The position numbers were made by a program, and so were the translations under genes. From NCBI GenBank assembly GCA_018669975.1, contig JABHSK010000001.1, positions 24,394 to 88,393 of the forward strand: a stretch of DNA of 64,000 bases, read 5' to 3'. Positions 1 to 64,000 of the stretch are shown here, piece by piece. Positions within the stretch are counted from its first letter, which is position 1; every line of letters starts with the position of its first letter. Source of the stretch: Candidatus Parcubacteria bacterium (GTDB taxonomy: Bacteria > Patescibacteriota > Patescibacteriia > UBA1558 > GWA2-36-10). The notes beneath the pieces were generated by a model. That model did not search any database, was not told the origin of the DNA, and saw only the letters and a program-made list of their open reading frames with translations.

Positions 1-1292
1 GGTGCTTCAGATTTCTTTGATTCTGTACGCTGCAACATTGGTGTTTTAATGTATTTACTAGGGAAGTGCCAAAGACTAGCTAATTCTTCAATGTTTAAAA
101 CAAACCAATTGTGTCCAGCAATACCACTGCGATTTTTATAACCCCTCATCAAACGCTCGCGTCTTAATCTTTCACGATATTTGATAAACAGGTAATTAAT
201 TTTAGTCTTAGTACCTGGATCCGGCTTAAGAGCATTAAGATCTAGAGTATTAAACTGTTTAATAGAGCCAAATACAGAAGAAACAACTCTTGCTGCATTA
301 TATTGTTCTATTGGGGATATATAAATTAAACGAATTTTGACATCAAAACCAATTTTACCAGCTTTTTCTTCAATGGCTTCAATCATAGATTTTTCACCTG
401 GAGTTAGATGTAACATCATGCTAGGCATGTCATCTTTTTTATTACTAGAAGCTGACCCAGTGGCGTCTGAAAAATAAAACATGCTTTCACCTGAAGATAA
501 GAAAAGTAAATCAGTAACCGGTTTAGTAATTTTAGAAAAAAAACTTGATTTAGTAGCTACTTTTTTACCAGCAATCTTATAGGCTTCTGCCATAGATTTT
601 TTAACCCACTCAAAACCAGTTGGTTTTACCAAGAATTGTAGCCAAACTTGCTCACCTTGCTGTACTTTACTCATAGTTTCAAGCAATGATGCTAGAGGGT
701 CTTTGAACTTCTCCTCAGCAGACATATCTTCAAAGTGTCTATAAGTCTTAATTGGTAGCGCTTCCTTCATCACAGGGATGATCTCACTACCCCAAATTTT
801 ATGTGTTTCGTTTGGATATTTATCAGGAGCTGTGTGTACATAATCTTCCACCTCAGTAATCTCAGCATCAGGATATTGAGAATAAATAGAACTTTCTACC
901 AGGTCTCTATAATGACTAGGTGTGCGTATTAAAAATTGCACATACCCATCCATGCTGACAATTTCAAAGGAAAACGACAATTGAAACATACCTTGTAGAT
1001 ATATCTCTTTGTTATTTAACATGGCATGAGCGCCGGATATGGTAGCAAATAATTGCTCGACTGCCTTTGGAGTCTGTTCGGTGTCTTTAGGAACATCAAT
1101 GGCCAACATAACGAATTTATTGGTCATAAACCATTTACCCTGTTGTCTCATTAACCAAACATCATAAATACCTCTAAGTATAATCCAAGCAAAAACAAGC
1201 CAACCGCCCTTGGAAAACAAATACCAAGCTAGGACAGGAGCTCCTTGTGAAGCAGCGATAGTTAATGGTGAAAAATCAAATATAATTTCCAT
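1..1292 (-). CDS. Partial CDS, 3'-truncated by the window edge. N-terminal TM helix plus a domain paralogous to the N-terminal half of the VirB4/TraC-like ATPase at 17765-20224.
   Basis: Manual minus-strand translation from the ATG at 1292 (MEIIFDFSPL...) stays open to position 1. It shares blocks such as FSFEIVSMDGYVQF and LPIKTYRHFE with the 819-aa ORF (FSMEIVSLNGLISF, LPIKTYRNFE). An in-frame stop lies upstream of the ATG. Confidence 0.5.
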   Translation of the reverse strand, partial: MEIIFDFSPLTIAASQGAPVLAWYLFSKGGWLVFAWIILRGIYDVWLMRQQGKWFMTNKFVMLAIDVPKDTEQTPKAVEQLFATISGAHAMLNNKEIYLQGMFQLSFSFEIVSMDGYVQFLIRTPSHYRDLVESSIYSQYPDAEITEVEDYVHTAPDKYPNETHKIWGSEIIPVMKEALPIKTYRHFEDMSAEEKFKDPLASLLETMSKVQQGEQVWLQFLVKPTGFEWVKKSMAEAYKIAGKKVATKSSFFSKITKPVTDLLFLSSGESMFYFSDATGSASSNKKDDMPSMMLHLTPGEKSMIEAIEEKAGKIGFDVKIRLIYISPIEQYNAARVVSSVFGSIKQFNTLDLNALKPDPGTKTKINYLFIKYRERLRRERLMRGYKNRSGIAGHNWFVLNIEELASLWHFPSKYIKTPMLQRTESKKSEA

Positions 1293-1429
1293 TACTTTTT
1301 GTAAACAGTAATTGAATATATTATACCTTTTTTTAGCATTTTTTTAAAGTCATGCATATTTATAAACTTAAACAAAAACAACTCACGTATATTAGTGGGT
1401 TGTTTTTGCTTTGTATATTTTATATTTTA

Positions 1430-2530
1430 TTACCCTACTAAGGAATATCTTCCTTTAGGGTCTTTTTGAAAACGGTCTTTGTTCATTAGGGCTAGACCAA
1501 TAGTAGTTTCTTTGATCATGCGCTTTTTTAGAACTTCCTCAATAATTTCTTTTTTAGATAATGCTCTGTCTCCAGCGTTCAGGATTTCTACAATAACATC
1601 ACTGACTACGCCTGGTTTATAACCCCATTCTTTTAGGGCATAAATGCCGCGACCGACTAAGACATATTTTTTATCTAGAATTAATTCATTGTGTATTGTA
1701 GCCGGGAAAGCTTTACGATGATCGAATTCCATCTTATTGATAGTATCAGCGATCTCAGTAAAATGCATTGGCTTATTTTCTTTCCTTAAGACCAAATAGA
1801 TTTTATCATTCATACGCTTTGGCGTAATATCTGACCATCCGACTAAGCCCCATTCATCATATGGGTTAGCTTCTAGCTTTTTGGTGATATAGATAAAGTT
1901 TACAATTACCTTATCAGTTAAATCTTCATTGCTAGTATAAAACTCAGCAGATTCGATTTTATCTAAAAGAGTATCTAAACCTAAGGGTTCACCATGATTA
2001 TCAATCAAGCTATGTAATTGTTCAATGACATCTTCAAAAGTATTTGTAGAAGCTTCTGGTGTTTTCCAAAAACCATAAGTATGTTTTGATTCCTTAACAA
2101 AATGAAAGCGCTCTTTCAATAGTTGATTTAAGATGAACTTAATAGCTGCACGATTATGTATACTGTCTCCAGGAATGATCAAGAGTTCCTTGGTCATATT
2201 TTCCTCAGACATCATACCACCGTGCTCTGAAAGCACACCATTAGAAATATCTTCTAATTGCTTCAAATATGTTTGATCAAAATTCTTAGTGATCTTCTTC
2301 AGAGAGCTATTTTCAATCTGTCTGACTCTTTCTCTAGTGACACTGTACTTTTTACCTATATCTTCAAGCGTACGTCTTTCATTGTCACCAAGACCGTGGC
2401 GCATACGAATAATTTCCTGCTCACGTTCTGATAGAGCCTCCAAAATACTTTCCAGTATCTGATGTGGATTGAAACTCTCCAAATTTGATTGGTGTTTGGA
2501 TGTGATTACTTGGTCTAAGATTGACTCCAT
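1430..2530 (-). CDS. Sigma-70 region-4 (HTH) domain fused to a C-terminal HARE-HTH-like winged-helix domain; probably RNAP-associated, function unknown.
   Basis: The N-terminus ([15 protein letters not shown]...[20 protein letters not shown]) matches the sigma-70 region 4.2 signature. The C-terminus ([11 protein letters not shown]...[14 protein letters not shown]) resembles the HARE-HTH fold of RpoE delta-subunit N-termini. Confidence 0.55.
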
Positions 2531-2651
2531 ATGTTTATCTTATTATATTAAACACCAATAGAATAACATATTTCTTAAAAATAGTCAAGTGCTTAGGGGT
2601 CTTTCTCGAAAAATAATACCCAAAATTACTTATTTTTAGGCTAATATTAGT

Positions 2652-2692
2652 TAAAACAGCAGGGTTTAGAGAACCCCGCTGCTTGACAATTT
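2652..2692 (-). terminator. Intrinsic terminator downstream of secF (hairpin cagcgggg..ccctgctg followed by T-run on the minus strand).
   Basis: Inverted repeat with a U-tract, read on the minus strand. Confidence 0.45.
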
Positions 2693-2714
2693 ATAGTGTT
2701 TTCTAGTCTGATAT

Positions 2715-3617
2715 TTACTTTTTCCTATTCCAGATAACAAGTAGTGGTGAGGCCACAAATATTGAAGAATAAGTACCAATTATAACACCCAAAATGAGGG
2801 CTAAGACAAAATTCTTGATACTCTCCCCCCCAAATATGTATATAGCTAGTAAAACAAACAAGGTAGTAATAGAGGTGTTCAATGATCTAACTATTGTTTG
2901 ATTTACACTGATATTTACTATTTCTTTAAAAGGTTTGTCTTGGTTTTTAAACAAGTTTTCACGTGTTCTGTCAAAGGTAACAATAGTATCATGAATAGAA
3001 AAACCTAAGATAGTCAACAAAGCGGTTACAAATAGACTGTCTACCTCCATTTTCATAAAGTATCCCAAAGCAGCAAAAATACCTGTAATAATTAAAATAT
3101 CATGCGTTAAGGCTATAATTGCTGAAATACCATACTTCCAAGAAGCAACTGGCTTAGATATTTTTCTAAAAGCATAGGCAATGTAGAAAACAATGAATAG
3201 GAGTACTATAATAATAGACTTAATAGCTTTAGATTTTAATTCACTACCAATAACTGGCCCAACAGATTCAAAGCGATTTTCAACTACCGTATTTTCTTCT
3301 AGACCCTCAATCTGTATTTCGCCTAATTTACTAACCACAGTCTGGTGAGTTGCTTCATCTATTTCTTCAAAACGAATGATATATTCTCTATCACCACTAG
3401 GTTGAACCTTTACAGTCTGTAAATCTACATCCGCCAAAGACTCCTCTATTTGTTGAATGCTTGGTCGTTGATTCTGGTATGAAACCTCCAATAAGCTACC
3501 ACCTGTAAAGTCTATACCTAGGCGTAAACCCCAGGTTAGTAAAGAAACGATAGCTGCTAGAACTAAAATGCCTGAAAAGGTAAACCAAACTTTTCTTTTT
3601 TCAATAATGTTATACAT
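2715..3617 (-). CDS. secF: Protein translocase subunit SecF.
   Basis: 300 aa with six TM segments and the SecD/SecF C-terminal pattern; lies directly downstream of secD. Confidence 0.85.
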   Translation of the reverse strand: MYNIIEKRKVWFTFSGILVLAAIVSLLTWGLRLGIDFTGGSLLEVSYQNQRPSIQQIEESLADVDLQTVKVQPSGDREYIIRFEEIDEATHQTVVSKLGEIQIEGLEENTVVENRFESVGPVIGSELKSKAIKSIIIVLLFIVFYIAYAFRKISKPVASWKYGISAIIALTHDILIITGIFAALGYFMKMEVDSLFVTALLTILGFSIHDTIVTFDRTRENLFKNQDKPFKEIVNISVNQTIVRSLNTSITTLFVLLAIYIFGGESIKNFVLALILGVIIGTYSSIFVASPLLVIWNRKK

Positions 3618-3621
3618 ATAT

Positions 3622-5310
3622 TTATTCTTTGTGTGTTTTATTTACTCCAAATAAGGCTAATTTGCCTTCTAATTTTTTACTAACGATCATTCTTAAGAAA
3701 GTTCTAGTAACAGTAATGGCTGAAAACATAGACATTAGAATACCGATAGCTAAGGTAATAGCAAAACCTTTAATGATGGATGTGCCAAACCAAGCCAATA
3801 TTATACAAGTAATAATAGAGGATATATTTGAGTCACGGATAGAAGGCCAAGCTCTAGTAAAACCATTTTCTATAGATGTATGTAAGCTCTTACCATTATA
3901 AAGTTCTTCTTTAGTCCTTTCAAATATCAATATATTAGCATCTACAGCCATACCAATGGATAATATGAATCCGGCTACACCGGCTAAAGTCATGGTTACA
4001 GGAATTAATTCAAAGATTGCTAAAGTTAAAATAGTGTAAATTGCTAAAGAAATCACTGATAGCAAGCCAGGTAAACGATAGAAAGCTAACATAAATAGAG
4101 CTGCTGCAATCAGTCCAATAATACCTGCTAATAAGCTTTTTTCAACAGAAGTCTCGCCTAAAGTAGCACCAACAGTCTGTTGACTGATCAATTCAATAGG
4201 CACTGGTAAAGCACCTAGATTAAGATCTTTCACTAATTGCTTAGCTTCAGTAATATTGAAGTTGCCAGAAATTTGAGCACTACCATCTTTGATTGGCTCC
4301 TGAACTACAGGACTAGACCTAAGTAGGCCATCTAAAAATATACCAATCGGCTCACCGACATGGTCAGCAGTTAATTGAGCAAATAGTTCTTTACCGTCAT
4401 CATTAAAACGCAGTAACACCAATGGTTCTTGAGTAGTATTATCAAAACTTAATTGGGCTTTTTTAATATCTTTACCACTTAAACCAGTATCATCCCAGGT
4501 TATATTCAATAAGTCAGCGTCTGGTCTTCTGAACAAGATATGAGCTGATCGTACCTCTATGACACCTGCTTCATTTATTCTTTCGTCTACTTTTTTAATA
4601 ACATGATAACCAAATTGTGACTCAATTAATTCGGATGATATTTCACCTTTAGTTAGGTTATCAAAAATAGCTTGATCAAATTCTGGTACAAATTTACCTC
4701 TTTCAGTCCAGTCTAAATCACCCCCATTAATAGCTGAAGTAGGATCCTCACTGTATTCTTGTGCTAAAGTAGTGAAATCTTCACCAGCTAAGGCTCTCTT
4801 TAGAATTTCTTGAGCAGCCTGCTCGATTTCATCTATTACTCCGAGTTCTTCAATTTCCTCAGTAATAGGCTCACCCTGCGTCCTAAAATCTAGCATTGGA
4901 GTACGATCTATCATTGCGATAGCCTCATTGGTATCTTGAACACCTGCTAACTCAACGATAATTCGGTAATTTTCACCACTATAGTTAGTCTGAATTACTG
5001 GTTCAGACACACCGTAGGCATTAACCCTTCTTTCAATAACATCTCTAAGAGCTTCAACACCATCTTTCTTTTCCTCTCCCTCTAGGGCAGACACATCAGC
5101 TTGGTAGACCAAATGGGTGCCACCTTGTAAATCCAAACCTAAATGAATGTAAAATTTACCAAACCAATCATTGGCTGCACCTAAAAAGTTTACCCTAGGT
5201 GAAACAATTAAGATGGCAAAGATGGTCAACAAAAAAATAGTGGCAAAACTGGTTCTAATTTTCCCAGCTGTGACACGTTCTTTGTTGCTTAATTTACTGT
5301 ATTTGTTCAT
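3622..5310 (-). CDS. secD: Protein translocase subunit SecD with a parvulin (PpiC)-like domain inserted in the periplasmic P1 head.
   Basis: Conserved SecD blocks are present (LGLDLQGG, MLDFRTQ, MAVDANILIFERTKEEL, KGFAITLAIGI). Residues about 158-262 align with the PpiC signature (GEDFTTLAQEYSED...GGDLDWTERGKFVPEFDQAIF...FGYHVIKK, then SAHILF). Confidence 0.85.
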   Translation of the reverse strand: MNKYSKLSNKERVTAGKIRTSFATIFLLTIFAILIVSPRVNFLGAANDWFGKFYIHLGLDLQGGTHLVYQADVSALEGEEKKDGVEALRDVIERRVNAYGVSEPVIQTNYSGENYRIIVELAGVQDTNEAIAMIDRTPMLDFRTQGEPITEEIEELGVIDEIEQAAQEILKRALAGEDFTTLAQEYSEDPTSAINGGDLDWTERGKFVPEFDQAIFDNLTKGEISSELIESQFGYHVIKKVDERINEAGVIEVRSAHILFRRPDADLLNITWDDTGLSGKDIKKAQLSFDNTTQEPLVLLRFNDDGKELFAQLTADHVGEPIGIFLDGLLRSSPVVQEPIKDGSAQISGNFNITEAKQLVKDLNLGALPVPIELISQQTVGATLGETSVEKSLLAGIIGLIAAALFMLAFYRLPGLLSVISLAIYTILTLAIFELIPVTMTLAGVAGFILSIGMAVDANILIFERTKEELYNGKSLHTSIENGFTRAWPSIRDSNISSIITCIILAWFGTSIIKGFAITLAIGILMSMFSAITVTRTFLRMIVSKKLEGKLALFGVNKTHKE

Positions 5311-5380
5311 AAGTTTTTATATATTAGGCAATGCCAGTATTTTAGCACATTAATGATATTTGGCAAGTGCTAACTGATAA

Positions 5381-5403
5381 TAAAAACCCCTTATTTCAGG
5401 GGC
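5381..5403 (-). terminator. Intrinsic terminator for ddl (hairpin cccct/agggg plus T-run on the minus strand), overlapping the stop codon.
   Basis: Inverted repeat with a U-tract. Confidence 0.4.
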
Positions 5404-6317
5404 TTTATAGATGATTTTATCCACTGATCCAAGATATCCGTAAAATCTAGTCCAGCTGCTCTAATAGCTTTGGGTAATAACGATTCCTTGGTCATGCCTG
5501 GTATAGTGTTTATTTCTAAAAAATACACCTTATTTTTAATCACGATAAAATCTGAACGACTCAAATGACGTACACCAAGTAATCTGTGCACCTGCAAAGC
5601 AAAACTTTGCAATTCTTTAGCTAAAGCTGACTTTATAGGTGCTGGACATATCTCTTCTACAAATTTAGGGTCATATTTACTCTTGTAGTCAAAAAACTTG
5701 CGCTTTGTCTTGATTTGAATCACCGGTAAGCTAGTAACTTGCTTATCGTGCTCTATAATAGGCACTGTATATTCTTCTCCTGACAAATAATCCTCTACTA
5801 AAACTTGTTTTGAGTATTTTAGTGCTTGTTTGATAAATTTATTGGCTTCTAGCTGACTCTTGGCAATATTTATACCAATGGAACTACCGCCGGCCACCGG
5901 TTTTATAACCACGGGTCTTTGGTAGTTAAATTTTTGGTCAATAGATAAAACTTTATCCTTTGCTGTCAGCAAGCCGGCGGCTTCTACTATTCGTTTAGTA
6001 AACTGTTTATTCATACCCAGGGCGTGTGCTTCTACATCTGAAAAAATAAACGGCACACCCAAAGTATTAAGAAGTCCCTGAACCTGTCCATCTTCTCCAC
6101 CAGCACCATGTAATATAGGAATAGCCAAGTGATATTCTTTATATTCTTTAAGGAAAGTATCTGTCCCCTTGGGAAAATCAAACACCTTGACGTTGTACCG
6201 CCTTCTTAGGGGGCCAATTATACCCTTGGTGGACTGAAGAGCAACAGATCTCTCGGAACTATCACCACCAGTCAATACGGCTATTTTAATATTTTTGTCA
6301 GAGCTTATTTTAGACAT
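5391..6317 (-). CDS. ddl: D-alanine--D-alanine ligase.
   Basis: 308 aa with ATP-grasp motifs and the Ddl-typical N-terminus (IAVLTGGDSSERSVAL) and C-terminus (FLEINTIPGMT). Confidence 0.85.
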   Translation of the reverse strand: MSKISSDKNIKIAVLTGGDSSERSVALQSTKGIIGPLRRRYNVKVFDFPKGTDTFLKEYKEYHLAIPILHGAGGEDGQVQGLLNTLGVPFIFSDVEAHALGMNKQFTKRIVEAAGLLTAKDKVLSIDQKFNYQRPVVIKPVAGGSSIGINIAKSQLEANKFIKQALKYSKQVLVEDYLSGEEYTVPIIEHDKQVTSLPVIQIKTKRKFFDYKSKYDPKFVEEICPAPIKSALAKELQSFALQVHRLLGVRHLSRSDFIVIKNKVYFLEINTIPGMTKESLLPKAIRAAGLDFTDILDQWIKSSIKPLK

Positions 6318-6377
6318 AGTTAAATTTAGCTAGCTTGGAGTGTCAGCCTGATTTATTTTTAGTTGTTCGAGTATATT

Positions 6378-8447
6378 TTAATTCTCTAGTTCAAAATCAT
6401 TGACTTCTTCCCAGTCATTTTCGTTTAAGACTACAATACCCTCATAAGAAATTACGTATAAGTAATCATTAAGGTAAAGGGCTCTTTCTACATTATATTT
6501 ATCTATAGCCTTAACCATTTTAATCTTGTCATCTTCATATGAGAAGACATAACCACCTTTACCGCCAGGCATAAAGAAAATTTCATGCTTAGTGTCTAAT
6601 AAAAATGCATGATGATCATATAAAACGTCTGAACTATAGTCACTGAGTGTATATTTATCTATTTCTTTGGGGTCACTTGGGTCAGATACATCAAAATAGG
6701 AAATTTTTACATTGCCACCCTCTTTGCCGATACCCAAAATTTTATCTTTAGTTATTGGATGTAAATATGAAGAATATCCAGGGATTTTAAGTTCGCCTGT
6801 TTTCTTTGGATTTTTTGGATCGGACAAATCTAAAACATAAAAAGGATCTGTACGCCTGAAAGTAACTAAATACCCTTTATCTTGAACAAAGCGGGCAGAA
6901 TAGATTTTTTCAGTTAATCCCATATCAATCACTTCACCAGTAATTTTCATATCTTTATTGAGAACATAGACATCGTTAGCGTTTTCCTGACTAGAAAATC
7001 CCCCAGTATCTCCGACGGTAGTGGCAATTCTTAAATGCCCCTCATACTCATCTAGAGAAAACTGATTAAGTGGGTGTCCTGGAACAAGCCCATTGGCTTT
7101 TATATCTAAATCATCTATGTCGATACGGACAATTTCAGTAGCAAAGAAATCTCTTTTGTGGTTATCAAAATAATCTGTCATACGATTTTCCATTTCATTT
7201 TCTATGCGTAGAGCTTCATCGTTATCAAGAGAACCCAACCACTCTTCTACCAAGATTCCCATTTCCATCATCTTACTTTCATTACTTATGTCATAAGAAG
7301 ATATTTTTTCTAGACGTTGATAAATACTAACGGGCATCAAATCTTTAGATCCCTCTCTGAAAAAACCCATTGCAATATCAAAATAGCTAGCGTCGTTTTG
7401 GTAGGTTATATATAAAGAGTCAGCTGACATGTATACAACTGATGCGTATGAAGAACCAATAAATGATATTGTGTCTTTAACTTCCCCAGAATCAACCTCT
7501 AGACTCATGCTAACAAAAGTAGAATCTACTGGTAATGGCTTGTGTGGATGATAAATATCTACACAACCTATATTGACGTCTGTTAATGGAGAAATTGGAC
7601 ATGGTGAGTATCTGTTTATTCTATTTCGTGTAACTAAATAGATTTTATCGTCATAAAGACGTGCTGTTACCAAATAAGTATCGTCCTCTAGTTTAGTGGA
7701 CCATTTTTTGTCTGGTGCACTTGGATCAGATACGTCATAGGCTACTATATTTTTCCCAGAAAAAATAACTAGAGTATCTTCATGCAAAAGCATGTTCCCA
7801 GTCTCATCTATAGTTGCTTCTAACTCTAAATCAGCTGGTGGCCAAGCGTTGATAATATTTGTTTTAGGCGCCATATAATTTGGACTTGGATCACCTGGCA
7901 TACCTCTAACCATTCCATCCACCTCAATAAATATTGGCGTATCCATTGGATAATAACCTCCTTGTCTAGAAAAATATATTTCTTCACCATCAGTCTTAAC
8001 TATATCTGGTTCATCTATACCTACTACCTGAACATTGGTCTCAGAATATCGATCAACTCCTCCTCCAAAACTAGTACTTTTTGCACCTAGATTCACGGCT
8101 TGCATGTCACTCACACCCCAGTCGTCAACTGATGGTGCAGCTTCCATCACTGCTCGGCTATTCATCATACCACTACCTAGCATCAAATCATCTGTTAAGG
8201 CTAAATAATTTTTAAACTCTTCCTCCGATTCAAAAGCTTTAATATCACTTGAATTTTGTTGGAAAACATTTTTGACAGGATTGAATATTTCTTTAATTGT
8301 GTTATTTCCACCTGGTTGATAACTATTTCTAATAATTAAAGACAGACTTACCGCAAAAACTATTATCAACAGGATAATTGATAGTGATGCGCTGCCGAAA
8401 TTACCAAAAAAATTTTTGTTTTTTTTCTTAGTAGTTTTCTTCTTCAT
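6378..8447 (-). CDS. Membrane-anchored secreted protein, probably a beta-propeller domain protein of unknown function.
   Basis: N-terminal TM helix followed by a long extracytoplasmic region rich in beta-strand-like repeats (YLVT.., YVLDLSDP, YFDVSDP). Confidence 0.3.
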   Translation of the reverse strand: MKKKTTKKKNKNFFGNFGSASLSIILLIIVFAVSLSLIIRNSYQPGGNNTIKEIFNPVKNVFQQNSSDIKAFESEEEFKNYLALTDDLMLGSGMMNSRAVMEAAPSVDDWGVSDMQAVNLGAKSTSFGGGVDRYSETNVQVVGIDEPDIVKTDGEEIYFSRQGGYYPMDTPIFIEVDGMVRGMPGDPSPNYMAPKTNIINAWPPADLELEATIDETGNMLLHEDTLVIFSGKNIVAYDVSDPSAPDKKWSTKLEDDTYLVTARLYDDKIYLVTRNRINRYSPCPISPLTDVNIGCVDIYHPHKPLPVDSTFVSMSLEVDSGEVKDTISFIGSSYASVVYMSADSLYITYQNDASYFDIAMGFFREGSKDLMPVSIYQRLEKISSYDISNESKMMEMGILVEEWLGSLDNDEALRIENEMENRMTDYFDNHKRDFFATEIVRIDIDDLDIKANGLVPGHPLNQFSLDEYEGHLRIATTVGDTGGFSSQENANDVYVLNKDMKITGEVIDMGLTEKIYSARFVQDKGYLVTFRRTDPFYVLDLSDPKNPKKTGELKIPGYSSYLHPITKDKILGIGKEGGNVKISYFDVSDPSDPKEIDKYTLSDYSSDVLYDHHAFLLDTKHEIFFMPGGKGGYVFSYEDDKIKMVKAIDKYNVERALYLNDYLYVISYEGIVVLNENDWEEVNDFELEN

Positions 8448-8513
8448 ATTTTTATTTTAGTTAAATTAACCTAATAATTATACCATAAAATAAAAAATAA
8501 CCCTATGGGTTAT

Positions 8514-9206
8514 TTAATTACCTCCGAAACGACGACTTCTATCATTAAACTCGTCTATGGCCTTGTCTAAGTCTTTCGTTCCAAATGATGGCCAGGTTGT
8601 TTTTGGAAAATACAGTTCACTATAAACAGATTGCCAAGTTAAAAACCCAGAAAGCCTCTGTTCACCAGAGGTACGTATAATTAATTCTGGATCTGGTAAA
8701 CCAGTTGTGTATAAATATCTTGAAAATAACTTTTCGTCCACCTTTTCTGCTTTTATATCATCCTTAATTATTTTTTTTACAGCAGTTAAAATTTCATCAC
8801 GACCACCATAACTAAGGCAAACATTTAACACACCCTTTTTCCCGTCTTTGGTTTTGTCTATAGCCCGTTGAATACCCGCTTGTAAATCTTTATCAAAATC
8901 CTCTATTCTACCTAAAATATTCAAACGGACACCTCGTTTAACTAAATCCTTAGCCTCTCTATCTACTAGCAATCTAAATAAATCCATCAAATAGGCCACT
9001 TCTTTTTTATCACGCTTCCAATTTTCTGTTGAAAAAGCATAGACTGTTAAAATCTTTATACCCCTATCAAAAGCATGCCCAGCTACTTTTTTAAGATTAT
9101 CAAAGCCCTTTTTATGTCCCTGGAAAGCAGGTAGGCCTCTTTTTTTAGCCCAACGACGATTACCATCTAATATAATACCAATATGTTGTAGTGTCTTTTC
9201 GGTCAT
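8514..9206 (-). CDS. uppS: Isoprenyl transferase (undecaprenyl diphosphate synthase).
   Basis: HIGIILDGNRRWAKKRGL, FSTENWKR and RTSGEQRLSGFL motifs. Confidence 0.9.
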   Translation of the reverse strand: MTEKTLQHIGIILDGNRRWAKKRGLPAFQGHKKGFDNLKKVAGHAFDRGIKILTVYAFSTENWKRDKKEVAYLMDLFRLLVDREAKDLVKRGVRLNILGRIEDFDKDLQAGIQRAIDKTKDGKKGVLNVCLSYGGRDEILTAVKKIIKDDIKAEKVDEKLFSRYLYTTGLPDPELIIRTSGEQRLSGFLTWQSVYSELYFPKTTWPSFGTKDLDKAIDEFNDRSRRFGGN

Positions 9207-9208
9207 CT

Positions 9209-9742
9209 TTATCTAAAGTCAGCTCTTAATTTAATATCACTTGGCTTGGCAGGAACTTCACCCTTGTCTTCCAAGCTAATTAAAACAATATGATATGCTA
9301 AAAATTGTTCATAAATCTCAGATTTTTCATAGATAAGTCCATAACCCAAATAACTCTGCTTTTTTAGCTTACCTAAATAGATATGGTTATCTGGATCAAT
9401 GCCGCCAGTTAACCAGGCCACATACACCTGATCTTCTGGTTGTGGTAAATCAGCAGCGATATTTAATTCATACATATCAATACCGTTGTGTTTAAGTCTC
9501 GCAGACCCAATAGTATTACTATTAATTCTACTATCTTCTACGTTAAATAGTGCTTCTTCAATAAATAATAAGTTATCAGGCACTTTTATTTTTTGATCCT
9601 CTAGTTTTGGTTGGCTATCTTCCTGATTTTTCACTATCTGGTTAGTATTATCAGTTTCTTCTGGAATATAGGTTTTCTGAAAAATAAAAAATACCCCAGC
9701 AATGGCCAAAACTATTAAAATAAGAGATAAAACATTACGCAT
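9209..9742 (-). CDS. Hypothetical membrane-anchored protein.
   Basis: N-terminal TM helix; no recognisable motif. Confidence 0.4.
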   Translation of the reverse strand: MRNVLSLILIVLAIAGVFFIFQKTYIPEETDNTNQIVKNQEDSQPKLEDQKIKVPDNLLFIEEALFNVEDSRINSNTIGSARLKHNGIDMYELNIAADLPQPEDQVYVAWLTGGIDPDNHIYLGKLKKQSYLGYGLIYEKSEIYEQFLAYHIVLISLEDKGEVPAKPSDIKLRADFR

Positions 9743-9831
9743 AATTTTGTATAAATTTTAATGTTGTTAGTATAGCAAGTTATGTATTGCTTGCCAATAA
9801 AAAAGCCCTAGTTGTGTACTAGGGCGTATAA

Positions 9832-10122
9832 TCAATCTGCAAGCCTCTCTATGCTAGCTACTCTACCAAATAATTCTCTGGTGAATAAGGCAACGGTGTT
9901 TGTTTGGAAAAAGTTTACACTCAAAGTGACGATAAACTCTTTATCTGTTAGTTTTTGCCAGTCAAGACAATCGAATATAGGTAAGAATAATAGTTTTTTT
10001 CCGTAGTAAGGTTTGTGTAAAGTCAATTTTAAGCGCGTACCAGCTTGAGTCCCAAAAAGAGTCGTAGAAATGTCATCTTCACTTTCTACCCATGTGGGTA
10101 TCAAAGTATCTCCAAACATCAC
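9832..10122 (-). CDS. Hypothetical small protein.
   Basis: ORF only; no motif recognised. Confidence 0.25.
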   Translation of the reverse strand: MMFGDTLIPTWVESEDDISTTLFGTQAGTRLKLTLHKPYYGKKLLFLPIFDCLDWQKLTDKEFIVTLSVNFFQTNTVALFTRELFGRVASIERLAD

Positions 10123-10157
10123 TCACCTCCTTGTTGGATGTGTCTATATGCAGAATA

Positions 10158-10673
10158 TTATTTTGATTTTTTAAGAAATTTTAAAAATCCGTAAGCTATC
10201 ACACCACCCATTAAAGCAGTAGCTAATTGCGGCCAACTCATCATATTTACCACATTGGTGGCTAATTCTTTTTTGAGTAGTAAATTCACAACAACAGAGC
10301 TAGTAGCCCATAAAAATGCGAATTTTAGAACACTACCAACGCCAATTCCTAACCAATAGTTCTTTTCCCTAAGCTTATCAAAGCCTAGAACTAGAATAAC
10401 ATTACTGATAATAATAAAAGGAATTACTGGAGCTAGTATTGCTGGTAATAACCCAACTGATAAAGCAATGGTACTTGGTAATAAACAAAGTAAAATAGCA
10501 TTTTGTACTCCTAATAATGCTACCGCCATTATAAACATCGCATTGACTATTGGTCCCGTGACCCATTGCTGATGAAATAAGGGTGCTATTGTAGCTACTC
10601 CAACTAAGGCTATAAATTGTATGGAGGCAATAGTGTTAGCCTTGGTCCAAGTTAAAGTTCTTGTTAAAGCCAT
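10158..10673 (-). CDS. Polytopic membrane protein, possibly an ECF-transporter S-component-like protein.
   Basis: Five or six hydrophobic helices in about 170 aa. The assignment is tentative. Confidence 0.35.
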   Translation of the reverse strand: MALTRTLTWTKANTIASIQFIALVGVATIAPLFHQQWVTGPIVNAMFIMAVALLGVQNAILLCLLPSTIALSVGLLPAILAPVIPFIIISNVILVLGFDKLREKNYWLGIGVGSVLKFAFLWATSSVVVNLLLKKELATNVVNMMSWPQLATALMGGVIAYGFLKFLKKSK

Positions 10674-10688
10674 ATTTATAGTAATTAA

Positions 10689-12425
10689 TTATTTATTTTT
10701 AGGATAAACCTCTTTATCTTTTTTACTAAAACTAGTATGACAGGTTAAGTGAACATTATCATGATCTTTTAGAAAATCCTTGTAAAGCGCTTTTACAAAA
10801 GCACTCTCTTCGGCCATACGAATTTTATTCCTACTATCCACATTATAAAGTCCCTCAGCTCGTTTTTTACGTATCTCATCATTAACTGGCATTGGTTGTC
10901 CACCACCACCAATACAACCACCAAAACAAGCCATCATTTCTACATAATCATAAGCCTTGGGGTCTTTTTTTAATTCCTCTAGTATTTTTTTAGCATTTGC
11001 AGCACCATTAACTACGCCGACTTTAAGTGGCTTACCGTCTATATCTATGGTAGCTTTTTTACAACCCTCGAGTCCCCTGACTTCTTCTAAATCTAAACGA
11101 GGTAATTTTTTGCCAGTAATCTTATTGTAGGCGGTTCTTAAAGCAGATTCCATTACCCCACCAGAGGCTCCGTAGATAACTCCAGCGCCGGTTGGTGCTC
11201 CTAAAAATGGATCTGGAGTAACTGCTTTAACATTTTTAAGATCGATTTTATGTTTTTTTAGTAACTGAGCAAATTCTCTAGTAGTTAATACATGATCCAC
11301 GGGTTTAATATCACCCATGAGCACTTCTGGACGCTCTATTTCATATTTTTTGGCGACACAAGGCATTATAGAGACTACTACTATGTCCTTGGGGTCGATT
11401 TTGTTCTCCTGTGCCCAGTAAGTCTTAATTAGACCACCCATTATAACTTGTGGTGATCTAACACTGGTTAAATGCGGTATAAATTCTGGATAATAAAATT
11501 CTAAATATTTAACCCAACCAGGACAACAAGAGGTAAACATTGGCATAGTTCCACCCTTCTCAATTCTTTCTATAAGTTCTTTAGCTTCCTCAACAGTTGT
11601 CACATCGGCTCCAACTGATACGTCAAAGACGTGTTTAATACCTAATTGCTTAATAGCTGCTGTTAGTCTACCGGTAACAATAGAGCCGTACGGCATATCA
11701 AATTCTTCCCCGATAGTACTTCTAATAGACGGTGCAAATTGAAAGACTACTGTTTTACCCTCTTCTTTTAGCTTGAGTGGATTGTCTATATCTTCAAACT
11801 CACCCACACCCTCAAAAGCACCCACTGGACAATGTGTGATACATTGTCCGCAATAAATACAATCCTTATATTTATCTTTGGAAGGCATAACTTCATGAAA
11901 TTTACCAACCTTTTCATACTCAAGGAAACAAGCGCCAACCTTTTCACAAATATCTACACAAATACCGCAATCAATGCATTTACTACTGTCAAAAATTAAT
12001 GCTGGACCAAATTCATGAACTGGCTTTCCTTTTTTACGATCCGGAAATTTAGTAATCTTAACATCGTATTTTTTAGCTAGGTCTTTGATATGACAACCAT
12101 AACGATAGACACAATCGCTGCACTCCTCACAGTGCTCAGTAAAAATAAGTTCCAGGTTAATTTTTTTAGCCCTGGAGATTGATTCTGAATGAGTAGTAAC
12201 CTCCATACCGTCAGATGCTTGTGTGCTACAGGACGTGAATAAACCCTTTTTATCTTTTATTTCCACCAAACATAAACGACAACTAGCCTGCACTTTGACA
12301 TCTGGATGATGACATAGGGTGGTAATACGAATTTTATTTTTTCGAGCCACATCTAAAATACTTTGCCCTTCTTTGGCTTTGTATAGTTTTCCGTCTATTT
12401 TAATGGATATATTTTTTTGTTTCAT
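10689..12425 (-). CDS. hydA: [FeFe]-hydrogenase catalytic subunit (HydA-type) with an N-terminal 2Fe-2S ferredoxin domain and 4Fe-4S domains.
   Basis: H-cluster motifs are present: TSCCPGW (L1), MPCVAKK (L2) and MACFGGCIGGGGQP (L3). N-terminal Cys clusters are also present. Confidence 0.85.
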   Translation of the reverse strand: MKQKNISIKIDGKLYKAKEGQSILDVARKNKIRITTLCHHPDVKVQASCRLCLVEIKDKKGLFTSCSTQASDGMEVTTHSESISRAKKINLELIFTEHCEECSDCVYRYGCHIKDLAKKYDVKITKFPDRKKGKPVHEFGPALIFDSSKCIDCGICVDICEKVGACFLEYEKVGKFHEVMPSKDKYKDCIYCGQCITHCPVGAFEGVGEFEDIDNPLKLKEEGKTVVFQFAPSIRSTIGEEFDMPYGSIVTGRLTAAIKQLGIKHVFDVSVGADVTTVEEAKELIERIEKGGTMPMFTSCCPGWVKYLEFYYPEFIPHLTSVRSPQVIMGGLIKTYWAQENKIDPKDIVVVSIMPCVAKKYEIERPEVLMGDIKPVDHVLTTREFAQLLKKHKIDLKNVKAVTPDPFLGAPTGAGVIYGASGGVMESALRTAYNKITGKKLPRLDLEEVRGLEGCKKATIDIDGKPLKVGVVNGAANAKKILEELKKDPKAYDYVEMMACFGGCIGGGGQPMPVNDEIRKKRAEGLYNVDSRNKIRMAEESAFVKALYKDFLKDHDNVHLTCHTSFSKKDKEVYPKNK

Positions 12426-13507
12426 TTTAGTTTTAATATTTTTTCACTTAATCCCTTAAAAGGTGGAACTACCATCTTACCTAGCGCACAAAAAGATGTG
12501 TTTTCCAAAACAAAAAGTAAATCATCCAAAACAACTTTATCAATTTGCTTATTTTTTATCATTTCATTAAGTCTATAGGTGCCCTCACGACATGGTGTAC
12601 ACTTGTCGCAATTTTCTTCCATAAAAAAATCAATCCATCGCTTCATCAAAACATAGGGATCTGTTTTTTTTAAATCATAAACAATAATAGCTCCTGAACC
12701 ACCTGCTGGTTGATCTAATTCGCTAGATAAAAAAATATCCCCGCTAGCACCCCCACCTACCTGCACAAAAAAGTCATCGGTTGGCATATTTTTACTCTTT
12801 TTGAGTACATCTTTGATGGTTAATACCAGTGGCAATTCGTAAACACCGGGATTCTTAACGTCTCCACTAACAGTAAACAAACGAGTATTCTTGTACTCAC
12901 CCTGGGCTATCTTAGCTGCATAATAAAAAGTTTCGATATTATTTATCAAAGTAGGGTAACCACAAATACCAGCTTGTCCTGGAAAAGGTGGTTTAAGGCG
13001 TGGCCTGTGCATCTTATTTTCTATTTCCTGACAGACAACTGTTTCTTCTCCAGATAAATAACCGCCTTTTTCTTTAAAAACTTTAATAGGTAGTTTACCA
13101 ATCATCTTTTCTAGAGTGGCCTTATATTTTTTATAATAATCTTTCCGCAAATAAATATAGGCTTCGCTATGGTCAATATAATCCAAAGCAAGTTTAATGC
13201 CATCAATTAAATCCTGAGGATAATTAGCAACAATATAGCCATCCTTATCTGTGGCTGGCTCACCTTCTGAACCATTGGCAACAATATACTTGGTATCTGC
13301 TTTGGCTTTTTTTACCATTTCCCACTTGAGATAAGCTGGAAAAGCTGCGCCACCTCTACCAAGTAAGTTAGCATCTTTTAATTTTGTGATAATATCTTTA
13401 ATCATATACTTTAATGCAGTATATATTTTAGCATATTTTACGTTTTTTTGGAAAATAAAAAAGGGACCATGATTGGTCCCCAAGATCTGTATTTGATTAG
13501 ATTTCAA
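12422..13507 (-). CDS. NuoF-like (51 kDa) flavoprotein subunit, the hydrogenase NAD(P)-binding partner (HydB/HndC-like).
   Basis: GRGGAAFP, SGEETVVCQ and a C-terminal 4Fe-4S motif CDKCTPCREGT. Confidence 0.75.
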   Translation of the reverse strand: MKSNQIQILGTNHGPFFIFQKNVKYAKIYTALKYMIKDIITKLKDANLLGRGGAAFPAYLKWEMVKKAKADTKYIVANGSEGEPATDKDGYIVANYPQDLIDGIKLALDYIDHSEAYIYLRKDYYKKYKATLEKMIGKLPIKVFKEKGGYLSGEETVVCQEIENKMHRPRLKPPFPGQAGICGYPTLINNIETFYYAAKIAQGEYKNTRLFTVSGDVKNPGVYELPLVLTIKDVLKKSKNMPTDDFFVQVGGGASGDIFLSSELDQPAGGSGAIIVYDLKKTDPYVLMKRWIDFFMEENCDKCTPCREGTYRLNEMIKNKQIDKVVLDDLLFVLENTSFCALGKMVVPPFKGLSEKILKLK

Positions 13508-13902
13508 ATAATCCGTTTTTGACCGGTGGTGTGATGCCCGAATTGGATAGCTAGAAGCATTTCAGCTTCAGCCAAAGGAATGTTAGGATCTTCAGCAACA
13601 TAGGTTGCAAAAATTTGTCGTAAGCCAATCATTCGCCTATCACACACTAAACAATTGATAAAAATAGAGCAAATACTGCCCCGAGAAAACATAAATTGTT
13701 CAGCTATTTCTTGTAGTTTCTGATGCTCATACTGAGAAAAAACCAGCCAGTGAACTTGCTGAAAATCAAGTCCCAGGCTAGCATGGAAATTAAGCACAAC
13801 CTCTAATAACGATTGGTCTTTTCTTAGATCATCTAAGCGAAGATGTTCTTTTTTAACCCACCTTACTTTTTCTCCATCTTGAGCTAATGTACAAATATCC
13901 AT
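13504..13902 (-). CDS. Small Cys-containing protein heading the hydrogenase operon. It could be a divergent HydC/NuoE-like subunit or a novel partner.
   Basis: It has its own promoter (TTGACA, 17-nt spacer, TAATTT) and a strong SD (AAAGGAGG). A C-x6-C-x2-C cluster is present, but the canonical NuoE motifs are not recognisable. Confidence 0.4.
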   Translation of the reverse strand: MDICTLAQDGEKVRWVKKEHLRLDDLRKDQSLLEVVLNFHASLGLDFQQVHWLVFSQYEHQKLQEIAEQFMFSRGSICSIFINCLVCDRRMIGLRQIFATYVAEDPNIPLAEAEMLLAIQFGHHTTGQKRII

Positions 13903-13982
13903 TATCTACCTCCTTTTGTGGAATGATCATTAAAACGACAAAATAAATTAACACGCGTAGGCCTTTCTGTCAATATTAAAAA

Positions 13983-14010
13983 GTAGCTCATTTCTGAGCT
14001 ACCGAATTTT
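13983..14010 (-). terminator. Intrinsic terminator of the M50 protease gene (perfect 8-bp hairpin gtagctca/tgagctac plus T-run).
   Basis: Perfect inverted repeat immediately after the stop codon. Confidence 0.55.
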
Positions 14011-14777
14011 CATTTGAGGAGATTGATAAAATCACTAGTAAATGCCAGAACTAAAATTGATAGTATAGTAACAATACTAATTCGCCTGAAAATATCACGA
14101 GCTTTTCTTTGTTTAAATAAAAGCTCAATAATTTTACCACCATCTAATGGATAGATAGGGATCATATTAAACAACCCAATCATTAAAGATATGTAACCAC
14201 CAAACAGAGCAGTGCTGGAAAGACTAACTGATTCCTTTTTGGCAATAGTAACAATGCCTATAGGTCCAGAAACGCTATCTAAAGGGTTTTGAGCAACCAA
14301 ATAGACAAGCACGCCAAACCATACTAGTCCTGCGAAGGGTAAAATATAACGCCAAAGAAAATGACGAAATAGTACCAGGGCAACACAAAGGCCAGCAATA
14401 CGAGCATAAGCCGGATAGTTTGCTCCGTTTCCTATGAAACAAGTGGCTACTATCAACCAAATTATACAAGCAAAAACGATATTGGCCCAAGGACCAGCCC
14501 CGTAAATGTCCGCCTTATTTTTATAAGGCAAGTTTTCCATAAATATCACACCCTCTGGGGTGGGCTCCACAAAGGCTCCTAGGGGTATTGGATAAATTAC
14601 AAAGGTGACATCAGGGAATTTTTGCCAGTGAAATTTAAAAATAGGCTTGCCAATAGGGAAACCTAAACCCATGCGTTTGATTTTGACACCATTTTGAGTC
14701 ATTACCCAAGCATGACCAAGCTCGTGTACAGTCAAAACTAGCGTGATAATTAGTAAGAAAAATAAGAGTCCCATCAA
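14010..14777 (-). CDS. M50-family (site-2 protease-like) membrane metalloprotease without a PDZ domain.
   Basis: HELGHAW zinc motif in a TM helix; polytopic. Confidence 0.7.
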   Translation of the reverse strand: MMGLLFFLLIITLVLTVHELGHAWVMTQNGVKIKRMGLGFPIGKPIFKFHWQKFPDVTFVIYPIPLGAFVEPTPEGVIFMENLPYKNKADIYGAGPWANIVFACIIWLIVATCFIGNGANYPAYARIAGLCVALVLFRHFLWRYILPFAGLVWFGVLVYLVAQNPLDSVSGPIGIVTIAKKESVSLSSTALFGGYISLMIGLFNMIPIYPLDGGKIIELLFKQRKARDIFRRISIVTILSILVLAFTSDFINLLK

Positions 14778-14915
14778 TTCCTCCTCGGTTGATTTTTAAA
14801 GGTTCAAAACGAATATTTATCGATAAACTAATTTAACAAAAAAGAATCTTTATGTCAATTAATACAAATAAAAAAACAGAGTTAAAATATCCCTGTTTTT
14901 TTGTACTATATAGAT

Positions 14916-15251
14916 TTAATATGTTGTCTCGTTCTGCAATGATGTCAGTACAAATCTAGATATTGCATAGGCAGCCAAAACAATTACCAAGCCAATGACA
15001 CCGGCAATCATACCATTTTGACCCTGACCCTTTTTGTCAGCATTACCTCCAGAAGTCATGTAAACAAACCCACCAGCAAGAATACCTAGTGTTGCTAATA
15101 TTCCTAGAAAACCAAGTACTATATTAACAATAGAAGATGCTGTATCACCTATTTCCCTAGTACCCAGGTTAGTCTCAGTCATTCTATTTACACCGTAAAG
15201 ATCAGCTTGCGCAGAAGCTAATGACGGCATAAGGAGTGCTGTTACTAACAT
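14916..15251 (-). CDS. Small secreted protein with VirB2/TrbC-like pilin topology (signal peptide plus two hydrophobic helices).
   Basis: Signal peptide ...SLASA|QA, two TM helices separated by a Gly/Lys-rich loop, about 110 aa. Confidence 0.35.
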   Translation of the reverse strand: MLVTALLMPSLASAQADLYGVNRMTETNLGTREIGDTASSIVNIVLGFLGILATLGILAGGFVYMTSGGNADKKGQGQNGMIAGVIGLVIVLAAYAISRFVLTSLQNETTY

Positions 15252-15362
15252 TATTTTTTTTGAATTTTTTTTATCATAAGCATAAATTAATGTTTTTATA
15301 ATAGCATAAAAATATAGAATTGGGCAACAAAAAATAAAGTATTTTTACTTTATCTTTTATTT

Positions 15363-15436
15363 TGGCTCGGGGACAGGGGCTCGAACCCCGATTGCCTGGA
15401 CCAGAACCAGGTGTCCTACCATTAGACGATCCCCGA
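15363..15436 (-). tRNA. tRNA-Gln (anticodon CUG).
   Basis: The reverse complement folds as a cloverleaf. Acceptor stem TCGGGGA/TCCCCGA, anticodon loop TTCTGGT, T-loop GGTTCGAGCCCC, encoded CCA. Confidence 0.85.
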
Positions 15437-15457
15437 ATAAATATTAATCTTAATACT

Positions 15458-16981
15458 TTATACTACTTCTCCACCAAAAATGTCAATAGCCTCCCCTACA
15501 TCCTTTTCCTGAATACCTTTAAAATTGTTATGGTTTTCTTTATGTTTATCGTCTAATTGAAAATTTATATCTAATTTACAACCTAAAACTTTATTAAAAA
15601 CTTCTACTAAGTGGCTTTTTATTTGTGGTTTATTCAATTGCTCCATGTGAAAACTATACTCCAGGCCAATGGTAATAGACTTGTCGTCTATATTAATTGG
15701 ATGGCTAGTTTGCAAAATAGCTGACAAAGAATGATTAAATGGCTTGGTTTCTTGAACAATTTTTGGCCATTCAGCCTGAAATTTAGAAAAATTAGCCTTA
15801 TTATTGCTCGTCAAGGGTTTTTTTTTAGGCTCTACAGTGTCGACTGTAGGAGCATTTACCTGGATCGTTGGTTTATTCTGCAAAATCTCATTTTCATCTA
15901 ACAAGAATTCAACACAGGCTAACTCTAAAGGTAATTGATCTATCATAGAGTCCTTGACGGATAATTTGCTTAAAAGAATATTTAAAAGTCTTGATAAATC
16001 TTTAAGCGGAAATTCTCTAGCATGTTGCTTGATAGCTTCTGTTAAATCTTCGGAAAAATCTAGAGAAAATTCAGGTCCGATGATTTGATACAACATTATC
16101 TGACGTAAAAAATCAATCAAATTACTAATAAAATCTTCTAAATCTATACCCTCGCTAACAAGCTTGTTGATTTGATTAAGAGCGGTAGACATATTTTTCA
16201 TACGTAAGGCCTCAACCAACGTGTCTACCTCATGCCAATTGCTACGTGGTAAAACCAAGGAGGCTAACTCATCCGTAACATTACCTTGACTGAGTGAAAT
16301 TATCTGCCCTAACAGTGACTCTGCGTCACGCAAACAACCCTCTGAACGACGAGCTATTTCAGCCAAAATATTTTCTGGAACAGTCACCTTTTCTTGGGTT
16401 ATTATCCAGGCCATTCTTTTTATAATATCTACCTGTGGTATTTTTTTGAAGTCAAATCTCTGACATCTAGAAATAATAGTTTCTGGAACTTTATGTATTT
16501 CTGTAGTAGCTAATATAAATATAACTTTCTTAGGCGGCTCTTCTAAGGTTTTAAGCAAGGCATTGAAAGCAGACTTGGATAACATGTGCACCTCGTCTAT
16601 CACAAAAACTTTAAAACCCTTGTTATTAAATGGAGGCACCTGAGCATTAGCAATAATGTTTTCACGCACATTATCTACGCCAGTATGAGAGGCAGCATCT
16701 ATCTCTATCACATCCATAGAGCGTCCATTGATGATCAAATTACAAATCTCACATTCATTACACGGTTCAGAAGAATCATCTTTACGATTAATGCAATTTA
16801 AAGACCTGGCAAATAATCTTGCCAGGGTAGTTTTGCCAGTACCGCGCGGTCCGACAAATAAATAAGCATGCGCTACATTACCAGAAACAGTCTCGTTTTG
16901 TAGAGTTATCTTGATAGGTTTTTGACCAACGACTTCCTGAAAAGTCATTGGCCTATATTTACGGTAAATTACTTCTGACAT
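15458..16981 (-). CDS. dnaX: DNA polymerase III subunit tau/gamma.
   Basis: Walker A GPRGTGKTT, zinc module CNECEIC, SRCQRF motif. Confidence 0.9.
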   Translation of the reverse strand: MSEVIYRKYRPMTFQEVVGQKPIKITLQNETVSGNVAHAYLFVGPRGTGKTTLARLFARSLNCINRKDDSSEPCNECEICNLIINGRSMDVIEIDAASHTGVDNVRENIIANAQVPPFNNKGFKVFVIDEVHMLSKSAFNALLKTLEEPPKKVIFILATTEIHKVPETIISRCQRFDFKKIPQVDIIKRMAWIITQEKVTVPENILAEIARRSEGCLRDAESLLGQIISLSQGNVTDELASLVLPRSNWHEVDTLVEALRMKNMSTALNQINKLVSEGIDLEDFISNLIDFLRQIMLYQIIGPEFSLDFSEDLTEAIKQHAREFPLKDLSRLLNILLSKLSVKDSMIDQLPLELACVEFLLDENEILQNKPTIQVNAPTVDTVEPKKKPLTSNNKANFSKFQAEWPKIVQETKPFNHSLSAILQTSHPINIDDKSITIGLEYSFHMEQLNKPQIKSHLVEVFNKVLGCKLDINFQLDDKHKENHNNFKGIQEKDVGEAIDIFGGEVV

Positions 16982-16989
16982 GTCAAAAT

Positions 16990-17601
16990 TTATAAAGTGA
17001 TCTCAAAATCCTCAGAACTTTTTTGAGTAGAGTAGGTGTTTTTAATAACATTTTCTACTGCTGCCCAAACACCATCGGCATCTTTTGGAACTAAGATAAC
17101 CACCTCATCCCCTTCAGAGCCTTTAAAATATGTGACGCTAGCCATCAAGACTTTATAAATTTTATCTCCAGCTAATACTACAAATTCGTCAGTATCCTTG
17201 TCCTTAACTAAGTGTCCAACTAAACGATTACGTTCTACTGGCGATATTTGTTTGAAAATAAATGATCCGTCTTTATCGATGGTCAACTTTAATATGTCAC
17301 CCTCTACCAATTTTGATTTAGAAGCATAGTTAGCAGGCACTGAATATTGCTTTCCGTCAGGTCCGATCATAATCTGACCATTAAAGACTCCTTCAACTAT
17401 TATGCCATCTTCACTAGCATCCTCTTTGCCTACTTCAGATGCTTTAAGTCCATGATCAGTAAGACGAGAATTTTTCTTGCCAGACAACTCGCCAAGTATA
17501 GACTTGGTTTTTTTAAGCTCTACTTCTAAATTGGATATTAAAGATTCTAATTGTTCTATTTTTTTGTTTTTTGACATTTTTGTTTTTTGTTCTGTAGACA
17601 C
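16990..17601 (-). CDS. Hypothetical protein with an N-terminal coiled coil.
   Basis: ORF; no motif recognised. Confidence 0.4.
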   Translation of the reverse strand: MSTEQKTKMSKNKKIEQLESLISNLEVELKKTKSILGELSGKKNSRLTDHGLKASEVGKEDASEDGIIVEGVFNGQIMIGPDGKQYSVPANYASKSKLVEGDILKLTIDKDGSFIFKQISPVERNRLVGHLVKDKDTDEFVVLAGDKIYKVLMASVTYFKGSEGDEVVILVPKDADGVWAAVENVIKNTYSTQKSSEDFEITL

Positions 17602-17716
17602 CCATAATCAAAGTGTCTTATTTTATTTTTAGGTCTTTGCACCTACTAATTTATCATAAAAAATGAGCTTTGTCGAGTTCAGTATTTCTATTAAAAATAC
17701 CGTAATTTAGCCTTTT

Positions 17717-17744
17717 AAAAAACCCTTGTTTTTAAGGGTTTTTT
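17717..17744 (-). terminator. Bidirectional intrinsic terminator (aaaaccctt gttttt aagggtttttt) downstream of the VirB4-like gene.
   Basis: Hairpin flanked by A- and T-runs. Confidence 0.5.
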
Positions 17745-17764
17745 GGTATAACAATTAATTGATT

Positions 17765-20224
17765 TTAAACTATAACTCGTTGGCTAATTTCATTCTCCAC
17801 AATGGATCGTTCACGACCATATTTTAACCTGGAAAGATCCTTAATAGCCTTGGCTAATTCAAAGTTACCTTTTTCTGGATAAATAGGTTGAAAGTTAAAT
17901 GCTGGCGGATTTTGATTATCGATCAAGAGCTTGATATAACAAGTATACTTTGGCATATTAACTAAATCATACTGAGAAACCACAGGTGCCATCTGCTTAG
18001 ATATCAACTCTGCGTCTTCTACGCCAATACGATAAGAAATTATTGTACCAACATTACCAAAAATAGCATCTTTAACGCTGGTGTCGCCACCCTTGGTTAA
18101 TTGAGCTATAAACTGATGTGCTAAAATAAGACTCAATTTATATTTTCTAGCTTCTGATAAAATAATAGAAATACTATCGGTAATAACATTTTGAAATTCA
18201 TCAATGTATAGATAAAAATCATTTCTTTCTTCCTCTGGAATATCGACTCTACTCATAGCAGCAAACAAAAGTTTACCTATTACTATCATACCTATTAGAT
18301 TGCTGTTCATCTCACCAATTTTACCTTTGGACAAGTTGACTAGAATAATCTTGTTGCTATCCATGGCCTCCCGAAAATTAAAAGCACTTTTCTGCTGAGC
18401 AATAATTGGTCTAATAGTATCATTTGATATAAAGGGTGTCAGTTTACTAGTAATGTAAGGGACCATGTTAGCTAGAGATGCTTCGCCGCCAGCCTTCTGT
18501 GCCTCTTTTTCCCAAAAATCTTTAGCGAACTTATTTTTAATTTTTGATAATTTATGTTTACGATACTCCTCATCAGCTAGTACTCTCGGAATTTCTAAAA
18601 GAGTAGCACCAGACTCTCTGTCATCCAATATCAACAACATGGCATTTCTCATGTACTGCTCAAACATAGGTCCACCAGTAGCCTTAAGATCATACAATTT
18701 ATCAAAAATAGCAATCATTTCATTAATAACAAAACCTTTCTCCTCATCGTTATTATACTCGAGCATATTCATGCCCATAGGTCGCTCTACGTCTGACGGA
18801 TCAAAAACTATAACGTCCTCTGCCCTTTCCTTTGGTACATGACTAAGGACTTTCTCTACCAAATCACCATGTGGATCAATTAAACAGACTCCTCTACCAG
18901 CTTCAATATCTTGAATTAGCAGACTTTCCAAGAAAACGGATTTACCAGTACCGGTCTGGCCAATTTCATATATATGACGACGTCTATCAGCTTGTGTAAT
19001 GCGTACCTTGGTGTCTTTGCCACGATAATTATTAATACCCAAAACAATACCTTCTGTAGGCATGTTAGCTGGCACTGGAGCCTTAACAGCCTCTAACCAG
19101 TCTATATTTGGTGTTTCAGTGGTTGCTAGCGGTAAATGGACTACACTAGTCATTTCTTCAGAGTTTAAAACAAGACGATTCTTTGGCAGATAATGTCTGT
19201 ATATAAAATGCCTAATAATCTCATCTGGCTTTTTGGGAATCAGGGCTCGAAAACTATTACCAAATTCATAAATATTATACTGACTATAACTATTCATGAT
19301 ATCAGATAAAATCAAATTGGATCGTTGAGCATCTTTAGTAGAGACTATTATTCTAATATTAACATCTAAGCCTGACTTGGAAGTCTTTTCTTCCATAACT
19401 TTGGCTTTTTCTTGTTCCATTGATGATAATTGATATTTCTCTGGTACCTGTGTTGCTGGGTCCTTTTCCTTGGCTCCTTGAGTATTAAAAAAACTAAACA
19501 CAAACCCAAAACCTTTGGCAGCCTTGGCGAAACCACCGACTCCACCCTCTTTATTTAGAGCGTCACCATAACTCATACCCTGGTGCATATTTCTAGCTAT
19601 CTTACGTCCCCTGTCGTGCCATTTCTTTGGTGCAGATCTAAATACGTATTGCACCACAGCCGATTCATCCTCTGTTAATTTACTCAGACTATTAGTAATA
19701 CTCTCCAGTGGATCTATTTCAAAATTACGATATGTCTTGATAGGTAAACTAAAATCATTAGCAAAGCGCAAAGCACCAGCAGCTACTTGACTATTAATAT
19801 TGAAAGGATTGTAATCATTAACCTCTTCAAAATACACCTTAGGATAAACAGCTTGAATCTGCTGAACAAAAAAATCTTTATATCGCCCTGGCAAAGCAAT
19901 ATAAAAACTTATCAAGCCATTGAGAGAAACTATCTCCATAGAAAATAAATCTGCCCGACCGCTGAAACCACCTTTTTCTGCCTTTAATCCAGATAGAGAA
20001 GCAAATAGGGTTTCTATTTTCCCTAAAGCATTTTGAATGTATTCTTTGGTTAGCTCCTCTTTTTCTTGTTTAGTATATTTAGGAATTTTAACTACTAGAA
20101 TAGTTAAATCTAACTCTTTGTTAACTCCGCCTTGTTTTTTAGATAACAAAAACCATACAGCTAATATAACAGCAATAATAATTAAAACTATTATCATAAT
20201 TATAACAAGGGCTGCTGGATCCAT
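17765..20224 (-). CDS. VirB4/TraC-like (HerA-FtsK-superfamily) P-loop ATPase with an N-terminal TM anchor.
   Basis: Walker A IGQTGTGKSV and Walker B FYLYIDEFQNV. N-terminal hydrophobic helix. The N-terminal domain is paralogous to the partial ORF at 1-1292. Confidence 0.55.
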   Translation of the reverse strand: MDPAALVIIMIIVLIIIAVILAVWFLLSKKQGGVNKELDLTILVVKIPKYTKQEKEELTKEYIQNALGKIETLFASLSGLKAEKGGFSGRADLFSMEIVSLNGLISFYIALPGRYKDFFVQQIQAVYPKVYFEEVNDYNPFNINSQVAAGALRFANDFSLPIKTYRNFEIDPLESITNSLSKLTEDESAVVQYVFRSAPKKWHDRGRKIARNMHQGMSYGDALNKEGGVGGFAKAAKGFGFVFSFFNTQGAKEKDPATQVPEKYQLSSMEQEKAKVMEEKTSKSGLDVNIRIIVSTKDAQRSNLILSDIMNSYSQYNIYEFGNSFRALIPKKPDEIIRHFIYRHYLPKNRLVLNSEEMTSVVHLPLATTETPNIDWLEAVKAPVPANMPTEGIVLGINNYRGKDTKVRITQADRRRHIYEIGQTGTGKSVFLESLLIQDIEAGRGVCLIDPHGDLVEKVLSHVPKERAEDVIVFDPSDVERPMGMNMLEYNNDEEKGFVINEMIAIFDKLYDLKATGGPMFEQYMRNAMLLILDDRESGATLLEIPRVLADEEYRKHKLSKIKNKFAKDFWEKEAQKAGGEASLANMVPYITSKLTPFISNDTIRPIIAQQKSAFNFREAMDSNKIILVNLSKGKIGEMNSNLIGMIVIGKLLFAAMSRVDIPEEERNDFYLYIDEFQNVITDSISIILSEARKYKLSLILAHQFIAQLTKGGDTSVKDAIFGNVGTIISYRIGVEDAELISKQMAPVVSQYDLVNMPKYTCYIKLLIDNQNPPAFNFQPIYPEKGNFELAKAIKDLSRLKYGRERSIVENEISQRVIV

Positions 20225-20232
20225 AATTTTTA

Positions 20233-20718
20233 TTATTTGTTTTTATATAAGTTTACTATCTTTTCAGCTTTAATCTTAGCCTCCCTTTCTAGATAGTGTG
20301 CATTTACTTGAGGAATAATTCGTAACCAATTTAATATCAAATCAAGCACCTGCCTTGTCTTTACTTTAGTCTGTTGCATTAAAGTAGAGATATTCATTAC
20401 AGTTTGCTCACCTTCTGCTTTAAATCTTGCCTGTGTAGCTACATCCATAGATAAAAAAGCCTTATCCATGTCCTCTGACAAAACTGCTTCTATTTTTTCA
20501 GGTGGCACCACACCCTGAACAATTGGCGCGGGAGCCTGAGTGGTACTTTCTGGCAAAACTACACTTGGTTGAGCAACCTCGGTTACCTGTTCAGTTATCT
20601 GCTCTGGGGCTTTTTCTGGCTTCTGCTCTTGAGCACCCTCTTGCTTAGGAGTTACTGGAGCTTGCTCGGGACTTGCCTGAGGAACTTCTATATTTGGTTG
20701 TGGGTTTATACCTTGCAT
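20233..20718 (-). CDS. Hypothetical protein with a Pro/Glu/Gln-rich low-complexity N-terminus.
   Basis: ORF, co-oriented and adjacent to the VirB4-like gene. Confidence 0.35.
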   Translation of the reverse strand: MQGINPQPNIEVPQASPEQAPVTPKQEGAQEQKPEKAPEQITEQVTEVAQPSVVLPESTTQAPAPIVQGVVPPEKIEAVLSEDMDKAFLSMDVATQARFKAEGEQTVMNISTLMQQTKVKTRQVLDLILNWLRIIPQVNAHYLEREAKIKAEKIVNLYKNK

Positions 20719-20755
20719 GGACTTATTATAACAGCTTTTAGTATTTTAGGTAAGT

Positions 20756-21220
20756 TTAAATATCACTAACAGCCTTTATTTTGTCAATTACTTGATCTCT
20801 ATTTTTAGTACCAGTTATATAAAATTTACGCTCGTTTACTAATAAACAAATATTATTAAGTCCGTGAGTAGAAATTTCTCTAATATTTTTTACTGAAACC
20901 GACCCTTCAGGTTTCCAATTTTGTTTATTTATAGCTTTTAAAAATAAAATTCGCCTATTGGTCAGTAAATAAACATTATTTTTTGATATTAGTTGTCTGG
21001 CTAATACAAAAATCAAAACTATTACCAAAGTCAGCCATAACCAAATGCCCTGCCGCCCAGCGTGCCACATAGGAAAAAGCATAAAAAAAGCCAGGATCAA
21101 GAGAATAAAAATAAAATAAACCTTGTATGCCTGGTTATTTATCCGAATGACATATTTTAGCTCTTCCTTATTATTCAAAAATTTGCTAAAATTATTCATG
21201 TTATGAAAAGAAAAACTCAA
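20756..21220 (-). CDS. Membrane protein with a bacterial PH (bPH_2/YdbS-like) domain.
   Basis: TM helices followed by the YLLTNRRILF motif typical of bPH_2. Confidence 0.45.
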   Translation of the reverse strand: MSFSFHNMNNFSKFLNNKEELKYVIRINNQAYKVYFIFILLILAFFMLFPMWHAGRQGIWLWLTLVIVLIFVLARQLISKNNVYLLTNRRILFLKAINKQNWKPEGSVSVKNIREISTHGLNNICLLVNERKFYITGTKNRDQVIDKIKAVSDI

Positions 21221-21299
21221 AAAATACTTTGGACCATAGTGTCCATATTCATCATACTGTCTATGATACTTTGGACAGTAGGTATTGCTTATAGTTAAT

Positions 21300-23066
21300 T
21301 TAACGTTTAAGAACTGCTAAATAAGCTTCCTGGGGAATTTCAACTTTTCCAGCTTTACCCATTCTTTTTTTACCTTTTTTCTGCTTTTCTAAAAGCTTTC
21401 TTTTTCTGGTTACGTCACCACCATATAACTTGGCAGTTACATCTTTACGTAAAGCAGGAATTCTTTCAGAGGCTACAATTTTTCCACCTATAGCTGCTTG
21501 TAATTTTATTACAAATTGACTTCGAGGTAGCACCTCTTTTAATTTTTTAACAATAGCCTTACCAACTCTATGTGCTTGATCTCTATAGACTAAACTAGTC
21601 AGAGCTTCTGTGGGGTGTTCAGCTACCAAAATATCCATTTTAACTAAGTCACACTTTCGATAATCAGCAAAATCATAATTAAGAGATGCGTATCCTGATG
21701 ATACGCTTTTTATTTTATCGTAAAAGTCTACTAAAATGCTAGCTAGGGGTATGCTATAGCGTAAAATAAGTCGGTTCTCGTCTATATATTCAGTGTCTTT
21801 GGAAATACCATTCTTCTCAACAATATAAGACATCAAACCGCCAACATATTCTTTTGGAGTAACTACTTCGATATCCATAAACGGCTCTTCAATGTAGTCA
21901 ATATGACTTTGATCTGGCATGTCTGCTGGTGAAGTTAATGCTTTTTGTTCTCCATTTTGTAAATACAATTTATAGGCAACCGTTGGTGTGGTTACTATTA
22001 ATTCTAAATTAAACTCGCGACTTAATCTTTCCTGAAAAATTTCTAAGTGTAATAAACCTAGAAAACCACAACGGTAACCAAAGCCTAGGGCCTGAGAGCT
22101 AGCTGGCTCAAAGACTAAACTAGAATCACTGAGCTTTAATTTTAAAATAGCTTCACGTAGTCTTTGGTAATCGTTACCTTCTTGAGGAAAAATACCAGCA
22201 TAGACCATGGGCTTAATAGCCTTGTAACCAGGCAAGGATGCTGTATCACTTCCTTTTTGCACAATAGTATCTCCGACTTGGGCTTTTTCTAAATTTTTAA
22301 TACCTGTCACTAAATAACCCGTTTCACCATTTTCTAATTTACCTGAACTAACCCAATGTGGTTTAAAAAAACCAACATCTAAAACTTCACTCTCTTCGCC
22401 TGTAGCTATAAACTTAATTTTATCTCCCTTGATAATAGAACCACCAAAAACACGAACATAAATTACTACACCTCGATACTCATCATAGGTAGAGTCAAAA
22501 ATCAAAGCTTGTAACTTTTCATTTTTACTCTTGGGTGCTGGCACTTTATCAATTATGGCTTGTAGAATATCTTCTACTCCCTGTCCAGTCTTGGCAGAGG
22601 TCATTAGTATGTCTTCTTTTTTACAACCTAGTAAATTTACTATTTCCTTACTGACTTTTCCTACATCAGCAGCTGGCAAATCTATTTTATTTATAACTGG
22701 AATAATTTCTAAATTTTGCTCCATAGCTAAATATAAATTAGCCAAAGTCTGCGCCTCTATGCCTTGCGTGGCGTCTATCAACAAAATAGCTCCTTCAACG
22801 GCAGCTAGAGATCTTGATACCTCGTAGGTAAAATCTACATGACCAGGAGTGTCAATTAAATTTAAAATAAAGCCATGCCATTCCATTCTGGCTGGCTGTA
22901 GTTTGATAGTTATACCACGCTCTCTCTCTAGTTCCATTTGATCTAACAACTGTTCTTTCATCTTGCGTTTCTCCACTGTTTTAGTCACCTCTAACATTCT
23001 ATCTGCTAGGGTAGACTTGCCGTGATCAATATGAGCAATGATACAGAAATTTCTTAGTTTATTCAT
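21300..23066 (-). CDS. lepA: Elongation factor 4 (LepA).
   Basis: NFCIIAHIDHGKSTLADR, DTPGHVDF, and the LepA-specific C-terminal domain. Confidence 0.9.
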   Translation of the reverse strand: MNKLRNFCIIAHIDHGKSTLADRMLEVTKTVEKRKMKEQLLDQMELERERGITIKLQPARMEWHGFILNLIDTPGHVDFTYEVSRSLAAVEGAILLIDATQGIEAQTLANLYLAMEQNLEIIPVINKIDLPAADVGKVSKEIVNLLGCKKEDILMTSAKTGQGVEDILQAIIDKVPAPKSKNEKLQALIFDSTYDEYRGVVIYVRVFGGSIIKGDKIKFIATGEESEVLDVGFFKPHWVSSGKLENGETGYLVTGIKNLEKAQVGDTIVQKGSDTASLPGYKAIKPMVYAGIFPQEGNDYQRLREAILKLKLSDSSLVFEPASSQALGFGYRCGFLGLLHLEIFQERLSREFNLELIVTTPTVAYKLYLQNGEQKALTSPADMPDQSHIDYIEEPFMDIEVVTPKEYVGGLMSYIVEKNGISKDTEYIDENRLILRYSIPLASILVDFYDKIKSVSSGYASLNYDFADYRKCDLVKMDILVAEHPTEALTSLVYRDQAHRVGKAIVKKLKEVLPRSQFVIKLQAAIGGKIVASERIPALRKDVTAKLYGGDVTRKRKLLEKQKKGKKRMGKAGKVEIPQEAYLAVLKR

Positions 23067-23070
23067 AACC

Positions 23071-24657
23071 TTAACTTTTGCCGTTCTTAAACAGCAATAA
23101 TGACTTTTTTAACATTCTTTTTACTATATCTATTTCTTCAAGTTTAAATACTATACCTAAAATAAGATAAGCTAGCAAGCCCGCTAGGCCTGCCCCAAAT
23201 CCCTGAATAAAAATACCCCAGCCAGTATACATATCAACAAATTTAGATAAGATATGTAGCACAGCATAGGCCACGTAGCCAGCTAATAAAGCATTAACTG
23301 CTATCTTGTTCAAGGAATTGAGTATCTTAGCATGATCGATGTTTTGAACACGAAAATGTAACACAATATATAACAAAAACATATTAATGATACTGGATAT
23401 TGAAAAAGCTAAACCTAGGCCGACAACACCCATGTTTTTAGATAATAACCAAGATAATATAATATTAATTAATATACTAAAAATACTAATGCTCATCGGT
23501 GTCTTAGTGTCTTCATGGGCATAAAAAGATCTAGCCAATAGTGGGATTAATCCTTGAGCAAATATAGACAGTGCAAAAAATCCCAAAGTTTGAGCCGTAT
23601 AATAGGTGTTGTTCCAATCAAATGCACCTGTGCCCAGAATAACCCTGACAATTTGTGCCCTTAATACAACGGTTAATATAGAAATTGGCACCAACAAAAA
23701 TAAAATTCTACGTAAACTAATAGAAAAATTTACTGCAAAAAGCTGTTCATTTTTTTCACTAACAGCTTGAGTGAAGGTTGGAAAAACAGCCACTGCCAAA
23801 GATACTGCAAATAAACTAATCGGTAGACTCTGAAGATTGTTAGCTAAATTAAACACGGCAATACTACCAACTGACAAAGTAGATGCAATCATAGTAATGG
23901 CTACTAAATTTATTTGCCCAGCAGCTAAACCAATGGTTCGGGGCAGCATTAATTTAAGTACTCGCCGAAGCTTTTTATCAAAACGTAAATTAAAATTATA
24001 ACGCCAACCATTTTTCATTACTTCCGGTAATTGTACCAACAAATGCATGACTGCTCCTATAAACACACCCCAGGCTAAACCAACTAGTCCAAATATAGGA
24101 TAGAAAAGTACAATACCAATGATAATACCAATATTATAAAAACTGGCGGCCATAGAAAAACTAAAAAACTTTTTCCAAGAATTAAGAATGCCACCAATAA
24201 GGTTTGAGGCAACGAAGAATATAATAGCCAACAACATAACCCTAGTTAGCGAGCCAGTTTGTTCTAATTGCCACTGACTAAAACCTGGGGTCAGATAAGG
24301 CATTATCTGTGGCGTAAAAATAAAAGCTACAACAACTAGAGCTCCAATAAATATTAAAAGGAAGTTTAAAACTGAGTTGGCTAATATTAAACCATCTTTT
24401 TTATCTTTCAGCCAGGCTTTTTGAAACACAGGAATAAAAGCTGAAGTTAAAGCGCCTAACACCAAAGTATTAAAAATTAAATCTGGCAAACGAAAAGAAG
24501 CATAATAAATATCTGATAATTCACTGGCACCAAAATTATGGGCAATCATCCTCTCTCTTAGCAAACCAAATAATTTGGACAAAAATGAAAAGAAGGCGAT
24601 TAAAAAAGCACCTCCTGTGACTGAATTATTTATTTTGAACCACAATTTATGCCACAT
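23071..24657 (-). CDS. murJ: Lipid II flippase MurJ (MviN family).
   Basis: About 14 TM segments and the MurJ N-terminal pattern (A..V...S.LSKLFGLLRE). Confidence 0.75.
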   Translation of the reverse strand: MWHKLWFKINNSVTGGAFLIAFFSFLSKLFGLLRERMIAHNFGASELSDIYYASFRLPDLIFNTLVLGALTSAFIPVFQKAWLKDKKDGLILANSVLNFLLIFIGALVVVAFIFTPQIMPYLTPGFSQWQLEQTGSLTRVMLLAIIFFVASNLIGGILNSWKKFFSFSMAASFYNIGIIIGIVLFYPIFGLVGLAWGVFIGAVMHLLVQLPEVMKNGWRYNFNLRFDKKLRRVLKLMLPRTIGLAAGQINLVAITMIASTLSVGSIAVFNLANNLQSLPISLFAVSLAVAVFPTFTQAVSEKNEQLFAVNFSISLRRILFLLVPISILTVVLRAQIVRVILGTGAFDWNNTYYTAQTLGFFALSIFAQGLIPLLARSFYAHEDTKTPMSISIFSILINIILSWLLSKNMGVVGLGLAFSISSIINMFLLYIVLHFRVQNIDHAKILNSLNKIAVNALLAGYVAYAVLHILSKFVDMYTGWGIFIQGFGAGLAGLLAYLILGIVFKLEEIDIVKRMLKKSLLLFKNGKS

Positions 24658-24663
24658 GGTATT

Positions 24664-27288
24664 TTATTTTGTTGCTACAATAAATCCAAAGTACTGATCA
24701 CGATTTAACTGTTCACTATAGGTAACTAAGTTTTCAGTGATGCCTACATTATCTTCATTGTAAGCGTTCTTCCAAACAACTTTTAAATTATCTGGCACTA
24801 GAATTGAAGAGTTAAAGACAGTATTTTTACTTCCAGATTGAGACTGCACCAATAAACTATAATTATCTAGCTGTAAGTCATACTGAAAAATATTTTGTAC
24901 CCAGTTGTTAACTAAAGGATCACTTAAATCTAACCTAAAAGGTAGTTTATACTTAACTAGAGCTGTCTGACTCTCACCTGGTTTGAGAGCTATCCAATTG
25001 GCAAAAACAGTTTTATCTAAACTTTGGTAAATTTCAGTGTTTGAATTCATATCCACCATCTTTTCTTCCTCTTTAGCAACATCAACATCCAATTGAGCAC
25101 CAGGCGCAGCAGTATTGAAATATGAATCTGGCAAACGATCAAAACCAATTGCTTCTATAAATTCGCTACCCAGAGGCACGTGTACACGAACATAGCTTAC
25201 GTTGCCGCCCTCTATGCCGGCAAAAGGATTTTCTAGTGGTCCCCTGTTGATTCTAGTGATCTTTACTGTATTAATGATTTCACCATTAACGTTTATTTCT
25301 GCTTGATGATCTATGGTTTGATAAATGTCATTGTCTGTCTTGCCGCCAGCAATATTGGTATTAATAACACTTAGGTAGTCCTTATCGCTAGTCATGATTT
25401 TTCCTGACCAACCAAAGTCATTAATCCTACTTTGAATTTCTTGATTAGTAGAATACAACTGAATATCTTTACTGGCTAACATGCCAGCAAATACAGCAAT
25501 GATATCTTTTTGTTTTTCTTGATTAGTCAACAATTTTTCTAAAACCTTAGGAACTAAATCAGAAATAATTGCCTTGGGTTTATTTTCTTCTTGATCATAA
25601 TTAAGCTCAACTTCATCCTGCAAAACAGCGTACAAATTATCAGCGCTGATAGTAACACCATACTCTTCCATGGTGATTGGTCCTATCACTAACAATAATT
25701 CTCTTAACACCTCGGCATTAATAGCAATTACACCATTGATGGAAGTGCCACTGGCATTTTCATACATGTTACCAATTTTCTCAGCAGAACTAGGAAAATC
25801 TGCCCACCAATTTGCATCCCAAATATTAAAATATGGATTAATTAAAGATAAAGCCTGCGGTGCTTTGTATTTTATAACTTGACCAGCGTCAAGATCATAG
25901 GAGCCTCCTTTGGGTGTTTCTATATTATTTATATTACCCTGATAAACATCAAACATTGAAATGCTACCAATAAACCCCCCGGTAGCTCTTAATTCGTTAT
26001 TGTTTTGGAAAAGTACTAGATATCTTTTTTCGGTATCATGCCCTAGCATATCTAATAGCAAAGTAAAAATATTATTTAAACTATGTAGATTTTCAACTGT
26101 GGCTGGCAAATAAGTTTTTAGATCTTCAAACTGTGGCCTTAAATTACTAGGTAAAGAATTAGTAGAAATACTAAATAAATCTTCTTCAGCTTTTTCTAAA
26201 TAAGGCAGCACATCCTCTATCTGCTGATTTATAAAAACAATATACTCTGTTAAGTTTTCTTCTGATTGTATCTTTTGGTTCAAAATAGTAGCCGCCTGTG
26301 AAATATTAGTTGCTACTGTCAACATATTTCTGCTCAATGACAATGGTTTACCAACTACTGGTAATATAGATGCCACATTCAAAGACCACTCTTGATGCTG
26401 ATTAAGCACGGCCTGAGCCTGGCTAAAATCATCCAAAGCTTTTGTAAAGTCTTCTTGTGCTACTTGGTATGAATTTTCTGAAGCTGAAATAACACCAGCT
26501 TGTAAGTTGATTAAACCACTTTGGCCAAAATTCCACACCTTGTCTTTGTCATCTTGAATTTTACCAAATAATACTAGGCCCCTAATAGGTAATAATATTA
26601 CTGCTAAAATTAAACCAAACACCAGAGCCTTGTTAGCAGCTGGAACCAAGCCTAAAGGTTGCCATTTAAACCCTTTGGGTAAACTTATATTTAAACGCGG
26701 TGTATGTTTAGGAAAATATAATTTTTCTTCACTATCGATCACCTCTTCATGCTTTATAACTGCTGGCACTATTGGCTGATTGGCTGGCTGGCTGATTTTG
26801 GTTGGTTGTTTTTTTACTTGAACTTGAGATAGTCTATTTTTCAAACCCAACTTAAACCGTGATGTCTTACTTGGTTGCTGAGCATAAGTCCTTTTGACCT
26901 TACTAAGATCTAAAACATGACTTGATTTAAAAATTTCTTTATCTGATATTTCCTTAGCAAGAGCTTTCTTAACGACATGTTTTTTCTTGAGCTTAACTGT
27001 TTTCTTAATAACAGTTTTTGATTTAAGTGTAGGTTTGGTTTTAGCAACCAATTTGGCTGGTGTAGCTACTTTTTCTTTTACAACCTCTTTTTTTATACTG
27101 GTTAATATTTTATTGTATGACAAATCCTGCCTTATCAATTTATCTAGTTCGCCCAGAGCCTTAACTTTTTCTTTTTGCCTCTCTACAGGAGACTCTTCAC
27201 TATCCAAAAGAAATTGATCAAGGTCATCAATCAAATCTTTTTTGAGCTCCTTTAGGTTGGATTTTTTTATTTTTCGAGTCTTTGACAT
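24664..27288 (-). CDS. Large membrane-anchored extracytoplasmic protein, DUF4012-like; co-located with the envelope-glycan gene cluster.
   Basis: Lys-rich N-terminus, one TM helix, and a motif NNNELRATGGFIGS reminiscent of DUF4012. Confidence 0.4.
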   Translation of the reverse strand: MSKTRKIKKSNLKELKKDLIDDLDQFLLDSEESPVERQKEKVKALGELDKLIRQDLSYNKILTSIKKEVVKEKVATPAKLVAKTKPTLKSKTVIKKTVKLKKKHVVKKALAKEISDKEIFKSSHVLDLSKVKRTYAQQPSKTSRFKLGLKNRLSQVQVKKQPTKISQPANQPIVPAVIKHEEVIDSEEKLYFPKHTPRLNISLPKGFKWQPLGLVPAANKALVFGLILAVILLPIRGLVLFGKIQDDKDKVWNFGQSGLINLQAGVISASENSYQVAQEDFTKALDDFSQAQAVLNQHQEWSLNVASILPVVGKPLSLSRNMLTVATNISQAATILNQKIQSEENLTEYIVFINQQIEDVLPYLEKAEEDLFSISTNSLPSNLRPQFEDLKTYLPATVENLHSLNNIFTLLLDMLGHDTEKRYLVLFQNNNELRATGGFIGSISMFDVYQGNINNIETPKGGSYDLDAGQVIKYKAPQALSLINPYFNIWDANWWADFPSSAEKIGNMYENASGTSINGVIAINAEVLRELLLVIGPITMEEYGVTISADNLYAVLQDEVELNYDQEENKPKAIISDLVPKVLEKLLTNQEKQKDIIAVFAGMLASKDIQLYSTNQEIQSRINDFGWSGKIMTSDKDYLSVINTNIAGGKTDNDIYQTIDHQAEINVNGEIINTVKITRINRGPLENPFAGIEGGNVSYVRVHVPLGSEFIEAIGFDRLPDSYFNTAAPGAQLDVDVAKEEEKMVDMNSNTEIYQSLDKTVFANWIALKPGESQTALVKYKLPFRLDLSDPLVNNWVQNIFQYDLQLDNYSLLVQSQSGSKNTVFNSSILVPDNLKVVWKNAYNEDNVGITENLVTYSEQLNRDQYFGFIVATK

Positions 27289-27362
27289 TGACTATATTAT
27301 AACAGGTTTTGTTTTAAAAACAAAATAAAAACCACTGTTAAACTTGCACTCATAACAATGGC

Positions 27363-28454
27363 TTATTGTTTATTATAAATTTCTAATATTTCTCGTGCCA
27401 TCTTGCTCCAAGAATACTTTTTTATCTGCTCTTGTCCAGCCTGGATTAAACTATCTCTTAATTTTTCATCCTCTATAATTTCTGACATTAGACACAACAA
27501 CTTCTCTCTATCGTCTGGATTAAAATATTTAGCAGCTTTTCCCAATACTTCTGGCATAGGACCAGAGTTACTAGATAAAACTGGTAGTTTGTGTACCATA
27601 GCCTCTAGTGGTGGTAAACCAAAGCCTTCATATTTTGAAGGAAATATATATGCCTTGGCAGATTTATAATAGCTGGCTAAATCTTTATCTGATACAAAGC
27701 CAGGAAAAATTAAATTTGGGATGCTGGCAAATTTTTTAACTAGACGATTATAAAAATAATCCTTTTTGCCAACCAATATCAAATGATAACTGGGATGTTT
27801 TTCAAGAAACAATTTAAAAACTTCTATCAACCACTCTAAGTTCTTATGCGGATAAGCATTGCCCACATAAATAAAAAACTTGTTAGGAAGTTTAATGTCG
27901 GGGTTAGCTTGACCATTACTAACAGTCACCCCTTCATAGACTACCTTTATTTTGTTGGCCTGGGTTTCGTTTAGCTTAAAGTATTTTTTAATATCCTGAG
28001 CTGTAAAATCAGATACCGCAATTACACGCTGAGCTCTTTTGATAGCATGCTTAATGACTTTTTCATACATTCCATATTTAAACTTGAAACCAAATTTACT
28101 CAAAGTACTAGCTCGACGACTAGGAAATTTAGTCATAATCAAATCATGGATAGTAACAACAAATTTGCCTCTATATAAAATTGGCACATTAAAATGTGGG
28201 AAGTGCACTAAGTCTGGATTAATCTCACGTAGAATCGCTGGTAAAACTATTTGTTCTTTGAGGCCATACCAATGACAGTCAACGATTTGTATTTTAAAAT
28301 TATTAGGTAAATTTAGATTCTCAGGTGCTTCCTTAAATAACAAAACGTATTGATTGTCTTGATCAATCTTAACTAGCTCCTCTAACAATTTTTGATTGTA
28401 GCGACCTATACCAAAACTTGGGCCGTACATTCTTAAATCAATAACTATTTTCAT
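27363..28454 (-). CDS. Glycosyltransferase family 4 (GT-B).
   Basis: C-terminal GT4 pattern (SKYEGFGLPPLEAM). Confidence 0.7.
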   Translation of the reverse strand: MKIVIDLRMYGPSFGIGRYNQKLLEELVKIDQDNQYVLLFKEAPENLNLPNNFKIQIVDCHWYGLKEQIVLPAILREINPDLVHFPHFNVPILYRGKFVVTIHDLIMTKFPSRRASTLSKFGFKFKYGMYEKVIKHAIKRAQRVIAVSDFTAQDIKKYFKLNETQANKIKVVYEGVTVSNGQANPDIKLPNKFFIYVGNAYPHKNLEWLIEVFKLFLEKHPSYHLILVGKKDYFYNRLVKKFASIPNLIFPGFVSDKDLASYYKSAKAYIFPSKYEGFGLPPLEAMVHKLPVLSSNSGPMPEVLGKAAKYFNPDDREKLLCLMSEIIEDEKLRDSLIQAGQEQIKKYSWSKMAREILEIYNKQ

Positions 28455-28456
28455 GA

Positions 28457-29578
28457 CTATTGTTTAAAACTACTGAATAATTTTATCATCTTAGCGGCTT
28501 GTTTGTCCCACTTAGGTACTTTAAATTTTTTAGCAGAATTTTGCAAATCCTTAACTAGCTGCTCATCCTTAGTTAAAGCCTTTAAAGTTTGATAAATGTC
28601 CGAAATGTTATATGGATCCACATACAAAGCCTGCTGTTGCATAATCTCCGGTAATGACGTCTTGTAACTCACTATCACTGGTTTTTTATGCCAAGTAGCT
28701 TCCATGGGTGGAAAACCAAAACCTTCATAAAATGAAGGCCAAATTAAGCCTTGACTAAGATGATAAAGAGCGTCTTTAGTCGGACTTAGCACATAACCTA
28801 AATAACGCACATATTTACGACGACCAATATCACGTAAAATATTTCTATAAACCCAGCCCTTGCTACCAACTATTACTAATTCTGTTTCTGGATAATCATG
28901 ATGATATCTATCAAAAGCCTTAATAACGCTGCTAATGTTTTTACGTGGTTCTAAAGTACCTACATAAATAAAATATTTTTTGTTTAGTTTAAATTTAGCA
29001 GTCAACAATTTAGCATGATCATCATCCATGGCCACAGTAGTAACTCCTGGATTGATCACTTCTATTTTTTCCTCTGGTACTGTAAAAAATCTAACAATAT
29101 CGCGCTTAGTATTACCGGAAACTGCAATTATTTTAGAAGATTGATTGATTAATTTACCGACATTTACTAACTTGTGCCAATATCTTCTTTTAAGAGAATA
29201 AAATTCACGGCTATGCAAAAAAGATAAATCATGCACCGTCAAAATAGTAGGTGTGTTTTTATTAAAACGAAAAAAATTAATATTTGGCAACCAAAATAAA
29301 TCTAGTTTAACTGGAATCTTTTTTATTAAATCAGGACCAAAGCCAGAAGCCAAACTACTATTTAATAGTTTATTTGAAAAACGCCAATGAACATGTTTAA
29401 CATTAGGAGCGTTTAAACTGTCTAAAACATCTATACCACTCTTTAAGCCTGAGCTAAGAAGATAGTAAGTGTTTTCTTTATCTTGTTTAATTATATTATC
29501 AACAGCATTAACAATGTAATTGCCAATTCCAGTCAGGCTTTTAGCTGATAATGCTCGAATGTCAATTCCTATGTTCAT
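28457..29578 (-). CDS. Glycosyltransferase family 4.
   Basis: SFYEGFGFPPMEA motif. Confidence 0.7.
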   Translation of the reverse strand: MNIGIDIRALSAKSLTGIGNYIVNAVDNIIKQDKENTYYLLSSGLKSGIDVLDSLNAPNVKHVHWRFSNKLLNSSLASGFGPDLIKKIPVKLDLFWLPNINFFRFNKNTPTILTVHDLSFLHSREFYSLKRRYWHKLVNVGKLINQSSKIIAVSGNTKRDIVRFFTVPEEKIEVINPGVTTVAMDDDHAKLLTAKFKLNKKYFIYVGTLEPRKNISSVIKAFDRYHHDYPETELVIVGSKGWVYRNILRDIGRRKYVRYLGYVLSPTKDALYHLSQGLIWPSFYEGFGFPPMEATWHKKPVIVSYKTSLPEIMQQQALYVDPYNISDIYQTLKALTKDEQLVKDLQNSAKKFKVPKWDKQAAKMIKLFSSFKQ

Positions 29579-30657
29579 ATTGTATTAATAAAATCTAGTA
29601 ATTTTTGCTTAAAAATACTTTCATCAAATTTTTTAGCATGCTGACGTATAACACCTGAATCAAAATTTTGTTCTTCAAAACGTAAAACTTTATGTGCCAA
29701 TGACTCCCAGGTCTGCTCATCAAAAAATACACCTGTAACACCATCAACTACAGTCTCTAGGGCACCACCCTGGGCAAAAGCAATCACTGGCCTACCTGAT
29801 GACATGGCTTCCAAAGCAGTAATACCAAAATCTTCTATCTGCGGATAAATGAAAGCTTTGCAACGAGATAAATATTTATTCCTGGCTTCGTCTGGTAATT
29901 CACCTAAAAACTCTATATTGGAATGTGCCATTCTTTTTAAGCGTCGTAATTCTGAGCCACCGCCAATAATTTTAAGTGGTAATTTAAGGTTATTAAACGC
30001 CTTAACAGCCAAGTCTACCTTTTTATATGGCCTCAGACGACTAACAATTAAATAATAATCCTCTATCTCTTCGCTAACCTGAAAATTATTTACTTTTACT
30101 GGTGGGTGTATAACAGTGGATGCACGCCGGTAATGCTTACTAATTTTATCAGCGATGAACTTAGAGTTAGCTATAAAATGATCTACTTGCTGAGATTTGT
30201 CATAATCCCAAACCTGTAAACGATCTAATAATCTAGGTAAAAATAATTTTAAAAATCGACCCTCTGGTAGATTACCGATGTATTCCTCCTTATCATCCCA
30301 TAAATATCTAGTTGGCGCATGACAATAGCATACATGAACAGTATCTTTGCTAATGTTAACACCTTTAACAAAAGCAGATGATGAGCTAAGCACCAAATCA
30401 TAATCACTCAGGTCTGTTTTTTCCCACAACTTGGGCATCACTGCCAAAAAATATTTAAATAATTGTGAAATAGCAGGAAATTTTTGTAGTGGTGAAGTAA
30501 CTATTCTACTTTGATCTAAAATATCTTTACTAATTTTAGAATCATTTATCAAAGTAAAAATCGGCGCCTCTTTATTAAGATCTGATAATATTACCAAAAC
30601 TCTTTCCGCGCCGCCTATCTGGAATAAATGATCATGTGCCAAAGCAACTTTTTTCAT
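29575..30657 (-). CDS. Glycosyltransferase family 4.
   Basis: EDFGITALEAMSSGRPVI motif. Confidence 0.7.
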   Translation of the reverse strand: MKKVALAHDHLFQIGGAERVLVILSDLNKEAPIFTLINDSKISKDILDQSRIVTSPLQKFPAISQLFKYFLAVMPKLWEKTDLSDYDLVLSSSSAFVKGVNISKDTVHVCYCHAPTRYLWDDKEEYIGNLPEGRFLKLFLPRLLDRLQVWDYDKSQQVDHFIANSKFIADKISKHYRRASTVIHPPVKVNNFQVSEEIEDYYLIVSRLRPYKKVDLAVKAFNNLKLPLKIIGGGSELRRLKRMAHSNIEFLGELPDEARNKYLSRCKAFIYPQIEDFGITALEAMSSGRPVIAFAQGGALETVVDGVTGVFFDEQTWESLAHKVLRFEEQNFDSGVIRQHAKKFDESIFKQKLLDFINTI

Positions 30658-30660
30658 AAA

Positions 30661-32052
30661 TTAGCAAGCCTCGTCATTTCTAAATAAAGCTCTAGGTGTT
30701 TTTAAAAGAATAATTAGATCCAAGAGCATTGACCAATTTTCTATATAAAAAATATCAAGTTTAGCTTCTTCTGCAAAAGCTAAATTTGACCGTCCTGATA
30801 CTTGAGCCATACCTGTTATGCCTGGCTTTATAGTTAGTAGTTTTTTATAACCACGCTGATACTTAGATACCTCTTCTGGTTCATGAGGCCTAGGTCCAAC
30901 TAAACTCATCTGTCCTCGCAAAACATTAAATAATTGTGGCAGTTCATCAAGGCTAGTGCGTCGTAACCAGCGACCAAATTTTGTTACCCGTGGGTCATTC
31001 TTCATTTTAAATAATGGACCATCATGCCTCTCATTATTCTCCATTATTTCTTGTTTCATTTTATGAGCGTCTTTAACCATGGAACGGAATTTGTACATTT
31101 TAAAAACCTTTCCCTTTATACCGACACGTGACAGGCTGACAAAAATTTGTCCCTTAGAAGTACTTTTAACCAAAATACCTAGCACTAAAAATAAAGGTGA
31201 TAAAATAATTACCAATAATACTGATCCGACAATATCAAAAAAACCTTTGGCTACCCGTCTCCAACCATCTAAAGGCGTACCCTGTATCTCAATAATTGGT
31301 AAGCCAGCTACACTACTAAAATTTAAATTTAAACTATGTGCTTGAAAAAGACTAGCTGCGTACTGAAGTGACAATTGATTTTCTTGACAAAAAGTGAGTA
31401 GGTTTAAAGCATTCTCTTTAGAGATTGAGGAATCAGTTTGAATAATGTTATCAATTTTCCGTTTGTTTATTTTTTCTAAAATATCTCCATTATTTTTTAG
31501 CTCTTCAAGGTCGTCGAATTGAGCAAATACTTTAAATCCAAATTGTGGATTATTTTTATATTCGTCAATAACTAGTTGTCGGTTGCTATCCCTACCCAAA
31601 ACTACAATATTAGCTAAACCGTGCCCACTTTTAAAAAAATAATTTCTAATTATTACAATAATAATTCGACTGATAAATAAATATGCAATTGCTAAAACCC
31701 ACGCCAAGATAATAACAAAACGTGAAGAAAACAATTCTCTTTGCATGAAAATAGCCAGAATTAAAATAACAAAAACTGTAGAAACTCCACTGATTATTCT
31801 TGGTAATTCTCTGGCCAATTTTTTGTTGTCCATTCTATAAAAACCGCTCACAGCAAATACCAAAATAGCAAAAACAGCCACTCTAACAACTAGCGTTAAA
31901 TAATCGCTAAAAAGCATCTCATAAAAAACAGGCCTGATCTCAACTATACTGCTAGAAAACCTTAAATAATAAGCAGAAATTCCTGCTAATGTTAGCAGAA
32001 CAAAATCTATAGGAACCAAAACGATATTTGTAATAAAATCGGCTTTTTTCAT
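30661..32052 (-). CDS. Undecaprenyl-phosphate sugar phosphotransferase (WbaP/CpsE-like bacterial sugar transferase).
   Basis: Multiple N-terminal TM helices. The C-terminus carries KMYKFRSM...[21 protein letters not shown]. Confidence 0.8.
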
Positions 32053-32100
32053 AGTACCATTATCATATCACTTCGTATTTATTTAGTAAATATCACATTC

Positions 32101-32129
32101 TTGACAAAAACACCAAAATATTGTATATT
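32101..32129 (+). promoter_or_regulatory. Sigma-70-type promoter for RNase P RNA (TTGACA, 17-nt spacer, TATATT).
   Basis: Consensus -35 and near-consensus -10 with ideal spacing, about 15 nt upstream of the rnpB P1. Confidence 0.6.
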
Positions 32130-32144
32130 CATGCTGAAAGGTCT

Positions 32145-32477
32145 AAATTGACTAAGATGATCGCCTCACCTTTGGTGAGGAGGAAAGTCCGAACACCATA
32201 AAAAGGGTAGTTGGTAACGCCAACCGTCCTGAGAGAAATCGAAGGATAGGACAAGTGCAACAGAAAGTATACCGCCTGCAAAGGTAAGGGTGAAAATGTG
32301 GGGTAAGAGCCCACACGTTTATGTGGTGACACATAGAATGAGGTAAACTTCTACCTGGTGAAAGACTAAGTAGGTTTCGTAATGCTACGAAACGGGTAAG
32401 TCGCTTGAGCTTATAAGCAATTGTAAGCCTAGATAGATGATCATCCTTAGACAGAATTCGGCTTATGAGGTCAATTT
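32145..32477 (+). ncRNA. rnpB: RNase P RNA, bacterial type A.
   Basis: Universal motifs GGAGGAAAGUCCG, GGUAACGCC, AGUGCAACAGAAAG, GGUAAGGGUGAAA.GUGGGGUAAGAGCCCAC, GCUUGAGC, CCUAGAUAGAUGA and ACAGAAUUCGGCUUAU. A P1 helix forms between aaattgac and gtcaattt. Confidence 0.9.
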
Positions 32478-32571
32478 AGACCTTTTTAGATACCCAAAAA
32501 TCTGTTTGACATCAATAAATATCTATGACAATATATTTAAAAGTTATTGTACACTAAAAAAGGAGAAATAA

Positions 32572-32895
32572 ATGAAGCCAAGTTTCCCTGCTCCCTGTAG
32601 CATAATCACAATCGAGAATAACAAAGTTATTCAGATCGAAAGATGGTGCAAAATAGGAGAAGAGTCTGTTCGTTTTTTAATCCTCTATCAGGACAAACAA
32701 GGCTATGTCTGTTCTAGTGGTAGAGATAAACATCAAATCACTCGAATGAGTAAAGAATTAAAAACAGCCGTATCTGCTTTGGCTGAATTCTTACAAAATT
32801 GCTTTATTGAAGCTTTCAAACTTGATGATCCTGATCAGGAAAAAATAGACGAAATCTTCACCTTTCCTAAATATCAAATAATTTACAAAGAGTAA
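32572..32895 (+). CDS. Hypothetical 107-aa protein, a standalone plus-strand gene with its own promoter and terminator.
   Basis: Upstream TTGACA promoter-like sequence and SD GGAGAAATAA; downstream hairpin plus T-run. Confidence 0.5.
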   Translation: MKPSFPAPCSIITIENNKVIQIERWCKIGEESVRFLILYQDKQGYVCSSGRDKHQITRMSKELKTAVSALAEFLQNCFIEAFKLDDPDQEKIDEIFTFPKYQIIYKE

Positions 32896-32925
32896 CCCCA
32901 CTTGAGCACACTCAATTCGGGGTTT

Positions 32926-34023
32926 TTATTTTATGATAAAATCAAGGGTTTCTCTTGCTGTTTTTTCCCAAGAAAATTTTTGACACTGCTGGTGTCCCTT
33001 ATTTATCAAATCTTTTCTAAGATCACTACTCTTGATTATTTTCTCTATTTTATTTTTGATATCATCTACATTATCAGGATTAAAATATACAGCCGCATCC
33101 CCTGCCACTTCCCGCAAAACCGATAAATCTGAGCAAGCTACTGGTATACCCACACCCATAGCCTCTAAAACAGGGATGCCAAAGCCCTCAAACTTTGATG
33201 GAAAAGCAAATAAACTAGCCGCTCCTAAAAGTTTGGTATAATTCTGCTGACTAATATAACCCAAAATAATAACATCGTTTTTCAAATCATCTGTACCAGC
33301 TAATTCTTCTATTTGTTTATATCCAAAATTACCAGCTCTACCTGCTAACACCAATGGCCAGCTACGATCAGTTTTTTGGTAGGCACGAATTAAATTAACA
33401 ATATTTTTTTTAGCCTCCAGACGACCAATATATAAAATAAACTTATCTGGCAAATTATAATGATCCCTTATCTTTTCTTGATCACTTAATTCTACTGGCT
33501 TAAAATCTTTTTTATCCCAACCATGATAAATAACTTTTATTTTTGATTCGGCATCAGGATAAAACTTAATTATATCTTTTTTAGTAGCTTCTGAAGGAGC
33601 AATAATCTTATCTGCTTTTTTAATAGTTAATCGATGAGAAACTTTTTGATAAACCCTTTCAATTGGATGATACAATTCTGGATTATTTAAAAATCCTAAG
33701 TCATGGATAGTGGCTGTTACTTCACCACTAGTAAATAATGGTGCTGCATTGCTAGCAAAAAATTTATCTACTGGATATTTTGACAATTCAAAACCAAGGC
33801 GAATATGTGTCCAAAACTTACCAAAAGGCCACTTTAATCTTTTTAATAAAAAATTAGCCGGAACCTCTTGTAGGTCATCGGCTAAAAAATCATTATAATA
33901 AACAACAAACTTGTTGTTGGGATCTATCTTTTTAAATTGTTGAAGCATATGCCACGCATACCATTCAGTGCCTGTTTTTTTAACCTTATTAGCACGACTT
34001 GCTTCTAAGCCTATAGTAAACAT
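32926..34023 (-). CDS. Glycosyltransferase family 4.
   Basis: SKFEGFGIPVLEAMGVGIPV motif. Confidence 0.7.
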   Translation of the reverse strand: MFTIGLEASRANKVKKTGTEWYAWHMLQQFKKIDPNNKFVVYYNDFLADDLQEVPANFLLKRLKWPFGKFWTHIRLGFELSKYPVDKFFASNAAPLFTSGEVTATIHDLGFLNNPELYHPIERVYQKVSHRLTIKKADKIIAPSEATKKDIIKFYPDAESKIKVIYHGWDKKDFKPVELSDQEKIRDHYNLPDKFILYIGRLEAKKNIVNLIRAYQKTDRSWPLVLAGRAGNFGYKQIEELAGTDDLKNDVIILGYISQQNYTKLLGAASLFAFPSKFEGFGIPVLEAMGVGIPVACSDLSVLREVAGDAAVYFNPDNVDDIKNKIEKIIKSSDLRKDLINKGHQQCQKFSWEKTARETLDFIIK

Positions 34024-35036
34024 TATTTTGCAGATAAAATACTTCTTTTGTACGACTCCAGATTTTCCAAAGCAATACCAGTACCTCTAGCCACACATAA
34101 AAGTGAATCATCTGCAACGTAAGCAGGAACTCCAGTTGCCTGTGATAAAAGCTTATCCATATTACGAAGCAAAGATGTGCCACCTGACAATACCATACCC
34201 TTATCCATAATATCAGCGGATAATTCAGGCGGTGTTTGATACAAGACAGACTTTACTGCTGAAATCAAACCCTGCAATTCATTTTGCAAAGCTTCGGTGA
34301 CATCATCAGAGTTTACTTTGACAGTACGTGGTAAACCAGTAATCATGTCACGTCCTTTAATATCCATTTCAAGCTTTTCTCCTTTTGGTAAATACTGAGC
34401 AGAGCCAATTTTTATCTTTACTTCCTCAGCAGTTCTCTCTCCAATAGCCAAATTATATTTCTTTTTAATAAACTCTCCAATAGCAACATCATATTTATTA
34501 CCACCGATTCTAACTGAAGTGTTAGCTACTACTCCACCTAAGGATATAACCGCTATCTCACTAGTACCACCACCCATATCTACTATCATATGTCCTGAAG
34601 CACTACCAATGGGTATATCTGCACCAATCGCGGCTGCGATGGGCTCTTTAATAATATAGGCAGCTTTAGCACCAGCATTCAGAGTAGCATCGATAACAGC
34701 TCTTCTTTCCGTAGAGGTAATACCTGCTGGTACAGCAATCATAACTTCTGGACGAAATATTTTCATACCACCAACAGCCTTGTTAATAAAATATTTCAAC
34801 ATGCTTTCAGTTGTTTTATAATCTGCAATTACACCATTTTTTAATGGACGAGATGCAACAATAGAGTCTGGAGTGCGCCCAATCATTTCTTTGGCTTCAT
34901 CACCGACGGATAAAACTTTTTTATCAAATACAGAAATAGCCACTACAGATGGCTCATTAATTACTATACCGCGCTTGGGAATATACACTAATGTATAGGT
35001 GGTGCCCAAATCAATTCCTATTTTTTTGATAAACAT
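34023..35036 (-). CDS. mreB: MreB-like actin homolog (first of two MreB paralogs).
   Basis: IGIDLGTTYTLVYI, DMGGGTSEIAVIS and the actin-fold phosphate motifs. Confidence 0.8.
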   Translation of the reverse strand: MFIKKIGIDLGTTYTLVYIPKRGIVINEPSVVAISVFDKKVLSVGDEAKEMIGRTPDSIVASRPLKNGVIADYKTTESMLKYFINKAVGGMKIFRPEVMIAVPAGITSTERRAVIDATLNAGAKAAYIIKEPIAAAIGADIPIGSASGHMIVDMGGGTSEIAVISLGGVVANTSVRIGGNKYDVAIGEFIKKKYNLAIGERTAEEVKIKIGSAQYLPKGEKLEMDIKGRDMITGLPRTVKVNSDDVTEALQNELQGLISAVKSVLYQTPPELSADIMDKGMVLSGGTSLLRNMDKLLSQATGVPAYVADDSLLCVARGTGIALENLESYKRSILSAK

Positions 35037-35495
35037 TTATTTTATATCCAATATTTTATAAGTTACTTCGCCGGCTGGTAATTTAATTTCTACTGCATCA
35101 CCAACTGCTTTACCCAGCAGGGCATCTCCTATTGGTGACTCCAACGAAATCTTACTGTTAACTGGATCAGCTTCTGTGCTGCCCACAATAAAAAAACGTT
35201 GCTCCTGTCCATTTTTATCAACGGTCACCTCACAACCAACAGAAACTATGCCTGCTTGGGGATTTTTTTCAGCAAGTACGCAAGTTTTAATTAAGTATTC
35301 CAATTCTAAAATCCTACCTTCTACAAAAGCTTGTTCTTCTTTTGCGTCTTGGTATTCAGCATTCTCTGACAAGTCACCAAACTCTTTGGCTAACTTGATA
35401 CGATCAGCTACCTCGTGTTTCTTTGTGTTTTTTAAGTAGTCCAGTTCTTCCTGGGCTTTACTTAGACCTTCTTTGGTCAATACTTTACTTTCCAT
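35037..35495 (-). CDS. greA: Transcription elongation factor GreA.
   Basis: LTKEGLSKAQEELDYLK, coiled coil plus FKBP-like C-terminus. Confidence 0.85.
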   Translation of the reverse strand: MESKVLTKEGLSKAQEELDYLKNTKKHEVADRIKLAKEFGDLSENAEYQDAKEEQAFVEGRILELEYLIKTCVLAEKNPQAGIVSVGCEVTVDKNGQEQRFFIVGSTEADPVNSKISLESPIGDALLGKAVGDAVEIKLPAGEVTYKILDIK

Positions 35496-35542
35496 AGTTT
35501 ATTTATTTTTTGTTTTATAAATACAAATTATATCATAACAAA

Positions 35543-37447
35543 TTATTTAGAAAAATACCACTCCATAAACTCCCTAACAATAGTGACTGCCAAGCCTCTG
35601 TCTCCACCTTCTTCAACTAAGGCTACTACCACAATTTTGGCATCGTCATAGGGAGCAAATGCGGCAAACCAAGAATGAGGTGTTTTGTTGCGGTTAAACT
35701 GGGCCGTACCTGTTTTTCCAGCAACTTTTACCGGTACAGACTGTAAACTTTGAGCAGTACCATCGGTAACAGCCATCCTCAAACCCCTTCTTATAGTATT
35801 TAAGTTATCAGATGAAATAATATTCGTCAAAGCTATCTGAGGCTCAATAACGGTAATATTCTGATTTTCTGTAGTTTCCTTAACAAAATGGGGCTGATAG
35901 GCTGTGCCATCATTGGCAAAATAGGACATTAACACTCCTGCTTGTAGTGGTGTAGATAGCATGTAACCCTGACCAATAGACAGATTATAGGTATCACCTA
36001 AATACCATCTTTCTCCAAAGGTTTCTTGTTTCCAGTCTTTACTCGGTAAAAAACCATCCACCTCACCAGTCAAATCAATGTTTGTCACCGTGCCTAATCC
36101 AAATTTTTGAGCATAGGCAACTATTTTGTCAGCTCCCAAACCTAAACTGAGCCATTGATTATTACCACCGCCAATTGAGTAAAAGAAAGTGTTAACTGAA
36201 TCTGCTAAGGCCCAATAAATATCAGTTAGCCCATGACCACTTAATCGCCAGTCTGGAAAAAAACTATTACCAACCTCTATACCCCCTGTACTACGCACTG
36301 TAAAATTTCTATCAATTACTCCCTCTTCTAGAGCAGCGGAAGCAACGATGGTTTTAAAAATCGAGCCCATGGGATAAGCACCGCCTATAACTCTATTTAA
36401 TAAGGGTTTATTTTCATCATTAATAATTTTGTTATAATCTTCCTTATTTAAAATAGTTGTAAAAATATTACTATCAAAAGTCGGCAAACTACCCATGGCT
36501 AACACTCCTCCATCCTCTACATCAAGAACCACTGCTGCCATCTTGGGTAAATCATAACGAGCAGCATTATCAAGCATAATCTGATGCAATTTTTCTTGAG
36601 CTTTAGAATCTATTGTTAAAACTAGTTCTCCGCCATCCTCTGGATCACTCATAGACAAAATACTCTTTTCTCTAAATAAAGCGTCTACTTCTATTTCTCT
36701 GATCCCATCCCTTCCTTTGAGAGTAGTCTCATACATGTACTCTAGACCAGTTTTACCAATACGATCGTTAAAACCATAGCGACGGTCTTTAATATCCTCA
36801 TCGGTAACAGCGCCTAAGAAACCAATCATGTGTGACATGCCCAAATTTTCTAAATATTGACGCCTCGGCTCATGTCGAACATTAAGACTAGGTTGCTCTT
36901 CTGATAAAATCATCAATCTAATGGCCGCCTCATATGAAACATTTTCATAAACCAAAACTTTGTCTGCCTCAACGTTGCCCTCCTCTATTCTAATCTCTAT
37001 TTCACCTTCCTCTAACTCTAAAATTTTACTAACCTCATTAAACATCTTTTGTTTAGCTAGTTCATCCTCTGGTATGGCAGCTGGTACTATATATAAGAAA
37101 AAATAAGATATATTTTTTACCATTAAATTACCAAAACGATCATAAATAAGCCCTCGATTGGCCTTAATAACATCTGAACGAATACGATTGCCTTCTGCTA
37201 CATCACGATAATAGGACCCCCTAATCATTTGCAAATATACTGCCCTAGTAAATAAAACAAATAACAACACACTAAAAAGTAAGAATAAAATTCTAATTCT
37301 TTCATTAGAAAAAAATCTTCCCAGTTGTTGAGATTTTCCTACATCATCAACATTTAGATAGTCACCACTATTCCTATCATTAAGAAAATTATTTATACTA
37401 GAGTCGCGTACAGAACCCTCTTGAATTTTAAAAGGATTGTCTTTCAT
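35543..37447 (-). CDS. mrdA: Penicillin-binding protein 2 (elongasome transpeptidase).
   Basis: SxxK (SIFK), SxN and KTG (KTGTAQ) motifs; N-terminal TM helix. Confidence 0.85.
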   Translation of the reverse strand: MKDNPFKIQEGSVRDSSINNFLNDRNSGDYLNVDDVGKSQQLGRFFSNERIRILFLLFSVLLFVLFTRAVYLQMIRGSYYRDVAEGNRIRSDVIKANRGLIYDRFGNLMVKNISYFFLYIVPAAIPEDELAKQKMFNEVSKILELEEGEIEIRIEEGNVEADKVLVYENVSYEAAIRLMILSEEQPSLNVRHEPRRQYLENLGMSHMIGFLGAVTDEDIKDRRYGFNDRIGKTGLEYMYETTLKGRDGIREIEVDALFREKSILSMSDPEDGGELVLTIDSKAQEKLHQIMLDNAARYDLPKMAAVVLDVEDGGVLAMGSLPTFDSNIFTTILNKEDYNKIINDENKPLLNRVIGGAYPMGSIFKTIVASAALEEGVIDRNFTVRSTGGIEVGNSFFPDWRLSGHGLTDIYWALADSVNTFFYSIGGGNNQWLSLGLGADKIVAYAQKFGLGTVTNIDLTGEVDGFLPSKDWKQETFGERWYLGDTYNLSIGQGYMLSTPLQAGVLMSYFANDGTAYQPHFVKETTENQNITVIEPQIALTNIISSDNLNTIRRGLRMAVTDGTAQSLQSVPVKVAGKTGTAQFNRNKTPHSWFAAFAPYDDAKIVVVALVEEGGDRGLAVTIVREFMEWYFSK

Positions 37448-37928
37448 GTTTCTTTGTGTGTAAATTGAAATACAATAAATGCAAAAAAATAACCACCCCT
37501 ATGTTTACTAGAAACATCTTCAACATAGGCATAAACATTTGTTTTTGAAATGTATACAGTTCCCAGCTAAACATAAAATTGGCTAAATAAAATAATAACC
37601 AAAAAATAACAAAAGCTAGAATAGTCAACAAAATAATTGTTAAAATATTTTTTGAGGTTAGAATGGTTAATTGTAAACTACGCAATATAAAAATTATGAT
37701 TAAAAAAATAATAGTATGTAAACCAAATACTCCTGTAAATGAGTCGACAAATAAACCAGCTAGAAAAGCAAAACCATAATAAACCCAGCGTTCTTCCGTA
37801 TTATAATAAGCCAACAAGGTGACTATCAAAAATGGCTGCACGTATTGCCAACCATTATCATAAAAATTTAGTACGGTAAAAAAATAAACCGCCACCAAAA
37901 ATATTAACATTAAAAGTAAATACCTCAT
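37428..37928 (-). CDS. mreD: Rod shape-determining protein MreD.
   Basis: Small polytopic membrane protein between mreC and mrdA. Confidence 0.6.
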   Translation of the reverse strand: MRYLLLMLIFLVAVYFFTVLNFYDNGWQYVQPFLIVTLLAYYNTEERWVYYGFAFLAGLFVDSFTGVFGLHTIIFLIIIFILRSLQLTILTSKNILTIILLTILAFVIFWLLFYLANFMFSWELYTFQKQMFMPMLKMFLVNIGVVIFLHLLYFNLHTKKHERQSF

Positions 37929-38665
37929 AATGAGTCTATCACTGCTACTATAGATAAAGTATTATAATCAACTATTGGTGATATAGACGCCTCCTTAAAT
38001 AATTCTTCCTGTGAAAAGTTAACCTCCTCAACCACACCAACAACCAATCCTGGCGGAATATTAACATCTAAATCGGCTGTAACTACTAAATCGTTCTTTT
38101 TAATTTCGTGATCCTGGGGAACATAATTCAGGTTCATAGTTAAACCCAAAGAACCAGTCAACAAACCAGAGACTTTTAAACCCTTACCTGTTTTGATTGC
38201 TAATTTACTAAAATTATCAGCTAACAACCTAACCTTGGAAGAATCTATACCAACATCAATAACTTTACCAACGATTATACCATTGTTGATTACTACGGCC
38301 TGGCCAAGCTCTATATTTTGTCCTCTGCCAGCATCTATAATCAAAATATTACGATTAGCTGGATCACGACTCAATATATTAGCTACCACCAAGCTGTATT
38401 CTTTTTCTTTTTTAAAAGATAATAATTCTTTAAGTTGTTGATTCTCCTCAGCTAGTGTTTTTAATCGGTTGTTCTCTGCTAAAAGGTTTTTATATTCTTC
38501 TTCTAAATTGTCTGGTTTAGTCAACAAACTATTGATAGCGCTCTGCGGAGCCAACCAAGATCTAAAAACTACCCCTAAATCAAAAATTTGCCCATTTTTA
38601 AATAAAATAAGTAGGGCAATTATTACCAAAAACAGTAAAAAAATTTTTAGGTTTTGTCTAAGCAT
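37925..38665 (-). CDS. mreC: Rod shape-determining protein MreC.
   Basis: N-terminal TM helix, coiled coil (ENNRLKTLAEENQQLKEL), beta-rich C-terminus. Confidence 0.75.
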   Translation of the reverse strand: MLRQNLKIFLLFLVIIALLILFKNGQIFDLGVVFRSWLAPQSAINSLLTKPDNLEEEYKNLLAENNRLKTLAEENQQLKELLSFKKEKEYSLVVANILSRDPANRNILIIDAGRGQNIELGQAVVINNGIIVGKVIDVGIDSSKVRLLADNFSKLAIKTGKGLKVSGLLTGSLGLTMNLNYVPQDHEIKKNDLVVTADLDVNIPPGLVVGVVEEVNFSQEELFKEASISPIVDYNTLSIVAVIDSL

Positions 38666-38674
38666 AGTCTAAGT

Positions 38675-39727
38675 TTAGCTTAAACCTGAATCTTTTGTTG
38701 AAGGCAAAATGATATCTTTCAAATTATTAAGATCATCCAGTACTTTACCAGTACCACGTACTACTGCTGTCAACGGCTCATCAGTAATATGTACTGGCAT
38801 TTTTGTCTCTTGAGATATCAAAGTATCCAAACCTCTAAGTAAGGCTCCACCACCGGTAAGAACCATGCCTTTTTCATATAAATCCGCTACTAATTCTGGA
38901 GGTGTGTTCTCAATAGTAGCTTTGATGTTATCCACTATTAATTTAATTGGTTTAGTAATTGCCTCCCGTATATTAGAATCTGTTATTTTTATTTCTTTTG
39001 GTAAACCAGTAAGTAAATCACGACCTCTCATAATAGTCTCTATGGGTTCATTTAAAGGCAAGACAGATGCGGTTTGAATCTTTATTTTTTCTGCGGTACG
39101 TTCTCCTAATAAAATATTAAATTTATCACGAGCATATTGAATAATTGCTTCATTAAGTTTATCGCCAGCCAGCTTAAGTGCTTTCCAGGAAACAACCCCA
39201 CCTAAAGAAATAACAGCTATTTCAGTAGTACCACCACCAATATCTACTATCATACTACCAGTGGCCTCCTGAATCGGTAAGCCAGCCCCAATAGCAGAAG
39301 CCATTGGCTCCTCAATCAACAGAACTTGAGAGGCACCAGCACCCATGACAGCGTCTTCAACAGCCTTTCTCTCTACTTCTGTCACATCCAATGGAATAGC
39401 AATTACCACCCTTGGTCGAGGCATAAGAGTAAAAGACTCACGATGTACTTTTTCAATAAAGTGCTTAATCATTTTTTCTGAAACTTCAAAATCAGAAATA
39501 ACACCATCAATCAAAGGACGAGTAACCGAAATATGCGTTGGTGTTTTTCCAAGCATAATTTTGGCATCTTCACCAACAGCCAAAATCTTTTCGTTCCTAT
39601 TATTAATAGCAACCACTGAAGGCTCATTGATCACAATGCCCTGCTCTCGGACATAAACCAAAGTATTGGCCGTTCCTAGGTCAATACCCATATCTTTAGA
39701 AAAGTTTTTAAAAAATTTCTTTATCAT
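38675..39727 (-). CDS. mreB: Rod shape-determining protein MreB.
   Basis: MGIDLGTANTLVYV, DIGGGTTEIAVIS; heads the mreBCD operon. Confidence 0.9.
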   Translation of the reverse strand: MIKKFFKNFSKDMGIDLGTANTLVYVREQGIVINEPSVVAINNRNEKILAVGEDAKIMLGKTPTHISVTRPLIDGVISDFEVSEKMIKHFIEKVHRESFTLMPRPRVVIAIPLDVTEVERKAVEDAVMGAGASQVLLIEEPMASAIGAGLPIQEATGSMIVDIGGGTTEIAVISLGGVVSWKALKLAGDKLNEAIIQYARDKFNILLGERTAEKIKIQTASVLPLNEPIETIMRGRDLLTGLPKEIKITDSNIREAITKPIKLIVDNIKATIENTPPELVADLYEKGMVLTGGGALLRGLDTLISQETKMPVHITDEPLTAVVRGTGKVLDDLNNLKDIILPSTKDSGLS

Positions 39728-40965
39728 TATTTATAAAACTCATTTAACTTCTTAACTGCTACTGTAAGAGACATTAGTTCTGTTTTATGATCAGCTCGAT
39801 AAATCAACTCTAAATCATCCTGTTTATCACTAACTATCAACTGCCAACATACTCCTATCAAATCTGCGTCTTTTAGCTTCTTGCCAAAGGAGGTGTCCCT
39901 GTCATCATATAATACCTCAAATCCCTTTTTCTGCAAATCTTGATAGACCTTATCTGCCTTTTTACTGTCTTTTTTGGCTAAGTTTAGCAAATGTACATCA
40001 AAAGGAGTTGTGTTCTTAGTCCAAATAATTCCATCCTTGTCATGATTGGCTTCAACTATCGTTCCCATAGCCCTACCTAAACCAATACCATAACAACCCA
40101 TCACAACATCTTTTTGCTGCCCATCTTTATCAGTAAACTTCAAGGACATTTTATTGGAATATTCATTGCCTAAATTAAATATATTACCAGCTTCAACTGT
40201 TTTTTCTTCACTTAACTTTGCACCACATTTAGGACATTTATCACCAGCCTTTTGTTTGGCTATTTCTTTATTCTGAGCCCAAGCACATTTTTCACACAAA
40301 ATTGTTAAATCTTCACCAGCTTCATTTTTTACCATGAACTCATGAGAGAATTTTTTACTGATAGCACCGCCTGATGCCTCAACTGAAAAAGATTCCAAAC
40401 CCATCCGTTGAAAAATTTTTAAATACGCATCATGAGCTCTTTGATAATACTCATCTAGATCTGATTCATCTGTATGAAAACTATATAAATCTTTCATGCC
40501 AAATTCTCTACCACGAAGCAAGCCGGACTTAGCTCTTTTTTCATCCCTAAATTTAGTTTGCATTTGATACAAATAAATTGGCAGGTCTTTATAAGATGTT
40601 AGGTGTTTTTTAACAATATCAACCACCACCTCTTCGTGAGTGGTTCCTAAACCGACAGCTGAACCATGATGATCTTTGAATTGATACATAATTGGCTCCA
40701 TTTCTTCCCAACGCCCTGTTTGTTGCCATAATTCCTTGGCTTGTAAAACAGGCATCAGTATTTCTTGGCCATCAATTGCATTTATTTCTTCACGAATAAT
40801 ATTTTCAATTTTTCTATAAGTCCTAAGACCTAAAGGTAAATAATTATAGACTCCAGCCATCTGTTTTTCTATAAAACCAGCCTTGGTTAATAATTCGGCG
40901 TTAATACTTTTTTCATCCTGACTAATATCACGCCTAGTTTTACCAAATAATTTTGATTGTTTCAT
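39727..40965 (-). CDS. proS: Proline--tRNA ligase (short form lacking the large editing insertion).
   Basis: Class II aaRS motifs and a C-terminal anticodon-binding domain; 412 aa. Confidence 0.8.
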   Translation of the reverse strand: MKQSKLFGKTRRDISQDEKSINAELLTKAGFIEKQMAGVYNYLPLGLRTYRKIENIIREEINAIDGQEILMPVLQAKELWQQTGRWEEMEPIMYQFKDHHGSAVGLGTTHEEVVVDIVKKHLTSYKDLPIYLYQMQTKFRDEKRAKSGLLRGREFGMKDLYSFHTDESDLDEYYQRAHDAYLKIFQRMGLESFSVEASGGAISKKFSHEFMVKNEAGEDLTILCEKCAWAQNKEIAKQKAGDKCPKCGAKLSEEKTVEAGNIFNLGNEYSNKMSLKFTDKDGQQKDVVMGCYGIGLGRAMGTIVEANHDKDGIIWTKNTTPFDVHLLNLAKKDSKKADKVYQDLQKKGFEVLYDDRDTSFGKKLKDADLIGVCWQLIVSDKQDDLELIYRADHKTELMSLTVAVKKLNEFYK

Positions 40966-40968
40966 ATA

Positions 40969-41253
40969 TTATGTATTTATTAAACTAATAATCCGCTGCT
41001 TTTCTTGATCCAACACTTCGGTATCATAATCACCACTGTGTGCTGTATGACCTTCATAGCAGGCACCTTTTTGATCCAGGTGCAGTGAAAACTCCAAGCC
41101 ACTCGGCTTTTCTTTAAGGTAAACATGGAAACGCGGAAATTCATTACTGGACAAACGACGAGCAAAACTCTGATTGCGTTTATGTGGGTGATAACCCAGT
41201 CTACGCATCAGATTGAGATGATTTACCTTTATGTTTTCTAATACAAATTTCAT
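40969..41253 (-). CDS. Hypothetical 94-aa protein.
   Basis: ORF between proS and rseP; no motif recognised. Confidence 0.35.
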   Translation of the reverse strand: MKFVLENIKVNHLNLMRRLGYHPHKRNQSFARRLSSNEFPRFHVYLKEKPSGLEFSLHLDQKGACYEGHTAHSGDYDTEVLDQEKQRIISLINT

Positions 41254-41259
41254 TAGTTT

Positions 41260-42363
41260 TTAGAATAAATTTTTGATAGCAGTCCAAATACCACCACCAT
41301 AACGCATAAAGTCTCTGAAAGTTATAAAGATTATCAAGCCCATCAATAAAATAAAACCTGAATTATGCATCCAACCTTCTACTTTTTCATTTAGTTTGTG
41401 GCCACGAATTTTTTCTATACCCACAAATAACAGTCTACCACCATCTAAAGCTGGAAATGGTAAAATATTAATAACAGCTAAATTAATAGACAAAATAGCC
41501 ATAAATTGCAAGATATAGATCCAGCCCATTTTAACAAATTTACCAGTTAAAACAGCTACACCAACGGGTCCTGAAACTTCAGCTGATAAACGACCCTCGC
41601 TAAATAATGTGCCAATTAAATTGCCAAAAGCTTGAACAATTCTAACTGCCATGATTCCTGTGGCTTTAAGTCCTTGTCCGATGCTCTCAAAAAAACCATA
41701 ACTAACAACTCCTGTATCCAACATGCCAATTCCTACAACTGGCTTTTCATAACCCTCTAAATTGCCTGGTGTTAAATTAATAGTCTTTTCTTCACCAGCT
41801 CTAGCTATCAAAAACTCCATTTCATCATAACGATGCTCATCAATGGCTTCATAAACCATATCTGAGTTTTCCATACTCACGCCATTGACTGTTAAAATCT
41901 CGTCAGTAACCTGTAAATCATTCTCTGCGGCTACACTATTAGAGCTAACCTCAACAATCATAATACTTCTCTGACTGATTTGAACATCCCCCATGTTATC
42001 ACTAAGTGCTTGTGGTAATCCAAAATAAAAACCAACTGACAAAGCAATTATGGCCAACACAAAATTCATACCTACACCAGCTGACAAAATAGCTGCACGT
42101 TTCCAAGCTGCCTGGTTAGCAAAACTGTGTGGATCATCAGCATGATCACCCGATTCACCTTTTATTTTTACAAAACCACCCACCGGAATCAAATTGATAG
42201 AATAAACAATGCCTTTTCTTTTTATAGAAAATAACTTAGGTGGAAAACCAATCGCAAATTCTTCTACGTCTACACCCAATTTTCTAGCAGTAAGAAAATG
42301 ACCTAGTTCATGAACCAGTACTAAAACTCCTAATATTAATACAAACGAAATAAGTGTTATCAT
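41260..42363 (-). CDS. rseP: RIP metalloprotease RseP (site-2 protease with PDZ domain).
   Basis: HELGHF motif, central PDZ-like region, C-terminal TM helices. Confidence 0.8.
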   Translation of the reverse strand: MITLISFVLILGVLVLVHELGHFLTARKLGVDVEEFAIGFPPKLFSIKRKGIVYSINLIPVGGFVKIKGESGDHADDPHSFANQAAWKRAAILSAGVGMNFVLAIIALSVGFYFGLPQALSDNMGDVQISQRSIMIVEVSSNSVAAENDLQVTDEILTVNGVSMENSDMVYEAIDEHRYDEMEFLIARAGEEKTINLTPGNLEGYEKPVVGIGMLDTGVVSYGFFESIGQGLKATGIMAVRIVQAFGNLIGTLFSEGRLSAEVSGPVGVAVLTGKFVKMGWIYILQFMAILSINLAVINILPFPALDGGRLLFVGIEKIRGHKLNEKVEGWMHNSGFILLMGLIIFITFRDFMRYGGGIWTAIKNLF

Positions 42364-42366
42364 AAT

Positions 42367-42921
42367 TTAAATAGTCATTATCTCCTTTTCTTTAGAGTCA
42401 CCAAGTTCTTTGATTTTTTCATTATATTCCTTGGTCATATCATCTAGTTCCTTAAGTGCCTGAAACTTTTCATCCTCTGATATCTCTTTTGATTTTTCTA
42501 ATGAAATAACATCTTCTTTTATCTTCTCACGTTGAGAACGTAAAGCAATTCTAGCTTCTTCTAATTTTTTAGATAAAATTTTCACCAACTCTTTACGGCT
42601 CTCCTCTGTTAGGGATGGAAAATTCAAACGAACAATATCTCCATCAACAATTGGATTAACGTTTAAATCAGACTTTGCTAGAGCCCTTTCTATGTCTTTA
42701 AGTATATTCTTGTCCCAAGGTTTAATACTAATAGTTCGTGGCTCGGGTGTACTGATTGCTGCCAATTGCATCAAATCTGAAGTAGTACCATAGGACTCCA
42801 CTTGTATGGCTTCAACCAAGTTTGGTGCCACCCTACCTGTCCGTAAAGATGAAATATCACCTTGCAAGAATTCCAAAGTCTTTTCGTATTGATCTTTGTT
42901 ATTCTGAACTATGCTATTCAT
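42367..42921 (-). CDS. frr: Ribosome recycling factor.
   Basis: 184 aa with the conserved Frr pattern. Confidence 0.85.
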   Translation of the reverse strand: MNSIVQNNKDQYEKTLEFLQGDISSLRTGRVAPNLVEAIQVESYGTTSDLMQLAAISTPEPRTISIKPWDKNILKDIERALAKSDLNVNPIVDGDIVRLNFPSLTEESRKELVKILSKKLEEARIALRSQREKIKEDVISLEKSKEISEDEKFQALKELDDMTKEYNEKIKELGDSKEKEIMTI

Positions 42922-42940
42922 AAAATTTGTTTAATAATTA

Positions 42941-44080
42941 TTATTGTCTAATAAAAAATGTTCCTAGATACATAAATTTATTATCTTGAGAAAATTTGAA
43001 AAACCTAGCTGAATTTGGTGTTGGCAATGGATTGACATCCCAATTCTTACCACCATCTATAGAATGATAAATAGCTACCGTAGTACCATAAAATATTTCA
43101 TTGGTATTTTGCGGATTAACCTCAAAGGCATATATAACATCACCTCTGTTTGGTGATAATAGCTCTACTTGTTGCCAAGTTTGACTATCCTTTAACCTAA
43201 ATAAACCAGTATTATTCACAAAAAGAATACCATCTGGAACACTTTTGTCTATGCCAATATATAAAGCATTAATATATCCTGTACTTTTTAAACTAGCAGC
43301 GTCTTCGATACCCGGATCATCTGGCTCAATAATCGGCAATTCCATTAAGTCTTGAAAATTAGCAGCTCCATCGACACTCTTAAATAAACCTTTATTGGCT
43401 ACATTCACATACACAATATTTCCATCAATGTGATTTTGAGCAACTAGGAAAGTTATTTTCTGATCAAATCTATGAATAGTATCCCAAGAACGACCGTAGT
43501 CATGACTCTTTAAAAACTTACCGTCAGAAGTTCCTGCATAAATCACACGATTATCACTACCATTAACTGCTACTGTAGTCATAAATTGACCAGGCTTAGT
43601 TTCAAAGTAAACCCTATCCCAACTTCGTGAACAATCTGTTGATTTGTACAAACTATTATGAACAGCTACATAAACGGTACATTTATTTCTAGGATCTACA
43701 GCTATAGAATTGACAGTCCCCAAATCTCTTAAAGTGTTAAACCAGCCATTGCCATAATTATATGAATAATACACACCATTAACTTGAGTACCTAAATAAA
43801 TAGTTGCTGGATCAGACGGATCTTCAGCATAAACAGTCAAGTTGGTTGCATTGAAATTAACTTGTTGACCACCAATAGTATATAGATTGGTAACGTGGTC
43901 CCAGGTTTTTCCTAAATTGGCGGTTCTAAATAAACCACCGTAAGCTAAATTACCTGCCGCGCTATCTTTCTTTTTGATATTAATACCTAAACATCCAGAA
44001 AGTACTAACGGCAAGATTAAAACTAGCAGCCAAAATTTATTAAATGATAATTTTTGTTTTTTCATGTATTTATTTAACAC
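42941..44080 (-). CDS. Secreted or lipoprotein with BNR/Asp-box repeats (Ycf48/sialidase-like beta-propeller).
   Basis: Signal peptide with lipobox (LSGC). At least five S-x-D-x-G-x-x-W repeats (TANLGKTW, SYNYGNGW, STDCSRSW, SHDYGRSW, SIDGGKNW). Confidence 0.6.
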   Translation of the reverse strand: MLNKYMKKQKLSFNKFWLLVLILPLVLSGCLGINIKKKDSAAGNLAYGGLFRTANLGKTWDHVTNLYTIGGQQVNFNATNLTVYAEDPSDPATIYLGTQVNGVYYSYNYGNGWFNTLRDLGTVNSIAVDPRNKCTVYVAVHNSLYKSTDCSRSWDRVYFETKPGQFMTTVAVNGSDNRVIYAGTSDGKFLKSHDYGRSWDTIHRFDQKITFLVAQNHIDGNIVYVNVANKGLFKSVDGAANFQDLMELPIIEPDDPGIEDAASLKSTGYINALYIGIDKSVPDGILFVNNTGLFRLKDSQTWQQVELLSPNRGDVIYAFEVNPQNTNEIFYGTTVAIYHSIDGGKNWDVNPLPTPNSARFFKFSQDNKFMYLGTFFIRQ

Positions 44081-45107
44081 TTAAAAGTAAGTTTTCCCAC
44101 AGCAACTGTGGTGAAACATTATATTTTAATTTAGTTTTTATTTTGCTTAAAGATATTAAATTCTGAAAAAGTTTTTTGGCTGTAAACTGATTAGCCAAAT
44201 CCTGTAATTCTTTATGGTACACTTCGTTAACTACTGGACGATCTAGTTTTATCCATAACAGATCTCGTAAAAATACTTCAAATAAATTCAAATATTGCTC
44301 TGTTAAATTCCCTAACTCATACATTTTGAATCCTGGGTGTTCCTTTTTTAAAATTTCAAACCATTTATCAATAGTGTTCATGTATACGAAAGTATTACTG
44401 GATAACAATTTAATAACAAAATTACAGCTTTTCTTGAAGCTCTCGAGATTATCATTCATTAAATCTAAAGCAATACCGGGCTTACCAAAAGATAAGTTCA
44501 TAATGGTCTTTTTTTCATCTTGACCAAAATCATAATTATCTAACCATTTTTCCATATCATCACGAGATAAAGATTGAAATTTTATCAATTGACATCGTGA
44601 AATAACAGTAGCTGGAAGATTGCTAATAGAATCAGCTATCAAAATAATAGTAGTATTGCGCGGTGGTTCTTCAAGTGTTTTTAATAAGGCATTGGCACCA
44701 AATAAATTTACGTTTTCTGCTCCATAAATTATAGCTAACTTTTTATCAGCACTAACATTAGATAAAGATAATTTGTGCAAGAACTCCCTAATATTTTCTA
44801 CTGACAAGTCTTCGTTGCGGCCAAGTTTGTGTAAATCTAAAAAAGTATTCTTCTTAATTAAACGACAATGATAACATTTCTGACATGGTCTAGTCTCCTG
44901 ATCCTGACACAATAATGATTGCACGAAGTAGTCTACTACCATTTTTTTACCTAATCCCCTAGGCCCATAAAACAAATACGTATTAGCCAGCTTGTTTTGA
45001 CTAACCGTTTCCTGCAAATACTTTAACTGATTTTGGTGACCATAAATCGGCCATGTAAACTTATATGACATTGACTTTAAAATACCATTTTTGGCAGGAA
45101 AAATCAA
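44070..45107 (-). CDS. holB: DNA polymerase III delta-prime subunit-like AAA protein.
   Basis: Walker-like YGPRGLGKK and the clamp-loader SRCQ motif. Confidence 0.65.
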   Translation of the reverse strand: MIFPAKNGILKSMSYKFTWPIYGHQNQLKYLQETVSQNKLANTYLFYGPRGLGKKMVVDYFVQSLLCQDQETRPCQKCYHCRLIKKNTFLDLHKLGRNEDLSVENIREFLHKLSLSNVSADKKLAIIYGAENVNLFGANALLKTLEEPPRNTTIILIADSISNLPATVISRCQLIKFQSLSRDDMEKWLDNYDFGQDEKKTIMNLSFGKPGIALDLMNDNLESFKKSCNFVIKLLSSNTFVYMNTIDKWFEILKKEHPGFKMYELGNLTEQYLNLFEVFLRDLLWIKLDRPVVNEVYHKELQDLANQFTAKKLFQNLISLSKIKTKLKYNVSPQLLWENLLLSVK

Positions 45108-45118
45108 TGTTTATAACC

Positions 45119-45150
45119 TTGACAATAAATAGCCTCTATGGTTTTATAAT
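45119..45150 (+). promoter_or_regulatory. Promoter for the GC-rich membrane-protein gene (TTGACA ... TATAAT region).
   Basis: Consensus -35 and a perfect TATAAT with somewhat long spacing. SD AAAAGGAG lies 5 nt before the ATG at 45196. Confidence 0.4.
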
Positions 45151-45195
45151 GACAATCTTCCTAGAACATTTCAAACACTCTCAAAAGGAGAAAAA

Positions 45196-45576
45196 ATGGA
45201 ACGCTTAAAGTCAATCTTTAGTAGAATTTCCTTTATCTTTTGGATTCTCGTCTACGCCATAGTCTTCAATGGCCTCTATGACATCGGGTTGGATATCGCA
45301 CCTGGTGCCAAGTCTGCCATCATCTGCGGCCTCTTGGCTGGCACTTTCCTGGTCTATACAGTCCATAGATACAAAAATCATATTTGCACCACCCTCCGCT
45401 GCCGCATGTACAACGGCGCTGCTGTCTTCATTTTTATCTCTCTCTTGGATATCAAAAAGTACGCCACCAACGATCTGGCGATTCGCACTGTCTCTGCTAT
45501 GATGGTATATACCATCATCACACTGTTCGCTCTCTGGTTGGCTCGCCGCAGAAATGCCACCACGGCTACTCCTTGA
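45196..45576 (+). CDS. Small polytopic membrane protein (126 aa) with markedly higher GC than its neighbours, probably horizontally acquired. Function unknown.
   Basis: Own promoter, SD and perfect terminator. About 50% GC, which is why several overlapping alternative-frame ORFs are reported here. Confidence 0.55.
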   Translation: MERLKSIFSRISFIFWILVYAIVFNGLYDIGLDIAPGAKSAIICGLLAGTFLVYTVHRYKNHICTTLRCRMYNGAAVFIFISLLDIKKYATNDLAIRTVSAMMVYTIITLFALWLARRRNATTATP

Positions 45577-45583
45577 TTATCTC

Positions 45584-45607
45584 GTCCTACTTCGGTAGGA
45601 CTTTTTT
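45584..45607 (+). terminator. Intrinsic terminator (gtcctac ttcg gtaggac plus T6).
   Basis: Perfect 7-bp stem with tetraloop and U-tract. Confidence 0.7.
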
Positions 45608-45611
45608 ATTT

Positions 45612-45641
45612 AAAAATAAAAAACCCTGCCCTAGGCAGGAT
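45612..45641 (-). terminator. Intrinsic terminator for rnhA (cctgcc tagg gcagg plus T-run on the minus strand).
   Basis: Inverted repeat with a U-tract. Confidence 0.5.
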
Positions 45642-45647
45642 TTAATT

Positions 45648-46046
45648 TTATGATAATTCTTCGTCTAGCGCTTTATTGACTAAAGCATCTGCTGCTTTAT
45701 TCTGCTCACGCCGAACGTGTGTAAAAGTTATATTTTTAAATTTCATTGTCATATTCCAAACTTTTACAAAAAGCTTGGCCAATTCCTTATCTTTTACTTT
45801 GTATCTTTTATTTAGTTGTTCAACAATCAATTCACTATCCAAAAAACAATCAACTTCCGAAATATTTTTTTCCAGGGCTAACTCTACGCCACGGATAATT
45901 GCCTTATACTCAGCTTGATTATTGGTACCTTCGCCTATATATTCTGAAAAATTACCTACTTCTTTATCCTCTTCATAAAGAACACCACCAATAGCTGATG
46001 GTCCAGGATTACCTCTAGCTCCTCCGTCAGTAAAAAGCTTATGCAT
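45648..46046 (-). CDS. rnhA: Ribonuclease HI.
   Basis: DGGARGNPGPSAIG, TNNQAEYKA and HVRREQNKAAD catalytic motifs. Confidence 0.85.
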   Translation of the reverse strand: MHKLFTDGGARGNPGPSAIGGVLYEEDKEVGNFSEYIGEGTNNQAEYKAIIRGVELALEKNISEVDCFLDSELIVEQLNKRYKVKDKELAKLFVKVWNMTMKFKNITFTHVRREQNKAADALVNKALDEELS

Positions 46047-47739
46047 CTTTCTTGATATCTTTAATTATTAATTGTATCTCTCTATTACCATTCCACTGGT
46101 TGATACTTAAATTATATACCACATCAATCTTGTCTCCAATCTCTAAATCTACATTTCCTAAACCAAAAGCAATGGCATCGCGCTTTTTATTGTCTTTTAC
46201 TAGTTCTAATTTCCAATGCTTGGCATCATTACCTACTTTTCTAGCAGCTGTTACCAATAAATCTGTAGACATAAATAGAGGTTCTGCATTACCTTGTCCA
46301 AAAGGTTTAAATTTATCCAACAAATCAACTATCTCCCAAGATATATCTTTAAAATTAATAACTATCTCTATTTCTAATTTAGTTAAAAATTCAACACCGT
46401 GCAACTGCTCGTTTGCTCGCTTCTGCATGTTGCTAATAAATTTGTCCTTATTATCTTTACTTATAGAAAAACCACAGGCCTGGGGATGACCACCAAAACG
46501 AAGTAATAGGTCAGCATTGGCTTGTAAAGATTCTACAATATTAAATGCGGGAATACTTCGACCAGAACCAACAACATCACCACTTTCACTATCAGTCATA
46601 ACTATACAAGGTCTAGCGTGTTTACGAACTAGCCTAGAGGCTACCAAGCCAGTTAAACCAGCCGCCCAATCTGATTGATAAAAAAATAATAGACTTTCCT
46701 TATCACTAACCTCTTGAGCATCTGCCTGACGCACAATTTTCTCAGTCACTTTCTGACGATCTATATTTGATTGATTGAGCTCAACAGCTAATTCTTGTGC
46801 CTTATCAGCATCTGGCTCAGTTAATAAATAAAAGGCTAAATTGGCATGATCCATACGACCAGCGGCATTAATCCTTGGCGCTATAGAAAAACCTATACTG
46901 CGAGTATCTACTTTGTCTGCGCTCAAATTAGCTACTTCCATTAATTTCTGCAAACCAATACGTTGGGTTTTTTTAAGTACTATCAAACCATATTTAAGTA
47001 AAGTACGATTTTCTCCTATTAGGGGCACCATATCAGCTACTAAGGAAATAGCCACTAAATCCAATAACCATTTCTCATGACTTTCTTTATCCTTATCTGA
47101 CAAAGCGCTACTTTTGTGTTTAATCAAACCTTGCACCAATTTGAAAGCCACTGCTCCCCCAGCTAAAAACTTAAAAGGATAACTATCATAAACTTGCGGA
47201 TGAATAATAGCCATAGCTTTTGGTAGATTGTCTGGCACAGTATGATGATCTGTAATAATTACATCTAAGCCTTTTTCATTGGCTAAATCAACCTCTTCTG
47301 TGTTACTAATTCCGCAATCACAGGTAATAATTAATTTAGTTTTGTTGCTAGCTAGTTTTTCAACTGCTTTTTTGTTGAGTCCATAACCCTCTTTTTCTCT
47401 GTGTGGTAAATAGGCTTCTACTTTAGCTCCTAGATTCTCCAAGCCAGTTTTAAGAATAACTGCCGCGCTAACACCATCAGCGTCATAGTCTCCATAAACC
47501 GTAATCAACTCTTTTTTATCAATAGCTTGATAAATACGTTCACAAGCCTTGGTCATGTCCTTAAATAAAAAAGGATCATGGATATCCTGACTATAATCGG
47601 GCATCAAAAACTCATCTATCTTTTCTTGTGTATCAATACCACGATTATAAAGCAACTGAGCTACAGTTGGGTGTAATTCAGGATACTTTTCTATTATTTT
47701 ATTGTCTACAGGTTTTGGCTGTTGCCAAATATGTGACAT
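46039..47739 (-). CDS. recJ: Single-stranded-DNA-specific exonuclease RecJ.
   Basis: DHH motifs (YGDYDADGVS, ITCDCG, DHH) and a DHHA1 domain (GGHPQACG). Confidence 0.85.
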   Translation of the reverse strand: MSHIWQQPKPVDNKIIEKYPELHPTVAQLLYNRGIDTQEKIDEFLMPDYSQDIHDPFLFKDMTKACERIYQAIDKKELITVYGDYDADGVSAAVILKTGLENLGAKVEAYLPHREKEGYGLNKKAVEKLASNKTKLIITCDCGISNTEEVDLANEKGLDVIITDHHTVPDNLPKAMAIIHPQVYDSYPFKFLAGGAVAFKLVQGLIKHKSSALSDKDKESHEKWLLDLVAISLVADMVPLIGENRTLLKYGLIVLKKTQRIGLQKLMEVANLSADKVDTRSIGFSIAPRINAAGRMDHANLAFYLLTEPDADKAQELAVELNQSNIDRQKVTEKIVRQADAQEVSDKESLLFFYQSDWAAGLTGLVASRLVRKHARPCIVMTDSESGDVVGSGRSIPAFNIVESLQANADLLLRFGGHPQACGFSISKDNKDKFISNMQKRANEQLHGVEFLTKLEIEIVINFKDISWEIVDLLDKFKPFGQGNAEPLFMSTDLLVTAARKVGNDAKHWKLELVKDNKKRDAIAFGLGNVDLEIGDKIDVVYNLSINQWNGNREIQLIIKDIKKDA

Positions 47740-47841
47740 ATGTTGATAATTAATGACTTGCTACATTGTAGCAATAATTTTATCTTTTTACCAATAAATA
47801 AACCCCTGACTATATTAAGGGGCTTATTTAGATATAATACA

Positions 47842-48291
47842 CTATTTTACTTTAATAACTTTAACTTTAATTGGTTTCTTTTTGACTGGTTTTGGTTCTT
47901 CTTTCTTTTTTTCAACCCTATCTTCTTTGACTGCTATTACTGGTTTTGGTTCTTCTTTCTTTTTTTCAATCTTCTTCTCTTTTACTTGTTTGACTGGTTT
48001 TGGTTCTTTTATTCTAATTTTCTTTGGTTGATTTTTTTTAAGCTCCATTAATAAAAATAATAGGCCAACCGCTAACAGCAGTAATCCTCCTAAAATAAAC
48101 CAAAAATAAACATTATCCATATTAAAAAATGAATAATAAACAGGTTCAACATTACCTTGAGTGTATTCTGTGGTTAGTTGTTGTAATTCCTGATTTAGTT
48201 CATTTAGTTTAGCATCTGACTCGGCTAAGTTCTCCAAGACCTGACTTGTTTCTTGAGCTAAAGCTTTAGGAATTATTTTTTCAATAAACAT
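47842..48291 (-). CDS. Membrane protein with a Lys/Glu/Pro-rich tandem-repeat C-terminus.
   Basis: One TM helix. Repeats KKKEEPKPV are encoded by a tandem DNA repeat with a period of about 57 nt. Confidence 0.5.
   Translation of the reverse strand: MFIEKIIPKALAQETSQVLENLAESDAKLNELNQELQQLTTEYTQGNVEPVYYSFFNMDNVYFWFILGGLLLLAVGLLFLLMELKKNQPKKIRIKEPKPVKQVKEKKIEKKKEEPKPVIAVKEDRVEKKKEEPKPVKKKPIKVKVIKVK
47876..48030. repeat. Tandem direct repeat of about 57 nt (roughly 2.5 copies) encoding KEP-rich repeats.
   Basis: The string ttttggttcttctttcttttttt caa... recurs in register. Confidence 0.5.
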
Positions 48292-49418
48292 TTGTATGTT
48301 TTTTCTGCTAAATTATTTATTTCACCTTCGGGTGCTATTAATATTCGGCAACCTTTAGGCTTTACTATATTACGCATTACCATGCGCCTAATGATGGGAC
48401 TATTGATGCCTACTGCCCCAGTAAATACTATGGCATCTAATTTCTTACTCATGCCTACATATGAAGCTAAATAACGACGAATATCATAGACATAAACTCC
48501 CAGTGCCAATTTTGCCTGCTGTCTATCTATTTTGCTAAATTTACGCTTATTCTTATACCCAGGTACTCGATATCCAGCTGCTAACAATATATCCCTAAGG
48601 TCTGCCATATTGGCTAAGCCAAGTAATCCAGATTTATTATTTAATAGCTGCTTAATTTTTATCAGCGGCATCTTGAGCTCATCGGCTAAGAAAAATACTA
48701 TACTAGCTGGAATATCACCGCTACGGGTAGACATAGTCAGACCTTCGTTTGGTGAAAAGCCCATAGTAGTGTCTTTAACCTTGCCGTCTATATACCAAGT
48801 CAAACTAGAACCAGAACCTAAATGACAAGTAACCGCCTTAAACTTATTTATTTTTTTATGTAAAGATTTAGCAGCGTACTTAGTAGCCATTTCATGGCTC
48901 AAACCATGAAAACCATACTTTCTGATTTTATCTTGTTTATAAAATTTACTAGGCAATGAATATAGATATACCTCTGGTTTGAGATCTTGGTACCAAGCAG
49001 TATCAAAGCTAGCTGACATTTTTATTCTTGGCCAAGTATCTTTAACTAAGCTCATTAATTCCAGACTAACTGGATTGTGCAAAGGAGCTAATTTATTATA
49101 CTTTTTTATCTTATTAAAAAATTGTTTATTGATCTTGACTGTATTTGTAAATTCTTCGCCGCCATGCACCATCCGGAAGCCTACATAACGAATATCATAG
49201 TTTGCTAAAATTTCCTCTAAATAATTCCACCAAGTTTTAAGATTGTAGGCAGTGGCAATATTTATCTTGGTTTTTTTGTAAGTCAAAACACTCTTTCCAG
49301 CCAATAAAGAAATTCCACCCGATAAAATTTCCTTGCCCAGACTCTTATCAACTTCGAAAATAGCAAATTTTAAACTACTACTTCCAGTATTTAAAACTAA
49401 TAGGTGTTTTTTTATCAT
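48273..49418 (-). CDS. ackA: Acetate kinase.
   Basis: LVLNTGSSSLKFAIFE N-terminus; ASKHA fold motifs. Confidence 0.85.
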   Translation of the reverse strand: MIKKHLLVLNTGSSSLKFAIFEVDKSLGKEILSGGISLLAGKSVLTYKKTKINIATAYNLKTWWNYLEEILANYDIRYVGFRMVHGGEEFTNTVKINKQFFNKIKKYNKLAPLHNPVSLELMSLVKDTWPRIKMSASFDTAWYQDLKPEVYLYSLPSKFYKQDKIRKYGFHGLSHEMATKYAAKSLHKKINKFKAVTCHLGSGSSLTWYIDGKVKDTTMGFSPNEGLTMSTRSGDIPASIVFFLADELKMPLIKIKQLLNNKSGLLGLANMADLRDILLAAGYRVPGYKNKRKFSKIDRQQAKLALGVYVYDIRRYLASYVGMSKKLDAIVFTGAVGINSPIIRRMVMRNIVKPKGCRILIAPEGEINNLAEKTYKCLLKK

Positions 49419-49981
49419 ATATCTAAATCTATCACAGTACAGGTGAGTAAACCTGCTGCATTAGCCTCATCGGTATCTAAATGAATCCTGGTAGCAAAAT
49501 TACCGACTCTGGCTACAATTTCTCCAATCTCCATAGCTCTTGAGCCTTTAATCACTGCCTTTACTTTTTGACCATTTTTAATCTTCCATTTTTTAGCATC
49601 TTCCTTAGATATGTGCAGATGTCGCTTAGCTATTATAAGACCCGCGGTTAATTTTAAACTACCTTTCGGCCCTTTTAACGTTACTCCTCCAGGTGTACCT
49701 TTAAGGTCTCCAGAAACACGAAACTCTGGCCTAACCCCTAAAAGCCTACCATCACTGTAAGCTAATTCTATCTGCGTTTTAGGTCTGATAGGACCTACTA
49801 TACGCATCATAAATTTTCCTTTGGGTCCCTTAACTTCTACTTTTTCTTTAGCTGCAAATTCACCAGGTTGAGACAATTCTTCAGCTACATGCAATTCATA
49901 ATCCTTACCAAAAAGTTTGTTCAAATGGGCTCTGGAAATATGTAAGTGTCTAGCTGAAATTTCTGCTTTGACTTTTTTCAT
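49415..49981 (-). CDS. pduL: PduL-type phosphate acyltransferase (phosphotransacetylase function).
   Basis: Duplicated ARHLHIS / KRHLHIS motifs; translationally coupled to ackA. Confidence 0.75.
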   Translation of the reverse strand: MKKVKAEISARHLHISRAHLNKLFGKDYELHVAEELSQPGEFAAKEKVEVKGPKGKFMMRIVGPIRPKTQIELAYSDGRLLGVRPEFRVSGDLKGTPGGVTLKGPKGSLKLTAGLIIAKRHLHISKEDAKKWKIKNGQKVKAVIKGSRAMEIGEIVARVGNFATRIHLDTDEANAAGLLTCTVIDLDI

Positions 49982-49983
49982 AA

Positions 49984-50973
49984 TTATAACTTGTACTTTT
50001 TTAAATCTTTAGCTGTTAACAGACCTTCTTGAGCACCAATCTTCATGATTACAGAATTGCTATTTAATATAGCTAACTTTAAGGACTTATCTAAGTTCCA
50101 CTTATATTTGATCAAACCAGCCACTAAGCTAGAACCAAAGGAGTCCCCGGCTCCAGTAGTGTTAATACCGGCTCGTTTTTTTGCTGCCTTAAAATAAACC
50201 TTCTCACCGTCATAAAGATAAGCACCTCGATGTCCATCTGTAACCACGGTTAATTTTTGACCATATTTATGTAAACTCTTTAAAATATAGTTAATATTGT
50301 TGGTTACTTTCCCATCTTCGAGACTAACCAACAATTCTAAGGCCTCATCCCGATTAACATCAAAAACTGCGGTTTGTTTCATATACTTGGCTAATTTTTT
50401 CAAACCAAGTTTGAGTTGATTACTACCTGGATTCCAGGCAATCTGAATTTTCTTATTTGCACAATGACTAAAAAGATTGTTTAATTTGCCAGTAAAATTT
50501 CCAGATAAAGAGGTCAAATAGACCCAAGATGTATTTATTCTTTTAACCCTCTCTGGGCTGAGGTTAATCTTATTATTAGCACCACGATAAGCAAAAATAA
50601 CATGCTCATTATACTTACCAACATTAACTATAGCTGAGGTGCCTGTGCGAATTTTTTTATGCTCCTGAACAAACTTGGTATTAACCTTTTTGCTTTTTAG
50701 ATAACGAAAAATTTCTGTACCGACTAAATCGTCACCAACAGATAAAACAGTTTGGGTTTTTATGCCTAAACCAGCAAAATTGACTGCCGTATTCATACCA
50801 CCGCCACCATAGGTAAAATATACATCTTTACTGTAAATTTTAGCTCCATATTCAAAGGCAATTAGTTTTTGACGCAACAAATCCTGCTTATTATCGAGCA
50901 GTAACATATCATCAGTATAAAACATGATGTCGCGAGTAGCGCCGCCGATAGTTGTAACTGTATTTTTAATCAT
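49984..50973 (-). CDS. PfkB-family carbohydrate or nucleoside kinase.
   Basis: N-terminal GGGGMNTAVNFAGLG and C-terminal TTGAGDSFGSSLVAG motifs. Confidence 0.75.
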   Translation of the reverse strand: MIKNTVTTIGGATRDIMFYTDDMLLLDNKQDLLRQKLIAFEYGAKIYSKDVYFTYGGGGMNTAVNFAGLGIKTQTVLSVGDDLVGTEIFRYLKSKKVNTKFVQEHKKIRTGTSAIVNVGKYNEHVIFAYRGANNKINLSPERVKRINTSWVYLTSLSGNFTGKLNNLFSHCANKKIQIAWNPGSNQLKLGLKKLAKYMKQTAVFDVNRDEALELLVSLEDGKVTNNINYILKSLHKYGQKLTVVTDGHRGAYLYDGEKVYFKAAKKRAGINTTGAGDSFGSSLVAGLIKYKWNLDKSLKLAILNSNSVIMKIGAQEGLLTAKDLKKYKL

Positions 50974-50994
50974 GACTTATTTTTTAAAAAAATA

Positions 50995-51222
50995 CTAAAC
51001 GTAACGATGGTAATCTTTAATTTTATCAACAATCATCTTCATGATGTACAAAAAGATGGCAAACATGCCGCCAACAAAGAAAACCTGACCTCTCATGCCG
51101 ACTTCAAAGAATGACATTTGTTGTACCAAAGTGATGCCAACTAAAATTCCTAAAACTAAAGTGGACAAGAACAGTAACATTACTAAAGTAAAAATTAACT
51201 CTACAATTTTATGCAAAGACAT
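50995..51222 (-). CDS. Small membrane protein (75 aa).
   Basis: Two hydrophobic helices. Confidence 0.35.
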   Translation of the reverse strand: MSLHKIVELIFTLVMLLFLSTLVLGILVGITLVQQMSFFEVGMRGQVFFVGGMFAIFLYIMKMIVDKIKDYHRYV

Positions 51223-51296
51223 ACTTTTATATATTTATGAATTATTAATATCAACTTTATATATTATACCACAAAAACAAAAAAGCAGAAAAATAT

Positions 51297-51770
51297 TTAC
51301 TGCTTTCGAAATTTTATAATATTATAGCCAGCTACAGCCATGGCCACTCCGACATTAAGCGATTCTTTAATACCGTTCATGGGTAATGATATAGTAGTGT
51401 CAACTTTTTTCATCAAGGCTGATGATAAGCCACTGACTTCATTACCAACAATCAAGGCTAAGGGAAACTGAGGTTTAAATTCCAGATAATCAATTGACTC
51501 ACTACCAGTTTCTAAAGCCACTGTCTTAACACCCTCTCTGCGTAATTTATCTATCAAATAAGAAATATTTTTATAGTGTTGCCATGGAACTGAATCCTCT
51601 GCTCCCAGCGCTACTTTTGAGATTTCCTTACGCGGTGGTTGCCCAGAATAACCAGTTAAAAACAGCTGGTCTACTCCCATAGCATCAGCTGTACGAAACA
51701 TTGTTCCAATATTATAAAGACTGCGAATATTGTGAACAATTATATAAAAATCATTTTTATTTGTTGTCAT
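51297..51770 (-). CDS. SpoU/TrmH-family tRNA 2'-O-methyltransferase (TrmL-like size).
   Basis: 157 aa; SPOUT motifs (LIVGNEVSGLS, LNVGVAMAV). Confidence 0.7.
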   Translation of the reverse strand: MTTNKNDFYIIVHNIRSLYNIGTMFRTADAMGVDQLFLTGYSGQPPRKEISKVALGAEDSVPWQHYKNISYLIDKLRREGVKTVALETGSESIDYLEFKPQFPLALIVGNEVSGLSSALMKKVDTTISLPMNGIKESLNVGVAMAVAGYNIIKFRKQ

Positions 51771-53361
51771 GATAGACCTCTTCTTTCTTTTCTTTCATAA
51801 AACCAAGCCAATCTTCAAAAGCAGACACAAATAACTTAAACGGTGCTTCAATAATAAAATCCATCACAAAAGCAAAGACGTTTATCTTCTTAAACTTAGT
51901 AGACATCCAACGACCAGAAGCAACTATAGGTAGGGAAAAGAAATTTATTAAAAATGATACTACTCCTTCACGCTTTTGTAGAACCAAAAATTCTTTGGCA
52001 GTAGCACGAATTTTGATAGCAAAAAAGCTAACCGCTGTTAAGAAGAATAGAAATATAGCACCACTAAATAGATTGAACTCTAGGCGGCGTAATAAATAAA
52101 TAAAAGCTCCAAATACTACTACATAAAGTATTGTATACATAAAATAGTAAAAGATTTGAAAACCAGTATTTTTTCGATATTTAGTTTTAAGTTTACAGAG
52201 AATAGATTTTTCTGGACGATTATAAATCAAGTTGCTAAGATTTTGTAAAATTTTCTCTGTATTTTTCTTGCTAGGTGGTCTAACTGTCATAGTCACCAAG
52301 AACATCAATAATGGTGGGAAAACAACATTAATACCTAAGTTAATATAATTCACCTCTTTAATAATATATAACTCATATGGAAGCTCGAGGGCAACAGCCA
52401 TTAAAGCTTTGGTGATAAATATATATATAATAGCTCTAACCGATGCCTTTCTAATACGCCTACGAATAATCTTATATTTTTGATTAATTAAAATCTTAGC
52501 TTCCGATTCCAATTCAGCTGGCTCAATCAATAAATCCTTAACATCTCTTCCTTTATCTAGAATCAAACCATACAAAATTTGAAAAGTAACCACTGGCTCC
52601 TTAATTGCCTGCAATATCTTTCTTTGATAGGGATGATGCAAGTTATTCTGAATAGTATTGTAGATAGCTGGCAACTTAGTAGCAAAAAGTTTAATTAATT
52701 TATCATCTGCCTGTATCCACTGATCAAAATATAAATTCAATAAATGAAAAGAGATTATAGTGTCATCAGACTTAACTAATGACTTATGAATTGATATATA
52801 TAGTTGAATATTTTTTTCCTGAATACTAACATTTTCACCTTTAAGCTTAACACGTGATTTAGTCACTTGATACATGGCTTCAATCAATGCATCCTCCACA
52901 TCCTCTGGAGTTAATAGCATATCTATCTCACAAGCCTCTACACCAATCAACCAATTAAAATAATCATTAATTTCATCGCCGTGGTACAAATCATTCATCA
53001 ATAAATAAAGCTTGTTATATTTTTCTATAACTTTCTCTACTTCTTTAACTTTAGTTTCTGGAATACTATTGTTGGGTAGATAACGAGCTCTGATCATCTC
53101 CTCTACTAGACTCTGTGCAATGTTGGGCTTCAACATCTCCATAATAAAACGCCGTTTCAGATTTCTTTCAATCGAAAAACGACGTAATAGATGCACTTCT
53201 TTAAAATCAATACTATTTCTCAACTTTTCATACAAAGAAGCAAAATGACTAGCAATCTCCTCGACTTCTATTTTATCCTCTTCTTTACTAACCTTTTCTC
53301 GACCCTTATAAATGGCCTCTAACTTTTTGTATAAAAATATTATTTCTTGCGAAATTTTCAT
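51757..53361 (-). CDS. Hypothetical polytopic membrane protein (534 aa).
   Basis: Soluble N-terminal half and a C-terminal half with at least six TM helices; no motif recognised. Confidence 0.45.
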   Translation of the reverse strand: MKISQEIIFLYKKLEAIYKGREKVSKEEDKIEVEEIASHFASLYEKLRNSIDFKEVHLLRRFSIERNLKRRFIMEMLKPNIAQSLVEEMIRARYLPNNSIPETKVKEVEKVIEKYNKLYLLMNDLYHGDEINDYFNWLIGVEACEIDMLLTPEDVEDALIEAMYQVTKSRVKLKGENVSIQEKNIQLYISIHKSLVKSDDTIISFHLLNLYFDQWIQADDKLIKLFATKLPAIYNTIQNNLHHPYQRKILQAIKEPVVTFQILYGLILDKGRDVKDLLIEPAELESEAKILINQKYKIIRRRIRKASVRAIIYIFITKALMAVALELPYELYIIKEVNYINLGINVVFPPLLMFLVTMTVRPPSKKNTEKILQNLSNLIYNRPEKSILCKLKTKYRKNTGFQIFYYFMYTILYVVVFGAFIYLLRRLEFNLFSGAIFLFFLTAVSFFAIKIRATAKEFLVLQKREGVVSFLINFFSLPIVASGRWMSTKFKKINVFAFVMDFIIEAPFKLFVSAFEDWLGFMKEKKEEVYHDNK

Positions 53362-53501
53362 AGCTTTAAAATACCATAAATCAGCTTTTTTTTCAATCTA
53401 TGCCTAGTATTTTAAACAAATAAAAAAAGGGGCGAGATTTCTCTCGTCCCCCTGTTGATTTGAGCTTGTTTCACCTAATGGTGATTCAAACTACTGGGCA
53501 G

Positions 53502-54497
53502 CTACTTGCCACCCTTGCCGTTGAGGTTCATGAGCCAACCGGACCCGTCGGGCATGATATTGGCCGGCAAGGAGCCGTTCCACTTCTCAGCCGCGATCTT
53601 CTGGGCCTCGGCCTGGATCTTCTGGATATCCAGCTCACGGACCATGATGGCCGCGTCCTGTGCCCGAGCAAACTCCTCGGCCGCTTTACGTGAAGCAGTA
53701 GCCGTGGCTACGGTCTGCTTGTTGAGCTCATCCTGTGCCAGCTTATTCTGAGCTGCAGTCTGGACGCTGAGTTCAGCCAGGAACCGGTTGTTGATACCGG
53801 TCTGGATCTCCTCGTCCTCGTAGATCAGCCCCTCGGCGTAACCAAGGTTGTCGATAGTAATACCGGTCTCCTTGAAATGCTCACGAGTAGCGGCGTAGAC
53901 GCGATCAAAGATCTCGGCTTTGGCACCGCGACCGTCAACCAACTCCAGGGAGCCGAACTCCCGAGAGAGAATCGAGGTGACGTAACCACGCACGTTCTCA
54001 TCGACCACAGCCGACAAAGGCTTACCGGCGTACCAGTACAAGAAAGTCGCCGCGTCGTCCTCACGAACGAAGGAGGTGATATTGACGCCGATGGCGAAAC
54101 CGATGGACTCCTTGGACTCGACATGGATGGCTTCGTTGGCATTCGAGGTGCCGCTGGCGCTATCCTGCGTCCATTCACGAGTAACGGGTTTGCGATCAAC
54201 CTTGATCACGCGCACCGTCGGAATCCATTCAAAATTCCAACTGCGACGACCATTCTTCCTCTTACGCAGAGGAATAGTGACTCGCTTGGCCGCGACCTTG
54301 GCGTCCTCCAGGAAATCCACGGACATGAACTTGCCCTGGGTATCCATGTTGGCGCCTTCCATCGGCACCACGAAAGCAGTTTCGTTGGTGTCGATCTCTT
54401 CGACCACTTCGACTTCGGCCGGACCCCTGCAGCCAGTAAAGGCAAACATGGCGATCAGGCCAACGACGATCAGAGACAGGTACTTGAAATTCTTCAT
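53502..54497 (-). CDS. SPFH/band-7 (stomatin/flotillin-like) domain lipoprotein; high-GC gene.
   Basis: Lipobox AFTGC. The SPFH core (GFAIGVNITSFVRED...VRGYVTSILSREFG...ETGITIDNLGY) is followed by an Ala/Gln-rich coiled coil. SD GAGGAGG. About 57% GC. Confidence 0.6.
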   Translation of the reverse strand: MKNFKYLSLIVVGLIAMFAFTGCRGPAEVEVVEEIDTNETAFVVPMEGANMDTQGKFMSVDFLEDAKVAAKRVTIPLRKRKNGRRSWNFEWIPTVRVIKVDRKPVTREWTQDSASGTSNANEAIHVESKESIGFAIGVNITSFVREDDAATFLYWYAGKPLSAVVDENVRGYVTSILSREFGSLELVDGRGAKAEIFDRVYAATREHFKETGITIDNLGYAEGLIYEDEEIQTGINNRFLAELSVQTAAQNKLAQDELNKQTVATATASRKAAEEFARAQDAAIMVRELDIQKIQAEAQKIAAEKWNGSLPANIMPDGSGWLMNLNGKGGK

Positions 54498-54587
54498 TCT
54501 GTTTCCTCCTCAAGAGGTTCTGAAAGGTTTGAAACGGTTTTGAAACACGATATTCGTGAACAAATATACTAGCAGAGAAAAATAGAA

Positions 54588-54887
54588 CTACTCGTTACTA
54601 TCCGGGGCACTGTTGTACCTACCCAACTTGACCACATACGGAATCCAGGTCAAACCCAGCAGAATAAATCCTGCCCAGTTGATCATGCGTGGGATGGCAT
54701 GCAGTGCGACAGCGCGGCCGGCGACATAGTCGACATCACTGTTGTTGAGCTGCTTGACCGCAACTCCGGCCTCGATGGGACCCTGCGAAGCATTGTAGAC
54801 CTGAATGGTCACAATCCACAGAATCACAAAGATAATTGTGAAAATCATCCTGGCCTTGAAATTGGGCCTACCGATCATCTTACTCAT
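54588..54887 (-). CDS. Small two-TM membrane protein co-transcribed upstream of the SPFH gene (NfeD-position partner).
   Basis: The start is placed at the internal ATG (MSKMIGRP...) because SD AAGGAGG lies 6 nt upstream. Two hydrophobic helices. Confidence 0.5.
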   Translation of the reverse strand: MSKMIGRPNFKARMIFTIIFVILWIVTIQVYNASQGPIEAGVAVKQLNNSDVDYVAGRAVALHAIPRMINWAGFILLGLTWIPYVVKLGRYNSAPDSNE

Positions 54888-55102
54888 GTTTTGCCTCCTT
54901 AATGGCAAATGGTGATTGATTGGGAAACAACGATTTTACCGAATCTATTTTAAATCCTTGCGTTCAAGGCAGTAAAAAAATATACACGATAATAACAGAC
55001 TACATTAGCATAATACCTTGATTTTGTCAAGTATTAAGCTAAAAACCTTAAAAAAATAGGTAAATAAAAAGGACTCCAATTTGGAGCCCCTAATCTGATA
55101 GT

Positions 55103-55741
55103 TTAGCTATCAAGACTAAAGCTTTTCTCTGGCATACCAGGACAAGTGCCTCGCGGACCGAGAGTAGCCATAAAAACAAGGTTGCTCTGCCAGCTAATAT
55201 CACCCAATTCGGAAGCTATTTCCATAGCCATGGGAAGCAAATCAGCCTCTGGCAACACTGACAAAGTGATATGTGGTACAAACGTATCCATGGTCAATGG
55301 ATTACCCCATTTGGCCAAGTTTTTACGCCGAGCAGCACCTATATCAACTTCGCCTGTTAGACAGCCGGAATGTAAGCCAGTGATAAAATCCTGACGAAGT
55401 TCATTGATATCTTTGACCAGTTGGCGATGAATTCCCAACAACGCATCAGTCATATTTACATTCCAAAAAATAGCATTACCAGGATACTCACTGACACCAC
55501 TAAGGGTTAATTCGAGAGGCTTTTTACCCCAAAATGTTCTTTCCATGACAGAATCAACCGCAACTATATTTTCTACTGGAAAAGCAAATTGATGAATAGT
55601 AATGTGCGGAATAGCACTTTCCTCACTGAGGACTAAATCACTACCATGGGCAGCAATTTTTCTACTAACATCAATGGCTATTTGCCTGATTTCTTCAGGC
55701 GGAATAATCACTATGTTGCAGCTTAAAACTCTGGGAAACAT
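55103..55741 (-). CDS. 2H-phosphoesterase superfamily protein (LigT / 2'-5' RNA ligase / cyclic-phosphodiesterase-like).
   Basis: Two H-x-T/S-x motifs (HITIHQ and HITLSV) spaced as in LigT; SD GAGGTG. Confidence 0.6.
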   Translation of the reverse strand: MFPRVLSCNIVIIPPEEIRQIAIDVSRKIAAHGSDLVLSEESAIPHITIHQFAFPVENIVAVDSVMERTFWGKKPLELTLSGVSEYPGNAIFWNVNMTDALLGIHRQLVKDINELRQDFITGLHSGCLTGEVDIGAARRKNLAKWGNPLTMDTFVPHITLSVLPEADLLPMAMEIASELGDISWQSNLVFMATLGPRGTCPGMPEKSFSLDS

Positions 55742-55895
55742 GAGCCACCTCTTTCTTGTAGGGTTTAAGGTTCAGAAAAAATACATATTAAATTAACATA
55801 AAATACTTATTTATGTCAATGAGCATTGACAAATCATGAAACATGTGTTAGTTTCAAAATGTTTACAATTGAATATCTAACAATGAAGCAATGAA

Positions 55896-56007
55896 CGACT
55901 GTCTATATTTGGACGCTTGGATAGTCGGGAGCTAGTAGCGTAACCGGCATTGGCAATAAATTTAATTTGCTTATTTTGTCGGAGACGCCTACCTTAGGTG
56001 TTTTTTT
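55896..56007 (+). ncRNA. Structured RNA element, copy 1: conserved 51-nt core flanked by a covarying 5-bp helix, then an intrinsic terminator. Candidate riboswitch or sRNA.
   Basis: The core at 55901-55951 is identical to copy 2 except for a 5-nt block. Helix cgact(55896-900)/agtcg(55923-27). Terminator hairpin 55984-56002 plus T7. Confidence 0.5.
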
Positions 56008-56051
56008 AGTATAAGTACCTTATAAAATAAGTAAAATGATGAGGTGTTGAA

Positions 56052-56160
56052 CCATAGTCTATATTTGGACGCTTGGATTATGGGGAGCTAGTAGCGTAAC
56101 CGGCATTAAGCTGGTTTTAGGTACAAACAAAACACCTCATTTTTCGAAGGTGTTTTTTGA
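56052..56160 (+). ncRNA. Structured RNA element, copy 2: same core plus a P1/terminator switching platform.
   Basis: Core 56057-56107. Helix ccata(56052-56)/tatgg(56079-83). The stretch gaggtgtt (56041-48) is complementary to aacacctc (56131-38). That same stretch also pairs with aggtgtt (56148-54), which is followed by a T-run. Confidence 0.5.
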
Positions 56161-56184
56161 TAGTCACATCATGGAGGTGCAACA

Positions 56185-56625
56185 TTGGCTAGAATCGCTG
56201 TTTTTGATACGACCTATACTTCTATACGAACCATCTATTATGCCCTAGAGGGTGAAGGACATCAAGTAGTAACTAATGTTTTCCCAGAAAAAGTTTATGG
56301 GAAATTAGTTATGAAAATGGTAACTGACCCCCTTAGTTTGGTGACTAAAATTTTGACCCCCAGACTGGTTGATGGACAAGTCGTAAGACCTATCCCTGAT
56401 GTTTTCATCATAGATTTTCTTAATCTAGATGGTGAAAAAATAGCCAGCATACTCAAGCAAATACATAGTACTAGATCTGTACCAGTAATTGCCTTGAGTC
56501 ATAAAGGGAAAAATATAGATCGTCAAAAGTTACTTCAACTCTACGGCACTCACTATATTCCTAAACCATTTAATGTGTGGAATGTGGTTGATCACGTGGA
56601 AACTTTCCTAGGTGTCACTTGCTAG
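56185..56625 (+). CDS. Standalone receiver (REC/CheY-like) domain protein.
   Basis: TTG start with SD GGAGGTG. Beta3 acceptor Asp (VFIIDF), beta4 Ser (IALSH), beta5 Lys (IPKPF). Confidence 0.5.
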   Translation: MARIAVFDTTYTSIRTIYYALEGEGHQVVTNVFPEKVYGKLVMKMVTDPLSLVTKILTPRLVDGQVVRPIPDVFIIDFLNLDGEKIASILKQIHSTRSVPVIALSHKGKNIDRQKLLQLYGTHYIPKPFNVWNVVDHVETFLGVTC

Positions 56626-56667
56626 TGGCTGGGGGGGGGAACTAAAACCTAGGAAAGGAGGCACATA

Positions 56668-56733
56668 ATGGAAATTATGACGATCGTCATGGGTCTGTCC
56701 CTGATCGATCTCTTTTGGTGGCTGAGGAAATAA
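56668..56733 (+). CDS. 21-aa hydrophobic peptide MEIMTIVMGLSLIDLFWWLRK (type I toxin-like or small membrane peptide).
   Basis: Strong SD AAGGAGG 7 nt upstream. Single TM-length hydrophobic stretch with a basic C-terminus. A paralog lies at 56934-56999. Confidence 0.45.
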   Translation: MEIMTIVMGLSLIDLFWWLRK

Positions 56734-56835
56734 TCTCAGCAAATCGTTAATGATGTCTAGAATAGAAGTTGAAACTATCAATATCTGAGTAGCATCATTC
56801 GGATGCTACCAATCGCCTGTCTATCGACAGGCCGA

Positions 56836-56878
56836 GGGACTCGTCACTGCATAATTCCCCCCAGTGCATACGAGTCCC
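56836..56878 (+). other. Conserved compound hairpin downstream of peptide 1 (copy A).
   Basis: gggactcgtcactgc...cagtgcatacgagtccc. A 13-nt block GACTCGTCACTGC is shared with copy B. Confidence 0.5.
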
Positions 56879-56933
56879 TTTCGATATTTACTGGAGGATG
56901 CTAATCGCTTATATTGAAAGTGAGGTGAAAACT

Positions 56934-56999
56934 ATGGCTTTCGAGGTTATTCTCATCGCTATTGGCGTTGCGGATATCTTCTGGTGGCTGCGTAAGTAG
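56934..56999 (+). CDS. 21-aa hydrophobic peptide MAFEVILIAIGVADIFWWLRK (paralog).
   Basis: SD GAGGTGA. Shares the C-terminal D[LI]FWWLRK with the first peptide. Followed by a conserved hairpin plus T7 terminator. Confidence 0.45.
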   Translation: MAFEVILIAIGVADIFWWLRK

Positions 57000-57068
57000 C
57001 TACCAAGATAGCAACTAGTATCTTCAATTAATATTTATACAGATAGTGCCGCCCGGGTACTATTGTCA

Positions 57069-57117
57069 GAGACTCGTCACTGCCCATTTCCTCCAGTGCA
57101 TACGGGTCTCTTTTTTT
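57069..57117 (+). terminator. Conserved compound hairpin (copy B) plus T7: intrinsic terminator after peptide 2.
   Basis: gagactcgtcactgc...cagtgcatacgggtctc followed by ttttttt. Confidence 0.6.
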
Positions 57118-57156
57118 AAAACAAAAAATCGGATATTACTACCCGATTTTTATAAA

Positions 57157-57921
57157 TTATTTTTCAATCACTGAACCCGAACCAGATATCTTTTGAATAA
57201 CTGTGGCCTTACCACTGTATTCCACATCACCACTACCTTCTATATTTACATCCAAATCCATTTCTGCGACTACCTTAACACTTCCTGAGCCTTCGATATT
57301 TACAGACGTACTATCTGTAGCTAGAGCAGCAGCCTTGATATCACCTGAACCTTCGATATTAGTAGAATGCCTAATAGTTGAACCCTTGAGATTCATCTCT
57401 CCAGAACCAGCGATTGTTGAATCCAATTCTTTTACATCTAGATCTAGCTCAACATAACCTGAACCGTTAATACGTAAATCTAAATTCTCGGTAGTCAGTG
57501 GAGTTTCACCAATTATACTACCAGAACCATTGATAGTTAAATTATCTATATCTGGAATCGTTACATAAACATTAACTGACACAAAACTAATTGTTAGAGG
57601 TTTAAGAGAAACTCTCAGGGTACCATCCCTGACCTCAACTATTAATTTCTCCATAATCTTTTCGTCAGCATCCACCTTTACTAACTGCTCTTCTCCTTGA
57701 GATATGTATAGATTACCAGCTACATCAAAATCAACTCTAGAAAATTCTTCTAATTCAAATTCTTCTGATATTATCTTACCGGTGCCAAAGAAATTCTCCT
57801 TAGAAAATATATCCTTAACTTCATCTTCTAGGCCATTTCTACCAATATACAAACCAACAAAAAATACAGCCACTACCACTATCAACCATAGTAAACCGCT
57901 TCCTTTTTGATTTTTTAGCAT
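57157..57921 (-). CDS. Membrane-anchored GIN-domain (DUF2807, putative adhesin head) repeat protein.
   Basis: N-terminal TM helix. The motif I-x-GSG-x-V/I repeats about eight times (INGSGSI, INGSGYV, IAGSGEM, IEGSGDI, IEGSGSV, IEGSGDV, ISGSGSV). Confidence 0.55.
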   Translation of the reverse strand: MLKNQKGSGLLWLIVVVAVFFVGLYIGRNGLEDEVKDIFSKENFFGTGKIISEEFELEEFSRVDFDVAGNLYISQGEEQLVKVDADEKIMEKLIVEVRDGTLRVSLKPLTISFVSVNVYVTIPDIDNLTINGSGSIIGETPLTTENLDLRINGSGYVELDLDVKELDSTIAGSGEMNLKGSTIRHSTNIEGSGDIKAAALATDSTSVNIEGSGSVKVVAEMDLDVNIEGSGDVEYSGKATVIQKISGSGSVIEK

Positions 57922-58065
57922 AGTTTAAAACATTAATTTATTAATACATGTATTTTAACATTTTTTTGACATAAATTAAAATACTTAGATAATATTGACT
58001 AAATTAATAAATCATACTAATATGCATGGTCGTATTTGGAACCTTAAAACTCAAGGAGGAAAAAG

Positions 58066-58704
58066 ATGAGTCCTGAGAGGATATCAGTAATAATTCAACA
58101 AAAGATTGAAGCCTATGATCCCAGTGGAAATCTTGACCACACTGCTCGCTTGATTCTTGCCCTAATGTCTCTTAGACACTCCCGAACTAAATTACATGTC
58201 GAACGTGTAGCCCTGATGGCTGAAGAAGTGGCCTCTGATATGGGTAAAGATGCTCGGCAAGCTTTTTTTAGCGGACTACTGCATGACATCGGCAAGCTAG
58301 TCTTGCCCTACCACCTATTTGCTGATCAATCAATCACTGATGATGAATTTTCTGAAATTACCAGCCACGCTGCAGCCGGACACAAAGTCCTAGAACCATT
58401 CCATCTCTATACCGCGCTAGTAGCTGGCATTCATCATCGTGCTCAAGACCGTGGCTACGGTCTAACACTAACAGACTTCCCAGAAGACATGCCTTTGTCG
58501 CAGGTCAAGAAAGTTCTCAATATTGCCGTCATAGTCGGCGTCTGTGATTTTATTGATGCCTGGCAAAACCGTGGTGACACCCTCCGTGATGGACGTAAAA
58601 AAACAGACCTTGATTTACGCAGTCTGCTTCTGGAAAAATATCCCGATGATAGCCAAGTTGTTGACTTGGCCCTAGTAGCTGCGGACAAAGTCCGTACCAT
58701 CTGA
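58066..58704 (+). CDS. HD-domain phosphohydrolase, HD-GYP-like (divergent: HDIGK ... HHRAQDRGYG).
   Basis: HD motif LLHDIGKLVLPYHL and a second metal-binding block GIHHRAQDRGYG, which resembles the HHExxDGxGYP block of c-di-GMP HD-GYP phosphodiesterases. SD AAGGAGG. About 50% GC. Confidence 0.5.
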   Translation: MSPERISVIIQQKIEAYDPSGNLDHTARLILALMSLRHSRTKLHVERVALMAEEVASDMGKDARQAFFSGLLHDIGKLVLPYHLFADQSITDDEFSEITSHAAAGHKVLEPFHLYTALVAGIHHRAQDRGYGLTLTDFPEDMPLSQVKKVLNIAVIVGVCDFIDAWQNRGDTLRDGRKKTDLDLRSLLLEKYPDDSQVVDLALVAADKVRTI

Positions 58705-58710
58705 TATATG

Positions 58711-58738
58711 GACCTACTCTCTGAGTGGGTCTTTTTTT
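58711..58738 (+). terminator. Intrinsic terminator of the HD-GYP-like gene (gacctactc tct gagtgggtc plus T7).
   Basis: 9-bp stem with one G·U pair and a U-tract. Confidence 0.65.
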
Positions 58739-58863
58739 ATAAAATAAAAAGGACTGACAAGGTCAGTCCCGTATAATCGCTAATCACCAAAAATTTTCAC
58801 ATAAGGTCTTATTGTCAATTAAATAAAAAATAAAAAACTGAGCTTTAGGCTCAGATTTTTTGA

Positions 58864-58873
58864 TGGCTCGGGG
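58864..58873 (-). other. Orphan 10-nt copy of the tRNA-Gln 3' end (…CCCCGAGCCA), a possible recombination or attachment-site remnant.
   Basis: tggctcgggg is identical to the 3'-terminal 10 nt of both tRNA-Gln genes. No complete cloverleaf can be drawn. Confidence 0.35.
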
Positions 58874-58975
58874 CGCTGGACTATTGTCCAGCATCTTAGG
58901 TCGCTCCTATCGGATCATTGTTTGTGGTTTTGAACCAAAAATAAAAACCCGAACAAAAGTTCAGATTCTTATTTT

Positions 58976-59049
58976 TGGCTCGGGGACAGGGGCTCGAACC
59001 CCGATTGCCTGGACCAAAACCAGGTGTCCTACCATTAGACGATCCCCGA
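58976..59049 (-). tRNA. tRNA-Gln (anticodon UUG). Identical to the copy at 15363-15436 except for anticodon position 34.
   Basis: Same 74-nt sequence with ccaGaacc changed to ccaAaacc on the plus strand, giving anticodon loop TTTTGGT. Confidence 0.85.
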
Positions 59050-59158
59050 ACAAGGAAAATACGCAACAATAATACTATATTTTACTACTTATGTCAACTA
59101 TATAAAATTAAATTTCCCCCGCTGGATTAGAACCACACGAGGGAAATATTTACGGAGC

Positions 59159-59434
59159 CTAGCCCCGAAGTTGGCGCCTTGCCCTCTCCAGATCAGCTGC
59201 CCGCTGCGCCCTTAATTCGTCCCTTCTAAGGTCGAATTGCTCCCTCGAAGGAAGGAGGTGCGTAGTGGGTAGCTCTGGAAGAGAACGACACGCTTCCGGA
59301 AGAATAGGCCTTGACCCTCTTGGGTCAGGAAGCACTCTACGCACTTCCGGGAGCCTAGGAGACTTTTCTGACAAGCCTCTAAGCTGCTGCCTAGCTTCCG
59401 AAAAACTAGCAATGAACCTTGACCACCAAGCCAT
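59159..59434 (-). CDS. Putative 91-aa Arg/Leu/Pro-rich ORF in a GC-rich spacer. A real protein and a non-coding transcript cannot be told apart.
   Basis: Upstream TTGACA, 17-nt spacer, TTATAT promoter. SD AAAGGAGG 4 nt before the ATG. Downstream hairpin (atttccc/gggaaat). The encoded sequence is low-complexity. Confidence 0.25.
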   Translation of the reverse strand: MAWWSRFIASFSEARQQLRGLSEKSPRLPEVRRVLPDPRGSRPILPEACRSLPELPTTHLLPSREQFDLRRDELRAQRAADLERARRQLRG

Positions 59435-59600
59435 GTTGCCTCCTTTAAATATTTATCAACTACTTGGGAATTTGATCAGCATCATATATAAACATATTGC
59501 CTAATCTTTGTCAATGGTTATTGCCTTTTAAAATTACTGTGTTAAGCTGTAAAATGTTAGTCCCCAACCGACAATGTACTTTAAAAGAAAGGATTAAGTT

Positions 59601-60947
59601 ATGTGGAAAAAAGGCGATGTATTAGTGGAGGGTAAAACCAAAAGAATCTTCGATGCAGAAGCTACTCACACCGATACCAAGCACTCGGGTCATCCTGTAA
59701 TAGTAGAAAGTAAGCCGGATATCACGGCTTTCGATGATCCCACAAAAACCAAACAAATTGAGGCCAAGGCAGCCTTTGCCACCTCTACAACCTGCCGAGT
59801 GTTTGAACTATTAAAAGCTGCTGGTATTCCAGTAGCTTACTATCAGCAAGTCTCCCCTACTGAATTTCTAGCTGAACAATGTACTATGATTCCGCTAGAA
59901 ATGGTGGCTAGGCGATATGCAGTAGGTAGTTATCTCAAACGTCATCCAGAACTAGTTTGTAAAGAAGACGAGCAACCGCATCGTTTTCACAAATTAGTTT
60001 GTGAATTTTTCCTGAAAACTACCCGCGGTGAATTGATTCTGCCAGATGGAACTCGCCTAGTCGAAGGTCTAAAACCAGAGGCTGGTGAAGAAGATCCTTT
60101 TATCGCCAATCCAATGGCTATGAACTGGAAACTTTCTCATCCTAAGTTACCCGCCTGGGTAGCAGAAGCCGATCTAAATATGAGCGTCAATCCCAATGCC
60201 ATTCTTCCTGGAACTCTAGGTAGCTCCAAAGAGCGCACCCACCAGATAGTAGATTACCTACAGCGTGTCTTCTTAGTTCTAGAAGGTGCCTGGACTACTC
60301 TGGGTCTACGATTGATCGATATGAAGATCGAATTCGGCATAGACTCTGCTGGTCAACTACGTGTAGCTGATGTCATTGACAATGACAGTTGGCGTCTACG
60401 CACCCATGACTGGGAAGAACTCAGTAAGCAGGCTTTCCGCGATGGCGAAAGCTTGGATGAGGTCGAGCTCAAATACGGAACAGTGGCTGGACTAGTTGAA
60501 AGATTCCGGATTCCTAACCAGGCACTTATCTGCTGGCGTGGATCACTCAGTGATGATATCAAGGGTCCATCAACATCTACCATTCCTGGTATCACTATCG
60601 ATTATGTAACCATGTCTGGACACAAGTCCACTCAAGCATGCCTAATCGAACTGGAAAGAATCATGGGTAAATACCCTGACGGTGGCGTCATAGTGGTCAA
60701 GGTCGGTCGAAGTAATGGTCTAGGACCAATCCTAGCCGCTCACACCACCTGGCCTGTCATCGCCGTCCCCGCTACTATGGATTCTTTTCCTGCTGACGCT
60801 TGGAGTAGCATCCGCATGCCCTCTCATGTTCCTTTAGCAACAGTTTGGCCAGAAAAAAATGCCATCGAATTGGCTCTCAATATTCTGGCACGAACAAACC
60901 CATTGGTATATGCATTGCGCCAACGGGAAATTGAAGATCTAGATTAA
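59601..60947 (+). CDS. Bifunctional PurC-PurE fusion (SAICAR synthetase N-terminal, AIR carboxylase-like C-terminal; PAICS-like architecture).
   Basis: N-terminus: GKTKRIFD, MIPLEMVARRYAVGSYLKR, LIDMKIEFGID (PurC). C-terminus: GSLSDD, SGHKST, GLGPILAAHTTWPVIAVP (PurE-like). About 50% GC. Confidence 0.7.
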   Translation: MWKKGDVLVEGKTKRIFDAEATHTDTKHSGHPVIVESKPDITAFDDPTKTKQIEAKAAFATSTTCRVFELLKAAGIPVAYYQQVSPTEFLAEQCTMIPLEMVARRYAVGSYLKRHPELVCKEDEQPHRFHKLVCEFFLKTTRGELILPDGTRLVEGLKPEAGEEDPFIANPMAMNWKLSHPKLPAWVAEADLNMSVNPNAILPGTLGSSKERTHQIVDYLQRVFLVLEGAWTTLGLRLIDMKIEFGIDSAGQLRVADVIDNDSWRLRTHDWEELSKQAFRDGESLDEVELKYGTVAGLVERFRIPNQALICWRGSLSDDIKGPSTSTIPGITIDYVTMSGHKSTQACLIELERIMGKYPDGGVIVVKVGRSNGLGPILAAHTTWPVIAVPATMDSFPADAWSSIRMPSHVPLATVWPEKNAIELALNILARTNPLVYALRQREIEDLD

Positions 60948-61106
60948 ATAGGTCATCAAGACCATCCCCTCGGGGATGGGTTTTTATTAATAAAAAACCC
61001 GCCAAGGAAAGGACCTGCTTTGAAAAGAGCCGAGTATCCGAACTAGTGTCCGGCGGTCTTTCATTAGCAATGATCACAGTCTCAGCGGGCAATCCCTATA
61101 AAGGAG

Positions 61107-62717
61107 CTAATTTTTTATACTAGCCTTAATAAAGCTTTTAAATAATGGATGTGGTCTCAGTGGCCTAGATTTGAATTCTGGATGGAATTGAGAAGCTACA
61201 AAATATGGATGATCTTTTAACTCAATAACCTCTACCAAACGTTTGTCTGGTGATAAACCAGCAAATCTCATACCACCTGCTTCCAGTTGCTCACGATATT
61301 CATTATTAAACTCATACCTGTGTCTATGACGCTCTGAAATCTTTGGAGTACCATACGCTTTATAACTTAGCGAATCCTTGGATAAAACGCAAGGATAGGC
61401 TCCCAACCTCAAAGTACCACCTTTATCTTCATCGGCAGTATGACCAGGTAATATATGAATGACTGGATTGGTAGTTTTACTATCAAATTCTGTAGAATTG
61501 GCGTCTTCGGTGCCTAAAATGTGTCGGGCAAACTCTATGGTCGCAACTTGCATACCCAAACAAAGACCTAGGTAAGGCAATTTGTGTTCTCGGCAGTATT
61601 TAGCAGCCATAATTTTACCCTCTACTCCTCGATAACCAAAACCACCGGGCACTACTATACCAGAAACTTTTTTGAATTTGTTTATTTCTTTACGATCTTT
61701 CTTTTCCAATTTACTAGCATGGATCCAAGTTAAGTCTAATTTAACTCCATTATGATAGCAGGCGGACTTGAGTGCCTCCACTACACTAATATAGGCATCA
61801 ATATTCTCATTGTATTTACCAACCAAGCCGATGGATAATTTCTTTTTGGTAGTTTTAATTCTTTTGACGTAGGCCTCCCACTTATCGAGCTTTGGCTTTC
61901 TCTTGGGTAACTTCATTTTGTCAAAAAGAATGTCAGAAATCTTGTACTTTTTTTCAAAATATAACGGCACCTCATAAATACTTTTAACAGTCAACGCTGG
62001 AATAACTGATCGTTCATCAAGATCGGCAAACATAGCGATCTTATGAAGATCCTCTTTTTTAACCGCCTTATCACTTCTTGCTAAAATTATATCTGGCTGA
62101 ATACCACGTCGATGCAATTCTCTAACTGACATCTGAGTTGGTTTAGTCTTTAGCTCCTGTGATGCTTTAAGAAATGGTAATAAAGTTAAATGAATAAATA
62201 ATACATTCTCATGTCCCATCTCATTGTGAAACTGACGTAAAGCTTCTAAAAATGGCTCACCTTCAATATCACCGACTGTACCCCCTATCTCTGCTAACAA
62301 AAAATCAGCCTTTGATTCATCAGCTGCTTTCCTAATATAATCTTTTATTTCGTTAGTAATATGAGGGACAATTTGAATAGTTTTCCCTAAATAAACTCCA
62401 CTTCTTTCACCTTGCAATACTTTTTCATAGACACGTCCAGTGGTCAGATTAGATAGTTTGGATAGGTTACTGTCAATAAATCTTTCGTAGTGACCTAAAT
62501 CTAGATCTGTTTCTGTACCATCATCGGTTACAAATACTTCACCATGTTGAAATGGGCTCATAGTACCAGGATCGATATTTAAATACGGATCTAGCTTTGC
62601 ACTAAAAACTGAGTATCCTGCTGAACGCAAAATAGCTCCGATCGATGCGGATGCTATACCCTTTCCCAAACCGGAGCAAACACCGCCGGTAATAAAAATG
62701 TATTTCGTTTTGGACAT
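61107..62717 (-). CDS. pyrG: CTP synthase.
   Basis: YIFITGGVCSGLGKG N-terminus and a glutamine amidotransferase C-terminus (GLCLGMQ). Confidence 0.9.
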   Translation of the reverse strand: MSKTKYIFITGGVCSGLGKGIASASIGAILRSAGYSVFSAKLDPYLNIDPGTMSPFQHGEVFVTDDGTETDLDLGHYERFIDSNLSKLSNLTTGRVYEKVLQGERSGVYLGKTIQIVPHITNEIKDYIRKAADESKADFLLAEIGGTVGDIEGEPFLEALRQFHNEMGHENVLFIHLTLLPFLKASQELKTKPTQMSVRELHRRGIQPDIILARSDKAVKKEDLHKIAMFADLDERSVIPALTVKSIYEVPLYFEKKYKISDILFDKMKLPKRKPKLDKWEAYVKRIKTTKKKLSIGLVGKYNENIDAYISVVEALKSACYHNGVKLDLTWIHASKLEKKDRKEINKFKKVSGIVVPGGFGYRGVEGKIMAAKYCREHKLPYLGLCLGMQVATIEFARHILGTEDANSTEFDSKTTNPVIHILPGHTADEDKGGTLRLGAYPCVLSKDSLSYKAYGTPKISERHRHRYEFNNEYREQLEAGGMRFAGLSPDKRLVEVIELKDHPYFVASQFHPEFKSRPLRPHPLFKSFIKASIKN

Positions 62718-62725
62718 ACTACTTT

Positions 62726-63172
62726 TTATTCTGCTTTAATGTTTATATAAAATGAAATTGTTTTACTATTAGGTAAGTTTAAAAATACCTCATGACGCCC
62801 CAGTGTTTTAATAACCGAAGAATTTTTAAACCACTTTGTATTAATATCTAAACTAAAATTATTTTTAATCTCTACAACAATATCTTTAATACTTACTCCT
62901 TTGAACAATGTTTCTTTATCTGAAACTTTACGGCTAAAGCCAATGGTCTGCTTACTTAAAGTCTTAACTACCTTTTGATATTCATCTGACTGCTCTTGAA
63001 CTTGTTGTTGAGCCTTGGCTTCTTTGGCTTGTATAGCGCCAACATTAACTGAAGTAGCCAAAGCAACTTTTTTCTGAGGAATTAAATAGTTAATAGCATA
63101 GCCATCAGACACCTCTTTAATATCCCCTTTTACTCCCAATGATTTAATTGTTTCTAATAAAACTACCTTCAT
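62726..63172 (-). CDS. rplI: 50S ribosomal protein L9.
   Basis: MKVVLLETIKSLGVKGDIKEVSDGYAINYLIP. Confidence 0.85.
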   Translation of the reverse strand: MKVVLLETIKSLGVKGDIKEVSDGYAINYLIPQKKVALATSVNVGAIQAKEAKAQQQVQEQSDEYQKVVKTLSKQTIGFSRKVSDKETLFKGVSIKDIVVEIKNNFSLDINTKWFKNSSVIKTLGRHEVFLNLPNSKTISFYINIKAE

Positions 63173-64000
63173 AATCCTAAAAATAATTCTTTAGCCTTAT
63201 CTAATTGTGGATCTAAATCGTTGTTATAATCATCAAAGGTCAAATCAACCTCTGTATCTGGCTCAATTCCTTCCATGTCGATAGTCCTACCATTTGGTGT
63301 TAACCATCTAGCCACAGTCAATTTAATTGAGGAATCATCCTTGAGTGAAATCAACTGCTGCACGGAACCCTTACCAAAAGTCTTCTTACCTACTAAAAAT
63401 GCCTTACCGTAATCCTGCAAAGCGCCAGCTACAATCTCTGCGGCTGAAGCTGAGCCCTCATTAACTAAAATTATAGTATCAAAATCTGCCAAACTTATCT
63501 TTTTTGATGCTTTATAATCTTTATCACTACGTTTATCACTAAAGGTCTCTCTAACAACTACTTGTTTTGGATCTAACCAATAACTAGTGATTTCTACAGC
63601 AATATGTAGTAAACCACCTGGATTATTTCTTAAATCTAAAATAATACCCTTAGGATTATCGTTAAGTACTTTTTGAGCTACTTTAGCAAAACGATCTTCT
63701 GTGTCATTGTTAAAATGAGTCAAATCAATAATAGCAATATCATCTTCTAGTCTATAAACTACGCTGGGTATATCGATTTTATCTCGGATAATTGATATTT
63801 CTTTAGTGTCGCCCTCATCTTTAGAATAAATAGTTAATACCACCTTGGTATCCTTTTCACCTCGAATCAAATTAACTGCTTCGGTAACTGAAATATTACC
63901 CGTATCAACACCGTCAACAGCTAAAATTTGATCTCCTGATTTAAGACCCGCTCTAGCTGCTGGCGTACCATCTAGGGGTGCAATAATTACCAGGGTACCG
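63169..64000 (-). CDS. C-terminal processing (tail-specific, S41) peptidase; 5' part beyond the window edge.
   Basis: S41 catalytic region (GGLLHIAVEITS, KKTFGKGSVQ). The frame stays open upstream of the annotated Met into a PDZ-like sequence (GLKSGDQILAVDG) up to position 64000. Confidence 0.75.
   Translation of the reverse strand, partial: GTLVIIAPLDGTPAARAGLKSGDQILAVDGVDTGNISVTEAVNLIRGEKDTKVVLTIYSKDEGDTKEISIIRDKIDIPSVVYRLEDDIAIIDLTHFNNDTEDRFAKVAQKVLNDNPKGIILDLRNNPGGLLHIAVEITSYWLDPKQVVVRETFSDKRSDKDYKASKKISLADFDTIILVNEGSASAAEIVAGALQDYGKAFLVGKKTFGKGSVQQLISLKDDSSIKLTVARWLTPNGRTIDMEGIEPDTEVDLTFDDYNNDLDPQLDKAKELFLGL

What the first reader, a model, noticed from the sequence alone, without database searches (positions are those of the whole stretch)
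4525..4839. Parvulin (PpiC)-type PPIase-like domain inserted in the periplasmic head of SecD
Residues about 158-262 of SecD align convincingly with the parvulin signature (GEDFTTLAQEYSED…GGDLDWTERGKFVPEFDQAIF…FGYHVIKK, then SAHILF). All canonical SecD blocks are present on either side. A translocon subunit with a built-in folding-catalyst domain would couple secretion to periplasmic folding. This may compensate for absent SurA/PrsA chaperones in a minimal genome.
Basis: partly seen in the sequence, partly recalled or inferred. Interest (0 to 1): 0.55.

Follow-up and report, generated by a model that had tools for sequence, protein, structure and literature searches.

The report
Parvulin foldase domain built into SecD
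The SecD subunit of this Patescibacteria (CPR) bacterium's protein-export machine carries a complete but circularly permuted prolyl-isomerase folding domain on its outer face, a conserved arrangement I found described in no paper, which ties protein folding physically to secretion.

Summary
SecD (window 3622-5310, minus strand, 562 aa) contains a parvulin PPIase domain at residues 158-262. Pfam scores are PF13616 E=3.7e-23 and PF00639 E=1.7e-20, both above gathering. Canonical SecD blocks lie on both sides and secF follows.

New points:
- The domain is circularly permuted. The His-bearing beta1 strand (EVRSAHILF) follows beta4 instead of opening the domain.
- It sits in the naturally variable connector between the P1 base strand and the P1 head, held by two hypervariable linkers that model poorly in the full-length prediction.
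- The Pin1-equivalent catalytic and pocket residues (H257, D189, H236, S187, L199, F207, F211) are invariant or nearly so in 65 homologues.
- The architecture is widespread in Patescibacteria. A two-parvulin form and SecDF-fused forms also exist.
- Eight full-text searches found no paper describing it.

The most likely function is a translocon-tethered foldase or chaperone acting on emerging secretory proteins. That would be a covalent version of the PrsA, PpiD or SurA partnership with SecDF. Catalysis, the orientation of the domain, and the "compensates for missing PrsA/SurA" idea remain untested. I rate it a new variant of known kinds, of moderate to good interest.

The parts
3622..5310 (-). 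secD CDS (562 aa, including stop): TM1, P1 domain with parvulin insertion, TM2-6
   Evidence: ORF list. TIGR01129 387.7 bits against cutoff 244.4. Pfam blocks. Foldseek of the AF2 model hits SecDF 5xan/5xap/3aqp at E about 1e-24.
5203..5268 (-). TM1 (residues 15-36)
   Evidence: AF2 helix H15-36. Hydrophobic sequence AGKIRTSFATIFLLTIFAILIV. The topology is inferred from the SecDF family.
4879..5055 (-). P1 base, N-terminal part (SecD_1st PF21760, residues 86-144), ending in the base strand TPMLDFRT
   Evidence: Pfam E=1.4e-18. Aligns to T. thermophilus SecDF 32-122.
4840..4866 (-). N-side linker (residues 149-157, ITEEIEELG), hypervariable
   Evidence: pLDDT below 50 for 150-157 in the full-length model. 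Mean majority-residue frequency is 0.25, against 0.70-0.82 in the domains.
4573..4839 (-). Parvulin core alpha1-alpha2-alpha3-beta2-alpha4-beta3-beta4 (residues 158-246). Contains S187, D189 (Pin1 C113 position), L199, F207, F211, F233 and H236 (Pin1 H157 position).
   Evidence: PF13616/PF00639 match to profile positions 35-114/116 and 16-95/97 only. AF2 elements H158-174, H179-186, H190-193, E198-203, H209-218, E229-231, E234-245 with block pLDDT 81-90. Residue conservation.
4561..4572 (-). beta4-to-beta1 hairpin loop (residues 247-250, EAGV). Homologues carry long inserts at this site.
   Evidence: AF2. P0119 and P0129 have loops of 30-55 aa here.
4528..4560 (-). Permuted parvulin beta1 strand (residues 251-261, IEVRSAHILFR) with invariant H257 (Pin1 H59 position)
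   Evidence: AF2 strand E251-261 (block pLDDT 86-90) and E106-116 in the isolated-domain model (block pLDDT 93-97). The de-permutation test restores a full-length Pfam match. H257 is invariant in 65/65. It aligns with beta1 of SurA P2, VTEVHARHILLK.
4504..4527 (-). C-side linker (residues 262-269, RPDADLLN), variable
   Evidence: pLDDT below 50 at 266-268. Majority-residue frequency 0.43.
4201..4488 (-). P1 head subdomain (PF22599, residues 275-370)
   Evidence: Pfam E=8e-27, profile positions 19-114/114. Aligns to T. thermophilus SecDF from residue 160 onward.
3685..4197 (-). TM2-TM6 (SecD_SecF_C PF02355, residues 372-542), with D457 in GMAVDANIL
   Evidence: Pfam. Alignment to TtSecDF ...GAAVDGNVL.... 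D457 is invariant. The proton-relay role of this Asp comes from memory of the TtSecDF literature.
2715..3617 (-). secF (300 aa), starting 4 nt after the secD stop; partner subunit
   Evidence: PF02355 E=1e-57 and Sec_GG. 4-nt gap. secD-secF adjacency is kept in 15 of 18 related loci; in 2 the locus ends inside secD and in L023 secF lies upstream.

Best explanation
This is a functional SecD whose extracytoplasmic P1 domain has gained a complete, circularly permuted parvulin (PpiC/PrsA/SurA-type) domain. The chain leaves the P1 base after the strand TPMLDFRT and crosses a short hypervariable linker. It enters the parvulin at helix alpha1 and runs through alpha2, alpha3, beta2, alpha4, beta3 and beta4. 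It then turns back in a hairpin to supply the missing beta1 strand (EVRSAHILF), and returns through a second linker into the first strand of the P1 head. The new termini therefore lie where canonical parvulins have the beta1-alpha1 loop, next to the active site. The whole module hangs at the hinge about which the head swings during the proton-driven SecDF cycle. Shown here: the domain's identity, the permuted order, the position of the insertion, conservation of the catalytic and proline-pocket residues, and wide conservation of the architecture in Patescibacteria. Inferred: the tethered parvulin binds unfolded stretches of secretory proteins as they leave SecYEG and are handled by the P1 head. 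There it would catalyse prolyl cis/trans isomerisation and/or hold the chain, promoting folding and preventing back-sliding. That would make it an in-cis equivalent of PrsA, PpiD or SurA working with SecDF.
For: - Domain identity: Pfam E=3.7e-23 and 1.7e-20. PDB sequence hits to SurA and PrsA at E 1e-19 to 1e-13. The isolated-domain AF2 model has pLDDT 89.5 and pTM 0.81. Its best Foldseek PDB hits are parvulin PPIases: 8hm3/8hm4 (TM 0.68-0.71, rmsd 2.1-2.9 A) and the PrsA structures 5htf and 5tvl.
- Permutation: the Pfam profiles match only from alpha1 onward. The AF2 element order is a1-a2-a3-b2-a4-b3-b4-b1. The alignment with SurA runs from the P1 core straight into beta1 of P2. Moving residues 247-264 to the front gives a full-length PF00639 match (profile 1-95/97, 83.0 bits). 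The native order scores 78.3 bits, the core alone 78.8, and a reversed-strand control 78.2.
- Active site: H257, H236, D189 and S187 are invariant in 65/65 homologues. L199 (62/65), F207 (63/65) and F211 (61/65) are nearly invariant.
- Constraint: the parvulin core is as conserved as the P1 head (0.70 against 0.71 majority-residue frequency), while the linkers are hypervariable (0.25 and 0.43).
- Site: the insertion falls in the T. thermophilus SecDF 123-159 connector. That connector varies from about 2 to 45 aa in SecDs without an insertion.
- Intact motor: TIGR01129 is above cutoff, D457 is invariant, and secF is adjacent.
- Breadth: all 120 top homologues carry the domain. 83 of the best 150 cluster representatives have both a parvulin core and a head hit, and more are fragments. 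18 species-representative genomes have it.
- Functional precedent: AlphaFold models place the SurA parvulin domains on the SecDF P1 head (PMC9987972). PpiD/YfgM acts at SecYEG (PMC9643414). PrsA-like PPIases form a dome complex with SecDF in Mycoplasma (10.1101/2025.04.25.650208 and 10.1101/2024.09.05.611430).
Against: - No biochemical or genetic data exist for any member.
The position of the parvulin relative to the head, the SecY exit and the membrane is therefore unknown.
- Conserved His residues do not prove catalysis. From general knowledge, they are partly structural in Pin1, and the parvulin domains of PpiD and SurA P1 are inactive yet useful.
- Some family members have degenerate parvulins lacking the beta4 His (7 of 64 single-core representatives, and the first copy in all 19 two-core forms). 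PPIase chemistry is therefore not universally required.
- The score gain in the de-permutation test is modest (3-5 bits).
Confidence: 0.65

Rival explanations
1. The inserted parvulin is a non-catalytic chaperone or holdase, or a substrate-docking module like the PpiD parvulin domain or SurA P1. It binds emerging chains, or hands them to other factors, without meaningful prolyl-isomerase activity.
For: Degenerate copies lacking the catalytic His are common in the wider family: 0/19 first cores in the two-parvulin forms have it, and several single forms such as P0140 and P0170 lack it too. This shows the fold is retained without the chemistry. Known translocon-associated parvulins can be inactive (PMC9643414 and general knowledge).
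Against: In the window's clade every catalytic-position residue (H257, H236, D189, S187) is invariant across 65 sequences down to 56% identity. The proline-pocket residues are nearly invariant. In two-parvulin forms one copy always keeps both His (18/19). This suggests selection for at least one active site per SecD.
Confidence: 0.2
2. The module is mainly structural or regulatory for the machine itself. It could modulate or lock the P1 head swing at the hinge. It could instead mediate contacts with SecYEG, YidC, SecF P4, the cell wall or an S-layer, rather than acting on secretory substrates.
For: It is placed exactly in one of the base-head connectors, where bulk could influence head rotation. 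The relative orientation is unresolved (pTM 0.48).
Against: The two tethers are hypervariable in sequence and length and have low confidence in the full-length model. That fits a loosely tethered module better than a rigid mechanical element. Conservation concentrates on the substrate-binding and catalytic cleft rather than on a distinct surface patch. Long unrelated inserts are tolerated in the beta4-beta1 loop.
Confidence: 0.1
3. The finding is an artefact: a chimeric assembly, a fused gene call, or a chance motif match.
For: None found.
Against: The ORF is a single uninterrupted reading frame. The identical protein occurs on 5 contigs from several sources, and hundreds of orthologues in independent assemblies share the architecture. 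E-values are 1e-20 to 1e-24.
Confidence: 0.01

Closest known systems
Canonical SecD/SecDF (Thermus thermophilus SecDF, PDB 3AQP/5XAN/5YHF)
   Same: It has the same 6-TM RND-like half-transporter with a P1 base and head. The GG motif, the conserved TM Asp (D457) and a SecF partner are all present. Sequence E=6.6e-66 and Foldseek E about 1e-24 to 3aqp/5xan.
   Different: About 105 aa of parvulin plus linkers replace the short base-to-head connector (TtSecDF 123-159). SecD and SecF are separate genes here.
PrsA (Bacillus/Listeria lipoprotein foldase)
   Same: The parvulin is of the non-phospho-specific bacterial type. PrsA families give the best NCBIfam scores for the insert (PRK03095 and PRK02998, 56.8 and 56.6 bits), although SurA structures give the lowest PDB sequence E-values. 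Foldseek hits include 5htf and 5tvl. Like PrsA, it is an extracytoplasmic, membrane-tethered folding catalyst for Sec substrates.
   Different: There is no N/C chaperone (dimerisation) domain and no lipobox. The tether is SecD itself, and the strand order is circularly permuted. The PrsA equivalog cutoffs are far from met (55 against 361 bits).
SurA and its proposed docking on SecDF (Troman et al. 2023, PMC9987972)
   Same: The SurA parvulin domains give the lowest PDB sequence E-values (1.5e-19). AlphaFold models in that paper place the SurA P1/P2 parvulin domains on the SecDF P1 head. This is the same pairing that is covalent here.
   Different: SurA is a soluble periplasmic protein with a chaperone core, and its interaction with SecDF is transient. 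Here there is a single domain fused in cis. The host probably lacks an outer-membrane protein pathway.
PpiD/YfgM at the SecYEG translocon (PMC9643414)
   Same: It is a membrane-anchored protein with a parvulin fold, positioned at the translocon exit to receive emerging chains.
   Different: PpiD is a separate single-pass protein with an inactive parvulin and a chaperone domain, and it binds SecY rather than being part of SecD.
Mycoplasma pneumoniae dome complex (Mdp444/436/489 with SecDF; 10.1101/2025.04.25.650208 and 10.1101/2024.09.05.611430)
   Same: A genome-reduced bacterium physically couples PrsA-like parvulin PPIases to SecDF and SecYEG in a near-obligate way.
   Different: That assembly is non-covalent and made of large lipoproteins forming a dome. 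It is not a domain insertion in SecD, and the two are unrelated in sequence beyond the parvulin fold.

Membership tests
SecD (TIGR01129 / PF21760 + PF22599 + PF02355) | Profile match above the curated cutoff across the whole SecD domain set | tested here: met
   TIGR01129 scores 387.7 bits against cutoff 244.4, covering model positions 1-397. Sec_GG, SecD_1st, P1_head and SecD_SecF_C are all above gathering.
SecD (TIGR01129 / PF21760 + PF22599 + PF02355) | SecDF-like three-dimensional fold: TM1, P1 base and head, and a 5-TM bundle | tested here: met
   The AF2 model (pLDDT 79.5) hits SecDF structures 5xan/5xap/5yhf/3aqp at E 1e-21 to 1e-25.
SecD (TIGR01129 / PF21760 + PF22599 + PF02355) | Conserved TM Asp of the proton pathway, and an adjacent SecF partner | tested here: met
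   D457 in GMAVDANIL aligns to TtSecDF GAAVDGNVL and is invariant in 65 homologues. secF begins 4 nt downstream. The functional role of this Asp is from memory of the literature.
SecD (TIGR01129 / PF21760 + PF22599 + PF02355) | PMF-dependent stimulation of protein export | not testable with these tools
   This requires genetics or biochemistry.
Parvulin PPIase (PF00639 / PF13616) | Profile match above the gathering score | tested here: met
   PF13616 scores 82.7 bits (cutoff 22.5) and PF00639 scores 74.2 bits (cutoff 21.7).
Parvulin PPIase (PF00639 / PF13616) | Canonical element order beta1-alpha1-alpha2-alpha3-beta2-alpha4-beta3-beta4 | tested here: not met
   The profile matches start only at alpha1 (positions 16/97 and 35/116). 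beta1 (EVRSAHILF) follows beta4. The AF2 element order and the de-permutation test agree. All the fold elements are present but circularly permuted.
Parvulin PPIase (PF00639 / PF13616) | Active-site residues (Pin1 H59, C113 or Asp, H157) and the proline pocket (L122, M130, F134) | tested here: met
   H257, D189 and H236 are invariant. L199, F207 and F211 are present in 61-63 of 65. F233 occupies the Pin1 S154 position, as in E. coli PpiC.
Parvulin PPIase (PF00639 / PF13616) | Parvulin-like three-dimensional fold | tested here: met
Parvulin PPIase (PF00639 / PF13616) | Measured prolyl cis/trans isomerase activity | not testable with these tools
   This requires an enzyme assay.
PrsA foldase (NCBIfam NF002846 / NF002827) | Equivalog score above cutoff, meaning the parvulin is embedded in the N/C chaperone domain of a lipoprotein | tested here: not met
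   55.3 bits against cutoff 361, and 49.0 bits against cutoff 343. Only the parvulin part aligns. It works like PrsA but is not a member.
SurA (NCBIfam NF008038) | Equivalog score above cutoff (N-domain, two parvulins and a C-tail) | tested here: not met
   49.7 bits against cutoff 394. Only one parvulin-length stretch aligns.

The most novel reading that the evidence does not exclude
The parvulin hangs on the hinge of the proton-driven P1 head. It could therefore be mechanically coupled to the SecDF power stroke. Each PMF-driven head swing would present, isomerise and release the emerging chain. That would make this SecD an energy-coupled extracytoplasmic foldase and ratchet, in a compartment with no ATP. 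The two-parvulin forms, with one active domain nested in a degenerate permuted one, would be elaborations of the same device. The permutation itself would have been selected to point the active-site loop toward the SecD substrate path.
Probability: 0.12. Interest if true: 0.85.

Novelty: new variant of a known kind. Interest (0 to 1): 0.6.

Why it matters
How unfolded proteins leaving SecYEG are handed to extracytoplasmic folding factors is still being worked out, and so is what the mobile SecDF P1 head actually does with them. The current evidence comes from PpiD/YfgM, SurA-SecDF models and the Mycoplasma dome complex.

A natural, widely conserved covalent fusion of a parvulin to the SecD hinge is "Rosetta-stone" evidence that parvulin folding factors and the SecDF P1 domain work on the same substrate at the same place. 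It offers a minimal single-polypeptide system for studying that coupling structurally and biochemically.

It also appears to be the first noted circularly permuted parvulin. Nested two-domain relatives document how such permutants can arise. Finally, it is a lineage marker and a clue to envelope proteostasis in the largely uncultivated, genome-reduced Patescibacteria.

Tried and rejected
- Foldseek with the full-length model returned only SecDF and RND pumps and said nothing about the insert. I therefore modelled the insert alone.
- The listing of cluster members gave an organism name for only one of ten divergent representatives (Ca. Peribacterales).
62 of the 80 loci kept were ordinary stand-alone parvulins of other phyla. 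Several SecD-parvulin loci are labelled "uncultured Gammaproteobacteria" or "Bdellovibrionales". I reject the label for L006, which shares 53-78% identical flanking genes and synteny with the window. L007 and L010 share weaker synteny. L008, L009, L011, L013, L015 and L025 match only SecD and SecF, so their labels are unresolved. I found no convincing non-Patescibacteria example, though one hit is labelled Ca. Bipolaricaulota.
- A quick neighbour-joining tree of SecD cores, without the insert, intermixed the insertion-less, one-parvulin and two-parvulin forms. With no support values, I draw no conclusion on which form is ancestral.
- Eight full-text searches found no description of a SecD-parvulin fusion or of a permuted parvulin (and a check of PMC4508563). 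Subscription-only papers are not covered.
- The "compensates for missing PrsA/SurA" idea could not be tested, because only 64 kb of the roughly 844-kb contig is available. tblastn with the insert finds no second parvulin in the window.
Full report
**1. What is there.**
The finding lies in a 562-aa ORF on the minus strand (3622..5310). A 300-aa ORF (2715..3617) follows it after 4 nt. Pfam and NCBIfam identify them as SecD and SecF:
- SecD: TIGR01129 387.7 bits against cutoff 244.4, plus Sec_GG, SecD_1st (86-144), SecDF_P1_head (275-370) and SecD_SecF_C (372-542).
- SecF: PF02355 E=1e-57.

Coordinates 4525-4839 are exactly residues 158-262. The window has about 35% GC. Its identical SecD is annotated in public data as from a "Candidatus Parcubacteria bacterium" on an 844,504-bp contig. 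The neighbours are D-Ala-D-Ala ligase, a beta-propeller protein, UppS and a sigma70_r4/HARE-HTH protein.

**2.
- Between SecD_1st and the P1 head, the protein matches Rotamase_3 (PF13616, E=3.7e-23, 82.7 bits) and Rotamase (PF00639, E=1.7e-20, 74.2 bits). Both are far above gathering.
- The excised segment hits SurA and PrsA structures at E=1e-19 to 1e-13.
- All 120 listed homologues, down to 55% identity, carry the same precomputed Pfam set. They are named Parcubacteria, Komeilibacteria, Nomurabacteria or "Patescibacteria group".
- The gene is therefore not a chimera, and the match is not chance.

**3. The domain is circularly permuted.**
- Both Pfam profiles match only from helix alpha1 onward (profile positions 35-114/116 and 16-95/97). 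The N-terminal beta1 strand, which carries the first catalytic-site His (xxHILV), is missing in front.
- A strand of exactly that type, EVRSAHILF, follows beta4 (FGYHVIKK) after a 4-5-residue turn.
- phmmer aligns the insert colinearly with the E. coli SurA P1 core, running straight into beta1 of SurA P2 (VTEVHARHILLK).
- AlphaFold2 on a 65-sequence alignment gives the element order a1(158-174), a2(179-186), a3(190-193), b2(198-203), a4(209-218), b3(229-231), b4(234-245), b1(251-261), with block pLDDT of 81-90.
- The insert modelled alone is a compact domain (pLDDT 89.5, pTM 0.81). The last strand lies in blocks with mean pLDDT 93-97.
- Its best Foldseek PDB matches are parvulin PPIases: 8hm3/8hm4 (TM 0.68-0.71, rmsd 2.1-2.9 A) and the PrsA structures 5htf and 5tvl.
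- As a sequence test I moved residues 247-264 in front of 152-246. PF00639 then matches profile positions 1-95/97 at 83.0 bits. The native order scores 78.3 bits, the core alone 78.8, and a reversed-strand control 78.2. PF13616 rises from 86.6 to 89.6 bits, with coverage extending from position 35 back to position 16. The gain is small, but it is specific and restores full-length coverage.
- I could not inspect coordinates, so packing of the strand between beta4 and beta2 is inferred.

**4. Where it is inserted.**
- Against T. thermophilus SecDF, residues 54-149 align to 32-122 and residues 277-543 align to 160-426.
- In an alignment with SecDs lacking the insert, the parvulin occupies the connector between the base strand TPxLEF[KR] and the head start [FW]..T.L[ST]G. 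That connector is naturally variable, from about 2 to 45 aa.
- The module therefore hangs on one of the base-head hinge connectors, not inside the head fold.
- The two tethers (149-157 and 262-269) have pLDDT below 50 over 150-157 and 266-268 in the full-length model. They are hypervariable, with majority-residue frequencies of 0.25 and 0.43, against 0.70 for the parvulin core and 0.71 for the head.
- The new chain ends lie where canonical parvulins have the beta1-alpha1 loop. In Pin1 that is the phosphate-binding loop beside the active site (general knowledge). It is absent here, so the domain is of the non-phospho-specific bacterial type.

**5. The active site is conserved.**
Counts come from the 65-sequence alignment.

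| Residue here | Pin1 position | Conservation |
|---|---|---|
| H257 | H59 | 65/65 |
| S187 | S111 | 65/65 |
| D189 | C113 (Asp in PrsA and Par14) | 65/65 |
| L199 | L122 | 62/65 |
| F207 | M130 | 63/65 |
| F211 | F134 | 61/65 |
| F233 | S154 (Phe in PpiC) | 56/65 |
| H236 | H157 | 65/65 |

The SecD motor also looks intact: D457 in GMAVDANIL is invariant.

**6. A large, varied family.**
- An exhaustive phmmer search with the P1-plus-insert region against 1.84 billion cluster representatives found 204 proteins at E<=1e-30.
- Home-made HMMs for the base, parvulin core, beta1, head and TM regions show that 83 of the best 150 have both a parvulin core and a head hit. Further hits are fragments.
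- Type 1 is the window's form: about 550-590 aa, with one active core followed by a His-bearing beta1.
- Type 2 is about 650-700 aa, or 1015-1119 aa when fused to SecF. Its order is a degenerate core (beta4 His in 0/19), an "ASHILI" strand (His in 18/19), an active core with FGYHII (18/19), a mostly degenerate last strand (His in 3/19), and then the head.
- The simplest reading of Type 2 is a canonical active parvulin nested in the beta4-to-beta1 loop of a degenerate permuted one. That same loop carries 30-55-aa inserts in some Type 1 proteins (P0119, P0129).
- Type 2 is very common and is named Kuenenbacteria, Falkowbacteria, Parcubacteria or Patescibacteria. One representative is from Ca. 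Peribacterales.
The other 62 loci kept were ordinary stand-alone parvulins of other phyla.
- Several SecD-parvulin loci carry "uncultured Gammaproteobacteria" or "Bdellovibrionales" labels. L006 shares the window's gene order at 53-78% identity, so its label is unreliable. L007 and L010 share weaker synteny. L008, L009, L011, L013, L015 and L025 match only SecD and SecF, so their labels are unresolved.
- A crude NJ tree intermixes the types and does not settle which is ancestral.

**7. How it most likely works.**
- Established knowledge, summarised in 10.1101/2025.04.25.650208: the SecDF P1 head captures the preprotein emerging from SecYEG and swings about its hinge, powered by proton flow, to pull the chain out.
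- Parvulin-type factors are already known or proposed to work at this spot. PpiD/YfgM acts at SecY (PMC9643414). AlphaFold places the SurA parvulin domains on the SecDF P1 head (PMC9987972). PrsA-like PPIases form a near-obligate dome with SecDF in Mycoplasma.
- Here the partnership is covalent. I infer that a loosely tethered parvulin with an intact active site at the hinge binds emerging unfolded segments. It would then catalyse prolyl isomerisation and/or hold them, promoting folding and acting as a ratchet.
- Shown: identity, topology, position and conservation. Inferred: substrate, catalysis and coupling.

**8. Comparison and novelty.**
- The protein is a bona fide SecD. Its insert is a bona fide parvulin by profile, predicted fold and active-site residues, but it fails the canonical strand-order criterion because it is a permutant.
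- It is not a PrsA or SurA family member. Scores are 49-55 bits against cutoffs of 343-394, and it has no chaperone domain or lipobox.
- No NCBIfam model is specific to this architecture. Databases call the protein simply "SecD".
- Eight full-text searches and one targeted read found no paper describing a SecD-parvulin fusion or a permuted parvulin. The library lacks most subscription journals.
- I class it as a new variant of known kinds.

**9.
- "Couples secretion to folding" is the best-supported inference but remains untested.
- "Compensates for absent SurA/PrsA" could not be tested. No second parvulin lies in the 64-kb window, and the rest of the genome is not available. At least one Patescibacteria MAG has a stand-alone 373-aa parvulin protein (L046), so the phylum does not uniformly lack them.

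**10. Verdict.**
Interest is 0.6.

Noticed in passing
window 55875-55958 and 56031-56114 (+), upstream of ORF 56185-56625 (+): Two tandem c-di-GMP-II riboswitch aptamers (Rfam RF01786, 67.3 and 62.4 bits, both above gathering) sit directly upstream of a 146-aa ORF. That ORF has only a weak receiver-domain hit (24.9 bits, below cutoff). An HD-domain protein lies nearby at 58066-58704. Tandem c-di-GMP riboswitches in a genome-reduced Patescibacteria bacterium may deserve their own look.
   Followed up: partly
window about 54000-62000: This stretch has a higher GC content (0.43-0.44 in three of the four 2-kb windows and 0.37 in 56-58 kb, against about 0.35 elsewhere). It contains the riboswitches, a tRNA (58979-59049), a DUF2807 adhesin-head protein, a 2'-5' RNA ligase-like protein and a fused SAICAR synthetase/AIR carboxylase. 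It could be an island or simply a compositional difference.
   Followed up: no
related proteins P0124, P0133, P0135, P0141, P0145, P0147 and others: A very common second SecD architecture in Patescibacteria has two parvulin modules: a degenerate core (no beta4 His, 0/19), a His-bearing beta1 strand (18/19), an active core (18/19) and a degenerate last strand (His 3/19). This suggests a canonical active parvulin nested in the beta4-beta1 loop of a degenerate permuted one. SecDF single-chain fusions of 1015-1119 aa carry the same insert.
   Followed up: partly
loci L006-L011, L013, L015, L025 (genome contigs): Some MAG records are titled "uncultured Gammaproteobacteria" or "Bdellovibrionales" bacterium. 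L006 carries SecD-parvulin genes in the same gene order as this Parcubacteria window, with 53-78% identical neighbours, so its label looks wrong. L007 and L010 share weaker synteny. L008, L009, L011, L013, L015 and L025 match only SecD and SecF.
   Followed up: partly
window 1430-2530 (-), and L002, L004-L007, L010, L022, L030: A 366-aa protein combining Sigma70_r4 and a HARE-HTH domain lies immediately downstream of secF. This position is conserved in several related genomes. Upstream, the order beta-propeller protein (PF09826), Ddl, secD is conserved in the closest relatives.
   Followed up: partly
window 10689-13507 (-): An [FeFe]-hydrogenase large-subunit-like protein (578 aa, PF02906 E=6.9e-90, with ferredoxin-type domains) lies next to a NuoF-like flavoprotein (361 aa). 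This suggests a bifurcating-type hydrogenase module in this small genome.
   Followed up: no
L046 (Patescibacteria group bacterium STC_93), ORF 1847-2965: This locus encodes a stand-alone 373-aa parvulin-domain protein in a Patescibacteria MAG. The phylum therefore does not uniformly lack PrsA-like proteins, which bears on the "compensation" idea.
   Followed up: no

What the first reader, a model, noticed from the sequence alone, without database searches (positions are those of the whole stretch)
53400..61000. GC-rich, probably horizontally acquired segment carrying signalling- and adhesion-type genes but no integrase
Coding GC rises from about 35% in the flanks to about 45-57% across 53.4-61.0 kb. 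The segment carries an SPFH lipoprotein with a membrane partner, a 2H phosphoesterase (LigT-like; this family includes cyclic-nucleotide phosphodiesterases), a standalone REC domain, a GIN/DUF2807 adhesin-like repeat protein, a divergent HD-GYP-like phosphohydrolase, a second tRNA-Gln and a PurC-PurE fusion. Together with the candidate riboswitch this looks like an imported cyclic-nucleotide or second-messenger-linked surface module. That is unusual for reduced CPR-type genomes, which generally lack such signalling. No integrase, transposase or flanking direct repeats were found in the window.
Basis: partly seen in the sequence, partly recalled or inferred. Interest (0 to 1): 0.7.

Follow-up and report, generated by a model that had tools for sequence, protein, structure and literature searches.

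The report
Variable gene hot spot with c-di-GMP riboswitches
The GC-rich stretch is real, but it is a patchwork of gene cassettes of different ages at a variable chromosomal spot beside a tRNA gene in a tiny marine Parcubacteria genome, not one imported island, and its conserved core is a pair of cyclic-di-GMP riboswitches, which suggests these reduced bacteria sense that messenger.

Summary
The GC rise at 53.4-61.0 kb is real: 0.43 against 0.35, with tetranucleotide z up to 14.7. It is not uniform. GC3 against a native 0.27 is 0.72/0.66 for the SPFH pair, 0.34-0.39 for 2H, HD and PurC-PurE, and native for the REC-like and DUF2807 genes.

The organism is a marine 'Candidatus Parcubacteria' MAG, seen on an 844.5-kb contig. 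The same junctions occur in at least 9 independent assemblies, so this is not a chimera.

In family-level relatives (66-76% identity) the flanks are syntenic, but the pyrG to 534-aa-gene gap holds different genes each time. tRNA-Gln(UUG) is always there, and c-di-GMP-II riboswitches in most.

A close relative carries SPFH, 2H, tandem riboswitch-REC, DUF2807 and HD in the same place with similar composition. It lacks PurC-PurE.

The SPFH pair is a discrete 1.5-kb cassette, 81% identical in DNA to a copy in another genomic context. PurC-PurE is an ordinary Patescibacteria purine gene.

The two aptamers score 67 and 62 bits. They covary and each has its own terminator. They precede a receiver-like protein and conserved 21-aa micropeptides.

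Verdict: a layered hot spot, not one imported module. The c-di-GMP sensing is old at this locus.

The parts
51757..53361 (-). Left anchor: lineage-specific 534-aa membrane protein gene of native composition. It bounds the variable gap in all relatives.
   Evidence: GC3 0.28. Homologs at 66-90% identity with conserved downstream synteny SpoU-PfkB-PTA-AckA-RecJ.
53415..54913 (-). GC-rich 1.5-kb two-gene cassette with its terminator: a 106-aa membrane partner (54588-54908) and a 331-aa SPFH-type lipoprotein (53502-54497).
   Evidence: GC 0.51-0.57, GC3 0.66-0.72. DNA homology to L142 (81% over 1505 nt) is limited to exactly this span, in a different genomic context. The partner is fused to the N-terminus of SPFH in ~407-aa homologs and in the 431-aa gene of the close relative. 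It matches phrog_200 'lipoprotein' at E 9e-18.
55103..55741 (-). 2H phosphoesterase with both H-x-T motifs intact (PHITI, PHITL), its own promoter and its own terminator.
   Evidence: PF13563 33.5 bits against cut-off 27. Motifs read from the translation. 67% identical ortholog in the same place in L149. Terminator at 55091-55069.
55875..55958 (+). c-di-GMP-II riboswitch aptamer 1, followed by intrinsic terminator 1 at about 55984-56007.
   Evidence: RF01786 67.3 bits against gathering score 53.5. Covariation in the 11-aptamer alignment. Terminator fold.
56031..56114 (+). c-di-GMP-II riboswitch aptamer 2, followed by intrinsic terminator 2 at about 56131-56158. The terminator's 5' arm is complementary to the aptamer's 5' strand.
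   Evidence: RF01786 62.4 bits. The AUGAGGUGUU/AACACCUCAU alternative helix has dG -14.8 against -7.8 +/- 2.0 for shuffles.
56185..56625 (+). 146-aa single-domain receiver-like (REC-like) protein. TTG start with GGAGGTG Shine-Dalgarno. It is the first gene under the tandem riboswitch.
   Evidence: Response_reg E 2e-5, C-terminal half only. PhoB/OmpR receiver hits. Alignment A2 shows D8 and the DG motif invariant, and the acceptor Asp replaced by Glu in distant copies. Only about 6 full-length relatives among 1.84 billion cluster representatives.
56668..56733 (+). Micropeptide 1 (21 aa, MEIMTIVMGLSLIDLFWWLRK), followed by a long hairpin at 56835-56881.
   Evidence: Conserved after the REC-like gene in L104. 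Repeat families D3, D6, D7.
56934..56999 (+). Micropeptide 2 (21 aa, MAFEVILIAIGVADIFWWLRK), followed by the paralogous hairpin/terminator at 57068-57113.
   Evidence: Identical peptide in L149/L150. Repeats D3, D6, D7.
57157..57921 (-). Membrane-anchored DUF2807/GIN beta-helix surface protein of native composition.
   Evidence: PF10988 E 2e-46. PDB 'putative adhesin' 3pet/3jx8. GC3 0.24. 78% identical ortholog in L149/L150.
58066..58704 (+). Standalone 212-aa HD phosphohydrolase of a Patescibacteria-specific 'HD-GYG' family. It resembles cyclic-dinucleotide phosphodiesterases.
   Evidence: HD, HD_5, HDOD. NosR-family c-di-GMP PDE E 4e-9. About 90 homologs of ~210 aa. Invariant H44, H73-D74, H101, H123, G130-Y131, D161. 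AF2 pLDDT 94. The top 11 PDB matches are PgpH and the HD-GYPs 9rbz, 4mcw, 4r8z.
58976..59049 (-). tRNA-Gln(UUG), a resident landmark of the gap in all six family-level relatives examined for it, with a sigma-70-like promoter at 59097-59069.
59159..59434 (-). Orphan 91-aa Arg/Pro-rich ORF (GC 0.49) with a strong Shine-Dalgarno and its own hairpin. Part of the species-specific slot.
   Evidence: Sequence. No family hit. Cluster of one.
59601..60947 (+). PAICS-type PurC-PurE fusion in the species-specific slot, with a terminator at 60962-60979.
   Evidence: SAICAR_synt E 5e-37 plus AIRC E 9e-15. Best PDB matches are the animal PAICS 4ja0/2h31. More than 100 Patescibacteria homologs at 53-61% identity, in the two contexts examined next to PurB, and PurL in one. 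Replaced by an unrelated 385-aa gene in the close relative.
61107..62717 (-). Right anchor: CTP synthase PyrG, followed by L9 and CtpB. Native and syntenic in relatives.

Best explanation
The segment is a chromosomal hot spot for accessory genes. It lies between pyrG and a conserved 534-aa membrane-protein gene and is centred on tRNA-Gln(UUG), in a family of marine Parcubacteria with genomes of roughly 0.55-0.86 Mb. Its content has at least three age layers. Layer 0 is family-wide: the tRNA in every relative examined, and in most relatives one or more c-di-GMP-II riboswitches that gate a small receiver-like protein and small membrane or lipoprotein genes. Layer 1 is shared with a close relative: the SPFH unit, a 2H phosphoesterase, the tandem riboswitch-REC-micropeptide operon, a DUF2807 surface protein and a cyclic-dinucleotide-phosphodiesterase-like HD protein. 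Layer 2 is found in this species only: PurC-PurE plus an orphan ORF. The raised GC marks cassettes that came from GC-richer donors, most clearly the 1.5-kb SPFH unit. No mobility gene is present, so they probably entered by recombination or transformation (inferred). Functionally (inferred): when c-di-GMP binds the aptamers, the terminators form and the REC-like and micropeptide genes are switched off. The neighbouring HD enzyme probably hydrolyses a cyclic dinucleotide.
For: Composition. Not an assembly artefact: identical junctions in at least 9 contigs from different assemblies and assemblers, including an 844.5-kb contig. Hot spot: the flanks are syntenic in L102, L105, L111, L112 and L114, while the gap is 2.0-6.3 kb with different genes in each (ZIP/Zur, a beta-propeller, SIMPL, lipoproteins). 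L112 has its own GC 0.57-0.60 ORFs. Old residents: tRNA-Gln(UUG) in all six family-level relatives examined for it, in both orientations; c-di-GMP-II aptamers in L100, L103, L104, L109, L111, L112 and L149. Layer 1: the 559,896-bp relative has the order 534aa-[431-aa fused SPFH]-2H-REC-33aa-DUF2807-HD-[385 aa]-PyrG. L149/L150 match window 54902-58797 at 77% DNA identity. SPFH cassette: 81% DNA identity to L142 over the cassette only, with unrelated neighbours. It has GC 0.54-0.56 in hosts of 0.31-0.43, but tracks the host in distant homologs: 0.59-0.64 in a 0.69 host and 0.31-0.38 in a 0.34 phage-like contig. So GC 0.55 is not intrinsic to the gene. Riboswitches: 67.3 and 62.4 bits; 94.9% of cells paired, 11 of 16 pairs with compensatory changes, 0 of 500 shuffles as good; a terminator after every aptamer; terminator 5' arm complementary to the aptamer at p about 0.003-0.04 in 5 of 11 units. 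HD.
Against: No integrase, att sites or clean 'empty site' were found, so the acquisition route is not shown. The close relative has the same genes with the same or higher GC, so these are not recent imports into this genome. GC 0.55 has persisted across homologs that are 64-86% identical, which could also mean repeated exchange rather than one old event. The excess GC of PurC-PurE, HD and 2H is modest (GC3 z = 1.3-2.1). PurC-PurE is also somewhat GC-richer than its host elsewhere, so part of the signal is amino-acid composition. REC-like proteins are only 22-35% identical across the family while the flanks are 66-76% identical. 'Ancestral' may therefore hide cassette replacement. The OFF-switch logic is not demonstrable for aptamer 1 (p 0.48). 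No diguanylate cyclase was seen in the 64-kb window, and the rest of the genome could not be read.
Confidence: 0.7

Rival explanations
1. One reading: one horizontally imported island that arrived as a unit and encodes a coherent second-messenger-linked surface module.
For: There is a contiguous region of raised GC and aberrant tetranucleotides with near-zero GC skew and mixed gene strands, inside a window otherwise almost entirely on the minus strand. Signalling-type genes cluster there. SPFH, 2H, DUF2807, HD and PurC-PurE are absent from family-level relatives.
Against: There are three compositional classes, including two native-like genes in the middle. tRNA-Gln(UUG) predates the other genes at this locus, and the riboswitch/REC cassettes are present in most relatives too. 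PurC-PurE is missing from, and the SPFH unit differently organised in, the relative that shares the core. The SPFH unit moves alone as a 1.5-kb cassette. Every gene has its own promoter and terminator. No mobility genes or att repeats were found.
Confidence: 0.07
2. A vertically inherited, functionally integrated c-di-GMP circuit of this genus. The riboswitch-gated REC and micropeptides act as output, the HD protein degrades c-di-GMP, and the 2H enzyme processes the products. The GC excess would be a fading trace of one old acquisition or of amino-acid bias. This is partly compatible with the best explanation.
For: The order 2H-riboswitch x2-REC-micropeptide-DUF2807-HD is conserved in a relative at 77% DNA identity. 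The HD fold matches c-di-GMP and c-di-AMP phosphodiesterases only. The 2H catalytic motifs are intact.
Against: HD-family homologs in the other Patescibacteria context checked (L151/L152) have no riboswitch nearby. A shared promoter motif between the 2H and HD genes is not enriched: 7 matches against 8.9 expected. The HD model matches the c-di-AMP enzyme PgpH as well as it matches HD-GYP. The canonical HHExxDGxxGYP motif is degenerate. The genes are separate transcription units. No cyclase was seen.
Confidence: 0.3
3. No horizontal transfer at all. The GC excess would reflect intrinsic properties of these genes, such as amino-acid composition, expression-linked codon choice or local mutation bias at a recombination-prone site.
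For: PurC-PurE is GC-richer than its host in L145/L147 as well: 0.39-0.42 against 0.35-0.36. GC1 and GC2 are high in HD and PurC-PurE. GC-rich ORFs recur at the same hot spot in L104, L109 and L112, as a local bias such as GC-biased gene conversion would predict.
Against: SPFH GC3 of 0.72 against 0.27 cannot come from amino-acid content. Distant SPFH homologs have host-like GC in both a low-GC and a high-GC host. The same cassette sits in an unrelated context at 81% DNA identity. Native-composition genes (DUF2807, REC-like) lie inside the same hot spot. The ribosomal protein L9 gene next door has GC3 0.23.
Confidence: 0.08
4. Assembly or binning chimera: GC-rich pieces from another organism were joined into a low-GC contig.
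For: There are abrupt GC steps at gene boundaries.
Against: The same junctions (534aa-SPFH-partner-2H; 2H-REC-DUF2807-HD; HD-PurCE-PyrG) occur in independently assembled contigs from at least 9 samples and several assemblers. They also occur, diverged, in relatives L099 and L149.
Confidence: 0.02

Closest known systems
tRNA-linked genomic islands and chromosomal integration hot spots ('plasticity zones') of bacteria
   Same: It sits next to a tRNA gene and has atypical GC, tetranucleotide content and strand organisation. It lies between conserved core genes, and its content differs between relatives.
   Different: There is no integrase, transposase or att repeat. The content is single-gene or two-gene cassettes, each with its own promoter and terminator. 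It is layered by age rather than being one element. The host is a sub-1-Mb Parcubacteria genome.
c-di-GMP-II riboswitch (Rfam RF01786), described mainly from Clostridia and some other phyla (from my own knowledge: Lee et al. 2010)
   Same: Full-length matches above the gathering score. The loop and junction nucleotides are invariant across 11 copies. P1, P2 and P3 are supported by compensatory changes.
   Different: The host phylum is Patescibacteria. No paper in the searchable library links the two. There are two complete aptamer-terminator units in tandem. The downstream genes are a receiver-like protein, 21-aa micropeptides and small lipoproteins, rather than pili, adhesins or ribozymes. 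The design looks like an OFF switch, which is inferred. From my own knowledge, the characterised C. difficile class-II switches are mostly ON.
HD-GYP c-di-GMP phosphodiesterases (PmGH 4mcw, PA4781 4r8z, DvhD 9rbz) and the PgpH c-di-AMP phosphodiesterase HD domain (4s1b/4s1c)
   Same: The H...HD...H...HH...D metal ligands are all conserved. HD_5 is just above its cut-off. These proteins are the only confident structural matches: E 1e-4 to 1e-3, TM 0.52-0.60.
   Different: It is a standalone ~210-aa protein with no REC or sensor domain. The motif is LHHxLYxxGYG instead of HHExxDGxGYP. Sequence identity to solved members is only 17-21%. The substrate is unknown: c-di-GMP, c-di-AMP, pGpG and cGAMP are all possible.
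PAICS (animal bifunctional SAICAR synthetase / AIR carboxylase)
   Same: The domain order is the same, and PAICS gives the best solved-structure matches: 4ja0 at E 6e-53 and 2h31 at E 6e-46.
   Different: It belongs to a large Patescibacteria family at 53-61% identity which, in the two contexts examined, lies beside PurB (and PurL in one). It is a purine-biosynthesis gene, not a signalling gene. Here it is isolated from other pur genes.
SPFH/Band-7 (stomatin, HflK/C-type) membrane scaffolds with a small membrane partner
   Same: Homologs at 47-57% identity carry PF01145. There is a C-terminal coiled coil, and the gene is always paired or fused with a ~100-aa membrane protein.
   Different: This copy is below Pfam's cut-off: 14 bits against 23.6. 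It has a lipoprotein signal peptide, so the domain is predicted to be outside the cell. The partner is not NfeD-like (no Pfam hit). It behaves as a portable cassette and has distant phage relatives: phrog_200 and Bacillus phage G gp65 at 40%.

Membership tests
tRNA-associated integrative genomic island | Composition deviating from the host genome | tested here: met
   GC 0.434 against 0.348; tetranucleotide z up to 14.7; GC3 up to 0.72 against 0.275. It is heterogeneous, however.
tRNA-associated integrative genomic island | Present or absent among related genomes at a conserved site | tested here: met
   Absent from five family-level relatives with syntenic flanks. Largely present in a close relative.
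tRNA-associated integrative genomic island | Integrase, recombinase or other mobility gene | tested here: not met
   No such domain in any ORF of 53.4-61.0 kb with Pfam, NCBIfam, PHROGs or PADLOC.
tRNA-associated integrative genomic island | Flanking direct repeats (att), one within the tRNA 3' end | tested here: inconclusive
   The only candidate is a 10-nt copy of the tRNA 3' end, 112 nt from the tRNA (D17). No repeat brackets the segment.
c-di-GMP-II riboswitch (RF01786) | Covariance-model score above the curated gathering score | tested here: met
   67.3 and 62.4 bits against 53.5, full model length 1-84.
c-di-GMP-II riboswitch (RF01786) | Helices supported by compensatory substitutions in homologs | tested here: met
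   11 aptamers from 7 loci: 94.9% of cells paired, 11 of 16 pairs changed on both sides, 0 of 500 shuffles as good, slid controls at 28-44%. The pseudoknot was not tested.
c-di-GMP-II riboswitch (RF01786) | Expression platform coupled to the aptamer | tested here: met
   An intrinsic terminator follows each of the 11 aptamers. Aptamer/terminator-arm complementarity is significant in 5 of 11, including window aptamer 2 but not aptamer 1.
c-di-GMP-II riboswitch (RF01786) | Selective binding of c-di-GMP | not testable with these tools
   Needs in-line probing or ITC.
HD-GYP phosphodiesterase | HD-superfamily metal ligands H...HD...H...HH...D | tested here: met
   H44, H73-D74, H101, H123 and D161 are invariant in 23 sequences. 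The preceding His of the HH pair (H122 here) is retained in the consensus LHH but is not listed among the invariant or nearly invariant columns.
HD-GYP phosphodiesterase | Signature HHExxDGxGYP | tested here: not met
   The family consensus is LHHxLYxxGYG. The Glu and the Asp-Gly are missing and Pro is replaced by Gly. Bona fide HD-GYPs in the same alignment keep HHERxDGxGYP.
HD-GYP phosphodiesterase | Fold closest to solved HD-GYP domains | tested here: inconclusive
   With a model of pLDDT 94, the top 11 PDB hits are HD-GYPs (9rbz, 4mcw, 4r8z) but equally PgpH, a c-di-AMP phosphodiesterase. TM is 0.52-0.60.
Response-regulator receiver (REC) domain | Pfam PF00072 above its gathering score | tested here: not met
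   24.9 bits against 30.2, matching residues 71-138 only. NCBIfam receiver hits are all far below their cut-offs.
Response-regulator receiver (REC) domain | Conserved acidic pocket, phospho-acceptor Asp, Thr/Ser and Lys | tested here: inconclusive
   D8 and the DG motif are invariant. The acceptor position is Asp in window/L149/L104 but Glu in L109/L111/L112. Ser/Thr and Lys are mostly kept. There is a ~40-residue insertion. The single-sequence AF2 model is unusable at pLDDT 41.
2H phosphoesterase superfamily | Two H-x-T/S-x motifs and a Pfam hit above cut-off | tested here: met
   PHITI (His46) and PHITL (His157) in the translation. PF13563 33.5 bits against 27. No solved relative is detectable by sequence.
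SPFH / Band 7 | PF01145 above its gathering score | tested here: not met
   14 bits against 23.6 on the window protein. Many homologs at 47-57% identity carry precomputed PF01145 hits, so assignment to the superfamily is indirect.
PAICS-type PurC-PurE fusion | SAICAR synthetase domain N-terminal and AIR carboxylase domain C-terminal in one chain | tested here: met
   PF01259 128 bits and PF00731 55 bits. Aligned end to end with 4ja0.

The most novel reading that the evidence does not exclude
A whole family of ultra-small marine Parcubacteria keeps a c-di-GMP regulon. Its parts would be tandem OFF riboswitches gating a phosphorylation-independent pseudo-receiver and a membrane micropeptide, further riboswitches in front of lipoprotein genes, and a CPR-specific HD-GYG phosphodiesterase. 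If these genomes encode no diguanylate cyclase of their own, the ligand would be c-di-GMP made by the host cell they live on. The hot spot would then be a host-sensing locus whose output cassettes are swapped among co-occurring CPR lineages.
Probability: 0.15. Interest if true: 0.8.

Novelty: new member of a known kind. Interest (0 to 1): 0.5.

Why it matters
The island claim itself resolves into something ordinary: an accessory-gene hot spot beside a tRNA. Two points remain of interest. First, gene flux in sub-1-Mb CPR genomes appears to occur as small self-contained cassettes without mobility genes, concentrated at one site. That is useful for understanding how such reduced genomes still diversify their envelope. 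Second, the locus provides conserved, covariation-supported c-di-GMP-II riboswitches in Parcubacteria, mostly in tandem, with unusual targets: a receiver-like protein, 21-aa micropeptides and lipoproteins. It also provides a compact candidate cyclic-dinucleotide phosphodiesterase. This makes the question 'do episymbiotic CPR bacteria use, or eavesdrop on, c-di-GMP?' directly testable with two short RNAs and one 212-aa enzyme.

Tried and rejected
- GTDB species-representative scan with PyrG. None of the fetched loci apart from L017 shared even the CtpB-L9-PyrG neighbours. It was not useful for synteny, so the metagenome scan with the 534-aa protein was used instead.
- IMG/VR scan for the SPFH protein found nothing. 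In phage records there are only distant matches, such as Bacillus phage G gp65 at 40%. 2H has no phage match and HD only weak ones. A phage origin is therefore not supported.
- PADLOC gave only generic Cas3-HD similarity for the HD protein. A defence-system reading was rejected.
- A shared promoter/operator motif (TTAAAATACTTAG) among the 2H, HD and 534-aa promoters is not enriched: 7 matches against 8.9 expected.
- GG[DE]EF, EAL, PilZ and HD-GYP regex search over the window and relatives. The only GGEEF lies in acetate kinase. The 30 proteins scanned with Pfam (the 10 segment and flank proteins plus 20 larger proteins from elsewhere in the window) show no GGDEF, EAL or PilZ domain.
- AF2 of the REC-like protein.
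- Test for recent exchange of the SPFH cassette. I compared the 60-aa L099 fragment (77%) with P0002 (82%). The difference is too small to conclude anything.
- The 209-aa GC-rich neighbour of the SPFH pair in L144 is unrelated to the window's 2H protein.
- The search for homologous proteins did not list the PurC-PurE self hit, because its cluster representative is a 56-aa fragment. The absence of hits above 61% is therefore weak evidence.

Full report
**Observation**

The window averages 35% GC. Outside the segment, 1-kb windows have mean 0.348, sd 0.020 and maximum 0.393. The segment 53400-61000 averages 0.434 and peaks at 0.59 at 53.5-53.8 kb. Tetranucleotide distance from the rest of the window reaches z = 14.7 (53-55 kb) and z = 10.4 (59-61 kb).

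GC skew is strongly negative everywhere else, because nearly all genes lie on the minus strand. Inside the segment it collapses to about zero, and three transcription units point the other way.

The anomaly is real but not uniform. Native genes have GC3 of 0.275 +/- 0.054. GC3 for the segment's genes:

| Gene | GC3 |
|---|---|
| SPFH lipoprotein | 0.72 |
| membrane partner | 0.66 |
| HD | 0.39 |
| PurC-PurE | 0.39 |
| 2H | 0.34 |
| REC-like | 0.31 |
| DUF2807 | 0.24 |

**Gene content**

- **SPFH protein.** It is below Pfam's Band_7 cut-off itself, but its homologs carry PF01145. It has a lipoprotein signal.
- **Membrane partner.** In ~407-aa homologs this protein forms the N-terminus of the same chain. 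The same applies to the 431-aa gene of a close relative. The pair is therefore one functional unit.
- **2H enzyme.** Both H-x-T motifs are intact.
- **HD protein.** It belongs to a family of about 90 standalone ~210-aa proteins. Where a source names the organism, the name is a Patescibacteria lineage. All HD metal ligands are conserved, but the motif is LHHxLYxxGYG rather than HHExxDGxGYP. A confident AF2 model (pLDDT 94) finds as its only significant PDB neighbours the cyclic-dinucleotide phosphodiesterases PgpH, DvhD, PmGH and PA4781.
- **PurC-PurE.** Its closest solved structures are animal PAICS. More than 100 homologs at 53-61% identity were found, named as Patescibacteria where a source name is given, and in the two contexts examined the gene sits beside PurB, and PurL in one. 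It is a normal purine gene of this phylum.
- **tRNA-Gln.** This copy is the UUG isoacceptor. The copy at 15363 is CUG.

**Riboswitches**

Rfam finds two complete c-di-GMP-II aptamers: 55875-55958 at 67.3 bits and 56031-56114 at 62.4 bits, against a gathering score of 53.5.

- Each is followed by its own intrinsic terminator.
- Downstream come a Shine-Dalgarno sequence and the TTG start of the 146-aa REC-like gene.
- Two paralogous 21-aa hydrophobic peptides follow, both ending D[LI]FWWLRK. Each is trailed by a near-identical hairpin.

**Organism and assembly**

The exact proteins are deposited as 'Candidatus Parcubacteria bacterium' (HOB10_00415-00455). They lie on an 844,504-bp contig. A 100%-identical fragment comes from a marine metagenome.

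The same gene junctions occur in at least 9 contigs from different samples and assemblers. A chimera is excluded.

**Synteny**

A metagenome scan with the 534-aa flanking protein returned relatives at 66-90% identity.

- In five large contigs (L102, L105, L111, L112, L114), both flanks are conserved: CtpB-L9-PyrG on one side and 534aa-SpoU-PfkB-PTA-AckA-RecJ on the other. The gap between them is 2.0-6.3 kb, against 7.75 kb here. None of SPFH, 2H, DUF2807, HD or PurC-PurE is present.
- Each gap holds something different: a ZIP transporter with or without a Zur-like regulator, a beta-propeller with a Por tail, SIMPL, assorted lipoproteins. L112 has its own ORFs at GC 0.57-0.60.
- tRNA-Gln(UUG) is in all six family-level relatives examined for it (L101, L102, L105, L111, L112, L114), in either orientation.
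- c-di-GMP-II aptamers are constant in most relatives: L100, L103, L104, L109, L111 and L112 at the gathering threshold. Weaker second or third copies occur in L104 and L112.
- Where the downstream gene is visible, the aptamers precede REC-like genes. In L111 and L112 they also precede lipoprotein genes.

**The close relative**

A closer relative comes from the same sample as the 844-kb contig, on a 559,896-bp contig. Its PyrG falls in the same 90% cluster as the window's.

Its gene order is 534aa-[431-aa fused partner+SPFH]-2H-REC(146 aa)-33 aa-DUF2807-HD-[unrelated 385 aa]-PyrG.

Its DNA (L149/L150) matches window 54902-58797 at 77% identity. It has the tandem aptamers and shows the same or higher GC in the same genes. 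A relative with an 88%-identical 534-aa protein (L099) also has a GC-rich SPFH gene next to the anchor.

The segment therefore has layers:

- **Family-wide:** the tRNA in every relative examined, and riboswitch-gated cassettes in most.
- **Shared with the close relative:** SPFH through HD.
- **This species only:** PurC-PurE plus a 91-aa orphan ORF.

**The SPFH cassette**

This is the clearest foreign piece.

- A protein 86% identical (P0002) lies on a different 69-kb contig of the same sample, with unrelated neighbours.
- DNA homology to it is 81% over 1505 nt. It covers exactly window 53415-54913: the two genes and their terminator.
- The pair has GC 0.54-0.56 in three hosts whose own genes are at 0.31-0.43.
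- In more distant homologs the pair has host-like GC. It is 0.59-0.64 in a 0.69 host, and 0.31-0.38 in a 0.34 phage-like contig.
- The high GC is therefore not intrinsic to the genes. This sub-clade descends from a GC-richer source.
- I could not show whether exchange is recent, because the fragment comparison is too short.

**The other genes**

The GC excess of 2H, HD and PurC-PurE is modest (z 1.3-2.1). For PurC-PurE it is partly compositional, since the gene is GC-richer than its host elsewhere too.

REC-like genes in L104, L109 and L112 are also GC-richer than their hosts. They are only 22-35% identical to the window's copy, while the flanks are 66-76% identical. The riboswitch-REC cassettes may themselves have been replaced over time. 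The evidence shows that the locus has long held such cassettes. It does not show strict vertical descent.

**Mechanism**

Shown:

- The aptamers are bona fide members of RF01786 by score.
- In an alignment of 11 copies from 7 loci, 94.9% of cells pair. Eleven of 16 pairs have compensatory changes, no shuffle of 500 does as well, and slid controls fall to 28-44%.
- Every aptamer is followed by a hairpin plus a U-run.

Inferred:

- In window aptamer 2, the 5' arm of the terminator (AACACCUCAU) is perfectly complementary to the aptamer's 5' strand (AUGAGGUGUU). The duplex dG is -14.8, against -7.8 +/- 2.0 for shuffles.
- Comparable complementarity is significant in 5 of 11 units. It is stronger than for the 3' arm in all 11, though only marginally in one.
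- This is the classic OFF design. A ligand-locked aptamer frees the arm to form the terminator.
- For aptamer 1 the alternative pairing (GUAGCGU/ACGCCUAC) is not better than chance (p 0.48).
- High c-di-GMP would therefore shut off the REC-like protein and the micropeptides. Two switches in series would sharpen the response.
- The REC-like protein keeps an acidic pocket. Distant copies have Glu at the acceptor site. I read it as a small, possibly phosphorylation-independent, receiver-type adaptor.
- The HD protein plausibly hydrolyses a cyclic dinucleotide. c-di-AMP is as compatible with the structural matches as c-di-GMP.
- I found no evidence that the SPFH and DUF2807 proteins are functionally tied to the signalling genes beyond being neighbours.

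**Limits**

- No diguanylate cyclase, EAL or PilZ domain is present among the 30 window proteins scanned with Pfam or in the motif search of all six reading frames.
- The rest of the genome could not be read.
- The literature library holds no paper linking c-di-GMP riboswitches with CPR/Patescibacteria. One paper reports diguanylate cyclase genes in ultra-small groundwater MAGs (PMC9938205). c-di-GMP signalling in CPR is thus not unprecedented.

**Verdict**

The 'single imported second-messenger surface island' reading is only partly right. The segment is a layered accessory-gene hot spot at tRNA-Gln(UUG). It has one clearly xenologous 1.5-kb SPFH cassette, a species-specific PurC-PurE insertion, and a long-standing c-di-GMP-II riboswitch regulon. 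That regulon is the most interesting feature.

Noticed in passing
window 56668-56733 and 56934-56999 (+): Two paralogous 21-aa hydrophobic peptides ending D[LI]FWWLRK. Each has a Shine-Dalgarno sequence and is followed by a near-identical long hairpin (56835-56881; 57068-57113). One copy each is conserved after the REC-like gene in L149 and L104. Their function is unknown; they could be membrane micropeptides or toxin-like.
   Followed up: partly
window 45196-45576 (+): A 126-aa ORF with GC 0.475 and GC3 0.60, on the strand opposite to all its neighbours. It has no hit in Pfam (as precomputed for the identical gene), NCBIfam, PHROGs or PADLOC. It is a second small GC-rich insert outside the reported segment.
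   Followed up: no
window 58857-58873 vs 58969-58985: A 10-nt copy of the tRNA-Gln 3' end (TGGCTCGGGG) lies 112 nt beyond the tRNA, next to a hairpin. It could be the remnant of an att site or a tRNA fragment, or a chance match.
   Followed up: no
window 59159-59434 (-): A 91-aa Arg/Pro-rich orphan ORF with GC 0.49, a strong AAAGGAGG Shine-Dalgarno and its own hairpin. Its protein cluster has a single member. It lies in the species-specific slot with PurC-PurE.
   Followed up: partly
L112 8042-8130 (-) and L111 8112-8195 (-): Additional c-di-GMP-II aptamers downstream of the REC-like gene precede lipoprotein genes. In L112 the gene is a GC 0.60, 356-aa lipoprotein with a poly-proline tract. 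The riboswitch regulon at this hot spot therefore extends to secreted proteins.
   Followed up: partly
window 61107-62717 vs the 559,896-bp relative: PyrG of the close relative is in the same 90% cluster, while the adjacent hot-spot genes are only 67-80% identical (2H 67%, REC 73%, DUF2807 78%, HD 76-80%). The accessory genes diverge much faster than the flank.
   Followed up: no
L154 (Ga0114918_10000068) 5720-6972: A distant copy of the partner+SPFH pair sits in a phage-like context with RNA ligase/dUTPase, NAD-dependent DNA ligase and many small ORFs, at host-like GC of 0.31-0.38.
   Followed up: no
L111 4657-4917 (-): A GIY-YIG nuclease-like 86-aa ORF lies directly beside tRNA-Gln in one relative's gap. 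It is the only nuclease-type or mobility-type gene seen at the hot spot. A Pfam-annotated GIY-YIG ORF also occurs near the HD homolog in L151/L152; the L111 call rests on the sequence motif alone.
   Followed up: no
window 10689-13507 and 17765-20224 (-): An [FeFe]-hydrogenase large subunit with a NuoF-like partner, and a VirD4/TraG-type coupling protein. These are normal for fermentative CPR genomes and unrelated to the finding.
   Followed up: no

What the first reader, a model, noticed from the sequence alone, without database searches (positions are those of the whole stretch)
55881..56184. Tandem pseudoknotted RNA motif with covariation and riboswitch-like expression platforms upstream of a receiver-domain gene
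Two copies of a 51-nt core (55901-55951 and 56057-56107) are identical at 46 of 51 positions. The only divergent 5-nt block (agtcg versus tatgg) is exactly complementary in each copy to the 5 nt just 5' of the core (cgact versus ccata). That gives three compensatory double substitutions preserving one helix, which is strong evidence that RNA structure is under selection. A second potential helix (acgc/gcgt) interleaves with the first, so the core would be a pseudoknot. Each copy is followed by its own hairpin plus U-tract terminator. In copy 2 an 8-nt segment (aacacctc, 56131-38) can pair with either the 5' arm gaggtgtt (56041-48) or the terminator 3' arm aggtgtt (56148-54). Mutually exclusive P1 and terminator helices like these are the classic switching logic of a transcriptional riboswitch. 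The 3' half of the core (CUAGUAGCGUAACCGGC) resembles, from memory, the conserved 3' region of c-di-GMP-II aptamers (…UAGUAGUGCAACCGAC…). The apparent pseudoknot difference (GCAC/GUGC versus ACGC/GCGU) would be compensatory. This recollection is uncertain. The element sits in a GC-rich acquired segment immediately upstream of a REC-like gene, and an HD-GYP-like gene lies 2 kb downstream. That fits second-messenger control thematically. It could equally be a new riboswitch class or a pair of small RNAs.
Basis: partly seen in the sequence, partly recalled or inferred. Interest (0 to 1): 0.88.

Follow-up and report, generated by a model that had tools for sequence, protein, structure and literature searches.

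The report
Tandem c-di-GMP-II riboswitches, ordinary class
The two repeated RNA motifs are a back-to-back pair of already-known cyclic-di-GMP (class II) riboswitches, each with its own terminator, that most likely switch off a small receiver-domain gene when c-di-GMP is high. This is a routine database match in an unusual (probably Patescibacteria) host.

Summary
Rfam places both copies in the c-di-GMP-II riboswitch family (RF01786): 55875-55958 at 67.3 bits and 56031-56114 at 62.4 bits, against a gathering score of 53.5.

In 26 related aptamers, helices P1, P2 and P3 covary strongly. The pseudoknot (ACGC/GCGU) is invariant within the clade and differs from the family consensus (GCAC/GUGC) by two compensatory pairs.

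Each aptamer has its own hairpin plus U-tract. In both units the terminator's 5' arm can instead pair with a part of the aptamer, so I predict both are OFF switches.

The two copies are old paralogues. Each is 90-94% identical to its positional counterpart in other species but only 81% identical to its neighbour.

Tandem c-di-GMP-II riboswitches are already published (59 doublets, 9 triplets; PMC9481103). What is mildly new:
- the probable host lineage (Patescibacteria-like metagenomic genomes);
- the predicted OFF logic (the characterised C. difficile class II switches are ON);
- the regulated operon, an orphan receiver domain plus conserved ~21-aa FWWLRK mini-peptides.

Verdict: a new member of a known kind, of low-to-moderate interest.

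The parts
55826..55854 (+). Sigma-70-type promoter: -35 TTGACA (55826-31), 17-nt spacer, -10 TAGTTT (55849-54). The inferred transcription start is about 55861.
   Evidence: TTGACA, a 17-nt spacer and TAnnnT are conserved at the same distance from aptamer 1 in all six orthologous leaders. It was not listed by the consensus scan because the -10 matches only 3 of 6. The start site is inferred.
55875..55958 (+). c-di-GMP-II aptamer 1. P1 is 55881-85/55948-52, P2 is 55887-89/55931-33, P3 is 55896-903/55920-27, and the pseudoknot is ACGC 55913-16 with GCGU 55938-41.
   Evidence: Rfam RF01786: 67.3 bits (gathering score 53.5), E 6.6e-13, full model 1-84. Helix covariation is shown.
55935..55992 (+). 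Anti-terminator of unit 1. The aptamer 3' tail (GUAGCGU and CCGGCA) pairs with UGUCGG and ACGCCUAC, enclosing a small AAUAA/UUAUU hairpin.
   Evidence: It is part of the unconstrained MFE of the leader and scores -20.5 kcal/mol as a stem-loop. The same pairing is possible in L009, L015 and L017. L085 unit 1 has a perfect GGUUACGCU:AGCGUAACC version. Support from the shuffle test is weak (z -0.2 to -1.4).
55982..56007 (+). Intrinsic terminator 1: stem GAGACGCCUA/UAGGUGUUUU, loop CCU, U7 run.
   Evidence: -10.3 kcal/mol. It forms when the aptamer is constrained. A hairpin plus U-run follows nearly all of the 26 related units. It was not flagged by the simple scan.
56031..56114 (+). c-di-GMP-II aptamer 2. 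P1 is 56037-41/56104-08, P2 is 56043-45/56087-89, P3 is 56052-59/56076-83, and the pseudoknot is 56069-72 with 56094-97.
   Evidence: Rfam RF01786: 62.4 bits (gathering score 53.5), E 1.6e-11, full model.
56038..56141 (+). Anti-terminator of unit 2. The aptamer 5' strand (A)UGAGGUGUU(U) at 56038-48 pairs with AAACACCUCAU at 56131-41. This is incompatible with P1 and P2.
   Evidence: 10-11 bp perfect helix (I7), -16.2 kcal/mol against -10.8 for the terminator pairing. It is the MFE of unit 2. Both strands change together in orthologues: GAGAUGUU/AACAUCUC, GAGGCG/CGCCUC, GAGACGUU/AACGUGUC (z down to -5.6).
56129..56158 (+). Intrinsic terminator 2: AAAACACCU(C)/(G)AGGUGUUUU plus a U6 run.
   Evidence: I10; -8.8 kcal/mol. 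It forms when aptamer 2 is constrained.
56173..56625 (+). Shine-Dalgarno GGAGGUG (56173-79) and a 146-aa stand-alone receiver-domain gene (TTG start at 56185, stop at 56623-25).
   Evidence: Pfam Response_reg gives 24.9 bits, below the cut-off of 30.2. The AlphaFold model has pLDDT 83.9. All top Foldseek PDB hits are receiver domains with TM about 0.8. D8, D77, S105 and K127 are invariant. Orthologues lie downstream of the same riboswitch in every relative.
56668..56733 (+). Mini-ORF 1, MEIMTIVMGLSLIDLFWWLRK, probably co-transcribed with the receiver gene.
   Evidence: It is conserved directly after the receiver gene in L015, L017, L011, L014, L100 and L036. An AAAGGAGG ribosome-binding site lies upstream.
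56934..56999 (+). Mini-ORF 2 (paralogue), MAFEVILIAIGVADIFWWLRK. It is followed by a hairpin plus U-run (about 57071-57110) that probably ends the operon.

Best explanation
The region is the 5' leader of a small operon and holds two complete c-di-GMP-II (Rfam RF01786) riboswitches in series. Each has an aptamer and its own intrinsic terminator.

Transcription starts about 15 nt upstream of aptamer 1, from a conserved TTGACA-17-TAGTTT promoter.

In each unit the 5' arm of the terminator can pair with a piece of the aptamer instead. In unit 1 that piece is the aptamer's 3' tail (pseudoknot strand, ACCGGC and the P1 3' strand). In unit 2 it is the aptamer's 5' strand (the P1 and P2 5' halves).

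Without ligand the more stable anti-terminator forms and RNA polymerase reads through. When c-di-GMP locks the aptamer, those segments are sequestered, the terminator hairpin forms and transcription stops. Both units are therefore OFF switches.

Two independent checkpoints for the same ligand multiply. This gives a steeper, tighter response, the 'pseudo-cooperative' tandem architecture. The operon (an orphan receiver-domain protein plus one or two FWWLRK mini-peptides) would be expressed only at low c-di-GMP.

Shown here: family membership, helices, terminators, alternative pairings and conservation. Inferred: c-di-GMP as the ligand, the OFF direction, the transcription start and the dose-response behaviour. 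Confidence is about 0.93 for 'tandem c-di-GMP-II riboswitches' and about 0.7 for 'both OFF'. The overall figure given is a blend of the two.
For: - Both copies exceed the Rfam gathering score for c-di-GMP-II with full-length matches, and they outscore the clan's variant families.
- In 26 related aptamers, 95.4% of pair cells are standard pairs and 12 of 20 pairs show double changes. No shuffle in 500 reached the observed values, and slid controls paired at 26-41%.
- All highly conserved consensus nucleotides are kept. The pseudoknot is kept through two compensatory changes relative to the consensus.
- The riboswitch lies upstream of receiver-gene orthologues in every relative examined, down to 26-33% protein identity. 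It is tandem in most of them: the window, L009, L015, L017, L011 (second copy below the gathering score) and L085. L093 and L100 also carry a tandem, but there it directly precedes a 56-67-aa ORF, with the receiver homologue (L100) further downstream.
- Unit 1 copies are orthologous to each other, and so are unit 2 copies (90-94% against 81%). Both have therefore been maintained since before these species diverged.
- With the aptamer constrained, both terminators form. Unconstrained, both anti-terminators form. Energies are given.
- The unit-2-type anti-terminator covaries across about 14 units.
- Tandem c-di-GMP-II riboswitches with separate expression platforms are a published architecture (PMC9481103).
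Against: - No binding or transcription data exist.
- The simple terminator scan flagged neither hairpin, and both are modest (-10.3 and -8.8 kcal/mol).
- The unit 1 anti-terminator is bipartite with an internal loop, and it is not clearly better than shuffled arms (z -0.2 to -1.4).
- The characterised C. difficile class II switches are ON switches (PMC11477304), so OFF logic departs from the best-studied examples.
- Nearest-neighbour folding ignores the pseudoknot, tertiary contacts and ligand energy. The balance between the two states therefore cannot be quantified.
- No GGDEF or EAL gene lies in the 64-kb window, so c-di-GMP synthesis in this organism is unverified.
Confidence: 0.78

Rival explanations
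1. Same aptamers, but ON switches. The long helix 56039-48/56131-40 would be an extended P1 stabilised by ligand, so that c-di-GMP prevents the terminator and turns the operon on, as in C. difficile class II riboswitches.
For: The class II switches characterised in C. difficile are ON. It is mutually exclusive with terminator 2.
Against: In the covariance-model alignment, 56037-45 already has partners inside the 84-nt aptamer: P1 with 56104-08 and P2 with 56087-89. Those pairs covary in 26 sequences. The long helix therefore destroys the ligand-binding fold rather than extending it. With the aptamer constrained, the terminators form. Unit 1 has the classical OFF arrangement, in which the aptamer 3' strand pairs with the terminator 5' arm.
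Confidence: 0.12
2. The aptamers belong to the c-di-GMP-II fold but sense a different ligand, for example another cyclic dinucleotide. This would parallel the GEMM-I variants that bind cGAMP or the orphan c-di-GMP-II-GAG and -GCG variant families.
For: The pseudoknot sequence differs from the family consensus. Variant families exist in the same Rfam clan and also matched, at lower scores. No diguanylate cyclase was seen in the window.
Against: The parent model outscored the variants for every aptamer. All non-pseudoknot nucleotides that are highly conserved in the consensus are retained and invariant. The ACGC/GCGU version occurs in at least 119 genome stretches across Clostridia, Saccharibacteria and Actinomycetota, so it is a common subtype and not a rare variant. 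I could not retrieve the list of ligand-contacting nucleotides, so those positions were not checked individually.
Confidence: 0.06
3. One copy is a decaying or redundant product of a recent duplication, and only one riboswitch is functional. The apparent compensatory changes would then be chance.
For: Some relatives have a single aptamer (L014, L030, L117, L036). The second aptamer of L011 falls below the gathering score.
Against: Each copy is 90-94% identical to its positional orthologue in three other species whose receiver proteins are only 67-73% identical to the window's. The two copies are only 81% identical to each other. Both keep full-length model matches, their own terminators and their own covarying anti-terminators.
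Confidence: 0.04
4. The prematurely terminated leader transcripts (about 147 nt and about 300 nt) act in trans as small RNAs, in addition to or instead of controlling the operon in cis.
For: Terminated riboswitch transcripts would accumulate at high ligand.
Against: No target complementarity was sought or found. The cis arrangement directly upstream of the same gene family is conserved in all relatives, which is enough to explain the conservation.
Confidence: 0.03

Closest known systems
c-di-GMP-II riboswitch (Rfam RF01786; Lee et al. 2010, from my own knowledge)
   Same: Full-length covariance-model matches above the gathering score. Same P1/P2/P3 plus pseudoknot architecture. Same conserved nucleotides: GA, UGAA, UAUUUGG, GGAG, AGU, AACCG.
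   Different: The pseudoknot reads ACGC/GCGU instead of the consensus GCAC/GUGC. This is compensatory and is a common subtype. The host is probably Patescibacteria rather than Clostridia.
Tandem 'pseudo-cooperative' riboswitches, including the published c-di-GMP-II doublets and triplets (Sherlock et al. 2022, PMC9481103) and the tandem TPP riboswitches cited there
   Same: Two complete same-class riboswitches, each with its own terminator, with no ORF between them and a 72-nt gap, upstream of one operon.
   Different: Most published c-di-GMP-II tandems precede a surface-anchor protein gene (COG4932) in Paraclostridium. Here the target is an orphan receiver domain plus mini-peptides, and the two units use different anti-terminator designs.
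C. difficile class II c-di-GMP riboswitches, including the one upstream of cmrRST (a signal-transduction operon with two response regulators)
   Same: Same aptamer class. Transcription-termination control. One C. difficile example also controls response-regulator genes.
   Different: Those are ON switches. The platforms here are predicted to be OFF.
Triple-tandem c-di-GMP-I riboswitch Bc3-5 of Bacillus thuringiensis (PMC4759541)
   Same: Several complete c-di-GMP riboswitches in series in one 5' UTR.
   Different: It is a different aptamer class (GEMM-I) with a different target gene.

Membership tests
c-di-GMP-II riboswitch (RF01786) | Covariance-model score at or above the curated gathering score, over the full-length model | tested here: met
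   67.3 and 62.4 bits against 53.5, model positions 1-84 of 84 for both.
c-di-GMP-II riboswitch (RF01786) | Nested helices P1, P2 and P3 supported by covariation | tested here: met
   In 26 related aptamers, P3 has 8 of 8 pairs with double changes, P2 has 2 of 3 and P1 has 2 of 5. 95.4% of cells are paired, 0 of 500 shuffles reach this, and slid controls pair at 26-41%.
c-di-GMP-II riboswitch (RF01786) | Pseudoknot between the P3 loop and the 3' tail | tested here: met
   ACGC (55913-16, 56069-72) is complementary to GCGU (55938-41, 56094-97). Relative to the consensus GCAC/GUGC, two pairs are changed on both sides. The pseudoknot is invariant within the clade, so there is no internal covariation.
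c-di-GMP-II riboswitch (RF01786) | Highly conserved unpaired nucleotides of the consensus (G11 A12, UGAA, UAUuUGG, GGAG, AGU, AACCG) | tested here: met
   All are present in both copies and invariant across the 26 relatives. The individual ligand-contacting positions from the crystal structure could not be checked because the paper is not held.
c-di-GMP-II riboswitch (RF01786) | Parent family rather than the altered-specificity variants of the same clan (c-di-GMP-II-GAG, -GCG) | tested here: met
   Overlapping matches to other families of clan CL00127 scored lower and were suppressed for every aptamer. Their actual scores are not shown by the tool.
c-di-GMP-II riboswitch (RF01786) | Selective binding of c-di-GMP | not testable with these tools
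   This needs in-line probing, ITC or a similar binding assay.
Tandem pseudo-cooperative riboswitch arrangement | Two complete riboswitches of one class, no intervening ORF, gap under 300 nt, upstream of one ORF | tested here: met
   The aptamers end at 55958 and start at 56031, a 72-nt gap. No ORF of 50 aa or more lies between them on the + strand. The criteria are from PMC9481103.
Tandem pseudo-cooperative riboswitch arrangement | Each aptamer has its own expression platform (an intrinsic terminator between the aptamers and another after the second) | tested here: met
   Hairpin plus U7 at 55982-56007 and hairpin plus U6 at 56129-56158. The equivalents are conserved in relatives. Caveat: the simple scan did not list them.
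Tandem pseudo-cooperative riboswitch arrangement | Independent action of the two units, giving a steeper dose-response | not testable with these tools
   This needs transcription-termination titrations on single and double constructs.
Response-regulator receiver (REC) domain (the regulated gene) | Pfam PF00072 match at the gathering score | tested here: inconclusive
   The window protein scores 24.9 bits against a cut-off of 30.2 and matches only residues 71-138. The distant orthologue in L117 reaches 33.9 bits.
Response-regulator receiver (REC) domain (the regulated gene) | Alternating beta/alpha CheY-like fold with the phospho-acceptor Asp, conserved Ser/Thr and Lys | tested here: met
   The model has pLDDT 83.9 and pTM 0.80. 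The top 50 PDB matches are receiver domains, with TM up to 0.83. D77 (IIDF), S105 and K127 (KPF) are invariant. Only one N-terminal acidic residue (D8) is present instead of the usual pair, and there is a roughly 25-residue beta-hairpin insertion.

The most novel reading that the evidence does not exclude
In a Patescibacteria-like lineage with a small genome, a conserved pair of c-di-GMP-II riboswitches works as a digital OFF gate on a lineage-specific module: an orphan receiver domain with a beta-hairpin insertion plus FWWLRK membrane mini-peptides. This would be an undescribed c-di-GMP output pathway, and direct evidence that riboswitch-based c-di-GMP signalling operates in candidate-phyla-radiation bacteria. 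The same aptamer subtype also precedes large, possibly surface, proteins in Saccharibacteria.
Probability: 0.35. Interest if true: 0.45.

Novelty: new member of a known kind. Interest (0 to 1): 0.25.

Why it matters
For riboswitch biology this adds little. The class, its pseudoknot and its tandem use are all catalogued.

The modest value lies in three points:
- It shows that c-di-GMP-II riboswitches, often in tandem, are conserved in genomes labelled Patescibacteria, Parcubacteria and Saccharibacteria. The held literature has no report on c-di-GMP sensing in these groups.
- It gives a clean, covariation-supported example of class II aptamers wired as OFF switches, with two different anti-terminator designs in one leader.
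- It links c-di-GMP to an uncharacterised orphan receiver and mini-peptide operon, which offers a handle on the function of those genes.

Tried and rejected
- I first suspected a cyanobacterium, on the basis of 34% GC, samples named HAWL and a weak Yfr10 hit. I rejected this. The window encodes an [FeFe] hydrogenase, PBP2, MreBC and SecDF but no photosynthesis genes. The syntenic genome contigs are labelled Patescibacteria, Parcubacteria or Komeilibacteria. Three syntenic MAGs are labelled 'uncultured Gammaproteobacteria', so the assignment is only probable.
- The new-riboswitch-class reading is rejected by Rfam.
- The consensus terminator and promoter scans missed both terminators and the conserved promoter. 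I relied on folding and conservation instead.
- I could not obtain the c-di-GMP-II crystal-structure paper to list ligand contacts. A search for the variant-family definitions gave nothing usable.
- A shuffle test of complementarity between the terminator 5' arm and the aptamer gave clear support for unit-2-type platforms but not for unit-1-type platforms.
- The script picked the wrong U-run for W_2 and failed on L093_2 and L070_b. W_2 was recomputed.
- A group I intron in a Saccharibacteria locus (L034) is 2.5 kb from the aptamer there, so it is not the C. difficile-type allosteric ribozyme arrangement.
- Not used: the metagenome contigs and viral scans, and a custom covariance model. The question was already settled.
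Full report
**Observation.**
The three differences lie in the block AGTCG/TATGG. In each copy that block is exactly complementary to the five bases before the core (CGACT/CCATA), so three base pairs are changed on both sides. ACGC lies in the loop closed by that helix and GCGT lies 3' of it, which is a pseudoknot topology. The repeat finder extends the duplicated unit to 69 nt (55883-55951 and 56039-56107, 86% identity). It also confirms the inverted repeats cited for copy 2: 56039-48 with 56131-40 (10 nt, perfect) and 56129-37 with 56148-56 (9 nt, perfect).

**Identity.**
A scan of the whole window against Rfam 15 at gathering thresholds returns two full-length matches to the c-di-GMP-II riboswitch aptamer (RF01786). 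They are 55875-55958 (67.3 bits, E 6.6e-13) and 56031-56114 (62.4 bits, E 1.6e-11), against a gathering score of 53.5. Lower-scoring overlapping matches to other families of the same clan were suppressed, both here and in a permissive local scan. That clan holds the altered-specificity variants -GAG and -GCG, so the parent family fits best.

Every other highly conserved consensus nucleotide is present.

**Relatives and covariation.**
The downstream 146-aa protein has only six homologue clusters in the 5.8-billion-protein collection, at 62-99% identity. I fetched their contigs. I also scanned the genome collection for the aptamer subtype with the pattern TGGACGCTT-N14-20-AGTAGCGTAACCG. That scan gave at least 119 stretches in Clostridia, Saccharibacteria, other Patescibacteria, Actinomycetota and others, so this pseudoknot version is a common subtype.

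BLAST identified eight genome loci syntenic with the window. Six of them, plus two non-syntenic loci (L056, L068), encode receiver homologues at 26-56% identity.

Rfam finds c-di-GMP-II aptamers in every one of the window-related loci scanned:
- Two in tandem: the window species, L009, L015, L017, L060, L093, L100 and L085.
- One above threshold plus a recognisable second copy below it: L011.
- A single aptamer: L014, L030, L117 and L036.

An alignment of 26 of these aptamers was scored against the family structure. 95.4% of cells are standard pairs, against 81.8% for shuffles and 26-41% for slid controls. Twelve of 20 pairs have changes on both sides, and no shuffle in 500 reached the observed covariation score. 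All eight P3 pairs covary. The pseudoknot is invariant in this clade.

**Age of the duplication.**
Window aptamer 1 is 94%, 94% and 90% identical to aptamer 1 of L009, L015 and L017, but only 81% identical to window aptamer 2. Window aptamer 2 is 91-93% identical to the second aptamers of those species. Their receiver proteins are only 67-73% identical to the window's. The duplication therefore predates these species, and both copies have been kept.

**Anatomy of the leader.**
All orthologous leaders share TTGACA, a 17-nt spacer and TAnnnT at a fixed distance upstream of aptamer 1. In the window these are at 55826-31 and 55849-54, which implies a start near 55861 (inferred).

Aptamer 1 is followed by a hairpin, GAGACGCCUA/UAGGUGUUUU, with a U7 run (55982-56007, -10.3 kcal/mol). 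Aptamer 2 is followed by AAAACACCU(C)/(G)AGGUGUUUU with a U6 run (56129-56158, -8.8 kcal/mol). A GGAGGUG Shine-Dalgarno sequence at 56173-79 precedes the TTG start at 56185. The simple consensus scan listed neither terminator nor the promoter. Their support comes from folding and from the presence of a hairpin plus U-run after nearly all of the 26 related units.

**Switching logic.**
- Unit 2. The aptamer's 5' strand (56038-48) supplies the 5' halves of P1 and P2. It is perfectly complementary over 10-11 nt to 56131-41, which is also the 5' arm of terminator 2. The long-range helix scores -16.2 kcal/mol against -10.8 for the terminator pairing, and it is the unconstrained minimum-energy fold.
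- Unit 1. The aptamer's 3' tail (GUAGCGU, CCGGCA) pairs with UGUCGG and ACGCCUAC. This forms a -20.5 kcal/mol stem-loop (55935-55992) that consumes the 5' arm of terminator 1, and it too is part of the unconstrained minimum.
- When P1, P2 and P3 are forced and the pseudoknot strands are blocked, mimicking the ligand-bound aptamer, both terminators form.

Both units should therefore terminate when ligand is bound, which makes them OFF switches.

Across relatives, the unit-2-type anti-terminator changes on both strands together (GAGGUGUU/AACACCUC, GAGAUGUU/AACAUCUC, GAGGCG/CGCCUC, GAGACGUU/AACGUGUC). It beats shuffled arms with z down to -5.6. The unit-1-type pairing is conserved, and in L085 it becomes a perfect 9-bp GGUUACGCU:AGCGUAACC helix. 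It is not clearly better than shuffles, however (z -0.2 to -1.4), so that half of the model is weaker.

**What is regulated.**
The 146-aa product matches Pfam Response_reg only below threshold. An AlphaFold model (pLDDT 83.9, pTM 0.80) matches solved receiver domains exclusively among the top 50 hits, with TM up to 0.83. The phospho-acceptor Asp (D77), S105 and K127 are invariant. Only one of the usual two N-terminal acidic residues is present, and there is a beta-hairpin insertion. More distant orthologues downstream of the same riboswitch are plain 125-136-aa receivers, and one of them passes the Pfam threshold.

Directly after the receiver gene lies a conserved ~21-aa hydrophobic ORF ending in FWWLRK. 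It is present in eight related loci and duplicated in the window (56668-56733 and 56934-56999). The operon probably ends at the hairpin plus U-run near 57071-57110.

A 212-aa HD-domain protein with an HHxxxDxxGYG motif (HD-GYP-like) lies at 58066-58704. It sits beyond a convergent gene, so it is not in the operon.

**Host.**
The window is 34% GC and encodes an [FeFe] hydrogenase, NuoF-like protein, PBP2, MreB/C, MurJ, Ddl, SecDF, RecJ and LepA. It has no photosynthesis or LPS genes among those scanned. Of the syntenic genome contigs, five are labelled Patescibacteria group, Candidatus Parcubacteria or Candidatus Komeilibacteria, and three are labelled 'uncultured Gammaproteobacteria'. I take Patescibacteria as probable, not proven.

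The riboswitch and receiver unit is syntenic everywhere, so it is not itself 'acquired'.

**Comparison with what is known.**
Tandem riboswitches of one class, each with its own terminator, are the 'pseudo-cooperative' architecture. A 2022 survey reports 59 doublets and 9 triplets of c-di-GMP-II, mostly upstream of a surface-anchor gene in Paraclostridium (PMC9481103). In C. difficile, class II riboswitches are ON switches, and one of them controls the cmrRST signal-transduction operon (PMC11477304).

The present case has the same class and the same architecture. It differs in predicted sign, in target genes and in probable host. I found no paper in the held library on c-di-GMP riboswitches in Patescibacteria. 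That is an absence in this library only.

**Verdict.**
It is a new member of a known kind, interest about 0.25. Confidence is about 0.93 that these are c-di-GMP-II aptamers in a two-riboswitch tandem, and about 0.7 that both act as OFF switches.

Noticed in passing
window 56668-56733 and 56934-56999; hairpins about 56838-56880 and 57071-57110: Two paralogous ~21-aa hydrophobic ORFs end in FWWLRK (MEIMTIVMGLSLIDLFWWLRK and MAFEVILIAIGVADIFWWLRK). Each is followed by a long hairpin sharing GACUCGUCACUGC...CAGUGCAUACGrGUC. The peptide is conserved right after the receiver gene in L009, L015, L017, L011, L014, L100 and L036. There is no Rfam match, and the function is unknown.
   Followed up: partly
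window 55814-55831: A palindrome, TGTCAATG-AG-CATTGACA, overlaps the -35 box. It reads TTGACA on both strands, which suggests back-to-back divergent promoters for the riboswitch operon and the LigT-like gene (55103-55741, minus strand), or an operator. It is conserved in L009, L015 and L017, and absent where the LigT gene is absent.
   Followed up: partly
window 56013-56024, and equivalent sites in relatives: A conserved GU(A/U)C(C/U)UU motif lies 10-15 nt after the first terminator's U-run in nearly all related leaders. It is complementary to the unit 2 5' strand, to the terminator 3' arms and to the Shine-Dalgarno sequence. In single-riboswitch loci (L117, L070) it sits just before AAGGAGG and could sequester it. 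It may be a translational layer of control. Unexplained.
   Followed up: no
window 58066-58704 (+): A 212-aa HD-domain protein with HDIGK and HHRAQDRGYG motifs (HD-GYP-like, with GYG in place of GYP). It is syntenic with the riboswitch locus in close relatives and is a candidate c-di-GMP phosphodiesterase.
   Followed up: partly
window 15366-15436 (-) and 58979-59049 (-): Two tRNA genes 43 kb apart differ by a single base in the anticodon (CUG and UUG, both Gln by the standard code).
   Followed up: no
L011 3852-3936: The second aptamer of this relative falls below the Rfam gathering score. It has a 2-nt insertion in the P2 3' strand and one extra nucleotide in the P3 loop. It still keeps the pseudoknot, the AACCG tail, its own terminator and a perfectly compensated anti-terminator (AUGAGAUGUU/AACAUCUCAU).
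   Followed up: partly
L020, L024, L037, L077, L102, L129 and other Saccharibacteria MAG loci: The same aptamer subtype precedes large ORFs (about 490-970 aa) in many Saccharibacteria genomes. Two Saccharimonadia loci have shorter ORFs (230-294 aa) with signal-peptide-like N-termini. This suggests a wider c-di-GMP riboswitch regulon in Patescibacteria.
   Followed up: no
L034 6333-6647 (-) and 3723-3806 (-): A group I intron lies 2.5 kb upstream of a c-di-GMP-II aptamer in a Saccharibacteria MAG. They are not adjacent, so this is not the C. difficile-type allosteric ribozyme.
   Followed up: no
window 53500-55750: A GC-rich block (0.44 against a background of 0.34) holds a 331-aa ORF and a 106-aa ORF with no Pfam match, plus a LigT/2'-5' RNA ligase-like gene. 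It is present only in the window, L009, L015 and L017 lineages, between conserved neighbours, so it is probably a lineage-specific insertion.
   Followed up: partly
window 32145-32481 (+): Bacterial RNase P RNA, class A, 250.8 bits.
   Followed up: no
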